Part shown: one piece after another, positions 1-32,000 of the stretch
How the letters are laid out: every line of letters begins with the position of its first letter
How positions within the stretch are numbered: the first letter of the stretch is position 1
Origin: Candidatus Saccharimonadota bacterium
Lineage (GTDB): Bacteria > Patescibacteriota > Gracilibacteria > BD1-5 > UBA6164
Direction: 5' to 3'
Assembly (NCBI GenBank): GCA_965227835.1
Contig: OZ245768.1
Location: 900,001-932,000, forward strand
DNA length: 32,000 nt
Notes under the pieces: generated by a model
Seen by the model: the letters and a program-made list of their open reading frames with translations, nothing else
Told to the model about the DNA's origin: nothing
Database searches by the model: none
Translations under genes and position numbers: made by a program

Positions 1-580
1 AACTTAGGAAAAAAAACATTTTGGATCATCATTTTTCATTATTTTTAGATTTTTCTTGTTCTAATGAATCCTCTTTTTTCTCAGAATTAAAATCAGATTT
101 ATAGTTTACAAATAAATCTTTTTCTTCTTCAAGTAAATTTTCTTCTTTTTTTTCAATATCAAGTTTATCACTTTTAATATTTGATTCTTCTTTTTCTAAA
201 ATTTCAGAATTAGTTAAATGAATTTCTTCTTTCTTTTCAAAATCAATTTTATCATTTTTAATATTTGGGATTTGATTATCTTTTATTTCTGAAGTATTAT
301 GTTTTGGTAAAGCTATACCATTTTGTGTTTGATTAATTTTAGTTTCTTGTTTCGATGATAAATCTGATTCTATATTTGATGTTTCTTGTATTTTTTGCTC
401 TGTTTTATTTTCCAAAGATTGTGATGATATATTTGGTAAATTTGAATTTTCATTTTCTTTTAAATTACTTTCATTTTGTACTTTTATAGCATCTGTTTTA
501 TTTTCTTCATCTTTTTTTCAAACATCTTTGCTCTTTTTTATAGAGGATATATTTAGTTTAAATCATTTTCCTTCTGCCAT
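1..580 (-). CDS. hypothetical Lys/Glu/Asn-rich low-complexity protein (3' end runs off the window)
   Basis: ATG at 580-578, in the same frame as track ORF 29..415. The TGA codons at 31-29 and 28-26 read Gly-Gly under table 25, and the frame stays open to the window edge. No recognisable domain. Confidence 0.5.
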
Positions 581-670
581 CTTTTGTTTGATAAAATATT
601 AAATACATTGTTATGATATAATATTTTGAGATTTTAGTCAAAATTTAGCTTTTCAAATTACAAAAAAGAT

Positions 671-698
671 TTGACTTTTTATTTTTTATTTGCAAAAT
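671..698 (+). promoter_or_regulatory. candidate sigma70-like promoter of cassette 1 (TTGACT-N16-CAAAAT)
   Basis: The -35 TTGACT is conserved in all three cassettes and recurs upstream of other genes in the window. The -10 is weak. Confidence 0.3.
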
Positions 699-741
699 CC
701 ATTTTAATGTTTTTCTAAATTTACTAAAAGAGGAGGATAAA

Positions 742-1212
742 ATGAAAACATTGAAAAATATATTTCTTACTTCAATACTACTAATCTTTAGCCTAAATGC
801 TAATGCTTCGGTAAATGATTATATTATTTCATCTTTGAAAAGCTATAGCTGGTATGAAAAGTTGGAAAATTATGGCAGAAAAAATAATGGAGAAAGAAAA
901 CTAGACTACTATATACGATTAAGTATCGTAAGATATCTTGAAGATATAGGTCTATATAATGCAGGAGACACAAAAAATTGTAATGATAGCTCTCGTAATA
1001 GTGTAGAAACTGATACATGTTATAAAGGTACTCTACAGCAAAATATGAATCTATCTAAAACTTTAAAAAATCCAGAAGTGCAAGATATTTTGGGTAAAGT
1101 AAGCTTTTACACAATAGTTAGTATTCAGGAAGGAGTGATGTTAGAACATATTTTAAGCAGACAACAGTTTGCAAGTTCTAACCGTTATAGTTATGTGATT
1201 GGACCTTATTAG
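742..1212 (+). CDS. small secreted protein, paralogue 1 (156 aa)
   Basis: AGGAGG sits 7 nt before the ATG. Sec-type signal MKTLKNIFLTSILLIFSLNANA/SVND. Conserved NC..D....TCY Cys pair. Ends TAG, with no in-frame TGA. Confidence 0.85.
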   Translation: MKTLKNIFLTSILLIFSLNANASVNDYIISSLKSYSWYEKLENYGRKNNGERKLDYYIRLSIVRYLEDIGLYNAGDTKNCNDSSRNSVETDTCYKGTLQQNMNLSKTLKNPEVQDILGKVSFYTIVSIQEGVMLEHILSRQQFASSNRYSYVIGPY

Positions 1213-1282
1213 ATACATAAAAAGTAAATCATAAACTGGATATGTAACTGAAGAAAAAAATTAGTTCCAAAGTAAGAAATAT

Positions 1283-1316
1283 AAAAACCGGTGAGCGAGG
1301 CTCACCGGTTTTTTAA
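1283..1316 (+). terminator. rho-independent terminator
   Basis: AACCGGTGAGC-GAG-GCTCACCGGTT (11-bp stem) followed by a T-run. Confidence 0.8.
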
Positions 1317-1336
1317 AAAAGAGTTTAAAAAAAGGT

Positions 1337-1364
1337 TTGACTTTTTATTTTTTATTTGCAAAAT
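1337..1364 (+). promoter_or_regulatory. candidate promoter of cassette 2 (TTGACT-N16-CAAAAT)
   Basis: Copy of the block at 671-698. Confidence 0.3.
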
Positions 1365-1407
1365 CCATTTTAATGTTTTTCTAAATTTACTAAAAGAGGA
1401 GGATAAA

Positions 1408-1866
1408 ATGAAAACATTGAAAAATATATTTCTTACTTCAATAATACTAACCTTTAGCCTAAATGCTAGTGCTTCAGTAAATGATGAAATGATTTCGTTG
1501 CTGAAAAAATATAAATGGTATGAAGATTTAAAAAGTTTTGAGAGAAATGTAAGTAAAATGAGTTTAGATTACCACATAAGGTTACGTATTGCAAAGTATC
1601 TTGAAAATGTAGGTTTATACGATGCGGGAAATACAGAAAATTGTACTGATACTGATAAACTTCCCTATCATAACAAAAAGATTGATACATGCTATACAGG
1701 AACCCCTGAACAAAACATTAATCTATTGAATACCTTGAAAGAAGCAGAAGTAAAGAAAAATTTGAGGCAAGTAGATGCTTACACCATAATAAATGGTGTT
1801 AATAATATATTCTTAGAAGATATGGAAAATAAAACATGGACTCAAATACAGCTAAAATGAAATTAG
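1408..1866 (+). CDS. small secreted protein, paralogue 2 (152 aa)
   Basis: The true start is the SD-preceded ATG at 1408 (MKTLKN...), not the GTG at 1291 inside the upstream terminator. The TGA at 1858-1860 reads Gly, so the real stop is TAG at 1864-1866. Confidence 0.85.
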
Positions 1867-1884
1867 CTCCAAAGTAAGAAATAT

Positions 1885-1918
1885 AAAAACCGGTGAGCGA
1901 TGCTCACCGGTTTTTTAA
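1885..1918 (+). terminator. rho-independent terminator
   Basis: Same 11-bp stem as at 1283-1316, with loop GAT and a T-run. Confidence 0.8.
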
Positions 1919-1938
1919 AAAAGAGTTTAAAAAAAGAT

Positions 1939-1966
1939 TTGACTTTTTATTTTTTATTTGCAAAAT
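1939..1966 (+). promoter_or_regulatory. candidate promoter of cassette 3 (TTGACT-N16-CAAAAT)
   Basis: Copy of the block at 671-698. Confidence 0.3.
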
Positions 1967-2009
1967 CCATTTTAATGTTTTTCTAAATTTACTAAAAGAG
2001 GAGGATAAA

Positions 2010-2486
2010 ATGAAAACATTGAAAAATATATTTCTTACTTCAATACTACTAACCTTTAGCCTAAATGCTAGTGCTTCAGTAAATGATGAAATGATTTCGT
2101 TGCTGAAAAAATATGAATGGTATGAAGATTTAAAAAGTTACGAGGAGAATATTCGTAGTGAATCTATACTAGAATATCATATAAGATTTAGTGTTGCAAA
2201 GTATCTTGAAAATGTAGATTTGTATGATGCAGGAGACACAAAAAATTGTACTGACACTGATGATTTTCCCTATCATAACAAGAATATTAACACATGTTAT
2301 AATGGTACATATTCACAAAATTTCGGTCTATTAAATGCCTTAAAAACTCCAGAGGTAAAAAGACATTTGGGAGGAATAAATGCATACATAATAGTAAATG
2401 GAATTGATGATGTATTTTTAAAATACATGGAAAGTAATGCTTGGACCAGGGATATAGCCGAAAGAATGAAATTAGTTCCAAAGTAA
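2010..2486 (+). CDS. small secreted protein, paralogue 3 (158 aa)
   Basis: SD-preceded ATG at 2010, the same signal peptide and Cys pair, ends TAA. Confidence 0.85.
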   Translation: MKTLKNIFLTSILLTFSLNASASVNDEMISLLKKYEWYEDLKSYEENIRSESILEYHIRFSVAKYLENVDLYDAGDTKNCTDTDDFPYHNKNINTCYNGTYSQNFGLLNALKTPEVKRHLGGINAYIIVNGIDDVFLKYMESNAWTRDIAERMKLVPK

Positions 2487-2493
2487 GAAATAC

Positions 2494-2527
2494 AAAAACC
2501 GGTGAGCGAGGCTCACCGGTTTTTTAA
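2494..2527 (+). terminator. rho-independent terminator
   Basis: Same hairpin (loop GAG) and T-run. Confidence 0.8.
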
Positions 2528-2568
2528 AAGAAATTTCTTGATTAAATTTAAAAAGCAAAACATCAAGT

Positions 2569-2596
2569 TTGACACACAATAAAACATCATTATTAT
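2569..2596 (+). promoter_or_regulatory. near-consensus promoter TTGACA-N16-TATTAT
   Basis: TTGACA at 2569-2574 and TATTAT at 2591-2596. It would give a ~170-nt leader before the ATG at 2774. Confidence 0.45.
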
Positions 2597-2679
2597 GAAG
2601 TCATTACATGATAGAGATATTCTTTATTATTTGATGAAAATATCGTCAAACTAATTGAAGTTTATACGATTATGTTGGG

Positions 2680-2754
2680 GTTAATCCTATAACAATGGTA
2701 GATCTTGAAGTGTTATAGGGTTAACTTCGCAAAATATTAGTGCAAGATCTACCA
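2680..2754 (+). other. interleaved inverted repeats (A-B-A'-B') in the leader of the CHC2 gene; candidate structured cis-regulatory RNA
   Basis: A is GTTAATCCTATAACA (2680-2694) and pairs with TGTTATAGGGTTAAC (2711-2725): 15 bp with one G:U. The loop sequence TGGTAGATCTTG (2696-2707) is perfectly complementary to CAAGATCTACCA (2743-2754). Confidence 0.5.
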
Positions 2755-2773
2755 GTAAACTTATTTTAAAGTT

Positions 2774-3544
2774 ATGAATAAAAATAAAATACATACAATC
2801 CATAATCTTGGAATAAGAAAAGAAATAGGAAGAAGCTTAAAAGCTTCTTCTATTGATTTAATACGAGCTAAATGAGACATAATAAAGGTTATGAAATCTC
2901 TATGATTTAAATCTAAAAATTCATTTAAACCTAAAATAGTATATAGAAAAATTGATATAGACAGGAGTATGTATTTTAATTGTGTATTTCATAATGAAAG
3001 AACAGATTCGTTGATATTGGTAAAAAGAAATGACGGAGATGATTTCTATTATTGTTTTTGATGTGGTACAAGCTGAAGTATAATTGATTTAGTTATGGAA
3101 ATCACAGGAAAAAATATCATACAAACTTTATTTTATATAAAAAATGTATGCAGGATAAAAGAAAAAATAGAGTTTGAAAATTTTGAAATCATTTATGAAT
3201 TACCACCAGAAATGAATCACAGGCAATACTTAGATTATTTTCAAACATGTATGCCAGAAAGGGAAAATAATTATAGTGAATATATAAAATATTGTAATTT
3301 AACAAAAAGTAGTATAAAAGAATATTATCATGAAGAAGAAAAAATAGAAAATAATTATATAGACTATGATATAGAAATGGTAAAAAATAATTTAGACGAA
3401 CAAGATGAAGATGAATGATATGAATTTGATTTTTTTTGAGAATATTCTTATTTTGATAGATGAAAAAAATCAAATTATGATATATATGTCAAAGAAATGG
3501 CAGAAAATATTTTAAAGAGAGGTTGAGAATATACTAACCCCTAA
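2774..3544 (+). CDS. CHC2 (DnaG-type) zinc-finger domain protein, 256 aa, no TOPRIM domain
   Basis: FNCVFHNERTDSLILVKRNDGDDFYYCFGCGTSGSIIDLV, with both Gly of CFGCG..G encoded by TGA. Acidic C-terminal half. In frame with track ORF 3095..3418. Ends TAA at 3542-3544. Confidence 0.8.
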
Positions 3545-3574
3545 TTTTAACCAAAAAACCTTTATATAAAAATT

Positions 3575-4084
3575 ATGGAAAAAATAGAAGTACATACTTA
3601 TAAAACAAAAATTTGAGAAATATTTGTGTCATCTTTCAAGTGAAAGATATGTATGTTTAATTTCAAAAAAAACAAGAGAACAAATACATATATAAATAGA
3701 TTAAAAACTGAACTAAAAACAGATATAGTAGAAAAAGAAAATAGCATAATAATAAAAGCAAAAGAAGAATTTGAACAGTATATATCCTGAAATAGAAAAG
3801 ATTTTAGTTTACCAATTTTCACAATTTGAAGTAGTTTTCAAAAAAAAGTTTGGGAAAATATATGAAAGATAAAATATGGGGAAAAAATATCATATTTAGA
3901 TTTGGCAAAGAAAATAAATAACAAAAAAGCCATAAGGGCAGTAGGTACTGCTTGTTGAGCAAATCCTATCATTGTAATGATACCTTGTCATAGAATAATA
4001 TGAAGCAGTTGATGACTATGAGGATACAGCTGATGATTAGAAATAAAAAAATTACTACTAGATTTAGAAGAAAGTAAAAAATAG
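3575..4084 (+). CDS. ogt: methylated-DNA--protein-cysteine methyltransferase (169 aa)
   Basis: AIRAVGTACGANPIIVMIPCHRIIGSSGGLGGYSGGLEIKKLLLDLE contains the canonical PCHR active site. Several of its invariant Gly residues are TGA. Confidence 0.92.
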
Positions 4085-4121
4085 AAATTTTGTTATACTT
4101 TCCATTATATTCTGTTCTATC

Positions 4122-4188
4122 CCCTCTCCTATAGGAAGGAGAGGGTTAGGGTGAGGTCTGTTCGGAGAGAGGCTGGGGATGAGGTTTG
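4122..4188 (+). repeat. GC-rich non-coding element: 9-bp hairpin plus two 21-nt imperfect direct repeats
   Basis: CCCTCTCCT (4122-4130) pairs with AGGAGAGGG (4137-4145). AGAGGGTTAGGGTGAGGTCTG (4140-4160) and AGAGGCTGGGGATGAGGTTTG (4168-4188) match at 16/21 positions. Confidence 0.5.
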
Positions 4189-4375
4189 ATTAGGCTAGAA
4201 GTTTGGTCTAGAAGTGAGATATGTTTGAGTTTGAGATAAAAAGAACTAAAATCCTCTGGTCAAAAAATTAAAATAAATTTAGAAAAAAGTTGCTCCAAGA
4301 CACAAAATTTGAAAAAAGTTATTATTTCTTTAAAATATATAAAAAGTGGGAGTTTAAATTCTAATTTTTAAAAAA

Positions 4376-5806
4376 ATGCCTAGATGAAGAAATAGTAGTA
4401 TATCAAAAGTATTAAAGGATTATTCAGTAGCTTTTATATGATTATTTTTGATAATAGTACTTATATATAGCTTCTTTTTTTCATGAGGAAATGAAGTTTA
4501 TAATGAAGCAGAAATAGAAAATAATTCCAGTTTAAATCAAGCACAGATATTTTTATCAGATGAAAATTCAGTTGCTTATATAATTTTTGAAAGCTGAAAA
4601 AAAGTCGAGATAAAAGATTCTATATATTTGAATAAATCTGAAAGAGTATCTGTAGAATCATGAAATGTAGATATAAGTTTTCCTTTGGAGGCAAATATGA
4701 AATTATCAGAAAATTGAGATTTTAGCTACAAACAAGATTGAAGTTTCTTTTTAGATTCTGGAGATGTATGGATAGAGGCACTTAAAGATATAAATGTTTC
4801 TATGAAGTATTGAGATGTTTATTTTTCTTCGGACTCTGTTTGAAACTTAAAACAAAACGAAATAGAAACAGGAGTATATTCTATATCTTGAAATATAGAA
4901 GTATCAAATCTAGCTTGAATATCAACTGATTTAGAAAATTGATATAAGATAGATATTAGAAATAATGTAGCTTCTTCAAATGATGTAGATCTAAATTCTT
5001 TGAAAGAGGAGATAGATGATTATTTTAGACTTTCTTCATGGTTCAAGTTAAATTGATGACCAGAGTTATTGAAAGATGTAGAAACAAATACTTGAAGTTT
5101 AATGGAACTCGATACTTCATCTCTAATAAATTTTGATAATGTAAAAGATGAGGGTTATGCAGATTCTAATCCTATAGATTTAAAATGAAGATTTAGTCCA
5201 AACAAGGTATGAAAGATAACCATAAATTCAAAAGAGGTGAAAATGGATAAAGACTTGGGGATATTTTGACTTCAAGGTTTGACTTTGAGTAAACAAACAA
5301 ATGATTTTGTAGTCAAAATATTTGATCAAGAGAATAATATATTGGCAAAAAAGGTTTTAACTCTTTATTCAAATTCACCAATAGGTGGAAATGGTTTGAA
5401 TAACAACTCTTCGGCTTGATTGGAAAACTATTCTGTTAATCAATCAGATTTTGTAATATATGAGCCAACAACTACTTGAAAACTTACAACGACAAGTTCC
5501 AGAGTTACTATTAGGGGTAAGGTTTCAAACAAGGATGTAGCTAGTGTTAGGGTAAATGATTATACTTTGAAGTCTTATAATGGTTCAACCTGGAGGTATC
5601 ATGCTTTTGTAGAACAAGATACTTTGAAAGATTGAGCAAATAATTATGAGATAGAATATTTAAATAGTAAATGAGAGGTTATATATAAAGAGTATTTTTC
5701 AATTTTTAAGAGGAAGCCTTGAAGTATAGTTCCAGTGAGTAGCTGAAATATAGGGAGTCAAGATAAAGGGGTTGATTTGATGAGTTGAGAGGTAGAGATT
5801 GAATAG
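4376..5806 (+). CDS. membrane-anchored hypothetical protein (476 aa)
   Basis: Open for 477 codons under table 25 with many in-frame TGA. Ends TAG at 5804-5806. N-terminal hydrophobic helix (VAFIGLFLIIVLIYSFFF) followed by a Ser/Asn/Asp-rich domain. No family recognised. Confidence 0.75.
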
Positions 5807-5813
5807 GGGGAGT

Positions 5814-5837
5814 AAAAAAAGGCTAAAGCCTTTTTTT
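5814..5837. terminator. bidirectional terminator between convergent genes
   Basis: AAAAAAAGGC-TAAA-GCCTTTTTTT, with an A-run and a T-run on either side. Confidence 0.5.
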
Positions 5838-6008
5838 GTTTGTAGTTAAAGTCAGTTATATTCCAGAGGTAAAGCAAAAAGTTCAACCAATTTATTCAGC
5901 ATAGACCAATATCAAAGAGTACTATTTTGTTTTGAATTCAAACTAAATCTCATCATCATAGGACTTAAAGTTTTTGTGGTTCAATAGCTTCAATTTTTTT
6001 ACTTTTTT

Positions 6009-6740
6009 TTATAAATATCTTCATTTAGAACAATATTTATTCTCAGAAATATATCAAAACATTTGTTTAGTTCTATCTTGAAAAGTTCAATCTCACATAA
6101 GTTTTTCTGCCTTTTCTCAAATTATTTTTCATATTTCTTTTTTTCAATCTGGTCTTGTTAATATATAATATTGTCTTATTTCCTTAATTGGTCTGTCCTC
6201 AGTATTCATATAATATTCAACTTCTCAACACCAAATTTCAGTTTTAATATTTTTTAATTTTTCTCATGAATCCCAAGTGCTTATCAACTTTTCTCAATCT
6301 TTTAGTTTTATTGTCAAATATCTTTTTTTATTTCAAACCCAATTTGTGAATCATTTTACATCAAACATAGTACATTGAAGAGTTGATATAAATGAACAAG
6401 CATTTTGATAATCTCATTTATTTAGAAAATCTATATATTTTTCAATTATTTCTCATCAATTAAGCTTTTGAGTACTAATATCTTGAGGATTATAGATATT
6501 TTTATAACTATATTTTAATTCATCTATATTTTGTGTTAAAGAATTTACATTAGCCAATATACTAGATATTGGAATTATCAATGTATATAGTCAGATTAAT
6601 AATCATAATGCTGAAGATAATAAAGCTATTAAAACATACCAATTTTTATTTTGGAACTTAACATCTTTATCTAAATTACTTTTAAAAAATTCAAATTTTA
6701 ATTTTAAAAATAATAATATTTTAACAACATTTTTGTTCAT
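6009..6740 (-). CDS. single-pass membrane protein, hypothetical (243 aa), last gene of the defence-like operon
   Basis: Checked codon by codon: no TAA/TAG in frame between ATG 6740-6738 and TAA 6011-6009. TM helix WYVLIALLSSALGLLIGLYTLIIPISSIL. The start is 20 nt downstream of the MTase stop. Confidence 0.7.
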
Positions 6741-6760
6741 ATATCTTTTAAAAAACTAAA

Positions 6761-9700
6761 CTACCTCAAACTCTCTTCAACAATCTTTATTTCTTCCTCA
6801 CTCAATCCATACAATTCATAAACCATTTCATCAATCTCTTTTTCAAGTTCTAACTGTCTTGCAGGAGGATTTTTAGAATCATAAAATGATTGTTTTGTAA
6901 TCTCTAAAATTTGATCTGCTTTTTCAATAAAAGGTTTTTGTTTTTCTTCTGAAATTTCTTTAATAGGTACATTTGAGATAGGTGTAGCATACATTTCTAA
7001 CATATCTCATTTTCTTTTTCATCTATTATAAAGCCAAAAATAATATAATTTAGAATTTAATAATGATAATATATAATATAAATCATATGTATCATCTTTC
7101 TGTAATATATATCATAGATCTTTTGATCAATAAAATCTCTCATTAGAATAACTAAATATATTTTTTTTATTTCTGTATGGAAATACTATCTTTTCTCAAT
7201 TAAAATATTCTTCTTTCTTAGGAGTAAATAACACAAAATAGTTTCAATTTTTAAACCATTTTTCTACAATAGATTTAGCTATTTCATTTTTCAAGAAATT
7301 TTCTTTTAACTTTGTAATTAAAAACTTATGTTTTTCAAAGTGCTTATTTAAATCTTCAGGCAAAATTATTGGTTTTCAATTATCTTTTATATATATAAGA
7401 AATAAACTATTATTATTTGGCACATAATACCTAGAAATATCTGAATTTTTATAAAATGGTTTTATATATTCATTTTTAGTGGACTCTGATAATTGCAAAG
7501 ATTCTAATTCTGTATTATTTATAACATATACTCAATCTCATTTTTTTACTCCTTCTAATTTAAATTTTTTAATATGAGCATCTGATATTTTATCAGATAA
7601 TGATACTATTCACATAGAAACATCACAAATTTCTTTTATTAATTTACTTCACTTTATAATTTTATTTAGAATTAAATTATTAATATCTCAATTATCATTT
7701 CAGTCTAACCTAATATATAAACTATTACCATCATATAAATCTTTTTGTGTTATTGCTGTATACTTTGTGTTATTATTTTTTCAATCAAATATTTCACTTA
7801 ATAGGACTCAAAGATTTGATCAAAATGATCATTTTTCTTGTGTACTTATATTTAATGATTTTTTAAATGGTTTATATCACTTTTCAATAAAAGAAATAAT
7901 ATTATGCTGTCATTTTGCATTTTCAAATATATTTAACTCATTAAAATTAATCAATTTAACAATAGAAGATCTTTCATTCAAATCTTTTCTTAAATTTATT
8001 CAACCATCAGCTGTTATATAATAATTAGTCGTTATAAAAGAAAGTATTCCTTCTTCTTTTAATAAATCTAATCAAATATGAAAGAAAAAGTAAAATATAT
8101 CCATCCATCTTGTATAAAATCTTTTTCAAAAATTTGTTTTAAATATATCTTGGAAAATTTTCTCATTTCATTTTTCTCAAATATATGGAGGGTTTCATAT
8201 AACAATATCAAATTTACTATTTCACATCATCAAACTAGGATCAAAGAATTCTGCTGAATGATTTGAATTAAAAGGCTCATATGTTTCTAATTGTTTCGTT
8301 CTTTCTGACTTTGTATTATACATATCAAGAACCAAGTTCTTTCAGATTCATAGAAATTTCTCTATTCTTATTTTAGAGTCCTCTTTATCTTTAATTCAAT
8401 TTGCATTATAATATGAATTCATATATTTCCTCAATGTTTCCACATTTAATTCTTTAATTCATTCAAAATTCAAACTTGCCTGTTGTTTTTCTCATGCTAA
8501 TGGTATCAAAGTATTCGCACATACAAATTTAAACTCAAAATTTGGAAGTGGTTCTGGAGTTTCTTCATCTACTACTAGAGATAACCAAAACCTAAGCCTT
8601 GCAATATCTATTGCACCAGCAGAAATATCTACTCAGTAAATATTATTCCCAATAATATCTCTTTTTATCTTATACATTGAAATTTTTCCTTGATCATTTT
8701 TAAATTCAGCACTATTCATACCAAAAGTCTCATAAATATAATATCTGATAGTGCTTATCTCATGTAAAATCCCCATAGGAAAAGCACCTGATCAGATAGC
8801 TGGATCAAGTATTTTTACTTTTTGAAGTTTTTCATCTACTTCTTCTATGATATTTGCTAGAGTTTCAAATACTTCTTCTGTGATATCTTCTTTTGTAACT
8901 AAGAATTTTTCTTTCAAATCAAATAAAAATCTGATCTTTCTTTCATTTTCTTCTTTTTTTCCTTTGAGGTTATTCAACAGATATGAAATGATACTTTCCT
9001 TTGTCATGTAGTGAACAATCTCTCTCGGGGTGTAAAAAGCCCCAAATTTCTTGTTTAATTCTTTATCTATTTCTATTTTTTTCTTACTTTCGTATATATT
9101 TACTATTTCATCTATGTTTTCAGGACTTATAGAGATCATTTTTTCAAAGATTCTCCCAAGCATTTCAGGATCAACTGCTATATCACTATCATATAAATCA
9201 TCTTCATCTATCGTAAAATTATACAGATCAAAAGTATCTAAAATACCATCTTTGTTTTTATTTGAAAAAATGTCATTTGAGATTTTTGATACATTATCTC
9301 TCCATCATTTATAATCTTCTTTAAAAAGTCATCCATTTAAAAATGGGACTTTCTGATTGAAATATTCATTAAAATCATCATTATCTGTATTATCTTTGTT
9401 TAATCATGCAAAAAACAACCATTCTAAGTAATCATTATAAAAATAACCATGTTTTTCTAGAATAGTTTTTTCTCATGATGTGAAATCATTCCACATATTT
9501 CTCATGAAGTTTTTATCTCAATCTTCTCAGTATTTTCAATCTCTATCTACTCATAACCATCATTTCTTTTGAATAAAATATAAAAATACTATTTTTCAAA
9601 GTAAATTCTTTGTAAAACTTACTATTTCTATTTTTTGAGAATTTAATAGTTTTATAAAATCACTATCATCTGTAATCGCTTTATAAAGTCTGATATAAAG

Positions 9701-10222
9701 AGTAAGATAGTCATTGAAAAACTCTTTTCTTACTACTTCTACATCAAATCTTGATACTAGATCTTCAAAATCACTTACAGTTTTATCCAAATATTTCTCT
9801 GGAGTTTTGGTTTTTTCTCACTCTCATAGCAAAAAACTATATCTTTTAGGATTTGAAGTTTGAGTTTCTCACCATGATTTTTTTAGAGTCAGGAGTGATA
9901 ATCTCCAAGAAGGGCTATGATCACTATAAAATACTATAAGTGCATTTTCTACTCACTTACTCTCCATAATCTTGAAAGCATCTCTTGTAAGAGTAATTCT
10001 TGGATCATTTTTTGATCTCTGCTTGATTTCAAAAATACTTACTTCTTTATCCAAAATGATTTTTCATAACTCAAAGCAACTATCCTTTTCAAAAAACACC
10101 GTTTTTCTATCAATTTGGATTAGTTTGATATCTTCATCAAAATTATCTCCAAATAATCTTACTCTTAGATAATTTAAAAAATCTCTTCTATTTTCTAAAT
10201 TATATGCTTTATTAAATATCAT
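6761..10222 (-). CDS. type IIG restriction endonuclease / gamma-class N6-adenine DNA methyltransferase fusion (1153 aa)
   Basis: Track ORFs 6761..7003, 8792..9163 and 9596..9790 share one frame and join when TGA = Gly. N-terminal candidate PD-(D/E)xK motif (ILDKEVSIFEIKQ). Also VPFLNGGLF, FGAFYTPREIV (motif X), LDPAIGSGAF (motif I), YGVDI, RLRFWLSLV, IGNPPYIG (motif IV), RGKRKGDMLEMYATPISNVPI and a C-terminal YGLSEEEIKIVE. Confidence 0.92.
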
Positions 10223-10234
10223 TTACTCTTAAAA

Positions 10235-10453
10235 TTACATACTAATTACATATTACTTTGGCTTAAGATAAGGAAAATTATTTTAATAAAAGTCTTTCAG
10301 TTACATACCGGTTACATAGATTATGCCCAATATGGAACATATATTACACTTATTGTGTTTAAAATTCTATATTGTGTTAATTTTTTTCGCTATTTGGTGG
10401 TTATATTATATTAAATATACATCTTTTATTGTGTTTAGAATTCTTTATTGTGT
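10235..10453 (-). promoter_or_regulatory. repeat-dense upstream region of the type IIG gene (4x TTACATA, 4x TATTGTGT)
   Basis: TTACATA at 10235, 10246, 10301 and 10312, as pairs spaced 11 bp. TATTGTGT at 10351, 10370, 10427 and 10446, as pairs spaced 19 bp within two 28-nt direct repeats (10350-10377 and 10427-10454). Confidence 0.4.
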
Positions 10454-12109
10454 GGTTTTTATATAAAACCAATCTCATCTTGATCACTTTCTAACTAATT
10501 CTATTAATTTTTTAGATTTCATATTTCTAAAAATATTTTTACATTGATCATCAGTTAATTCTGGAAACATATCTTTAAGATCAGACAATTTAACCTTTCA
10601 AAACTCATCAATATGTTGTAAAACTAAATCATATTTATGTTGTGTCTTTACTCATTTACTTCTAATATATGATCATGTTTTTCATAATTTTGAAGATAAC
10701 TCAGCTGATATATAACATTTCTGAGTTCTTGTTCATCTTATTTCTATATATTTATTTGATTTTAAAGATTCTGCCTCCTTCTTGGTAAAATCAATATTTA
10801 TAGTATTTTTTCAACTTGCAATTTTATCTAATAATAATAAATCATCTAATTCAATATCTGTTCTTTTAGATACTAATTTTGCAAAATCTTCATTTTCAAT
10901 TCTTCATGAAACTATAAAATCTACCCTATTTTCTCTTTGAAAAAATCTAATAGTAGTTCATTTTCTTAATTGAGCTAAATAAGCCTTTTGAAGACCTCAT
11001 CTTTCCTTTTCCATTAAGTTTAAATGTAAGAAAAACTCTGACATAATTGGATTTAAGTATTCTTTTGACTGATTTTCTTTTAATACTTTTTCTAAATCAG
11101 CTCTAAATACTCATGGATTTCTAAATTCTAATGAAACTGGTGTTTGAATTATTTCATTCCATAAATTTATAGTCCAATCTCTATGAGCAAGTGCATTTAT
11201 TAAAAGTTCTTCAATAGTTGCTTTCTCATCATATTGCCTTATATCTGTTCTAAATAAATCAATATCCTTTAAATAAGTATTAAATCTATTTATATTATAT
11301 TTTACTCTTTCTAATGTTAAAATAAGAGGAGCTTTTTGATCTTCTATACTCATTCTTTCTTCTATATCATTCTTAGAATCCATGTATTTCCATGAAATTT
11401 TATTTCTTTCCATAATATATTTATCACTTATACTTGTTTTTCATAAAAATAAAATACAAGTATTATTAGGTATATTATCTGTTAATAATCATATTGAGTT
11501 TAATAAGTTTTTTAAAGGCATATTTAACCATTTGTCATCTTTTTTAGCTTCTTTTAATTTTTCTCTTAAGTATGTAACTGCATTTTCATCTAGGTCTTCT
11601 AATGTAGTTCATTCACATACTAATGAAGACCAATCAATTTTAACTAGAGGTTCATTTAATATTTCTATTTCTTTTTCAGAGGTCATATACTCAAGATTAT
11701 CACCTATTCTTTGATATTTTTTATTATGGGCAATAACTATTTTTCTAGGATTATGCTTTGGAATTTCGAAAATCCATACTATTTTTCATGTATCTTCTGT
11801 TTTATATTCTTTTATATCAAATTTTTCACTATCTAAATTCAATGTATTTCATAAAATTCTTTGTTTTATGTTCTCAATTGTATATCAAGAAAAAGATTTT
11901 ATTCATTTTATATCCAATGTTTCATCTTCTACTCAAACTATCAGAAAACCACCTTCAACATTTGAAAGTCATGATATATAAGAAATTACATCTTCTTTTT
12001 CTCTTCATGAAATATTTTGTTTTAATGACGAGAATTCTTTATGTTCAATATTTTTATTTTCCTTAGGAAATTGTAATTTAATATATTCTTTTAAATCTTT
12101 TTCTAACAT
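10445..12109 (-). CDS. AlbA_2 (Schlafen-like) / HATPase_c_4-like protein with C-terminal wHTH-like tail (554 aa)
   Basis: N-terminal ISGLSNVEGGFLIVGVEDE (AlbA_2-type). Central EELLINALAHRDW, the signature of the RecG-like 'putative transcriptional regulator' family. In frame with track ORF 11111..11413. ATG 12109-12107, TAA 10447-10445. Confidence 0.85.
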
Positions 12110-12120
12110 ATTAAAATAGT

Positions 12121-15100
12121 TTATTTATTAAATTCCTCACTGATTATTAAATCAAGTGTTTCTTCGTTGAAGTTTTTTGATACTTCTAATATTCATTTCA
12201 GATATTCTTCAGTAATCAATTCTTTAATTAGTTCAGCATCTTTTTGCCAAGTAGTTTTTGTGATTTTTCTTATTTTCTTCATATATACAAGAGGAAGACC
12301 TCAAAGTTTAATTACCTCTTTTAAAAGATTGAAATAATTATCATCAGTTTCATTGTATATATCTTCTGCATTTTCATATGCTTTTTTTTGCTGAATATTC
12401 ATATTAGAATCAGCATGAGGGTTTTTTATTTCTTTTTTCAATTTTTCATATGATTTATAAAAACCTTTTGTAACTTCTTTAGGTTCTTCTGTAAGTTCTG
12501 ATTTAAATAAGTTAAATGCTTCCACTAAACTCAAAGGTTCAACTTGAGATGTTTTCTCATTATAGAAGTAAAAAATTAAGTTGGATTTTTTCTTAGCAAA
12601 AACTAATACTCATTTTACTCATTTATTTATGGTTCTTAAAACTCTTGTCCTCCTAGGAATTTTTTCAATTTTATCTAATATTTCAGGATCGATTTCTTGA
12701 GCTTTCTTAAAGTCATTTAAAAACTCACTATCCCAAGATTTATCTTCATTTAAAGTTGTATCTTCTAAAATAGCTTTTTTATAAAATGATCATACCTCCT
12801 CATCTCATGACAGTGTTTTTACATCTACTCATAAGACTGTAGCTATCATTTTTATCTTTAATTTTGATATTTTCTTAATATTTACATGTTCTTCTCAAAC
12901 TATTGATGGAAAATAATTATATACATATAAATTATCAAATACTTTTTTATTAATTCTGTTTATTCTTCAAATTCTTTGAATTACTTTTGTTGGATTATAT
13001 GGTATATCATAATTTATAATCACTCATGCTCTATGAAGATTATATCATTCTGATATAGCATCAGTTCAAAGCAATATATCATAATCATTTTTTTGTTTAC
13101 TTTCTTCAACTCATGCATCAAAATTTAGCCTAACTTGTTCTTTTAGAGTATCTGTTTTATGTTTTCAAGTAACAACAAGTACTCTATCGTTTAATTTCTC
13201 TTGTAAATATAGGATAGTATCTGCAAACATAGAAAAAACTATTATTTTCCTCGTCTCATCTTCCTGTCTAATTTCTTGTATTTTTTCTACAAAAGTATCT
13301 AGTTTCGGATCGTTTTTTATGCTTTCCCACTTTTGTAATAAATCATTTAAAAACTTTCTATCATATTTTAAATCATCTATAAATTTTTGACTTAAGTCTG
13401 ACTTTGGAATTAAAATTCAATCTTTTGACTCGATTAATTCTTTCACCTTCTCTACACTTTCTGATATTTCTAAATCTTCATCAAATACATCATCAATATT
13501 TGGCAGTCCTCATTTTTTAATTACAGGAACTCCATGAAGTAATTCTAAATAGTTAAAAATATTATCAATAGAATTAACAATTGATGTAAGAGTCTTTTTA
13601 AATGAATATATCGAGCTTTCAAATCTAGATACTAATAATCTCCTTATAAAAGATGGCATATTTTTTTGTCTTCATTCTAAAAGTGCATACTCATATCATA
13701 GTGTTTCTTCAATTTCTTTTTGATATTTATCTGGATTATTCAAATATGTTAATATTTTATATCTTGCTCACTTAAAATAAACAGGATTTCACTGATTATC
13801 TGCATCTACCAGTTGTTCCAAAGTTTCAGTATAAAGATCTTCTATATCATCCAATGGAAAGTTTAATTCTTTTGGATCTGATACATTTGCAAATTCATAT
13901 CACTCTTTTTCTAAATCTTCTCTATAGCTATCTATATTTTGTAAATCTACTCTTGATCTTCTAACGACCACGGGTCATATAATTTGCCTTATTTCTTCAG
14001 AGAGTTTTTTCACTTTTTTTAATGTCTCTTCTTCGCTCGTTAATGAATTTTTTCCATCTTTTCTTATTTCCAAATATTTATTTTGTAACTCTCCAAAATC
14101 ATTTATTAATCATTTTTTTGTATGAATAGTTGGATTTGCTGGTATTTGAAATAACTTTATAAGGTTAAATATATCTTCAGGTTTATTATTAAAAGGAGTA
14201 GCAGATAATAAAATAACTTTTTTTCAATGACATATTTGGTGTAAATTTCAATAATCTATTGTTTCAGCATTTCTATATTTATGTGCTTCATCTATTAATA
14301 CTACTTCAGCCTTATGAATATCATGATTATCATATAAAAATGCCTTATCTATACTTCATGAACTAAAGATTTCAGCCTTTAAATTAAAATCTTTTACATA
14401 TTCCTTCCACAAATCTATTAAATGAGGAGGACATATAATAAGTGCTTTTTTATCTATATTTCAAAGTAAAGTTGATCAAATAATTGATTTTCATAATCAT
14501 ACTACATCAGCAATTATTACTCAGTTATGCTCATTAATTATTTTTAATCCTTTTTTTATTGCATCAACTTGATATTCTAGGTTAGAAAATTTCTCTTTTG
14601 TTAAATCTTTGGGTGTTTTTATTCACTGCTCATCTTTAAAATATTCATATAATAGTCTGATATAACAATAATATGGTTTTGTAAGTTTTAACCATGTTTC
14701 TTGCTTTAGCATTTTAACAACATCATCATTGTCTCATCAATTAGTTATTGAAATTGAATAATTCTTCCAAATATCCTCAAACATACCTTGAGCCATATTA
14801 TAATTATCTGGAACTCTATCTATAGTGTTATATTCAAATCTTCACGATAGTCATGAATATGTTAAATTGCTTGATCATGATATTACCGTTCAAGGAAGTG
14901 TTCATCACATTGAAAAATCTCCATCATGAGAAAAAAGATACAGTTTTGTATGGTTTGGATCTATAGTTCTTCTAATTTCTAAGCTTCCGTCTATAATCTT
15001 ATCTATATATATTTGAACAGCTTCTGATCATTCTAAATTATCAAGAGTTTCTGTTTTATTAAAAATATCTTTTAGTTGTTTTATTGTATCTGATTTAGTA

Positions 15101-15336
15101 GCAGTTTTAAATCATACTTCATTTACTTTTATAGCAGAATTAACAATTGATATTTCTGCATTCATACCAATAAGTATTCTAACTTTTTTATCTATTAGCT
15201 CCTTATATATCTCTTTAAAACCTGAAAAATAAAAAAAACCAACTAAAATATCCATTTTTGAAGTAGCTGGTAATATTTTTGTTATTATTTCAGATAATAG
15301 TACATCAGTATTTGTTATTGCTTTATAAAAAGACAT
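12121..15336 (-). CDS. PLD (HKD) nuclease domain fused to SF2 (SNF2/DEAH-like) helicase (1071 aa)
   Basis: DILVGFFYFSGF, HTKLYLFSHD (HxK..D), GSSNLTYSG, then helicase motifs ADVVGLGKS (I), LIDEAHKYRN (II), LLSATPFNN (III), LLGTDAISEGYNLH (V) and QRIGRINR (VI). Track ORFs 15112..15336 and 12301..12534 are in frame. Confidence 0.92.
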
Positions 15337-15356
15337 TTTCCCTTTAAAATTTAAAT

Positions 15357-15385
15357 ATTATAATAACCTAGTTTTTACGGGTAAA
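15357..15385 (-). promoter_or_regulatory. candidate promoter of the defence-like operon (TTTACC-N17-TATAAT)
   Basis: TATAAT on the minus strand at 15362-15357. The -35 overlaps the palindrome TTTTTAC-GG-GTAAAAA (15372-15387). Confidence 0.3.
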
Positions 15386-15411
15386 AATTATAAAAAATTT
15401 TAGCTTAAAAT

Positions 15412-15458
15412 CTAGCAAAAAACAAATAAAAAGAAAAGTTTTTCTAAACTTTTCTTTT
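15412..15458 (-). terminator. candidate terminator after znuB
   Basis: A 13-bp A/T-rich stem AAAAGAAAAGTTT / AAACTTTTCTTTT (15429-15441 / 15446-15458), followed on the minus strand by a U-rich tract. The stem overlaps the znuB stop codon. Confidence 0.4.
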
Positions 15459-16244
15459 TATTACTAAACTCAAAACAAAAAAAGTAATCAAAATCAAAAC
15501 AATAGTAGCTCAACTAGAAGTGTCTAAAAAATATGAAATAAAAAGACCTAAAATCACACCAAGTACTGATAAAAAACTAGAAATTAAAAAAGATAGCTTT
15601 AAATTAGGTGAAATAATTTTTGAAATATTAGCAGGAATAACTAAAAAAGCTCAAATAAGAAGTATTCAAAATATTTTTATACTTATAGCTATAAACAAAG
15701 ATAAAAATATCAAAAAAACTAAGTTGTAAATATCAACATTCAATCATCTTGATTTAGCCAAATCCTCATTTATTATTACACTGATAAATTTTCTTCAAAA
15801 AAAGAAGAAAAATATAGATAAGAAAAATAGTAAAAAAGACAAAATTAATATATCAAAAGAAGATATAAAAAGAATAGATCAAAATAAAAAACTTTTTATA
15901 TCCAGAGTCAAATTGCCAAGAAATCAAGTGATAAAAATTCATCCAGATATTCAAATTTGTGCTATTATTTCTTTTGTAGACTCTTTTGTAATAAACTTGG
16001 TTTTTTCTATAAAAAAAATAGAAAAACTTCAAATTATTCAAAACAAAAAAGAAAATAAATAATAATTTCAATTAAAAAGCAAAGAAACAGCAATTCATAA
16101 AAACAAAAAATTAGATATAGAATGAGTTACATTTGCCTCCTTTCTCATAACAATAAATATACCTAAAAAAGAAGCAATAATAGATATTAAAACTCATCAA
16201 ATAATTGCTTTTTGAAAAAATGGATATTGTAGTATTTCAAACAT
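15444..16244 (-). CDS. znuB: ABC-3 family metal (zinc) transporter permease (266 aa)
   Basis: GGVLISIIASFLGIFIVMRKEA, LFGSILFISSFDI, INEDLAKSRGLNV and GILLIGAFLVIPA are typical ZnuB/ABC-3 blocks. Confidence 0.85.
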
Positions 16245-16337
16245 AATATAAATTTATTTATTTTTCTGCCAAAATGTTAATTTTTTCGGGATTCCCTTAA
16301 GATTCTAAATAAAAGATAATTCTTTTATTTTTGGGGG

Positions 16338-16495
16338 CAACAGAGAGCTTTAGCTCTTTGAACAAAGAAATTTCCCAGACAAGGGGTTTTAACCCCTTGC
16401 AAAATTCAACCCTTTGAACAAAGCAATTTACAGTCAACAGAGGGCTTTAGCTTTCTGATTTCATGTCCTTTTCAACAGAGAGCTTTAGCTCTTTG
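16338..16495. repeat. cluster of REP-like GC-rich hairpin repeats inside the znuC-znuB spacer
   Basis: CAACAGAG[AG]GCTTTAGCT[CT]T[TC]TG occurs at 16338-16360, 16435-16457 and 16473-16495. CTTTGAACAAAG occurs at 16356-16367 and 16412-16423. CAAGGGG-TTTTAA-CCCCTTG lies at 16380-16399. Confidence 0.6.
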
Positions 16496-16591
16496 CTATT
16501 TTAGGAAGTTTTTATTTGCTTGTTATTTATCCTATATACAGTAAAACAATTTGCACCTTAGTTTACTATAGAAGATCTCTTCAAAATATAA

Positions 16592-17326
16592 TTAGTTTTT
16601 ACAATTCTTATGGGAGCTATGAGAATTAGGATTGTGTTTGTAAGGTGAAATATAGTTTCAAAAAATATTTTTAATAATAGGATTAGATTCAATTTCACTA
16701 GGGGTTCAATGACAACAAAAATTGTTATCATGAAGACAAACTACTTTATCACAGTTGCTATAGACCAAATTTATATTATGAGAAACTAGTATTATAGATA
16801 TATGTGGAAAAATATCTTTAACCTCTTTTATAATTTTATAAAAAACTTCTTCTCAAACTATATCAATTCAAGCTGTAGGTTCATCAAGTAAAATTAAATC
16901 TGGATTTTTTAAAAGAGAAGAAACTACCAAAATTTTTTGAAGTTGTCATCAGCTCAATTTATCAACTCTTTTGTTTACAAGATCTTTAGAATTAAATTTA
17001 GATAAAAGATTTTCTATATCCTCCCTATTTACCTTTTCGTTATATACTTTTATAAATTCACTTACCAAAATAGGAAAAGATTCATCTAAATTAATCTTTT
17101 GAGGTACATATGAAAGTTTTTTATAATTTCTAAATATATTTCAAGAAATTGGTTTTTGTATCCCTGCTATTACTTTTAGTAAACTTGATTTTCAAGCACC
17201 ATTTAGTCATATAATACTAAGTATTTCTCAAGAAAAAACGGAAAAACTTATGTTTTTTAAAACATAAGTTTTTTTGTTATCATAAGATAAATTGATGTTT
17301 TTTAATTTTAATACTTCCCTATTCAT
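16592..17326 (-). CDS. znuC: ABC transporter ATP-binding protein (244 aa)
   Basis: Walker A GLNGAGKSS (two Gly = TGA), signature LSGGQLQK, Walker B LILLDEPTAGID. The start ATG overlaps the znuA stop (ATGAATAG). Confidence 0.9.
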
Positions 17327-18422
17327 ATATTTTTTCAAGTGCTTTTAAATTGTTACTATAATTATTTATATATCAATTTTTAGAATCATCACTTCAAAAA
17401 GGATTTAATATATCAACTTCCAAACTATAATCCAAAGCAAGTTTATCTAAATTGGAATCTTTAAATTGAGGTTCTTTATAAAAATTCTTTACTCAGTGTT
17501 TTGTTATTTCATCTATAATTTCTTTCATTTCTAAAGAATTTGGATCACTTAAAACATTTGTTCTAAATACAAGTTTTTTACTACTATCTATATTTAGTTC
17601 TGAAAAAAGATAGGAGTAAGCATCATGGAAAACTATAAACTCAGATTGAGTTTTTCAACTGATTCTATCCAAAAAGCTTTGCTTAATTCATAGTAATTCC
17701 TTTTCTAGAGATTCGTAGTTATTAGAAAAATAATTAGAATTTTGTGGCTGGATTTCTGAAAGTTTAGATTCTATATTTTTTGCAATAAGTAAAGCATTTT
17801 CTGCAGAAGTCCAAACATGTGGATCAAGTTCATGTCAATTTTCATAGTGGTCATCTTGATGTTCATCTTTATAATCATTTTCATTATGTTCTTCTCAATG
17901 GTGATCATCGTCATGAGTTTCACTATGTTTTTTATAATTTTTTTCTAAGTGGTTTTCCTCATCATGATTTTTATCTTCGTGATTTTCCTCATCATGATGT
18001 TCGTCTTCGTGGTGTTCATCTTCGTGATGATGATGATCATCTGATCATTCAATCATTTCTATTCATTTAGTAGTAATTAAAACATTTTTATCTTCCAAAG
18101 CTTTATCTAAAAATCAGTCAATATGGTCATATCCAAGTGAAAGTATAAGGTAAGATTCTTGAATTTGTATCATTTGACTCGGTTTTAAATCAAATCCATG
18201 AGGGCTAACTCATGCTGGAACAAGTGATTTTGCTTCTACATAATCTCAACCAATATAATTAGTAATAGAAGCAAGTGGAATAATAGAAGTAGTAATTTGT
18301 AATTTTTCAGCTTGTTTTTCAATATTAGTATTTTTTTGTGAGATTTGTTTTGTATTTTGGTTATTACAAGAAACAAGTAAAAAAGATAGCACAAGTATAA
18401 TAAATAAAGATATTTTTTTCAT
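17319..18422 (-). CDS. znuA: zinc ABC transporter substrate-binding lipoprotein with His/Asp/Glu-rich loop (367 aa)
   Basis: Lipobox LLVSC. SPHGFDLKPSQ and DPHVWTS metal-ligand blocks. Long loop DDHHHHEDEHHEDEHHDEENHEDKNHDEENH..., whose antisense is track ORF 17819..18070. Confidence 0.9.
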
Positions 18423-18535
18423 AGAAATATTTTTTTAAATAATAAAGTATATATTAAGAAAACCCTGAAAAATTCATTTAAAAGAAAAAAAATCTTCAGC
18501 CTTTCCTTAATAACCTTCAAAGAAGATATGAAAAA

Positions 18536-19489
18536 TTAACATCTATCAAAAAATACACTGTTTAATAGAGTATTTTGCATTTCCTGTTTATCTATATTTT
18601 TTCAAATAAAAACAATTCTTGATAATTTGTCTTTTTTATCCCATCTTTCATCAACTATGAGGGTAAAACTTGATCATGCTTTTTGAATTATATATCTATC
18701 TTTTGGATAATCTTTAAAATGTATAAATCATTTTACCCTAAAGACATCATCAGGTAAATCTCATAAAAATTGTTTCATATTTTCAAGTGTATAACATGGT
18801 TCTTCTGTTTTAAAAAAATACTCAGATATTCAATTGTCATGATGATGGTGATGATGATGTAGTTTTTTTTCTATTTCATCGTTCATTTCAAAACTTGTAG
18901 TATCAAGTATATAGTTCAAATCAACTTTACCATAATTTGTCTCAATAATTACACAATATTTATTTAGTTCTTTTATTGTTTTTTTTATTTGATCTATTTC
19001 TTCTTTTGAAACTCAATCTACTTTGTTTAATATCGCAAAATTGGCAAATTCAATTTGTTCAAAGGTAGTAGCTAGTTCTTTCATAAAATTTGATCTAAAA
19101 TTTATAGCATCTATCAAACATACTATACTATCAAGTTTTACTCTTCATCAAAAATCAGTCATAAAAAAAGTTTGAGCTATTGGAAGAGGTTCACTCATAC
19201 CTGAAGCTTCAATTATCAAATAATCAAAATCTTTTCAGCTATCAAGAAGTTTTTTTACTCCCTCTATAAAATCTCATCTAACAGTACAACACATACATCA
19301 ATTTTGTATTTCAATAATTTCTTGTGTACTTTTTTCAATTAATTCTCAATCAATGGATTCTTCTCAAAATTCATTTTCTATTACTGCTATTTTATATCCC
19401 TGCTTATTTTTCAAAATATGGTTAAGAAGAGAAGTTTTTCCTGATCATAAAAATCAAGTTAATATTGTTACTGGTATTATTTTTTGCAT
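18536..19489 (-). CDS. COG0523 (CobW/ZigA/YjiA-type) metallochaperone GTPase (317 aa)
   Basis: PVTILTGFLGSGKTSLLNHIL P-loop, GCMCCT (CxCC), His7 tract (KLHHHHHHHD). Confidence 0.9.
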
Positions 19490-19502
19490 AATCAAAGTTA
19501 TA

Positions 19503-20717
19503 TTAATTTTCTATTATTTGCCATTTGGGCAAAGGATCTGAAAAATTTTTCCAAATTTCTGGATTTTCCATTTCTTCTTTTGTGAGTAATGCATAATCAA
19601 GAAATCAAATTATTTCATCATTATTCATATCTACTCAAATAACTACTATTTCATTTCTTCTATCTCAAAAAGGTTTATCTCAAAATTCTTTTTCATATTC
19701 TTCATTTTGTTCTTTGGAATAAGAAATTCTCTCTTGTTTTGAAAAACTTCACATCCATCTTCACATTGGGTCTATTTTGATACTTCATCAGGCAAGACTC
19801 CAATTTCAAGCTATATCATTTCTAGAAGCTAACCAAAAAACACCTTTGGATCTGACAACTCAAGCCCAATTTTTATTAACAGCTTGCATAAATCTTTCAG
19901 GATGAAATGGTTTTTCTTTTTTATAAATAAATGAACTTATTCAATATTCTTCAGTTTCTGGAGTATGATTTATATGCCCTCATGATTCTAATTCTTTTAT
20001 CCATAAAGGACTAGAACTTGCCTTATCAAAATCAAAAAGTCAGGTATCAACTACATTTTTTATATCTATTTTTGAATTTATTGTTTCAATTATTTTTGCT
20101 TCACTTTGAAGTGATTTAATAATTCATTTTATATAATGAAGTTCCTCTTTTGAAACAAGATCACATTTATTTAAAATAATTATGTTACAAAACTCAATTT
20201 GCTCTACAATTAGATTTACAAGTGGTCTATCATCATTTTCATCAATTCACATTTTTATGTCAGCAAGTGTTTTATCACTTCCAAATTGATTTATAAAATT
20301 ATTGGCATCCACTACTGTTACCATGGTATCAAGATATGCCCATTTTCATAAATCAATACCTGTTTGCTCATCTACATAAGTAAATGTTTGTGCTACAGGA
20401 ACTGGTTCAGATATTCAAGATGACTCAATGATAAGAGCATCATATTTTCACTCCTTAGCTAATTTTTCCACTTCTATAAGCAAATCTTCTCTCAAGGTAC
20501 AACACACACATCAATTATCTAACTCTACAAGTTTTTCTTCAGTTTGGGATAAGTTATTTTCATTTTTTACTATATTTGCATCAATATTTACCTCTCACAT
20601 ATCATTTACTATAAGAGCAACTTTTTTATCTCATCTTTGACTCAAAATATGATTTAAAAGAGTTGTCTTGCCAGCTCATAAAAATCAAGATAAGACTGTT
20701 ACAGGGATTTTTTTCAT
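19503..20717 (-). CDS. COG0523 metallochaperone GTPase, long paralogue (404 aa)
   Basis: PVTVLSGFLGAGKTTLLNHIL (two Gly = TGA), GCVCCT, ILNKCDL. Confidence 0.9.
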
Positions 20718-20734
20718 CTTTTATTTTAAATAAA

Positions 20735-21130
20735 TTATAAACAATTCTTACAAGTTCAGACTACTCATATACTATGATTTTTAATCTCAAATCAGATTTT
20801 TTTTGCTTCTATAAATATTTTATCACAAATATATTTTGATTCAAAGCTAATTATAGATTCACATTTTTCACACCTCATATGTTCATGATGATTTTTTTCA
20901 TCATTAAATTCATAAGTCATAATTTTTTCTCAAATATCTACTTTTCTAATAACTCATAAATCTAAAAACAAGTTTAAAGTTCTAAAAATAGATGCTCTTC
21001 AAATATTTTTAAAGTTTTTAATTATATCATTGTATGTAAAAATATGCCTTGTTTTTAAAAAATCAAAAATAGCTATTCTTTCGGGAGTAACTCTATTTTT
21101 ATTTTGTTTTAATATGTTTTCTATTTTCAT
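20735..21130 (-). CDS. zur: Fur-family metalloregulator, probably Zur (131 aa)
   Basis: IGRASIFRTLNLFLDLGVI wHTH, HHEHMRCEKC....GTCKNC (two CxxC). It heads the zinc operon. Confidence 0.8.
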
Positions 21131-21160
21131 ATAAATGAGATTAAGTCTCAATAAAAAAGG

Positions 21161-21187
21161 ATTATATAATTTTTTTTATTTAGTCAA
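21161..21187 (-). promoter_or_regulatory. candidate zur-operon promoter (TTGACT-N15-TATAAT)
   Basis: Minus-strand TTGACT at 21187-21182 and TATAAT at 21166-21161. Confidence 0.35.
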
Positions 21188-21254
21188 AATTTTTTTGAAA
21201 AAATGTATTATCTGTAACAGTAGATGGGCATCAATATTTTTAAATTAAAAAAAA

Positions 21255-21282
21255 TTGACTTTTAATTTCTAATTGTTATAGT
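21255..21282 (+). promoter_or_regulatory. promoter TTGACT-N16-TATAGT with extended -10 (TGtTATAGT)
   Basis: TTGACT at 21255-21260 and TATAGT at 21277-21282. The 5' UTR contains the palindrome TTGGAATTTTCCAA. Confidence 0.45.
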
Positions 21283-21345
21283 CTTTTTACTTTTGGAATT
21301 TTCCAAAGGTAATAGTAAAAAATTTTTTCAACAAAGGAGTTCATA

Positions 21346-21744
21346 ATGAAAGCCACAGAAATAAACCAGAAAACGTATGTACATTTTCTATCTCCCGGAT
21401 CATTTTTCCCTGAAGAATCAGAGATAGAGGTGACTGATAGAGATGTAGATACATTGGAAATCCCTAATGGCTGTTTCGCATTTAACTTTTTTGATATTGT
21501 CGAGGTTACATGTCAAGATGATATGGGGAAAGTGATTAAAACACATAGCAATCCCCTCAATGAATCTTCTAGGTATTATGTAAATGGTACAATTATGACT
21601 AAGGAAGAAATTGGTACTCAGGAAGGTTTTGATTCAATACTTTTTCGTAATATGGAATCAAACGGTTGGGAAGAAATTGTAAAGTGCAAGACTGGTAACT
21701 TCCAGCCATTTAATGAAGGTGATAGTATTGTTGTTAGAAAATAA
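21346..21744 (+). CDS. hypothetical protein (132 aa), compositional outlier without TGA codons
   Basis: Intact ORF in the standard-code track. SD AAAGGAG. All nine Gly are GGN. Locally higher G+C. No family recognised. Confidence 0.8.
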   Translation: MKATEINQKTYVHFLSPGSFFPEESEIEVTDRDVDTLEIPNGCFAFNFFDIVEVTCQDDMGKVIKTHSNPLNESSRYYVNGTIMTKEEIGTQEGFDSILFRNMESNGWEEIVKCKTGNFQPFNEGDSIVVRK

Positions 21745-21765
21745 CAATTGCTAAAACCTCGTTGT

Positions 21766-21800
21766 TAGCCCTCTCTCTATAATGTGAGAGGGCTATTTTA
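21766..21800 (+). terminator. rho-independent terminator
   Basis: TAGCCCTCTC (21766-21775) pairs with GAGAGGGCTA (21786-21795), followed by a T-rich tail. Confidence 0.7.
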
Positions 21801-21877
21801 TAATAAATAAATTTTATCTCTCAAATAATAAATCTAAACTAAAAAATAAAACTAAGTTTAGCTGTTTCACAAAAAGT

Positions 21878-21905
21878 TTGACTTATATTATAAAATTATT
21901 ATAAA
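21878..21905 (+). promoter_or_regulatory. candidate promoter of the LRR-like array (TTGACT-N16-TATAAA)
   Basis: TTGACT at 21878-21883 and TATAAA at 21900-21905. Confidence 0.35.
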
Positions 21906-22703
21906 TACAATTAAAAAGTTATGTAAAAAATAATATTTTTAAATGGCAATAAATTTTATAAATAAAAAAATATGGAAAATAATAGCTTAAATATAAAGGA
22001 AAGAAACCTACTACCTAAAGATAGATTAAAAACTATTCTAAGTCATGAAGATTTCAGGGATTATGAAAGAATGTTTGAAGAATCAGAAGGTGTCATGTCT
22101 TGGCATAAATTGGAAAAATGTACTAAATTCTATAAAGATAGAAGATTGAAAGGTATAGAGTGGAAAGGAGACTTAAACTTAAAACGAAAAAACATAACAA
22201 ATTTAGAAAAATTAACAAAAGTTCAGGGAGATTTAGATTTAGAATGAACATCTATAACAAGCTTAGAAAATTTGAAAAAAGTTTGAGGAAATTTGAATTT
22301 GAGGTGAACATTTATAACAAAATTAGAAAATTTGGAAACAGTTTTATGACGGTTAAGTCTAGAATGAACACCTATATCAAGTTTATGAAAGCTGACAAAA
22401 GTTTTAGGGTCGTTGAATTTAAGATGAACTTCTTTAACAAATTTAGGAAATTTAGAAATAGTTTGAGATTTTATAGCTCTACACAGAGCATCCATAACAG
22501 ATTTATGAAAGCTAAAAGAAGTTAGAGGAGACTTAAATTTAAACTATACAAAAATAAAAAGCTTAGGAAATGTAACAAAAATCCAAGGGAAACTAATTTT
22601 AAGTTTAAGTTATATAAAAGATTTATGAAAATTAAAAAAAATTTGAGGAAATTTAGATTTAAGATGAATAAACAGAAGGGATGTAGAAAATATGATAAAG
22701 GAA

Positions 22704-23321
22704 GTAAATATCTACCAGTAGAACTGGTAGCTTTAAATGGAAGCCCCTAGAAGGGGCTAAAATAGTTTTTACCAGTTTAAATCTAACTGATTTCCATCAA
22801 TGGTTTTATCCTTATGTTGCTGATGTTGAACATAATTTTTTATCATATCCAAGTCAAGTCAAACTGTACTTACATAGTATCATCTACTCCAGAAATTCTT
22901 CGAGTACAGTCATTTCTTCTTACTATGTTTGTTATGAAGTATTATTGCACTCTTTCATTTCAATCTTCACAGAATTTCTGCAACAGAGTATTTTGGAGAT
23001 ATCCTCAAAACGAGATGAACATGATCTATCGTTATATTTCATTTTAATATCTCAAAATCATATCTCTTTGCAAGTTCATGAAATGTGTCTCGTATATCTT
23101 TTCTAACTGATTGAAAAAGTATTTTTTTTCGGTACTTTGGTACCACCACTATGTGGTAAGTGCAGTCCCAATTCACATGGGACTGCTTTGCGTATTTGTG
23201 GGACATATCTTTAAAAAGTTATTCCCCTCCTAGGTGCTTCCTAGAAGATTATACACAACTACCGGAACGGTAAAACCTCCACTACTCGCACCAGCAGAGC
23301 TGGTGGTTTAGTGTTGGATTA
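22704..23321 (-). mobile_element. IS200/IS605-family element (tnpA only), copy 1
   Basis: By eye the 618 bp match copy 2, and the shared antisense track ORFs are identical. No terminal inverted repeats and no target duplication. Subterminal hairpins CTACCAGTAGAACTGGTAG, AGCCCCTAGAAGGGGCT and CACCAGCAGAGCTGGTG. Confidence 0.9.
22769..23206 (-). CDS. tnpA: IS200-type Y1 (HUH) transposase (145 aa)
   Basis: YHIVVVPKYRKKIL, DHVHLVL (HUH), LKGKSA and FWSRGYYVSTVG (catalytic Tyr). Five in-frame TGA fall at Gly positions. Confidence 0.92.
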
Positions 23322-23813
23322 ATTAAAGATAAAAAAATATATATATGAGGTGAAATTAATTATGATTGAAAAGACATTTATCAAGAATTTTCAACTTTCT
23401 TTAAATACTTGTGAAAATTTGATGATCTAAATTTAGATAATTCAAAAATAGAGGAAAGTAAAGAAAAATTTATCAAAAAATACTGAACTAGTAAAACGAA
23501 AAGATCAGATTCAGTTAAAAAAGATTTAAATTTAACTGCAAACATACTTTATTACTTTTTTGTTGATAATTTTATAAAAGAATGAGATAAAATTAAAAAA
23601 AGAATAAATAAGTTAAAGAAAAGTAATAAAGATGAAGAAAGTATAAAAAAAGAAAAATTAAATTTAAAGTTAGCATTATATAATAAGCTAGAAGAAAAAT
23701 TTAATGAAATAAAGTATTACTTTTGAGAAGATATTAAAAAAAGATTAGAAGATGAATTTAAAAAGGAAATGACAAAGAATAGTGATGATAATTAAATTTT
23801 TATTTAAAAAATA

Positions 23814-25142
23814 ATGGTAGATAAAAACAACATTTTCAAAGAAAATTTAACTCCTAAAGATAGATTAAAAACTATTCTAAGTCATGAAGATTTCAAGGAT
23901 TATGAAAGAATGGTTGAAGAATCTTACGGTAAAATATCTTGGGAGAAATTGGAAGAATATAGTGAATTTGATGAAAATCAAAACTTGAAAGGTATATATT
24001 GGAAAGGTGATTTAGATTTAAGTTCAACTAAAATCACAAGCCTAGGTAATTTAAATAAAGTTTGAGGAGATTTAGATTTAAGATGGGTTCCTATAACAAG
24101 CTTAGGTAGTTTAAATAAAATTTGAGGAAATTTAAATTTAATATGAACTCCTATAAAAAGCTTAAGCAATTTAAATGAAGTTTGAGGAGATTTATATTTA
24201 TATTGAACTCCTTTAACAAGCCTAAGTAATTTAAATGAAGTTTGAGGAGATTTAAATTTAAGATTAACTCCTATAACAAATTTAGGAGAATTACAAAAAG
24301 TTTGAGGAAGTTTAGGGTTAAGATGAACCCCTTTAACAAGCCTAAGTAATTTAAATGAAGTTTGAGGAGATTTATATTTAAGCTGAACTTCTATAACAAA
24401 TTTAGGAGAATTACAAAAAGTTTGAGGAGAATTACATTTAAGCTGAACTCCTTTAATAAGCCTAAGTAATTTAAATGAAGTTTGAGGAGATTTATACTTA
24501 GGCTGAACTTCTATAACAAATTTAGGAGAATTAAGGAAAGTTTGAGGAGATTTAGATTTAAGCTGAACTCCTTTAATAAGCCTAAGTAATTTAAATGAAG
24601 TTTGAGGAGATTTATATTTAATATGATTATCTAAAAAAAATATAAGAAATATAAAAAAAGAAATAAGAAATAAAAAAATACATATATGAAAAGAAATTAT
24701 ATGCTATGATAGGAGTAATATTTATCAAGAATTTTCAATTTTCTTTGACTACTTGTGAGAATTTAATGATGATGAAAATTTAGATAATTCAAAAATAGAA
24801 GAAAGTAAAGAAAAATTTATCGAAAAATACTGATACGGTAGTGCTAAAAGATCAGATTCAGTTAAAAAAGATTTAAACTTAATTGCAAATATATTTTACT
24901 ATTTTATTGTTGATAACTTCATAGAAGAATGAGAAAAAATTAAAAAAATAATAAAAGAATTAAAAAAAAGTAATAAAAATGAAAAAAGTATAAAAGAAGA
25001 AAAATTAAATTTAAGGTTAAAATTACATAATAAGCTAGAAGAAAAATTTAATGAAATAAGGCATTACTTTTGAGAAGATATTAAAAAAAGATTAGAAGAT
25101 GAATTTAAAAAGGAAATGACAAAGAATAGTGATGATAATTAA
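23814..25142 (+). CDS. LRR-like family paralogue 2 (442 aa; about 10 repeat units)
   Basis: MVDKNN... N-module (track ORF 23814..24065), followed in frame by 60-bp repeats and the C-module. Ends ..EFKKEMTKNSDDN-TAA. Confidence 0.85.
24006..24626 (+). repeat. 60-bp (20-codon) tandem coding repeat, about 10.3 units
   Basis: Exact 60-nt phasing. Unit consensus is G-[DNE]-L-x-L-x-G-T-[PS]-[IL]-[TI]-[SN]-L-[GS]-[NE]-L-x-[KE]-V-G, with the flanking Gly usually TGA. Confidence 0.9.
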
Positions 25143-25160
25143 ATTTTTATTTAAAAAATA

Positions 25161-26126
25161 ATGGTAGATAAAAATAACATTCTAGAAGAAGAATTAACAT
25201 CTAAAGATAGATTAAAAGAAATTTTAAGTCCTGAAGATTTCAAAGACTATGAAAGAATGATCGAAGAATCTAACGGTGAAATATCTTGGGAGAAATTAGA
25301 AAAATATAGTGAGTTTGATGAAAATCAAAACCTGATAGGGATATTTTGGGAGGATAATTTGGATTTAGATCAAACTGAAATAACAAGCTTGTGAAAGATA
25401 AAAGAAGTTTGAGGTTCTCTATGTTTAAGATTTACTAACATAATAAGCCTAGGAGATTTAGAAAAAGTTTGAAGATGGTTAAATTTAAGCTGAACCCCTA
25501 TAACAAACTTAGGAAATTTAAAAAAAGTCTGAGGATCTCTAAATTTATCTTTTACTAATCTAATAAGCTTAGGAAATTTAGAATATATTTGATTAAATTT
25601 AGATTTAAGATTAGTCCCAAAAAAAAATATAATAAATATAAGAAAAGAAATAAAAAATAAAAAAATACATATATGATGAGAAATCATATATGACTGAAAA
25701 TATATTTATGAAAAATTTTCAACTTTCTTTAACTACTTATGAGAATTTAATAATGATGAAAGTTTGGATAATTCGAAAATAGAGGAAAGTAAAAAAAAGT
25801 TTATAAATAAGTACTGATACGGTAGTGCTAAAAGATCAGATTCAGTTAAAAAAGATTTAAACTTAATTGCAAATATATTTTACTATTTTATTGTTGATAA
25901 CTTCATAGAAGAATGAGAAAAAATTAAAAAAATAATAAAAGAATTAAAAAAAAGTAATAAAAATGAAAAAAGTATAAAAGAAGAAAAATTAAATTTAAGG
26001 TTAACATTACATAATAAGCTAGAAGAAAAATTTAGTGAAATAAATAATTACTTTTGAGAAGATATTAAAAAAAGATTAGAAGATGAATTTAAAAAGGAAA
26101 TGGAAGGGTATGGTAACCATAAATAA
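25161..26126 (+). CDS. LRR-like family paralogue 3 (321 aa; about 4 units)
   Basis: Same three-module architecture. The C-module variant ends ..EFKKEMEGYGNHK-TAA. Confidence 0.85.
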
Positions 26127-26144
26127 TTTTTTATTTAAAAATTA

Positions 26145-28415
26145 ATGGTAAATAAAAATAACATTCTTGAAGAAAAATTAACACCTAAAGATAGACTAAG
26201 AATTATTCTAACTCCTGAAGATTTCAAGGACTATGAAAGAATGGTTGAAGAATCAGAAGGTATTATTTCTTGGGAGAAATTGGAAGAATATAGTGAGTTT
26301 GATGAAAATCAAAACTTGATAGGTATATATTGGAAAGGTGATTTAGATTTAAGTTCAACTAAAATCACAAGCCTAGGTAATTTAAATAAAGTTTGAGGAG
26401 ATTTAGATTTAAGATGGGTTCCTATAACAAGCTTAGGTAGTTTAAATAAAATTTGAGGAAATTTAAATTTAATATGAACTCCTATAAAAAGCTTAAGCAA
26501 TTTAAATGAAGTTTGAGGAGATTTAGATTTATATTGAACTCCTTTAACAAGCCTAAGTAATTTAAATGAAGTTTGAGGAGATTTAAATTTAAGATTAACT
26601 CCTATAACAAATTTAGGAGAATTACAAAAAGTTTGAGGAGATTTAGATTTATATTGAACACCTTTAACAAGCCTAAGTAATTTAAATGAAGTTTGAGGAG
26701 ATTTATATTTAAGCTGAACTTCTATAACAAATTTAGGAGAATTACAAAAAGTTTGAGGAGAATTACATTTAAGCTGAACTCCTTTAATAAGCCTAAGTAA
26801 TTTAAATGAAGTTTGAGGAAATTTACGTTTAAGTCAAACTCCAATAGAAAGCCTAGGAAATTTAAATAAAGTTTGAGGAAATTTAAAGTTAGGTCTAACT
26901 CCAATAGAAAGCCTAGGAAATTTAAATGAAGTTTGAGGAAATTTAGATTTAGATCAAACTGATATAACAAGCTTAGGAAATTTAAATAAAGTTTGAGGAA
27001 ATTTGAATTTAAGATGATTATCTAGAAAAAATATAATAAATATAAGAAAAGAAATAAGAAATAAAAAAATACATATATGAGGTGAAATTAATTACGATTG
27101 AGAAGATATTTATGAAGAATTTTCAACTTTCTTTGATTATTTATGAAAGTTTGATGATGATGCAAATTTAGATAATTCAAAAATAGAAAAAGAAAAACAG
27201 GAATTTATCAAAAAATACTGAACCAATAAAACGAAAAAATCAGATTCAGTAAAAAAAGATTTAAATTTAACTGCAAACATATTTTTTTACTTTTTGGTAG
27301 ATAATTTTATAGAAGAATGAGATAAAACTAAAAATCAGATAGAAGAATTAAAAAAAAGTAGTAAAGATAAAAAAAGTATAAAAAAAGAAAAACTAAATTT
27401 AAAGTTAGCATTAGATAATAAGATAGAAGAAAAATTTAGTGAAATAAGTCATTACTTTTGAGAAGAAATAAAAAAAAGATTAGAAGATGAATTTAAAAGA
27501 GAAATGATGATAGATAAAAATAATATTCCCGAAGAAAAGTTAACACCTAAAGATAGATTAAAGAAAATTCTAACTCCTGAAGATTTCAAAAATTATGAAA
27601 GAATGGTTAAAGAATCTTACGGTAGAATAACTTGGAGAAGATTAGAGGAATATAGTGAATTTGATGAAAATCAAAAGTTGAAAGGTATATATCGGAAAAA
27701 TAATTTCAATTTATATTGAATTAAAATAACAAGCTTAGGAAATTTAAAATATGTTTGAGGAGAGTTAAATTTAAGTTGGAGCTCTATAACAAGCTTAGGT
27801 AATTTAGAAGAAGTTTGAGAAGACTTATATTTAAGGTGAGTTCCTATAACAAGCTTAGGTAATTTAAAAAAAGTTTGAGGAGAGTTAAATTTAAAATTAG
27901 TACCAAGAAAAAATATAATAAATATAAGAAAAGAAATAAGAAATAAAAAAATACATATATGAAAAGAAATTATATGCTATGATAGGAGTAATATTTATCA
28001 AGAATTTTCAACTTTCTTTAACTACTTATGAGAATTTAATAATGATGAAAGTTTGGATAATTCGAAAATAGAGGAAAGTAAAAAAAAGTTTATAAATAAG
28101 TACTGATACGGTAGTGCTAAAAGATCAGATTCAGTTAAAAAAGATTTAAACTTAATTGCAAATATATTTTACTATTTTATTGTTGATAACTTCATAGAAG
28201 AATGAGAAAAAATTAAAAAAATAATAAAAGAATTAAAAAAAAGTAATAAAAATGAAAAAAGTATAAAAGAAGAAAAATTAAATTTAAGGTTAACATTACA
28301 TAATAAGCTAGAAGAAAAATTTAGTGAAATAAATAATTACTTTTGAGAAGATATTAAAAAAAGATTAGAAGATGAATTTAAAAAGGAAATGGAAGGGTAT
28401 GGTAACCATAAATAA
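26145..28415 (+). CDS. LRR-like family paralogues 4+5 fused in frame (756 aa)
   Basis: A complete paralogue (about 11 units plus C-module) runs without a stop into a second N-module at 27504 (..EFKREM-MIDKNN..). Both halves are in frame (26145 and 27504 are both 0 mod 3). Ends TAA 28413-28415. Confidence 0.7.
26337..27017 (+). repeat. 60-bp tandem coding repeat, about 11.3 units
   Basis: Same unit as 24006-24626. Confidence 0.9.
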
Positions 28416-28433
28416 TTTTTTATTTAAAAATTA

Positions 28434-29399
28434 ATGGTAAATAAAAATAACATTCTTGAAGAAAAATTAACACCTAAAGATAGACTAAAAGAAATTTTAA
28501 GTCCTGAAGATTTCAAGGATTATGAAAGAATGGTTGAAGAATCTAACAATAAGATATCTTGGGAAAAATTGGAAGAATATAGTGAATTTGACGAAAATTC
28601 AAATTTGAAAGGCATATATTGGATAGATGATTTAATTTTATATTCAACTTCAATAACAAGCTTAGGGAAATTTGAAGAAGTTTGAGGAAATTTATTTTTG
28701 TGTGAAACTCCAATAGAAAGCCTAGGAAATTTAAAATATGTTTGAGGAAATTTAGAATTAATATTAATTTCTATAACAAGTCTAGGAAATCTAAAGGAAG
28801 TTTGAGGAAGTTTAAATTTAGGTCAAACTCCTATAACAAGTCTAGGAAATCTAAAAGAAGTTTGAGGATTTTTAATTTTAAGATGAATATCAAGAAAAAA
28901 CATAATAAATATAAGAAAAGAAATAAGAAATAAAAAAATACATATATGAAATAAAATTATATATTATTGAGAAGGTATTTATGAAGAATTTTCAATTTTC
29001 TTTAACTACTTGTGAGAATTTAATGATGATTCAAATTTAGATAATTCAGAAATAGAAGAAGAAAAACAGGAATTTATCGAAAAATACTGATACGGTAGTG
29101 CTAAAAGATCAGATTCAGTAAAAAAAGACTTAAATTTAACTGCAAACATACTTTATTACTTTTTTGTTGATAATTTTATAAAAGAATGAGATAAAATTAA
29201 AAAAAGAATAAAGAAGCTAAAGAAAAGTAATAAAGATGAAGAAAGGATAAAAAAAGAAAAATTAAATTTAAAGTTAGCATTATATAATAAGCTAGAAGAA
29301 AAATTTAATGAAATAAATAATTACTTTTGAAGAGATATTAAAAAAAGATTAGAGGATGAATTTGAAAAGGAAATGGAAGGGTATGGTAACCATAAATAA
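28434..29399 (+). CDS. LRR-like family paralogue 6 (321 aa; about 4 units)
   Basis: Translated through by hand with no TAA/TAG until 29397-29399. Confidence 0.85.
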
Positions 29400-29417
29400 C
29401 TTTTTATTTAAAAATTA

Positions 29418-30665
29418 ATGGTAGATAAAAATAACATTCTTGAAGAAAAATTAACACCTAAAGATAAACTAAAAATTATTCTAAATCCTGAAGATTTCAA
29501 GGATTATGAAAGAATGGTTGAAGAATCAGAAGGTATTATTTCTTGGGAGAAATTGGAAGAATATAGTGAGTTTGATGAAAATCAAAACTTGAAAGGTATA
29601 TATTGGAAAGGTGATTTAGATTTAAGTTCAACTAAAATCACAAGCTTAGGTAAATTAAAATATGTTTGAGGAGATTTAGATTTAAGATGGGTTCCTATAA
29701 CAAGCTTAGGTAGTTTAAATAAAATTTGAGGAAATTTAAATTTAATATGAACTCCTATAAAAAGCTTAAGCAATTTAAATGAAGTTTGAGGAGATTTATA
29801 TTTATATTGAACTCCTTTAACAAGCCTAAGTAATTTAAATGAAGTTTGAGGAGATTTAAATTTAAGATTAACTCCTATAACAAATTTAGGAGAATTACAA
29901 AAAGTTTGAGGAAGTTTAGGGTTAAGATGAACCCCTTTAACAAGCCTAAGTAATTTAAATGAAGTTTGAGGAGAATTACATTTAAGCTGAACTCCTTTAA
30001 TAAGCCTAAGTAATTTAAATGAAGTTTGAGGAAATTTATACTTAGGCTGAACTTCTATAACAAATTTAGGAGAATTAAGGAAAGTTTGAGGAGATTTATA
30101 TTTAATATGATTATCTAAAAAAAATATAATAAATATAAGAAAAGAAATAAAAAATAAAAAAATACATATATGATGAGAAATCATATATGACTGAAAATAT
30201 ATTTATGAAAAATTTTCAATTTTCTTTGACTACTTGTGAGAATTTAATGATGATGAAAATTTAGATAATTCAAAAATAGAAAAAGAAAAACAGGAATTTA
30301 TCGAAAAATACTGATACAGTAGTGCTAAAAGATCAGATTCAGTTAAAAAAGATTTAAATTTAATTGCAAATATATTTTACTATTTTATTGTTGATAACTT
30401 CATAGAAGAATGAGAAAAAATTAAAAAAATAATAAAAGAATTAAAAAAAAGTAATAAAAATGAAAAAAGTATAAAAGAAGAAAAATTAAATTTAAGGTTA
30501 AAATTACATAATAAGCTAGAAGAAAAATTTAATGAAATAAATCATTACTTTTGAGAAGATATTAAAAAAAGATTAGAAGATGAATTTAAAATGGAAATGA
30601 CAAAGAATAGTGATGATAGTAAATATCTACCAGTAGAACTGGTAGCTTTAAATGGAAGCCCCTAG
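29418..30665 (+). CDS. LRR-like family paralogue 7 (415 aa; about 8 units), 3' end rewritten by IS insertion
   Basis: The family terminus ..SDDN-stop is replaced by ..SDD-SKYLPVELVALNGSP-TAG, which is read from IS sequence. Confidence 0.8.
29610..30110 (+). repeat. 60-bp tandem coding repeat, about 8.3 units
   Basis: Same unit as 24006-24626. It lacks exactly two units (120 bp) relative to paralogue 2. Confidence 0.9.
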
Positions 30666-31236
30666 AAGGGGCTAAAATAGTTTTTACCAGTTTAAATCTA
30701 ACTGATTTCCATCAATGGTTTTATCCTTATGTTGCTGATGTTGAACATAATTTTTTATCATATCCAAGTCAAGTCAAACTGTACTTACATAGTATCATCT
30801 ACTCCAGAAATTCTTCGAGTACAGTCATTTCTTCTTACTATGTTTGTTATGAAGTATTATTGCACTCTTTCATTTCAATCTTCACAGAATTTCTGCAACA
30901 GAGTATTTTGGAGATATCCTCAAAACGAGATGAACATGATCTATCGTTATATTTCATTTTAATATCTCAAAATCATATCTCTTTGCAAGTTCATGAAATG
31001 TGTCTCGTATATCTTTTCTAACTGATTGAAAAAGTATTTTTTTTCGGTACTTTGGTACCACCACTATGTGGTAAGTGCAGTCCCAATTCACATGGGACTG
31101 CTTTGCGTATTTGTGGGACATATCTTTAAAAAGTTATTCCCCTCCTAGGTGCTTCCTAGAAGATTATACACAACTACCGGAACGGTAAAACCTCCACTAC
31201 TCGCACCAGCAGAGCTGGTGGTTTAGTGTTGGATTA
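30619..31236 (-). mobile_element. IS200/IS605-family element, copy 2
   Basis: Offset of 7915 bp from copy 1 in the same orientation. Intact paralogue junctions (e.g. 25134-25150 GATGATA/ATTAAATTT) serve as the empty site. Confidence 0.9.
30684..31121 (-). CDS. tnpA: IS200-type Y1 transposase (145 aa), copy 2
   Basis: Same sequence as 22769..23206, shifted by 7915 bp. Confidence 0.92.
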
Positions 31237-31259
31237 ATTAAATTTTTATTTAAAAAATA

Positions 31260-31679
31260 ATGGTAGATAAAAATAACATTCTTGAAGAAAAATTAACACC
31301 TAAAGATAGACTAAGAATTATTCTAACTCCTGAAGATTTCAAGGACTATGAAAGAATGGTTGAAGAATCTTACGGTAAAATATCTTGGGAGAAATTGGAA
31401 GAATATAGTGAATTTGATGAAAATCAAAACTTGAAAGGTATATATTGGAAGGGGAATTTAGATTTAAGTTGAACTTCTATAACAAGCTTAGGGAAATTAA
31501 AATATGTTTGAGGATATTTAGATTTAAAATGGACACCTATAACCGATTTAGAATATTTAGAGAAAATTTGAGGATATTTAGACCTAGAATCAACTTACAT
31601 AAAAGATTTATGAGAATTAAAAGAAGTTTGGGGAAGTTTAAATTTAGCTTGAACTAAAGGGACCTCTGCAAAAAGATAG
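31260..31679 (+). pseudogene. LRR-like family paralogue 8, truncated (139 aa; N-module plus about 3 units, no C-module)
   Basis: The repeat pattern breaks at about 31659 (..SLNLAGTK/GTSAKR-TAG), immediately before the IS5-type element. Confidence 0.6.
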
Positions 31680-32000
31680 ATTTAAATTACAAAAATATAA
31701 TAAAAAGATTAAAATATGATAAATATTTTAATTTTTTTTTAATGATTATGTCACCATTTAAAGAACAACAAACATTTTTGAATTATTTCCAAAATGAGTT
31801 ATGAATTACAAGAACAGAAAAGTTTCTAACAAAATTAGATAAAGTAGTCCCATGGGAATCAATATCAAATAAAATTAATTTATCTAGAGAAATATCAGAT
31901 TGATGAGTTTGAAGACCAAGAATGGAAATACAAAAAATGTTAAAAATACTATTTCTTCAATGACTATATGGATTATCAGATCCGGAAATAGAAGATCAAA
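31659..32000 (+). mobile_element. IS5/IS1182-type insertion sequence, left part (continues off the window)
   Basis: The candidate terminal sequence GGGACCTCTGCAAAAAG starts where the LRR reading pattern is lost. The transposase gene starts 83 bp later. Confidence 0.45.
31742..32000 (+). CDS. IS5/IS1182-family transposase, N-terminal DUF772-like part (partial)
   Basis: ..GGVGRPRMEIQKMLKILFLQGLYGLSDPEIEDQ.. matches the InsH-type N-terminal block (GRP...LLQ.LY.LSD). It has in-frame TGA = Gly. Confidence 0.75.

What the first reader, a model, noticed from the sequence alone, without database searches (positions are those of the whole stretch)
6009..15336. Composite restriction/defence-like operon: PLD-SF2 helicase, AlbA_2/HATPase_c_4 protein, type IIG REase-MTase and a membrane protein
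Four co-directional genes are separated by gaps of 11, 222 and 20 nt. Gene 1 fuses an HKD/PLD nuclease (HTKLYLFSHD, GSSNLTYSG) to a complete SF2 translocase (motifs I-VI). Gene 2 is a Schlafen-like AlbA_2 domain plus the ..INALAHRDW.. HATPase_c_4-type core and a wHTH-like tail. Gene 3 is a full type IIG enzyme with its own putative PD-(D/E)xK nuclease (D-x6-E-I-K), a gamma-class N6A methyltransferase and a target-recognition domain. Gene 4 is a single-pass membrane protein. The set lacks the hallmark partners of named systems: no PglZ/BrxC/BrxL (BREX), no DrmA/DrmB (DISARM), no HsdS/HsdR (type I) and no Mod/Res pair (type III). It combines one methyltransferase with two unrelated nuclease modules and a translocase. 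I do not recognise this as a named system. One inference is that the MTase marks self DNA while the PLD-helicase acts as a second, translocating restriction arm, with the AlbA_2 protein as sensor or regulator.
Basis: partly seen in the sequence, partly recalled or inferred. Interest (0 to 1): 0.8.

Follow-up and report, generated by a model that had tools for sequence, protein, structure and literature searches.

The report
Two-gene PLD-helicase/methylase restriction module
The four genes are real, but only two form a conserved unit: a helicase fused to a DNA-cutting domain plus a DNA methylase, a widespread and apparently unnamed restriction-type phage defence; the other two are optional passenger genes of the kind that lodge inside such defence operons.

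Summary
Read with TGA=Gly (code 25), four intact minus-strand genes lie at 6009-15336 with gaps of 11, 222 and 20 nt, and the domain calls are confirmed.

The "composite four-gene system" reading is only partly right. The conserved core is two genes. Gene 1 is an N-terminal single-HKD PLD nuclease fused to an SNF2 motor. Gene 3 is an Eco57I/PglX-type N6-adenine methylase with a built-in TRD.
- In 80 loci from many phyla, the methylase lies co-directionally just downstream of the helicase in 73; five of the other seven contigs end within about 1 kb of the helicase gene.
- The reverse test, starting from the methylase's N-terminal domain, gives 10/10.
- The two proteins co-diverge (r=0.85).
- No third family occurs in more than 21% of loci.

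The nuclease motif proposed for gene 3 is not conserved, so gene 1 is probably the only restriction arm.

Gene 2 (Schlafen/AlbA_2 + HATPase_c_4 + wHTH) is a facultative companion: 17/80 loci, always co-directional, position variable. Gene 4 (a membrane-anchored, four-cysteine protein) is a lineage-restricted cassette, also found inside a type I operon.

The closest characterised relative is MANTIS/Gao_RL, but MtsA and MtsB are absent and the motor is SNF2-type. I rate it a new variant of a known kind. No function was tested.

The parts
12121..15336 (-). Gene 1 (1071 aa): helicase-nuclease, the R-like core component. It has an N-terminal single-HKD PLD nuclease (aa 19-190, nt 14767-15282; H129-x-K131 and GSSN at 154-157). 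It also has an SNF2-type SF2 motor (N-lobe aa 253-466, nt 13939-14580; Helicase_C aa 685-796, nt 12949-13284) and a conserved C-terminal region of about 270 aa with no annotation.
   Evidence: Pfam and PADLOC hits. Catalytic H129, K131, N157 and E168 and the SF2 motifs are invariant in 18 diverse homologs. The family profile matches DDM1, RapA, Rad54 and CHD4. There is only one HKD motif. The family is large and full-length: 3869 hits at E<=1e-10.
10445..12109 (-). Gene 2 (554 aa): Schlafen/AlbA_2 domain (aa 17-140) + HATPase_c_4-like region (aa ~300-390, INALAHRDW) + C-terminal wHTH-like tail. It is a facultative gene embedded in the slot between helicase and methylase.
   Evidence: Pfam. Homologs occupy the same slot in L009, L011, L020, L041, L060, L063, L070 and L074. 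An HMM of the family finds it in 17/80 loci, all co-directional. E17, E/D22, K24, GG53-54 and N305-A-x-x-H309 are invariant in 12/12 members. An ortholog (80% id) sits in L088 in a different chromosomal context.
10223..10444 (-). The 222-nt spacer between gene 2 and gene 3. It carries direct repeats: a 46-nt repeat pair (10339-10384 and 10415-10460) and TATGTAAC/T four times. It may be an internal promoter or operator delivered with the inserted cassette.
   Evidence: Sequence read directly and the repeat finder family D1. Insert-free relatives have helicase-to-methylase junctions of 4-20 nt. L088 and L092 have unrelated spacers, each with its own repeats. Function is inferred only.
6761..10222 (-). 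Gene 3 (1153 aa): methyltransferase and specificity subunit, the M/S-like core component. It has a family-specific N-terminal domain (aa 1-~150, nt ~9773-10222) and an MmeI-like helical spacer. It also has a gamma-class N6-adenine methylase (motif I DPAIGSGAF at 473-481, NPPY at 677-680; Eco57I aa 526-766, MmeI_Mtase from aa 458; together nt 7925-8851) and a TaqI_C-type TRD (aa 966-1087, nt 6962-7327).
   Evidence: Pfam and PADLOC REase_MTase_IIG at 1e-95. AF2 model of the same gene (its code-4 translation, P0133): pLDDT 82.5. Foldseek hits: CamA, BseCI, PglX/BrxX, MmeI, BpuSI, DrdV. N-domain conservation, with the proposed nuclease motif not conserved. The TRD is swapped relative to the close relative L092.
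6009..6740 (-). Gene 4 (243 aa): N-terminal membrane anchor (aa ~36-56, predicted N-in/C-out) plus a ~180-aa domain with four invariant cysteines. It is a lineage-restricted accessory cassette. Function unknown.
   Evidence: No Pfam, PADLOC or NCBIfam hit. Only 12 homologs. The alignment shows invariant C115, C123, C171 and C237. Hydropathy and K/R bias. Contexts: downstream of a distant PLD-SNF2/methylase pair (L094, L096-L099), inside a type I operon (L095), and in a non-R-M context (L100).
15357..15385 (-). Promoter-like site (TTTACC-17-TATAAT) 21 nt upstream of the gene 1 ATG. It lies downstream of an A/T-rich hairpin plus T-run that overlaps the znuB stop codon (~15420-15459).
   Evidence: Consensus scan (10/12 match, but the total number of promoter-like sites equals the shuffle expectation, so this is weak evidence). 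The hairpin was read from the sequence.

Best explanation
The locus is a two-gene, ATP-dependent restriction-modification-like defence module carrying two embedded passenger genes.

Core. Gene 3 is a single-chain gamma-class N6-adenine methyltransferase with its own TRD. It reads a short, probably asymmetric, DNA site and methylates host copies, probably on one strand as MmeI, PglX and MtsC do. Gene 1 is the restriction subunit. Its SNF2-type motor uses ATP to translocate or communicate along DNA. Its single-HKD PLD domain must pair with a second copy to form one active site that cuts unmodified DNA. The methylase supplies target specificity to the helicase-nuclease. The family-specific N-terminal domain of the methylase and/or the C-terminal domain of the helicase is the likely coupling interface. 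If methylation is hemi, cleavage should favour inverted pairs of unmodified sites, as in type III, type ISP and MANTIS.

Passengers. Gene 2 (Schlafen nuclease-like + GHKL-like ATPase region + wHTH) and gene 4 (a membrane-anchored Cys-rich protein) are facultative cassettes embedded in the operon. They are either autonomous second-line defence genes or modulators. Gene 2 may be an RNase effector triggered by restriction products.

Shown here: gene structure, domains, invariance of catalytic residues, obligate two-way synteny, co-divergence, and the facultative nature of genes 2 and 4.

Inferred: every biochemical step (methylation, hemimethylation, ATP-driven translocation, PLD dimer cleavage, physical coupling, defence phenotype).
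For: Pairing:
- The helicase is followed co-directionally by the methylase in 4/4 first neighbourhoods, which span 41-62% identity.
- The same holds in 73/80 species-level loci from Gracilibacteria, Bacteroidota, Planctomycetota, Elusimicrobiota, Cloacimonadota, Spirochaetota, Ignavibacteriota, Bacillota, Fibrobacterota and Moraniibacteriota. Of the 7 misses, 5 are contigs that end within about 1 kb of the helicase gene.
- 31 loci have apparent gaps of 43 nt or less.
- Reciprocal test from the methylase N-domain: 9/9 IMG/VR loci and 1/1 plasmid have the helicase directly upstream.
- Helicase and methylase (first 640 aa) co-diverge: r=0.85, Mantel p=0.001.
- No third family occurs in more than 21% of loci.

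Catalytic competence:
- H129, K131, N157 and E168 of the HKD motif, Walker A K283, DEAH 349-352 and motif VI arginines are invariant. There is a single HKD motif.
- Methylase motifs I and IV are present.
- TRD swapping occurs between close relatives, as in real R-M systems.

Gene 3 probably lacks its own nuclease.

Precedent. In MANTIS/Gao_RL, the methylase MtsC directs a dimeric N-terminal-PLD + SF2 helicase-nuclease, MtsD. That system shows hemimethylation and a preference for inverted sites.

Passengers:
- The slot between the core genes holds AlbA_2/HATPase_c_4, Fic, RhuM, Bro-N or SatD+DUF3307 in different loci.
- Embedding of defence genes inside Hma, BREX, DISARM and type I systems is documented.
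- Schlafen + ATPase + DNA-binding proteins are reported as tightly associated with R-M systems.
Against: No functional data exist for this family in the searched literature.

MtsD cleavage has not been reconstituted in vitro even for MANTIS. In MANTIS the methylase needs MtsA and MtsB to work. A two-gene version might therefore be incomplete or work differently.

The SNF2 motor is not the SauUSI/MtsD type of SF2 helicase, so the analogy to MtsD is architectural only.

Gene 3 and its nearest relatives do carry D58...E65-x-K67, and the family keeps [D/E]60...E65, so a degenerate or unusual nuclease in the N-domain cannot be ruled out. I could not obtain a domain-level fold comparison: the single-sequence model failed (pLDDT 40).

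SNF2 + PglX-type methylase pairs in BREX type 3 act without evident DNA degradation, so a non-cleaving mechanism is possible.

Genes 2 and 4 co-occur with the pair in two different gene orders within Gracilibacteria. That leaves room for a lineage-specific functional link.
Confidence: 0.7

Rival explanations
1. One reading: an integrated four-gene composite system. Gene 3 is an autonomous type IIG restriction-methylase, gene 1 is a second translocating restriction arm, gene 2 is the system's sensor or regulator, and gene 4 is a membrane component. All four are needed for full function.
For: All four genes are co-directional and tightly spaced. The same four gene families recur in another order (helicase, methylase, gene 4-like, AlbA_2) in L094 and L096-L098, around a distant branch of the pair. 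Close relatives keep an AlbA_2-type gene in the slot (L088, L092). AlbA_2 genes are always co-directional with the pair (17/17). Gene 3 itself has D58/E65/K67.
Against: Gene 4 is found in 0/80 loci and gene 2's family in only 17/80, at three different positions. In L092 (helicase 92% id) the slot holds a different, non-orthologous AlbA_2 protein. Other loci hold Fic, RhuM, Bro-N or SatD in the same slot, and about 47 of the 74 loci with a measurable helicase-methylase gap hold nothing. Gene 4 homologs also sit in a type I operon and in a non-R-M context. The nuclease motif of gene 3 is not conserved in the family.
Confidence: 0.15
2. Two independent systems that merely travel together. Gene 3 is a self-sufficient type IIG R-M enzyme. 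Gene 1 is an autonomous helicase-nuclease defence, SauUSI-like (type IV) or HmaA/Hna-like, that needs no methylase.
For: PADLOC scores gene 3 as REase_MTase_IIG at 1e-95. PLD-helicase single proteins such as SauUSI, and HmaA (Snf2 + nuclease), can defend alone.
Against: Two-way near-obligate synteny (73/80 and 10/10), junctions of 4-43 nt suggesting translational coupling, and co-divergence at r=0.85 go beyond defence-island adjacency. Gene 1 has no recognisable target-recognition domain. The methylase N-domain is found only next to the helicase.
Confidence: 0.08
3. A BREX/DISARM-like epigenetic exclusion module, or a degenerate remnant of class 1 DISARM (DrmD + DrmMI + DrmC). It would block phage replication without classical site-directed cleavage.
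For: The best named hits of gene 1 are DrmD (PADLOC 1.4e-29; NCBIfam 126 bits). Gene 3 hits PglX and DrmMI weakly. SNF2 + PglX-type methylase pairs recur in BREX-3, DISARM-1, ARMADA and the BR systems.
Against: All scores are far below the curated cut-offs (126 vs 610 bits; 89 vs 500 bits). DrmA/DrmB, PglZ/BrxC and YprA are absent from the window and are not recurrent in the 80 loci. The pair is too widespread and too well conserved to be a decay product, and the PLD catalytic residues are invariant.
Confidence: 0.05
4. Not defence: an epigenetic-regulation or DNA-repair pair (an orphan-like methylase plus a remodeler-type SNF2 ATPase).
For: The SNF2 profile resembles RapA and DDM1. No phenotype is known.
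Against: The distribution is patchy and HGT-like across phyla. Loci sit next to integrases or resolvases and defence genes (AbiEii, OLD-type AAA_15/TOPRIM + UvrD helicase (Gabija-like), TIR, SduA_C, Mrr, MORC). The TRD is swapped between close relatives. The slot is filled with R-M hitch-hikers. The fused nuclease is conserved.
Confidence: 0.02

Closest known systems
MANTIS / Gao_RL (BREX-related type 2): MtsA-MtsB-MtsC-MtsD (bioRxiv 10.64898/2026.09.23.753747)
   Same: An N6-adenine methylase with its own TRD sets specificity for an effector that has an N-terminal HKD/PLD nuclease fused to an SF2 ATPase. That effector must dimerise to form a single PLD site. It is a methylation-based self/non-self system.
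   Different: There is no DUF499 AAA+ (MtsA) and no DUF3870 (MtsB) in the window or recurrently in 80 loci. The motor here is SNF2-type, not SauUSI-like. Gene 1 scores 113 bits against NCBIfam 'phospholipD_antiphage', whose cut-off is 1100, and matches the PADLOC PLD_Helicase model only in the C-lobe. That these two models represent MtsD is my assumption. The methylase is about 1150 aa with an extra conserved N-domain and an MmeI-like helical spacer.
Class 1 DISARM (DrmA, DrmB, DrmC-PLD, DrmD-SNF2, DrmMI)
   Same: An SNF2 helicase, a PLD nuclease and an Eco57I/PglX-type N6A methylase occur together. DrmD is the best named hit of gene 1.
   Different: The defining DrmA (YprA-type helicase) and DrmB (DUF1998) are absent. 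PLD and SNF2 are fused in one protein. Scores are far below the equivalog cut-offs (126 vs 610 bits).
Type III and type ISP/type I restriction-modification
   Same: The proposed logic is the same: a methylase/specificity component plus an SF2 helicase-nuclease that needs ATP. Like type I operons, this operon tolerates embedded genes (RhuM, Fic, AlbA_2 and others).
   Different: The nuclease is PLD/HKD, not PD-(D/E)xK. The motor is SNF2, not the Res/HsdR clade. The methylase is a single-chain MmeI/PglX-type enzyme with its own TRD, not Mod or HsdM+HsdS. No Pfam or NCBIfam type I or type III family is matched, except the generic ResIII helicase domain.
Type IIG/IIL enzymes (Eco57I, MmeI, BpuSI, DrdV, Cj0031)
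   Same: The methylase + TRD architecture and the helical spacer are shared. The PADLOC REase_MTase_IIG model scores 1e-95, and Foldseek hits MmeI, BpuSI and DrdV.
   Different: The N-terminal domain shows no conserved PD-(D/E)xK triad and no MmeI_N or other nuclease family hit. The protein is obligately paired with a helicase-nuclease. Milman et al. 2023 (PMC9881135, Table 3) noted Cj0031-like genes with an adjacent PLD+SNF CDS, but only as context.
Hma (HmaA Snf2 + C-terminal PD-(D/E)xK, HmaB DUF1156 methylase, HmaC DUF499 ATPase) = BR type 1
   Same: It has a Snf2 helicase fused to a nuclease plus a methylase, and the operon is a hotspot for embedded defence genes. Gene 1 hits the HmaA model at 5e-22 in the helicase part.
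   Different: In Hma the nuclease is of a different type and at the other end of the protein. The methylase belongs to a different family (DUF1156). HmaC has no counterpart here.
SauUSI (type IV) and CglI/NgoAVII (R: PLD+B3; N: ATPase)
   Same: These are ATP-dependent restriction enzymes that use a PLD nuclease coupled to an SF2-type motor. Some homologs give a faint RE_NgoFVII Pfam hit in the PLD domain. The description of CglI/NgoAVII is from my own knowledge.
   Different: SauUSI recognises modified DNA through its own TRD and has no methylase partner. CglI/NgoAVII splits nuclease and ATPase into two proteins, uses a B3 DNA-binding domain and a C5 methylase.
R-M-associated prokaryotic Schlafen proteins (Nat Commun 2026, PMC13462974) and 'guilt-by-embedding' genes (Payne et al., bioRxiv 10.1101/2024.01.29.577857): comparators for gene 2 and gene 4
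   Same: Gene 2 has the reported Schlafen + ATPase + DNA-binding architecture described as tightly associated with R-M/BREX. It carries an invariant E-x4-[E/D]-x-K motif, and the catalytic residues of CbCash are E17/D22. Genes 2 and 4 sit inside a multi-gene defence operon.
   Different: The host operon type (PLD-SNF2 + methylase) was not among those surveyed (Hma, BREX, DISARM, type I). No activation mechanism is known. The equivalence of gene 2's motif to CbCash E17/D22 rests on the motif, not on an alignment made here.

Membership tests
MANTIS / Gao_RL (BR type 2) | MtsA: DUF499 ORC/Cdc6-clade AAA+ ATPase encoded in the operon | tested here: not met
   No DUF499 or AAA+ hit among the window proteins that were scanned. 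No recurrent third family in 80 loci.
MANTIS / Gao_RL (BR type 2) | MtsB: small DUF3870 protein | tested here: not met
   No such Pfam hit in the window. Gene 4 has no family hit at all.
MANTIS / Gao_RL (BR type 2) | MtsD: N-terminal HKD/PLD + SF2 helicase-like ATPase effector | tested here: inconclusive
   The architecture is the same. However, gene 1 is far below the cut-off of NCBIfam phospholipD_antiphage (113 vs 1100 bits) and matches PADLOC PLD_Helicase only at aa 660-797. The motor is SNF2-like.
MANTIS / Gao_RL (BR type 2) | MtsC: N6-adenine methylase with a TRD that directs both modification and restriction; hemimethylation of asymmetric sites | not testable with these tools
   The methylase + TRD architecture is present. 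The methylation pattern needs SMRT/ONT data.
DISARM class 1 | DrmA (YprA-type helicase) + DrmB (DUF1998) core | tested here: not met
   Absent from the window. Not recurrent in 80 loci.
DISARM class 1 | DrmD SNF2 helicase / DrmMI methylase / DrmC PLD at equivalog level | tested here: not met
   DISARM_DrmD scores 126 bits against a cut-off of 610. DrmMI scores only 1.2e-11 in PADLOC. PLD is fused to SNF2 instead of being a separate DrmC.
BREX (any type) | PglZ and BrxC/PglY present; PglX methylase at family cut-off | tested here: not met
   No PglZ or BrxC in the window. Gene 3 scores 89 bits against BREX_1_MTaseX, whose cut-off is 500.
Hma (BR type 1) | HmaA = Snf2 + C-terminal DUF3883/NOV_C PD-(D/E)xK; HmaB = DUF1156 methylase; HmaC = DUF499 ATPase | tested here: not met
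   Gene 1 has an N-terminal PLD and no DUF3883. Gene 3 is Eco57I-type. There is no DUF499.
Type IIG restriction-modification enzyme | N-terminal PD-(D/E)xK endonuclease domain with a conserved catalytic triad in the same polypeptide as the methylase and TRD | tested here: inconclusive
   The methylase and TRD parts are met. For the nuclease part, D58 is absent in 81% of the family and K67 is Lys in 24/75. No nuclease Pfam hit was found in ten members. Gene 3 itself has D58/E65/K67. No domain-level fold comparison was possible.
Type IIG restriction-modification enzyme | Autonomous single-protein system (no obligate partner) | tested here: not met
   An obligate helicase-nuclease partner: 73/80 forward, 10/10 reciprocal, r=0.85.
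Type I / type III R-M | HsdM+HsdS+HsdR, or Mod+Res with a PD-(D/E)xK nuclease | tested here: not met
   No HsdM_N, Methylase_S, HSDR_N or Mod-type hits. Only the generic ResIII helicase domain is matched. The nuclease is PLD.
SNF2-family ATPase (gene 1 motor) | SNF2-rel_dom + Helicase_C with motifs I-VI; similarity to Snf2 remodelers | tested here: met
   Pfam SNF2-rel_dom scores 40.5 bits (cut-off 24.9) and Helicase_C 59.5 bits. The profile hits DDM1, RapA, Rad54 and CHD4 in both lobes. The motifs are invariant.
PLD/HKD nuclease superfamily (gene 1 N-terminus) | HxK(x)4D...GSxN motif; one copy per chain implies dimerisation | tested here: met
   PLDc_2 scores 35.3 bits (cut-off 27). H129, K131 and N157 are invariant. 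There is a single motif. Dimerisation is inferred from BfiI, SauUSI and MtsD.
AlbA_2/Schlafen + HATPase_c_4 proteins (gene 2) | SLFN_AlbA_2 domain with the acidic catalytic motif; HATPase_c_4 region; DNA-binding tail | tested here: met
   SLFN_AlbA_2 scores 37.9 bits (cut-off 25.3). HATPase_c_4 is sub-threshold in gene 2 (19.6 vs 26 bits) but strong in the slot homologs that BLAST links to gene 2. The motifs are invariant. The wHTH in gene 2 was not detected by Pfam. It was detected (HTH_24/HTH_5) in the L009 homolog.

The most novel reading that the evidence does not exclude
The PLD-SNF2 helicase plus N-domain Eco57I/PglX-type methylase pair is a distinct, widespread and so far unnamed class of NTP-dependent restriction-modification. 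It would be a minimal two-protein counterpart of MANTIS/DISARM-1/BREX-3, currently mis-filed as 'type IIG + orphan helicase'. Its methylase N-terminal domain would be a dedicated docking or licensing module for the motor-nuclease. The operon would also serve as a landing pad for Schlafen-ATPase effectors (gene 2) that are switched on by the DNA ends or ssDNA the PLD-helicase produces, giving a coupled restriction-then-abortive two-layer defence.
Probability: 0.3. Interest if true: 0.75.

Novelty: new variant of a known kind. Interest (0 to 1): 0.55.

Why it matters
Annotation. Thousands of genes now labelled 'type IIG R-M enzyme' or 'N-6 DNA methylase' next to a 'helicase-related/SNF2-related protein' would be re-read as one two-subunit, ATP-dependent restriction system with a PLD nuclease. 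That changes REBASE-, PADLOC- and DefenseFinder-style calls. It could also explain predicted type IIG enzymes that do not cut.

Mechanism. The pair would be the simplest natural version of the recurring 'SNF2/SF2 motor + PglX-type methylase' theme seen in BREX-3, DISARM-1, ARMADA, Hma and MANTIS. A two-protein system is much easier to reconstitute than those 4-8 gene systems. It could show how a hemimethylating methylase licenses a motor-nuclease without a DUF499/BrxC scaffold.

Embedded genes. The locus gives a clean genetic setting for testing what R-M-embedded Schlafen-ATPase proteins do, which the 2026 Schlafen paper explicitly leaves open.

Scope. It documents such defence in code-25 Gracilibacteria, whose public record mistranslates these genes (TGA read as Trp).

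Tried and rejected
1. Table 11 ORF calling gives only fragments. Table 4 versus table 25 was resolved in favour of 25 from the motif glycines.

2. I tested whether the small ORFs downstream of the methylase in other loci are gene 4 homologs. They are not, and they are unrelated to one another. The idea of a three-gene core was dropped.

3. tblastn with gene 2 under-detected its family (5/80 loci). It was replaced by an HMM of the slot proteins (17/80).

I used P0133, the same gene translated with TGA=W, so the model carries 48 G-to-W substitutions.

5. Folding the N-domain alone without an alignment gave pLDDT 40 and was discarded. No domain-level fold search was therefore possible. Foldseek on the full model is dominated by the methylase and TRD.

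6. phmmer and hmmsearch of gene 3 and its family against PDB sequences find nothing for residues 1-640.

7. The promoter/terminator scan is uninformative in this 25% GC DNA: 96 sites found versus 86 expected.

8. The metagenome scan for gene 4 returned a single locus, probably because TGA-coded glycines break the back-translated patterns.

9. Look-up of P0001 in the look-up of encoding contigs failed, and the listing of cluster members gave no accession or name. The source genome remains unidentified beyond 'a 1.49-Mb NCBI/ENA contig, code-25 lineage'.

10. A search for inverted repeats or TRD shufflons in the locus found nothing convincing.

11. Literature searches for a named PLD-SNF2 + methylase pair found only a passing mention (PMC9881135) and related but different systems (the BR systems, ARMADA, Hma, MANTIS).

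12. Phage genomes: only weak partial hits to the helicase. The module is not a typical phage gene.

Full report
**1. The observation**

Under the standard bacterial code, the interval 5000-16500 contains only ORFs of 123 aa or less. Treating TGA as a sense codon raises the window's ORF content from 10.5 kb to 43 kb. It also produces four long minus-strand ORFs.

TGA encodes the glycines of Walker A (VgLgKS), the PLD gSSN, methylase motif I (AIgSG) and IgNPPY. The code is therefore 25 (TGA=Gly; Gracilibacteria/Absconditabacteria), not 4.

| Gene | Coordinates (minus strand) | Length |
|---|---|---|
| 1 | 12121-15336 | 1071 aa |
| 2 | 10445-12109 | 554 aa |
| 3 | 6761-10222 | 1153 aa |
| 4 | 6009-6740 | 243 aa |

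Pfam confirms the domain calls:
- Gene 1: PLDc_2, SNF2-rel_dom/ResIII and Helicase_C.
- Gene 2: SLFN_AlbA_2 plus a sub-threshold HATPase_c_4.
- Gene 3: Eco57I, MmeI_Mtase and TaqI_C.
- Gene 4: no hit.

PADLOC and NCBIfam give only partial, below-cut-off hits to DrmD, BrxH, HmaA, DpdE, PglX and DrmMI. Gene 3 gives a strong REase_MTase_IIG hit.

The neighbours are ordinary chromosomal genes. On one side is a secreted protein gene. On the other is a zinc-uptake cluster: the znuB-type ABC-3 permease, a CobW GTPase and a Fur-family repressor were confirmed by Pfam. The ABC ATPase, the ZnuA-like binding protein and a second CobW paralog were read from their sequences only.

**2. What is conserved**

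Gene 1 belongs to a large full-length family. There are 3869 hits at E<=1e-10, and the best 120 are at least 41% identical over at least 93% of the length.

Four neighbourhoods at 62%, 45%, 43% and 41% identity were examined: two Gracilibacteria, one Bacteroidales and one Planctomycetota. All show the PLD-SNF2 gene followed at once by an Eco57I/TaqI_C methylase of 958-1118 aa.

I examined the best 80 loci, which come from about ten phyla.
- In 73 of the 80, a gene 3 homolog lies co-directionally just downstream.
- Of the seven exceptions, five are contigs that end within about 1 kb of the helicase gene (two of them inside it). L051 has 2.4 kb downstream with no hit, and L031 was missed only by the full-length query.
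- Thirty-one loci have apparent junctions of 43 nt or less.

The reverse test also passes. The conserved N-terminal domain of the methylase occurs once in 72,556 plasmids, directly downstream of the helicase. It also occurs in nine IMG/VR loci, and all nine have the full-length helicase ending just upstream.

Pairwise identities of the helicase and of the first 640 aa of the methylase correlate at r=0.85 (Mantel p=0.001, 64 loci). Clustering all ORFs of the 80 loci finds no third family in more than 21% of loci.

The conserved unit is therefore a two-gene module.

**3. Gene 3: a type IIG enzyme?**

The AF2 model (pLDDT 82.5) resembles CamA and BseCI in the methylase and TRD. It also resembles PglX/BrxX, MmeI, BpuSI and DrdV.

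The first ~150 residues form a strongly conserved α-β-β-α-β-β-β domain. R75, R107, R127, S109 and S129 are invariant or nearly so (at least 72 of 75).

- D58 lies in an insertion absent from 81% of partner methylases.
- K67 is Lys in 24/75 and Arg in 17/75.
- Only E65 is conserved.

No Pfam family, nuclease or other, matches residues 1-200 in ten diverse members. The MmeI helical spacer and the methylase regions are recognised. Sequence searches against the PDB find nothing for residues 1-640.

I could not obtain a domain-level fold comparison, so a cryptic nuclease is not excluded. The simplest reading is that this domain is not a conventional endonuclease and that the obligate PLD-helicase partner supplies cleavage.

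**4. Gene 1**

H129, K131, N157 and E168 of the HKD motif and all SF2 motifs are invariant across the family.

There is one HKD per chain. As in BfiI, SauUSI and MtsD, that implies a dimer forming a single active site. This step is an inference.

The family profile matches true Snf2 remodelers in both lobes (DDM1, RapA, Rad54, CHD4). No SauUSI entry was among the 60 hits listed (of 75 at E<=0.1).

**5. Genes 2 and 4**

*The slot between the core genes.* It is empty in about 47 of the 74 loci in which a helicase-to-methylase gap could be measured. In the rest it holds one of the following:
- AlbA_2/HATPase_c_4 proteins of gene 2's family (8 loci)
- Fic (1 locus)
- RhuM (6 loci)
- RhuM+Fic (1 locus)
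- Bro-N (2 loci)
- SatD+DUF3307 (2 loci)

From my own knowledge, this is the repertoire usually found inside type I operons.

*Gene 2's family.* An HMM of the family finds it in 17/80 loci, always co-directional. It sits between the core genes in 9 loci and downstream in 4. It lies upstream in 4: directly in 3, and about 5 kb away in the fourth. It is also directly upstream in a Parabacteroides plasmid.

Close relatives show cassette turnover:
- L088 (helicase 88% id) has a gene 2 ortholog (80% id) in a different chromosomal context.
- L092 (92% id) has a different, non-orthologous AlbA_2 protein and a swapped TRD.
- L090 and L091 (about 70% id) have an empty slot.

Gene 2's family keeps E17-x4-[E/D]22-x-K24 and N305-A-x-x-H309 in 12/12 members. 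A 2026 paper shows that prokaryotic Schlafen domains are tRNA nucleases (CbCash catalytic residues E17/D22). It also reports Schlafen + ATPase + DNA-binding proteins as tightly associated with R-M and BREX, with the mechanism unknown.

*Gene 4.* It has only 12 homologs. Their contexts are:
- directly after the methylase of a distant branch of the same pair (helicase 33% id, yet gene 4 80% id), followed there by an AlbA_2 gene (L094, L096-L098; the short contig L099 shows only the downstream part of this arrangement);
- inside a type I operon, HsdM-NYN-HsdS-Abi_C-gene 4-HsdR (L095);
- next to topA and housekeeping-like genes (L100).

The protein has one TM segment, a predicted N-in/C-out topology and four invariant cysteines.

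Both genes fit the published 'embedded defence gene' pattern. They do not look like core subunits. A lineage-specific functional link is not excluded.

**6. Comparison with known systems**

Every named multi-gene system fails on a defining component:
- DISARM: no DrmA/DrmB.
- BREX: no PglZ/BrxC.
- Hma (BR type 1): no DUF499 or DUF1156, and a different nuclease.
- ARMADA: no YprA-type helicase.
- Types I and III: no Hsd or Mod/Res genes.

The closest characterised system is MANTIS/Gao_RL (preprint, September 2026). In it a TRD-bearing N6A methylase, MtsC, directs a dimeric N-terminal-PLD + SF2 helicase effector, MtsD. The system shows hemimethylation and a preference for inverted sites. The window's module shares this logic. 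It differs in lacking MtsA and MtsB, in having an SNF2-type motor, and in its larger methylase with an extra N-domain.

[quoted passage not shown] 2023. PGAP labels the genes 'SNF2-related protein' and 'N-6 DNA methylase'.

The searchable library covers open-access papers and bioRxiv only, so an earlier description elsewhere cannot be excluded.

**7. Verdict**

It should be recast as a widespread two-gene PLD-SNF2/methylase restriction-type module, here carrying two embedded accessory genes. It is not a four-gene composite with two nucleases.

Mechanistically it is a new variant of NTP-dependent restriction-modification. Every biochemical step is inferred. Interest is moderate to high (0.55). 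The points in its favour are that it is widespread, mis-annotated, simple enough to reconstitute, and a good setting for studying R-M-embedded Schlafen proteins.

Noticed in passing
window 6761-10222 and 12121-15336 (public proteins P0133 and P0001): The public record of this genome (a 1,489,121-bp NCBI/ENA contig) translates these genes with TGA=Trp (code 4). P0133 is identical to gene 3 except that all 48 TGA codons read W, including the motif glycines. P0001, at 96% identity to gene 1, is presumably the same case. The motif positions show the code is 25 (TGA=Gly). Many database homologs show the same W-for-G artefact.
   Followed up: partly
window 10223-10460 (minus strand): The gene 2-gene 3 spacer holds a 46-nt direct repeat (10339-10384 and 10415-10460, 78% id), the second copy overlapping the 3' end of gene 2. 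It also has TATGTAAC/T four times. The equivalent spacers in L088 and L092 are unrelated in sequence, but each has its own direct repeats. Insert-free relatives have 4-20 nt junctions. This may be a promoter or operator delivered with the cassette.
   Followed up: partly
L095:2966-11828: A gene 4 homolog (67% id) is embedded in a classical type I operon, together with NYN and Abi_C genes: HsdM-NYN-x-HsdS-Abi_C-gene 4-HsdR. A membrane-anchored, probably extracytoplasmic Cys-rich protein recurring inside R-M operons is unexplained.
   Followed up: partly
L094:288-12310 (also L096-L098; L099 partial): A distant branch of the pair (helicase 33% id) is followed by gene 4-like, AlbA_2/HATPase_c_4, PC4-like and MORC-type GHKL ATPase genes. 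In L094 it is preceded by an Mrr_cat nuclease. This looks like a larger conserved Gracilibacteria defence island.
   Followed up: no
L003:13313-19613; L090:16656-17762; L101:14675-19252: The genes downstream of the methylase vary. L003 has a second, shorter Eco57I-type methylase in tandem. L090 has an SduA_C (Shedu-type) nuclease. The Parabacteroides plasmid has a TIR-domain protein and an AAA protein. L006 has an OLD-type AAA_15/TOPRIM protein followed by a UvrD-type helicase (Gabija-like) a few genes downstream.
   Followed up: no
window 22769-23206 and 30684-31121 (minus strand): Two IS200/IS605-type Y1 transposase genes (TnpA, 145 aa) with identical protein sequences lie within the array of leucine-rich-repeat-like paralogs, about 7.9 kb apart.
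   Followed up: no
window 21972-31679 (plus strand): An array of seven paralogous genes shares an N-terminus (MVDKNNILEEKLTPKDRLK...). Each has a variable number of ~22-aa 'LGNLxxVGGxLxL' repeats and a shared C-terminal domain. One of them (26145-28415) is an in-frame head-to-tail fusion of two copies. The one representative scanned (23814-25142) has no Pfam hit. This is a likely surface or variable protein family undergoing recombination.
   Followed up: no
window 742-2486 (plus strand): Three tandem paralogs of a ~155-aa protein with a signal-peptide-like N-terminus (MKTLKNIFLTSI...), conserved cysteines and no Pfam hit.
   Followed up: no
window 15444-21130 (minus strand): A zinc-uptake cluster lies next to the module. 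Pfam confirmed the ZnuB-type ABC-3 permease, one CobW-family GTPase and a Fur/Zur-type repressor. By sequence only, it also includes an ABC ATPase, a ZnuA-like binding protein with a long His/Asp/Glu-rich loop, and a second CobW paralog. One CobW has a His7 tract. An A/T-rich hairpin plus T-run overlapping the znuB stop (~15420-15459) probably ends that transcription unit before gene 1.
   Followed up: partly
window 2774-3544 and 3575-4084 (plus strand): A 256-aa protein carries only a DnaG-type CHC2 zinc ribbon (no primase catalytic domain was detected). It is followed by an O6-methylguanine-DNA methyltransferase (Ogt/MGMT).
   Followed up: no

Follow-up and report, generated by a model that had tools for sequence, protein, structure and literature searches.

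Organization of the array

In the window, the whole 32,000-nucleotide stretch of DNA that was analysed, the interval 21972-31679 of the + strand carries, on table-25 translation, eight N-modules in head-to-tail units, each unit being made up of an acidic helical N-module, 20-aa leucine-rich repeats (LRRs), a basic C-cap and a helical, Lys/Glu-rich tail. Tandem Repeats Finder detects a 60-bp period in every unit, together with higher-order periods of 120 and 180 bp. Intact spacers, five out of five, are 18 nt long and nearly identical (ATTTTTATTTAAAAAATA; e.g. 25143..25160, + strand, with further sites at 23796-23813, 26127-26144, 28416-28433, 29400-29417 and 31242-31259). When table 11 is used, only the N-modules and spurious ORFs are seen. 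The original prediction, of a three-part family with 18-nt gaps that is readable only if TGA is glycine and of which the standard code reveals just the N-modules, is borne out in these respects by the table-25 translation and by the housekeeping glycines considered below; its count of eight paralogues holds for the N-modules but not for the gene bodies, of which there are seven, units 4a and 4b being fused in frame.

Unit 1 is in two parts. The 5′ part (21972..22703, +; delimited, as were the other units, by table-25 translation and repeat parsing) has a divergent N-module at 21972-22163, 8.5 LRRs at 22164-22673 and then the start of the C-cap, which resumes in frame past an insertion sequence (..MIKE and IKDKKIYIGGE.. 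being the residues on its two sides) in the 3′ part (23322..23795, +). The latter comprises the remaining C-cap and a helical C-module with the tail MTKNSDDN, 85-89% identical in nucleotides to the other C-modules. Unit 2 (23814..25142, +; intact, 442 aa) has its N-module at 23814-24002, 10.5 LRRs at 24003-24632 (period 60/120 and 10.4 copies by Tandem Repeats Finder) and cap plus C-module at 24633-25142, again with the tail MTKNSDDN. Unit 3 (25161..26126, +; intact, 321 aa) has its N-module at 25161-25349, 4.5 LRRs at 25350-25619 and cap plus C-module at 25620-26126, with the tail MEGYGNHK, and equals database protein P0001, where W is given at the TGA positions. Unit 4 (26145..28415, +; 756 aa) is two complete units joined in frame, namely 4a (26145-27506, +) with 11.5 LRRs and without the tail, and 4b (27507-28415, +) with 3.5 LRRs and the tail MEGYGNHK. 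At their junction ..EFKREM is directly followed by MIDKNN.., tail, stop codon and 18-nt spacer all being missing; another fused double unit (P0062) is present at a separate site of the source genome. Unit 5 (28434..29399, +; intact, 321 aa, equal to P0003) has its N-module at 28434-28622, 4.5 LRRs at 28623-28892 and cap plus C-module at 28893-29399. Unit 6 (29418..30618, +; equal to P0002) has its N-module at 29418-29606, 8.5 LRRs at 29607-30116 and cap plus C-module from 30117, its final codon and stop having been lost to read-through into a second insertion sequence copy, with the ORF now ending at 30665. Unit 7 (31260..31658, +; equal to P0209) is truncated to an N-module and ~3.5 LRRs, the count for this unit being at least 3.5; its 3′ remainder is matched by P0004, and the source genome also has an intact near-copy, P0210. 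This 1.49-Mb genome has at least 14 N-modules in all. The expectation that the family would be missed has not been upheld, as the array proteins are already in public collections, though as unnamed hypothetical proteins with TGA translated as Trp.

Genetic code

In CobW TGA encodes the glycines of the P-loop, in ZnuC those of Walker A and LSGGQ, and in Ogt those of PCHR..GGLGGY; since these are invariant glycines of housekeeping proteins, the source organism uses code 25 (TGA = Gly), which is known only in Gracilibacteria and Absconditabacteria. In the non-array ORFs TGA outnumbers GGN by 255 to 78. Standard-code homologues have Gly at repeat position 1 in 621/837 repeats, and in the array TGA is at position 1 in 38, at position 8 in 25 and at position 15 in 5 of 51 repeats; the resulting mean of ~1.3 per repeat falls short of the two that had been predicted. 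If such genes are called with the wrong code, Trp replaces structural glycines in every repeat, and domain detection and structure prediction suffer for families of this kind.

Insertion elements

A 618-bp IS200-type element (copy 1, 22704..23321, - strand) splits unit 1, with its tnpA at 22769-23206 on the - strand and subterminal hairpins at 22712-22730 and 23289-23305, and a second 618-bp copy (30619..31236, - strand; tnpA 30684-31121, - strand) clips the end of unit 6. The two copies are 100% identical, hence their insertion is recent, and both sit 5′ of ATTAAA without target duplication. With a Y1 transposase (Pfam Y1_Tnp, E 9e-35), subterminal hairpins, no terminal inverted repeats and a sequence-specific target, they have the hallmarks of IS200/IS605. 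An IS5/DUF772-type element, extending from ~31659 to the window end, truncates unit 7; its ORF at 31742-32000 matches Pfam DUF772. The IS200-type pair, the IS5-like element, the 4a/4b fusion and the C-cap within the C-module had all been missed earlier. The IS-damaged units are three of eight, so that part of the array may be under relaxed constraint; the present copy of the array is undergoing erosion by IS insertions.

Protein architecture

The 20-residue repeat has the consensus GGxLxLxGTxITSLGNLxxV. Among 51 full repeats L6, I/L11, L14 and V/I20 are each found in 51/51, L4 in 49/51, L17 in 48/51 and T9 in 41/51, and by repeat pattern and predicted fold the array proteins are leucine-rich repeat solenoid proteins. 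The AF2 model of unit 3 has N-module, LRRs and cap as one unit (pLDDT ~85-96, residues 10-177), with periodic short strands between a helical cap at the N-terminus and a helix and strand at the C-terminus; its C-module is helical at low confidence, which is as much as is left of the coiled coil originally proposed. A family protein is predicted to be soluble, consists of four parts (N-module, LRRs, C-cap and tail) and lacks an export signal. As modelled, the acidic three-helix N-module (pI 4.3) would pack against the repeats as an N-cap, the LRR part would be a right-handed solenoid with, across the family, between 0.5 and 11.5 turns of twenty residues, and a basic, predicted helix-plus-strand C-cap would precede a Lys/Glu-rich tail that appears to be all-helical and fast-evolving. 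The C-module of the original prediction stands as regards its helical, Lys/Glu-rich tail, but its first ~27 aa are an LRR C-cap common to unrelated LRR proteins. Pfam Recep_L_domain (PF01030) narrowly passes its cut-off in unit 1 (24.5 bits, cut-off 21.8) and gives no match to unit 2 or unit 3, and many LRR-only homologues carry a precomputed PF01030 match.

The earlier leaning was towards Sec-exported surface adhesins encoded in a phase-variable contingency locus, for which a repeat number that varies from 3.5 to 11.5 copies on a constant scaffold (this much was correctly foreseen), the tandem arrangement, A8-A9 tracts at LRR/cap junctions and the LRR expansions of oral Saccharibacteria, for whose proteins an adherence role has been proposed (10.1101/2020.04.29.069278), can all be cited. 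However, such A-tracts are short and, in a genome of 25% GC, nothing unusual, upstream inverted repeats are only weak and AT-rich, and the search for an invertible promoter or other invertible element, a recombinase besides the IS transposases and a long simple-sequence tract found none. The N-terminus is acidic and hydrophilic (maximum 19-residue hydropathy ~1.0), and no signal peptide, lipobox, membrane segment or anchor is present in the array proteins. Lacking signal peptide, membrane segment and switch, the array gives no support to Sec-exported adhesins or a classical contingency locus, and we regard this reading as very unlikely. All units share the same spacer and start context, and the absence of terminator-like hairpins between units suggests co-expression rather than switching one at a time.

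Selection and recombination

N-modules, cap plus C-modules and the LRR scaffold, with dN/dS of 0.13-0.3, 0.27 and 0.27, respectively, are under purifying selection, and for the LRR strand face the ratio is ~2.25 on only 47 synonymous sites (S), these estimates pooling non-independent paralogue pairs and taking repeat register as orthology. The excess of amino-acid change is at the exposed strand positions x3, x5, x7 and x8. A fast strand face, together with constrained N, C and scaffold, fits a repertoire of binding specificities. Units 4a and 6 are 96.8% identical in their N-modules and 87% in their C-modules, and for units 3 and 4b it is the C-modules that are the closer, at 97.4%, with N-modules at 84.6%. 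Such conflict between module trees points to recombination, and modules have been shuffled between paralogues.

Is the array nevertheless a non-functional remnant, its pseudogenes kept only by recombination? The three IS-disrupted units and the fused pair are what decay would produce, but open ORFs of up to 756 codons, the low dN/dS of N and C, the recency of the identical IS copies and retention of the design in other organisms make this hardly credible.

Relatives and distribution

An LRR profile search gave 2033 matches, nearly all to the LRR only. Judged by sequence, the LRR belongs to a widespread but barely studied class, of which the recently described FlrP is the one characterised member, and the N- and C-modules are without known relatives. 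As the class is not a well-characterised family, the repeats do not lead back to a known one, in keeping with the original expectation. The complete design of N-module, LRRs, cap and helical tail in a single ORF, and in tandem, recurs in at least two other TGA-recoded organisms, as the original prediction required: it is found on four contigs of metagenome Ga0256838, and NCBI assembly GCA_054004595.1 has six family genes in a row plus one that is solitary. All family members found so far come from TGA-recoded genomes. Across the wider family the last residues are conserved (..ESFGIKL-COOH), and homology between the C-modules of the two subfamilies could not be demonstrated (hhalign probability 1%). 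No family member turned up in two pattern scans covering 185,579 GTDB species genomes, so that either the family is patchy or the patterns were too strict.

Possible roles

We lean towards the array being a recombining repertoire of soluble binding proteins for host/prey or phage proteins, which on its sequence features seems somewhat probable. What survives of the functional reading first put forward is the recombining variable repertoire, not contingency switching or host binding at the surface. Such an array would be a germline repertoire of protein-binding modules in which unequal crossing-over between repeats of 60 and 120 bp, along with gene conversion, generates diversity of length and binding face, with all units probably co-transcribed and several specificities consequently available together. 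The ligands would probably be non-self proteins, those of the host or prey bacterium being favoured and phage proteins a second choice. The LRR proteins may serve as YopM-like scaffolds, either once transferred by a contact-dependent route or by acting on host material that has been taken up, with the helical tail acting in oligomerisation or docking. The window has no secretion system, no effector domain and no gene for a defence partner, and PADLOC, PHROGs and NCBIfam gave no matches.

The specific version of this explanation that we favour, weighed separately, is that the proteins are translocated effectors, which a patescibacterial type IV or other contact-dependent route would inject into the host or prey bacterium, or release onto it, and which would act there as YopM-like scaffolds. 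Like YopM they have an N-terminal helical cap, variable 20-aa LRRs and a non-catalytic tail; the conserved C-terminus of the wider family could be a recognition signal; and it is in the very small genomes of lineages known in culture as epibiotic parasites or predators that the family has expanded. Type IV systems are reported for Patescibacteria including Gracilibacteria, with VirB6 absent and other components unlinked in the latter (10.1101/2025.01.22.634366). Secretion genes are absent from the window and from the related loci, and no secretion signal is recognisable; the proposal is tentative and rather doubtful as it stands.

A repertoire of cytoplasmic LRR sensors of phage or mobile-element proteins, signalling by oligomerisation of the tail, would accord with the predicted cytosolic location, the diversifying pattern on the binding face and the occurrence of the same LRR class in proteins of phages and conjugative elements. 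At ~6.6 kb from the array there are an Eco57I-like enzyme, an SLFN/AlbA_2 protein and a PLD-SNF2 helicase, and IS elements are many. Between the array and these restriction-like genes, however, lies a zinc-uptake operon; neighbour genes are different in every related locus; neither the proteins nor their neighbours have a nuclease, TIR, NTPase or other effector domain; and PADLOC-DB, searched with units 2 and 3, the upstream ORF and a family member from L006, gave no match with E of 0.01 or better. A defence role is, on this showing, unlikely. It would be similarly surprising should the family prove to be the first effector family delivered into prey by code-25 epibiotic predators, or a bacterial array of cytosolic LRR receptors whose binding face is diversified like that of eukaryotic LRR immune receptors.

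Hardly any candidate host-interaction proteins are so far to hand for host recognition by Gracilibacteria and Absconditabacteria. With at least 14 units, recurrence in recoded organisms and a diversifying surface on a conserved scaffold, the family constitutes a concrete, clonable candidate set for pull-downs and localisation in the few existing co-cultures.

Comparison with known systems

FlrP of the Vibrio polar flagellar motor (PDB 8Z5U/8Z5W) has the same 20-residue LRR class as the array proteins (unit 2 LRRs, phmmer E 9.1e-15, 57.7 bits over 162 residues; pattern GGxLxLxxTxIxxLxxxLxV). It is a beta-solenoid LRR protein that binds flagellar rod and MS ring, and is a Sec-signalled, periplasmic, single-domain protein of 199 aa (10.64898/2025.12.04.692373). 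By analogy, the array proteins could be endogenous structural adaptors bracing an envelope machine of the cell's own, such as pili. Unlike FlrP, though, they lack a signal, have orphan N- and C-modules and are many and variable, and a binding face and length that vary across at least 14 paralogues are not expected of a structural adaptor; neither flagellar genes in the window nor other machine genes nearby were found, and this analogy is very improbable as an account of function.

The type III effectors YopM, IpaH and SspH of Yersinia, Shigella and Salmonella likewise combine an N-terminal helical cap with LRRs of 20-22 aa in variable number, and YopM is without a catalytic domain. The top fold matches of an array protein are the LRRs of SspH1, IpaH and YopM, non-significant at E 0.045 or worse, and sequence matches of this type are weak (E 0.046-0.18, with SspH1 at E 0.05). 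The array proteins have neither an LPX-type consensus nor a NEL ligase domain (no Pfam NEL match), and no type III system is known in Gracilibacteria/Absconditabacteria-type lineages.

LRR fusions of phages and conjugative elements, to PcfJ-like, SprT-like and other modules, have the same LRR class and the C-cap motif S..EIR..V.VGG.IY. Small phage 'Leucine-rich repeat' matches are to Edwardsiella phage Edno5 and EBPR podovirus 1, and an uncultured Caudovirales protein is matched by Foldseek at E 7.6e-4. These phage and conjugative-element proteins differ in having other N-terminal domains and the standard code, with neither helical tail nor paralogue arrays.

Expanded LRR families of host-dependent bacteria, such as the LRR proteins of oral Saccharibacteria clade T1 and the Listeria internalins, which were compared at the level of the LRR fold, also present many LRR paralogues per small genome. 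Internalins have signal peptides, wall anchors and repeats of 22 residues.

Genetic code and layout of the array

The source organism uses code 25, i.e. TGA specifies glycine, as follows from the presence of TGA at conserved glycines together with comparison to homologues. When TGA is counted as sense, ORFs of 100 codons or more in the window (24.7% G+C) sum to 14,384 residues instead of 3,496. A minus-strand zinc-uptake cluster (15444-21175), with genes for a Zur-like regulator, two CobW-type GTPases and ZnuA-like, ZnuC-like and ZnuB-like proteins, provides an internal control for this reading: TGA stands at the P-loop glycines of both GTPases (GFLGSGKT) and, in the ZnuC-like ATPase, at those of Walker A and LSGGQ. 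It also encodes the glycines of PCHR..GGLGGY in Ogt, and in the non-array genes it is the commonest glycine codon (255 TGA against 78 GGN). The repeat position coded by TGA in the array is glycine in 621 of 837 repeats of standard-code leucine-rich repeat (LRR) homologues, and appears as tryptophan in public translations from recoded genomes. Code 25 is, to our knowledge, known only from Gracilibacteria and Absconditabacteria. (In the zinc cluster, one CobW-type GTPase has a His7 run and the ZnuA-like binding protein a long His/Asp/Glu-rich loop.)

Read with table 25, the tandem LRR family of the original prediction holds, with eight plus-strand units of one design (u1, u2, u3, u4a, u4b, u5, u6 and u7) occupying 21972-31679. 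Each consists of a 63-aa acidic N-module, 3.5-11.5 copies of a 20-aa repeat and a C-terminal part of ~168 aa. Tandem Repeats Finder detects a 60-bp period in all units, with higher-order periods of 120 and 180 bp in the long arrays, and the five intact spacers all have the expected 18 nt and are near-identical. Chance cannot be the origin of this design, of the periods and of the spacers. The anticipated two TGA-glycines per repeat proved too many, the measured mean being ~1.3. All LRR arrays (e.g. 24003-24632) show a striking regularity of codons. Across 51 repeats, TGA encodes the leading glycine of the Gly-Gly pair in 38 and GGN does so in none; for its partner GGN is used in 44 and TGA in one, and position 8 switches between TGA (25) and TGG (5). 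This pattern is probably inherited from an amplified ancestral unit. Antisense ORFs across the LRR arrays reach 286 codons under table 25, and those at 23924-24703, 26231-27091 and 29504-30202 (minus strand) were rejected as genes, their low-complexity Phe/Leu/Ile/Ser-rich products being by-products of the repeats.

Anatomy of the units

AlphaFold2 modelling of u3, for which the public sequence with tryptophan at TGA positions and a five-sequence alignment were used (a substitution that weakens the models), gives residues 10-177 as a single confident body (pLDDT ~85-96). In it, three N-terminal helices and a strand are packed against a solenoid with periodic short strands, followed by a helix and a strand; given this packing, the N-module is modelled as an elaborate N-cap. 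The C-terminal sequence had been taken for a single module of ~170 aa, but its first ~27 residues (..KKNIINIRKEIRNKKIHIGGEIIYDG) are the LRR C-cap, and the motif concerned, S..EIR..V.VGG.IY, also terminates unrelated proteins with the same LRR class. The remaining ~140 residues are predicted to form long helices, at low confidence in both the full u3 and the C-part models; the suggested coiled coil has no more behind it than this prediction. Modelled alone with ten sequences, the C-part has a mean pLDDT of 53 and was left out of the fold search. The isoelectric points of N-module, cap and tail are 4.3, 10 and 8.5 respectively.

Neither a signal peptide nor a membrane segment was detected in the units, the top 19-residue hydropathy being ~1.0. 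The units are soluble LRR solenoids that are capped, differ in their number of turns and carry a helical tail, a combination found here only in TGA-recoded genomes.

Recombination, selection and insertion

Similarity among paralogues is discordant along their length. Between u4a and u6, identity is 96.8% in the N-modules and 87% in the C-modules, whereas u3 and u4b agree at 97.4% in the C-modules and at 84.6% in the N-modules; given these conflicting similarities, segments are exchanged between paralogues. A 756-aa ORF consists of two full units joined in frame, less one tail, a stop codon and a spacer, and P0062, a protein encoded elsewhere in the same genome, likewise unites two complete units in one reading frame. 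In P0083, from the same genome but outside the window, LRR turns are almost lacking and the N-module nearly abuts the cap and C-module. As P0083 and P0062 show, loss of repeats and fusion of units are recurrent in the source genome.

With the Nei-Gojobori method and the table-25 code, dN/dS is 0.13-0.3 for the N-module, 0.27 for the cap plus C-module and 0.27 for the LRR scaffold positions, and 2.25 for the exposed strand-face positions x3, x5, x7 and x8 of the repeat, which were picked on structural grounds; the pairs compared are non-independent, orthology is taken from the repeat register, and there are few synonymous sites. On these values, the genes are functional now or were so until recently, and the figure for the strand face suggests diversification of the binding face. 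That the array is simply decaying is unlikely, since both its N- and C-terminal parts are under constraint.

Insertion, missed in the original prediction, has reached the array. Two IS200-type elements (22704-23321 and 30619-31236), each of 618 bp and with subterminal hairpins and a minus-strand Y1 transposase gene, are 100% identical, which implies that transposition within the array was very recent. Both lie immediately 5′ of ATTAAA (or, read along the transposase strand, 3′ of TTTAAT), and target duplication is absent. The first interrupts u1 within the LRR C-cap, with the two halves, ..MIKE and IKDKKIYIGGE.., joining in frame; the second takes the place of the last codon and stop of u6. 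An IS5/DUF772-type transposase gene that starts within 31659-32000 cuts u7 after ~3.5 repeats. P0004, from the same genome, looks like the matching 3′ remainder of u7 past the window end, and P0210, encoded at another site in the genome, is an intact near-copy of u7 whose tail differs and is strongly basic.

Relatives

The LRR class of the units matches FlrP of Vibrio (PDB 8Z5U, E 9e-15), a periplasmic LRR protein of the polar flagellar rod found in 2025 (bioRxiv 10.64898/2025.12.04.692373). A comparable structural role for the units is unlikely, since the paralogues are diverse and carry no export signal. When 1.84 billion representative proteins were searched with a profile, 2,033 matches came back, nearly all of them confined to the LRR; they extend from small phage proteins to giant multidomain ones and include PcfJ-like and SprT-like fusions. 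The repeat class is accordingly widespread, though barely characterised.

Scans of the units against Pfam, PHROGs, NCBIfam and PADLOC gave nothing except a borderline Recep_L_domain match, with no match in any of the four for the N- and C-modules, and profile searches of PDB sequences with alignments of either module gave zero matches. Foldseek with the full model (tryptophan at TGA positions) retrieved nothing significant from the PDB, and from viral models an LRR match only.

Three-part paralogues in the same 1.49-Mb genome are P0005, P0062, P0064, P0083 and P0210, and one further such relative, P0063, is on an ENA contig. A wider family, in other genomes with Trp-rich public translations, retains the N-module signature ..ISWEKL..GIYW and is built of N-module, 40-aa double LRR unit and cap; in some cases another LRR block follows the cap, and the helical tail differs from the window type and ends ..ESFGIKL. 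Homology of the two tail types is not demonstrable by hhalign (probability 1%). The wider family is likewise arranged in tandem: GCA_054004595.1 has six genes in a row and a solitary one on another contig, and metagenome Ga0256838 has head-to-tail pairs of the wider family on four contigs. Several recoded organisms maintain the family as tandem arrays that recombine. Two scans of GTDB species genomes, and one of viral contigs, returned no member, each a weak negative made with only a few exact peptide patterns.

Neighboring genes and expression signals

Directly upstream of the array is a TGA-free 132-aa ORF (21346-21744, plus strand) with no match in Pfam or PADLOC and none by exact look-up in a public collection; a terminator-like hairpin follows it (21771-21792). 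A second tandem family, secreted, comprises three plus-strand paralogues of ~155-170 aa each (742-2486). A conserved leader precedes every copy, and all three have conserved cysteines and an evident signal peptide at the N-terminus (MKTLKNIFLTSILLIFSLNANA..); the first has no match in Pfam. Between the two families is a minus-strand restriction/defence-like trio (6761-15357): an Eco57I/MmeI-type methyltransferase fused with a TaqI-like specificity domain (1153 aa), a SLFN/AlbA_2-domain protein (554 aa) and a PLD-nuclease plus SNF2-helicase fusion (1071 aa).

No terminator-like hairpins were found between the units, which are probably co-expressed. With 72 promoters found where 70 are expected, the promoter scan carried no information, and tRNA and Rfam scans gave no matches. 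The array had been likened to a contingency locus, but an invertible promoter or a recombinase was not found and its simple tracts are A8-A9 runs only. In several units such runs coincide exactly with the junction of LRR and cap (24633, 25619 and 30117, also 27350, 27470 and others), where a frameshift would give an LRR-only protein. Tracts of at least 8 are ~2-fold denser in the array than elsewhere in the window (1.46 against 0.74 per kb); the runs are, however, too short for calling phase variation. Neither Sec-exported adhesins nor classical phase variation is supported as an account of the array.

Possible targets and comparison with known systems

The array is probably a repertoire of binding specificities, with the predicted binding directed to variable, probably foreign, proteins. 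We lean towards host or prey proteins as the targets: the design resembles that of YopM, a secreted LRR effector, the family is expanded in host-dependent lineages whose genomes are very small, and the extreme C-terminus is conserved in the wider family. Second in line are proteins of phages or mobile elements, since such elements share the LRR class and restriction-like genes lie ~6.6 kb from the array. The family offers useful candidates for studying how such bacteria interact with their hosts.

Expansion of LRR paralogues in host-dependent bacteria is a known theme (10.1101/2020.04.29.069278), and the repeat class itself is already known. The searchable literature on LRRs in Absconditabacteria and Gracilibacteria yielded no account of the present family. 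What is new here is the orphan N- and C-modules, the occurrence in TGA-recoded genomes only, the tandem recombining arrangement and the pattern of selection.

Follow-up and report, generated by a model that had tools for sequence, protein, structure and literature searches.

As assembled, the window (the whole 32,000-nt stretch of DNA analyzed here, drawn from a 1.49-Mb contig) contains a head-to-tail row of eight paralogous LRR genes, one pair of which is fused in frame. The organization of this array, together with the repeats, indels and insertion sequences (IS) identified in it, is outlined in Table 1. Every copy starts with an ATG of its own, is set off by a conserved 18-bp spacer and keeps a full-length frame, with the observed truncations corresponding to IS insertions. 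Pairwise identity among the paralogues is otherwise 72-90%, P1 being the most diverged (about 72-75% identity to the others). The fusion of P4a and P4b involves the deletion of ~42 bp encompassing the tail, stop codon and spacer, and a second double-length family member (P0064) was identified elsewhere. The native stop codon of P6 was lost to an IS200 insertion at position 30618, and its reading frame extends 16 codons into the element. One upstream promoter region may serve all the genes of the array, which has a type IIG restriction enzyme and an HKD-SNF2 helicase as neighbors.

Table 1. Genes, repeated segments, indels and insertion sequences of the LRR array (window coordinates).
Feature	Coordinates	Strand	Remarks
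P1 N-module and 8.3 LRR units	21972..22702	+	cut by IS200 copy a
IS200-type copy a	22703..23327	-	between P1 LRR region and P1 C-module
tnpA of IS200 copy a	23206..22769	-	145 aa
P1 C-module	23328..23795	+	displaced from P1 LRR region by the IS
P2	23814..25142	+	442 aa, 10.3 LRR units
P2 tract matching P4a 26321-26819	23990..24488	+	offset 2331; exact runs of 205, 113 and 159 bp
311-bp exact tract	24060..24370	+	identical to 29664-29974; LRR units 1-6 of P2 and P6
P2 LRR unit 7, missing in P6	about 24369..24428	+	first 60-bp indel; start anywhere in 24358-24371
P2 LRR unit 10, missing in P6	about 24549..24608	+	second 60-bp indel; start anywhere in 24538-24555
Colinear three-gene segmental duplication, copy 1	24454..26832	+	P2 tail, P3, P4a head; 3273-bp period
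P3	25161..26126	+	321 aa, 4.3 LRR units
486-bp exact tract, copy 1	25714..26199	+	P3 C-module, spacer, P4 start
P4	26145..28415	+	756 aa, two paralogues fused in frame
P4a	26145-27506	+	upstream part of P4, 11.3 LRR units
P4b	27507-28415	+	downstream part of P4, 3.3 LRR units
Colinear segmental duplication, copy 2	27727-30105		P4b, P5, P6 head
486-bp exact tract, copy 2	28003..28488	+	P4b C-module, spacer, P5 start
P5	28434..29399	+	321 aa, 4.3 LRR units
P6	29418..30665	+	8.3 LRR units
IS200-type copy b	30618..31242	-	replaces P6 stop codon
tnpA of IS200 copy b	31121..30684	-	within copy b
P7	31260..31679	+	truncated after about 3.4 LRR units by IS5-type element
IS5-type element	left end about 31659		inside P7

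The array is interrupted by two IS200 copies, identical to each other at 625 of 625 positions, and by one IS5-like element. The IS200 copies encode a Y1 HUH transposase (TnpA; Pfam Y1_Tnp, E=9e-35), present subterminal hairpins (z about -4) and lack terminal inverted repeats. Both are joined cleanly to the array, with ATTAAA as their fixed right flank. These features place them in the IS200/IS605 family, of which they are ordinary members save for the TGA-encoded glycines in TnpA.

In-frame TGA codons were observed at the invariant glycines of P-loops, the ABC signature, SNF2 motif I and the IS200 TnpA. Translating TGA as Trp would convert Walker A motifs from GFLGSGKT to WFLWSGKT and from GAGKS to GAWKS, the ABC signature from LSGGQ to LSWWQ, SNF2 motif I from GLGKS to WLWKS and the TnpA segment LKGKSA to LKWKSA. 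The placement of these codons indicates that TGA encodes glycine in this organism, as in genetic code 25. This code (UGA = Gly) belongs to the Gracilibacteria and Absconditabacteria. A CobW-type gene flanking the array has its best relatives in two Candidatus Gracilibacteria metagenome-assembled genomes, at 73% identity (next best, 55%), and the organism most probably belongs to Candidatus Gracilibacteria. Public protein entries for the array genes carry Trp where the cell would insert Gly, at about 13 positions per 321 residues (P3 translated with TGA as Trp is identical to database protein P0001), so that profile searches miss the LRR signature and structure prediction suffers.

The predicted proteins share a plan encompassing a helical N-cap (about 65 residues), 3 to 11 LRRs, a short C-cap and a helical C-module (about 140 residues). 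The repeat unit spans 20 residues and, across 51 units, defines the consensus xLxLxxTxITSLGNLxKVGG, in which Leu never varies at positions 4 and 12, whereas positions 1, 3, 5, 6 and 8 are hypervariable; at the DNA level, TRF reported periods of 60 and 120 bp. The variable residues adjoin the conserved beta-strand leucines, and the beta-strand side of an LRR is its usual ligand-binding face. A phmmer search against PDB sequences matched Vibrio FlrP (8Z5U chain 0, E=9.1e-15 over 162 residues), the fold of which is described by the depositors as a typical LRR beta-solenoid (10.64898/2025.12.04.692373). The AlphaFold model of residues 10-175, computed on a sequence carrying Trp at the TGA positions, encompasses helices and a solenoid with one strand per repeat (pLDDT about 90). 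Foldseek searches with this Trp-for-Gly model returned the SspH1 and IpaH LRR domains as top, non-significant matches (E about 0.1).

Pfam LRR models (LRR_1, LRR_4, LRR_8 and similar) did not match P2 or P3 at E<=1, and NCBIfam yielded only a trace SspH2 match (E=0.14); no Pfam, NCBIfam, PADLOC or PHROGs model otherwise matched the array proteins, even though some of their remote homologues carry precomputed PF12799, PF00560 or PF01030 assignments. Nor was a signal peptide detected in any of the array proteins. The C-module, the most conserved part of the family, contains no Pfam or NCBIfam domain, and hence no NEL E3 ubiquitin-ligase domain; its relatives were limited to six clusters among 1.84 billion representatives, all of them from the same family. 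Searches for a closely related array with which to compare this one found none. The repeat consensus and the FlrP match indicate that the repeats belong to the LRR superfamily, in its bacterial 20-residue type. The LRR label assigned by a prior sequence-only reading of this locus is hence correct, although it holds only under translation of TGA as glycine, not as a stop codon or Trp.

That reading had also outlined three long blocks shared by non-adjacent paralogues amid diverged sequence, and all three were confirmed by exact comparison. The block at 25714-26199 recurs at 28003-28488 (offset 2289) with 486 of 486 positions identical, as a maximal exact repeat that begins 100 bp inside the P3 C-module, crosses the stop codon and the 18-bp spacer, and ends 55 bp into the next gene. 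The block at 23975-24190 matches the sequence 2331 bp downstream at 215 of 216 positions, with a sole mismatch at 23989. Its maximal exact tract (23990-24194, 205 bp) is continued at the same offset by the runs 24196-24308 (113 bp) and 24330-24488 (159 bp), so that the full P2/P4a tract has no interruptions other than position 24195 and eight sites within 24309-24329, in unit 6, and ends on an exact unit boundary. The third block, 24066-24370, is identical at all 305 positions to the sequence 5604 bp downstream, and the 311-bp tract containing it stops where a one-unit indel starts. The near-identical antisense open reading frames reported at 23978..24169 and 26309..26500 merely reflect the identity of the DNA, read on its reverse strand, and stay open since the repeat has no stop codon in their frame.

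The divergence attributed to the neighboring sequence was likewise observed, with identity at the same offset amounting to 80% directly beside the tracts. As a check against uniform divergence, polymorphic columns were shuffled 5000 times, and for several pairs no shuffle matched the observed run lengths; given the 72-90% background, the blocks are thus far beyond chance expectation. Both copies of every tract are retained in the array, and either could be the donor.

Evidence of recombination was also obtained from an alignment of the seven inter-LRR segments (C-module, spacer and following N-module), comprising 81 informative sites. The four-gamete test found 45% of informative site pairs to be incompatible, and neighboring sites were far more compatible than shuffled ones (PHI-type statistic of 0.205 versus 0.446 +/- 0.02; 0/5000 shuffles, p<2e-4). 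A GENECONV-type longest-tract test was globally significant for J3/J5, J2/J5 and J2/J3 (0/5000 shuffles each), and four further pairs presented global p values of 0.002-0.014. Haplotypes are common to segments in blocks with changing partners, and a best-donor map shows the nearest paralogue changing every 60-300 bp. Over 675 bp of P2, P4a and P6, for instance, the odd one out switches twice, from P2 to P6 and then to P4a.

Length variation in the array follows the repeat unit. From P1 to P6, with P4a and P4b taken separately, the genes contain 8.3, 10.3, 4.3, 11.3, 3.3, 4.3 and 8.3 units, the common fractional part of 0.3 denoting that all of them remain in phase. The sequence-only reading had proposed that P6 (its paralogue 7) lacks exactly 120 bp, or two units, present in P2 (its paralogue 2). 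The LRR region of P6 is indeed 120 bp shorter, but the difference resolves into two separate one-unit indels of 60 bp instead of a single block: with two 60-bp gaps, 6 mismatches remain over 498 bp, compared with 37 for the best single 120-bp gap. With these gaps in place, P6 units 7, 8 and 9 match P2 units 8, 9 and 11 at 60/60, 59/60 and 18/18 positions. The placement of either indel is ambiguous over 14-18 bp, indicating flanking direct repeats. On a larger scale, the colinear three-gene duplication is 87% identical overall, with identity ranging from 67% to 100% along its length.

Taken together, the incompatible sites, the PHI-type test, the identity tracts, the partner switching and the in-phase copy changes support the gene conversion and unequal crossing-over put forward from the sequence alone. 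Long, sharp-edged tracts of identity, conflicting genealogies and retention of both copies are characteristic of gene conversion, while in-register differences of whole units, whole-gene duplication and gene fusion are those of unequal crossing-over or slippage. These eight paralogues have thus, in all likelihood, been diversified by gene conversion combined with unequal crossing-over or slippage. General homologous recombination would act on the copies because they are 72-90% identical, lie in the same orientation and are only 18 bp apart. Non-reciprocal gene conversion would then move tracts of some 50 to 500 bp between paralogues, regardless of gene or module boundaries. Misaligned, in-register pairing of 60-bp units or of whole genes, through unequal crossing-over or replication slippage, could lead to the gain or loss of units, the fusion of genes and the duplication of multi-gene blocks. 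The expected outcome is a set of mosaic genes whose differences lie chiefly in the number of repeats and in the residues beside the beta-strand leucines. No recombination gene was identified within the window, and the agent was presumably recombination of the RecA type. The 100% identity of the tracts, which includes silent and intergenic sites, suggests that exchange is recent or ongoing. The mechanism itself is ordinary, textbook recombination; the family and the lineage are new.

The mosaic pattern could conceivably have been generated during assembly, if reads or consensus sequences from different paralogues or metagenome strains had been joined and the true array were less mosaic or otherwise arranged. 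Exact repeats of 486 and 625 bp exceed typical short-read length and are prone to mis-joining, the source is a contig from an uncultured-type lineage, and the related contig L001 stops about 1 kb past its single family member. Nonetheless, frames stay open and the 60-bp phase is kept across every junction, and the IS200 junctions with their common flank are clean. The signal, moreover, arises from dozens of sites over all seven segments instead of from a few long tracts alone, and many exchanged patches span 20-150 bp, which is below the length of a single read and not something that assembly can create. We consequently regard an artefact as unlikely. A history of serial duplication without exchange, in which identical blocks are very recent tandem duplicates and diverged parts are older, has in its favor that tandem arrays grow by duplication and that the 3273-bp duplication is present. 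It predicts a tree-like pattern, whereas 45% of informative site pairs fit no single tree and partners change; tract offsets (2289, 2331 and 5604) fall off the 3273-bp diagonal, and tracts begin and end inside modules, next to sequence of 80% identity. Such a history appears highly improbable.

The location of variable residues on the predicted binding face, and the 18-bp spacing of genes that perhaps share a single upstream promoter region, could point to programmed diversification, either from a cassette store feeding an expressed copy (as in vls or pilS) or by a diversity-generating retroelement. The array, however, contains no silent cassette, given that each copy has an ATG, the conserved spacer and a full-length frame. 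Tracts also cross intergenic spacers and the conserved C-module, the open reading frames examined included neither a reverse transcriptase nor a site-specific recombinase, and substitutions are mostly A/G and C/T transitions, not the adenine-specific changes of a retroelement; we consider a dedicated system of this kind very unlikely. Stretches could also stay identical through purifying selection acting on an essential protein or RNA feature, and no part of the family is more conserved than the C-module. Yet synonymous sites are identical without exception, as are the stop codon and the 18-bp spacer, other paralogues vary freely at the same positions and no Rfam family is present, which makes selective constraint scarcely credible as the source of the tracts.

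The closest parallels to recombination among LRR paralogues are the disease-resistance clusters of plants (Cf-4/Cf-9, Rp1, Xa21), in which unequal crossing-over sets LRR number and gene conversion generates mosaics. Like the array, they consist of tandem LRR paralogues with variation concentrated at the xLxLxx beta-strand positions, but they are eukaryotic and meiotic and contain receptor or NB-ARC signalling domains, whereas the array is bacterial and encodes small proteins with an orphan helical C-module. Among bacteria, gene-conversion families include Mycoplasma MgPar/mgpB and vlp or vsa, Borrelia vlsE, Neisseria pilE/pilS, Treponema tprK and Anaplasma msp2. The array resembles them in the putative RecA-type exchange of short tracts among paralogues and in its setting in small-genome, host-dependent bacteria. 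These classical families encode surface antigens with export signals and combine one expression site with truncated silent cassettes; in the array, all copies are full length, with a start codon and without a signal peptide.

The 20-residue repeat is shared with the LRRs of FlrP, IpaH, SspH and YopM, and YopM-type proteins vary in repeat number. Vibrio FlrP carries a Sec signal peptide, and its binding target is the flagellar rod (10.64898/2025.12.04.692373). Both this signal peptide and the C-terminal NEL domain of IpaH and SspH are absent from the array proteins. An expanded LRR family in an ultrasmall episymbiotic bacterium has a counterpart in clade T1 of the Saccharibacteria, with 12-24 LRR proteins per genome, proposed to function in host adherence (10.1101/2020.04.29.069278). 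That family belongs to a different phylum and to LRR type COG4886 and, as far as the available portion of that account extends, recombination between its copies is not described (10.1101/2020.04.29.069278).

The position of the hypervariable residues suggests that the array products are variable binding proteins; that they act in host or prey cell contact, or in interactions with phage, is a guess. A more specific and rather doubtful proposal is that the array constitutes a recombination-fuelled recognition repertoire, in which the specificities of cytoplasmic or unconventionally exported LRR binders are constantly re-sorted, through conversion and the gain or loss of units, to track a partner that itself changes, such as phage proteins or the surface molecules of a host or prey. 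If so, it would parallel, in a bacterium, the R-gene clusters of plants or the assembly of lamprey VLRs. Members of the Gracilibacteria live as episymbionts or predators and have been cultured barely or not at all, and an expanded, tandem, recombining and lineage-restricted LRR family with a variable predicted binding face is a reasonable candidate for partner recognition in this group. The array provides a concrete locus for time series or long-read metagenomes, and it suggests that the swapping of sequence between copies, a familiar route to diversify binding-protein families, may be at work in this little-known lineage.

Under the standard bacterial code (table 11), the window, which has a G+C content of 25%, presents almost no genes or long ORFs. 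Comparison of stop-codon sets across the window revealed that a dense gene map emerges when TGA is taken as a sense codon, ruling out table 11. TGA was found to encode invariant glycines in the Walker A motifs of two CobW-type GTPases and one ABC ATPase, in the ABC signature LSGGQ, in SNF2 motif I and at conserved positions of the IS200 transposase, and within the LRR array it outnumbers TGG by 101 to 16. These invariant glycines belong to several unrelated proteins, which identifies the code as table 25 (UGA = Gly) and rules out code 4 (TGA = Trp). In the species-representative genome collection, the nearest matches to the CobW-type gene were two Candidatus Gracilibacteria MAGs (73% identity), with the next match at 55%. 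Public records of proteins from the array's family (P0001-P0005, P0062-P0067) carry Trp at TGA, with around 13 wrong residues per 321, so that the repeat loses its glycines in 'VGG' and 'xGT'. These mistranslated records are probably behind the missing LRR annotation.

The array consists of eight paralogues on the forward strand, spanning 21972 to ~31679 and separated by conserved 18-bp spacers. The encoded proteins share a layout in which an N-module of ~65 residues is followed by 20-residue repeats and a C-module of ~140-170 residues. The P4a and P4b paralogues are joined at 27480-27530, where …EFKREM runs in frame into MIDKNN…, and the tail codons, stop codon and spacer have been lost to a ~42-bp deletion at the junction. 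A second double-length member exists in the public protein set (P0064, 795 aa), indicating that fusions recur in this LRR family. A sigma-70 promoter scan returned 75 sites, no better than the 71.7 expected from shuffled sequence, and the window gave no match in Rfam or tRNA scans.

Coordinates of the LRR array, its insertion sequences and surrounding features
Feature	Position	Strand	Description
P1	21972-22702, C-module 23328-23795	+	8.3 LRR units; gene split by IS
P2	23814-25142	+	10.3 LRR units
P3	25161-26126	+	4.3 LRR units
P4	26145-28415	+	11.3 + 3.3 LRR units; in-frame fusion of P4a and P4b
P5	28434-29399	+	4.3 LRR units
P6	29418-30617	+	8.3 LRR units; IS in place of stop codon
P7	31260-31679	+	~3.4 LRR units; cut off by IS5-type element
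Antisense ORFs over LRR repeats	23924-24703, 26231-27091, 29504-30202	-	translate to 'KSPQTSFKLLRLIKGVQLK…' repeats
IS200-type element, copy one	22703-23327	- (tnpA)	tnpA 23206..22769; splits P1 between LRR region and C-module
IS200-type element, copy two	30618-31242	- (tnpA)	tnpA 31121..30684; takes the place of the P6 stop codon
IS5-type element	31659-32000	+ (transposase)	DUF772 transposase N-terminus from ~31742; truncates P7 after 'SLNLAGTK'
TGA on invariant glycines, examples	18536-20720, 16592-17344, 12121-15357		P-loops, ABC signature, SNF2 motif I
Small tandem family	649-2486		three paralogous genes; secreted proteins of ~155 residues
CHC2 zinc-finger (DnaG-type) protein and O6-methylguanine-DNA methyltransferase (Ogt/Ada-type)	2759-4084		upstream; ordinary genes
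Defence-type trio	6761-15357	-	type IIG restriction-methyltransferase and two further genes
Apparent zinc-acquisition cluster	15444-20720	-	ZnuB-, ZnuC- and ZnuA-like ABC transporter genes, then two GTPase paralogues

The two IS200 copies are identical (625/625) and both present subterminal hairpins and an ATTAAA flank; the identification of this 625-bp repeat as IS200 rules out an intron or a structured RNA. P7 appears to continue outside the window in database protein P0004, its apparent displaced C-terminal part. An uninterrupted near-copy, P0063, is encoded elsewhere on the same contig as the array and shares 95% identity with P7 and 98% with P0004.

The repeats conform to the consensus xLxLxxTxITSLGNLxKVGG, in which Leu4 and Leu12 are invariant and variation is highest at positions 1, 3, 5, 6 and 8. 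TRF reported a 60-bp period, with a higher-scoring 120-bp super-period in P2 and P4a. A sequence search of PDB chains retrieved Vibrio FlrP (8Z5U), whose LRR solenoid matched at E=9e-15 and whose depositors call it a typical LRR beta-solenoid (10.64898/2025.12.04.692373). Searches against Pfam, NCBIfam, PADLOC and PHROGs assigned no family to the paralogues, whose proteins showed no signal peptide and no match to PADLOC or PHROGs defence or phage families. Two AlphaFold runs on Trp-coded database sequences predicted the N-cap, repeats and C-cap to residue ~175 with pLDDT ~90, followed by a helical C-terminus at low confidence; Foldseek searches of the PDB with these Trp-coded models returned nothing significant, the top matches being the LRR domains of SspH1 and IpaH. 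The C-module is nearly an orphan: among 1.84 billion representatives it was found in six clusters at 50% identity, all of the same family, which include the double-length P0064 and also P0067, a protein that contains no full repeat unit. The module may serve in oligomerisation. A distant three-gene tandem set of the LRR family was detected in GCA_054004595.1 and a single copy in an ENA contig, and no identical or closely related array was found in genome, metagenome or viral collections. In the literature searched for LRR families in Gracilibacteria or Absconditabacteria, the one parallel came from Saccharibacteria.

The sequence-only reading had proposed that long identity blocks shared by non-adjacent paralogues, together with a two-unit indel, reflect recombination within the array. 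The three blocks proved to be real: 25714-26199 is identical at 486/486 positions to the sequence at offset +2289, 23975-24190 at 215/216 (offset +2331) and 24066-24370 at 305/305 (offset +5604), with longest exact tracts of 486, 205 and 311 bp, respectively, against an overall background identity of 72-90% among paralogues. At offset 2331, exact identity recurs over two additional stretches, one of 113 bp and one of 159 bp. The tracts disregard gene boundaries, as the 486-bp tract starts inside one C-module, passes the stop codon and the spacer, and ends in the following gene. Within the LRR regions breakpoints coincide with unit boundaries, and the P2/P4a tract stops exactly where unit 8 ends. 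That entire blocks of several genes have been copied too is evident from a 3273-bp colinear duplication (24454-26832 versus 27727-30105, 87% identity).

The proposed indel, between what that reading numbered paralogues 7 (P6) and 2 (P2), was correct in size, P6 being 120 bp shorter than P2, but not in form. The best single gap leaves 37 mismatches, ruling out a single 120-bp deletion, whereas placing two 60-bp gaps apart from each other reduces the mismatches to 6 in 498 bp; unit-by-unit comparison identified P6 as P2 minus units 7 and 10. The near-identical antisense ORFs pointed out in that reading are a by-product of identical DNA without reverse-strand stop codons. As genes they lack independent support, and they are open solely because the repeat contains no stops in that frame.

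Seven inter-LRR segments (C-module, spacer and next N-module) were aligned for recombination tests. Variant blocks in this alignment switch sharing partners along their length, with P2 and P4b paired at the C-module start, P3 and P4b identical midway, and a grouping of P1 and P5, joined in part by P4a, further on. Among 81 informative sites, 45% of pairs failed the four-gamete test, and neighbouring sites were far more compatible than expected (0.205 versus 0.446 +/- 0.02 in shuffled data; 0/5000 shuffles). Permutation of the longest shared tract was globally significant for segment pairs J3/J5, J2/J5 and J2/J3 (0/5000), and four more pairs had global p values of 0.002-0.014. A nearest-donor map (60 bp) revealed partner changes every 60-300 bp in all genes. 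In a three-way comparison of P2, P4a and P6 over 675 colinear bp, the copy that differs from the other two is first P2 (16 sites), next P6 (5) and finally P4a (9). The four-gamete, neighbour-site and shared-tract tests and the donor map hence all agree with gene conversion and unequal crossing-over.

These patterns are most simply explained by general homologous recombination between similar stretches of DNA that lie as direct repeats. Short-tract non-reciprocal conversion could operate between array copies, and out-of-register, in-phase pairing could lead to gain or loss of 60-bp units, fusion of neighbours and duplication of gene blocks. We infer that exchange has been recent from the 100% identity of the converted tracts and of the two IS200 copies, against a 10-28% divergence of the paralogous sequence around them.

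The main rival is an assembly artefact, which may have affected the large-scale arrangement of the array but would leave unaccounted for the patches shorter than a read, the intact frames, the 60-bp phase and the clean IS junctions. Growth of the array by duplication alone conflicts with the pattern of site incompatibility, and preservation of the identical tracts by selective constraint is contradicted by the identity of silent and intergenic sites. There is no support for a programmed cassette system, every copy being a full-length gene, and DGR-type retroelement mutagenesis was rejected on the substitution spectrum, which is made up mostly of transitions, is not adenine-specific and so speaks against it.

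The defence-type trio means that the array has many defence genes and mobile elements around it. Its restriction-methyltransferase is Eco57I/MmeI-like (PADLOC E=1e-95), and the other two members are a Schlafen/AlbA_2 protein and an HKD(PLD)+SNF2 helicase (DrmD-like, 'HKD+Snf2' models). All genes of the apparent zinc-acquisition cluster were assigned from translations read by eye; the ZnuA-like protein has a His/Asp/Glu-rich loop, and after the Znu-like genes come two adjacent CobW/ZigA-type GTPase paralogues. The small tandem family has no Pfam match; its proteins carry the signal peptide MKTLKNIFLTSI(L/I)L…, and the same repeated leader (…KRFDFLFFICKIHFNVFLNLLKEEDK) precedes each gene.

The variable repeat positions lie beside the conserved leucines, a pattern suggestive of a diversifying binding surface. 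Both gene conversion and unequal crossing-over are familiar from tandem LRR and surface-protein families; what is new here is the lineage and the LRR family itself, whose orphan architecture occurs in code-25 bacteria alone.
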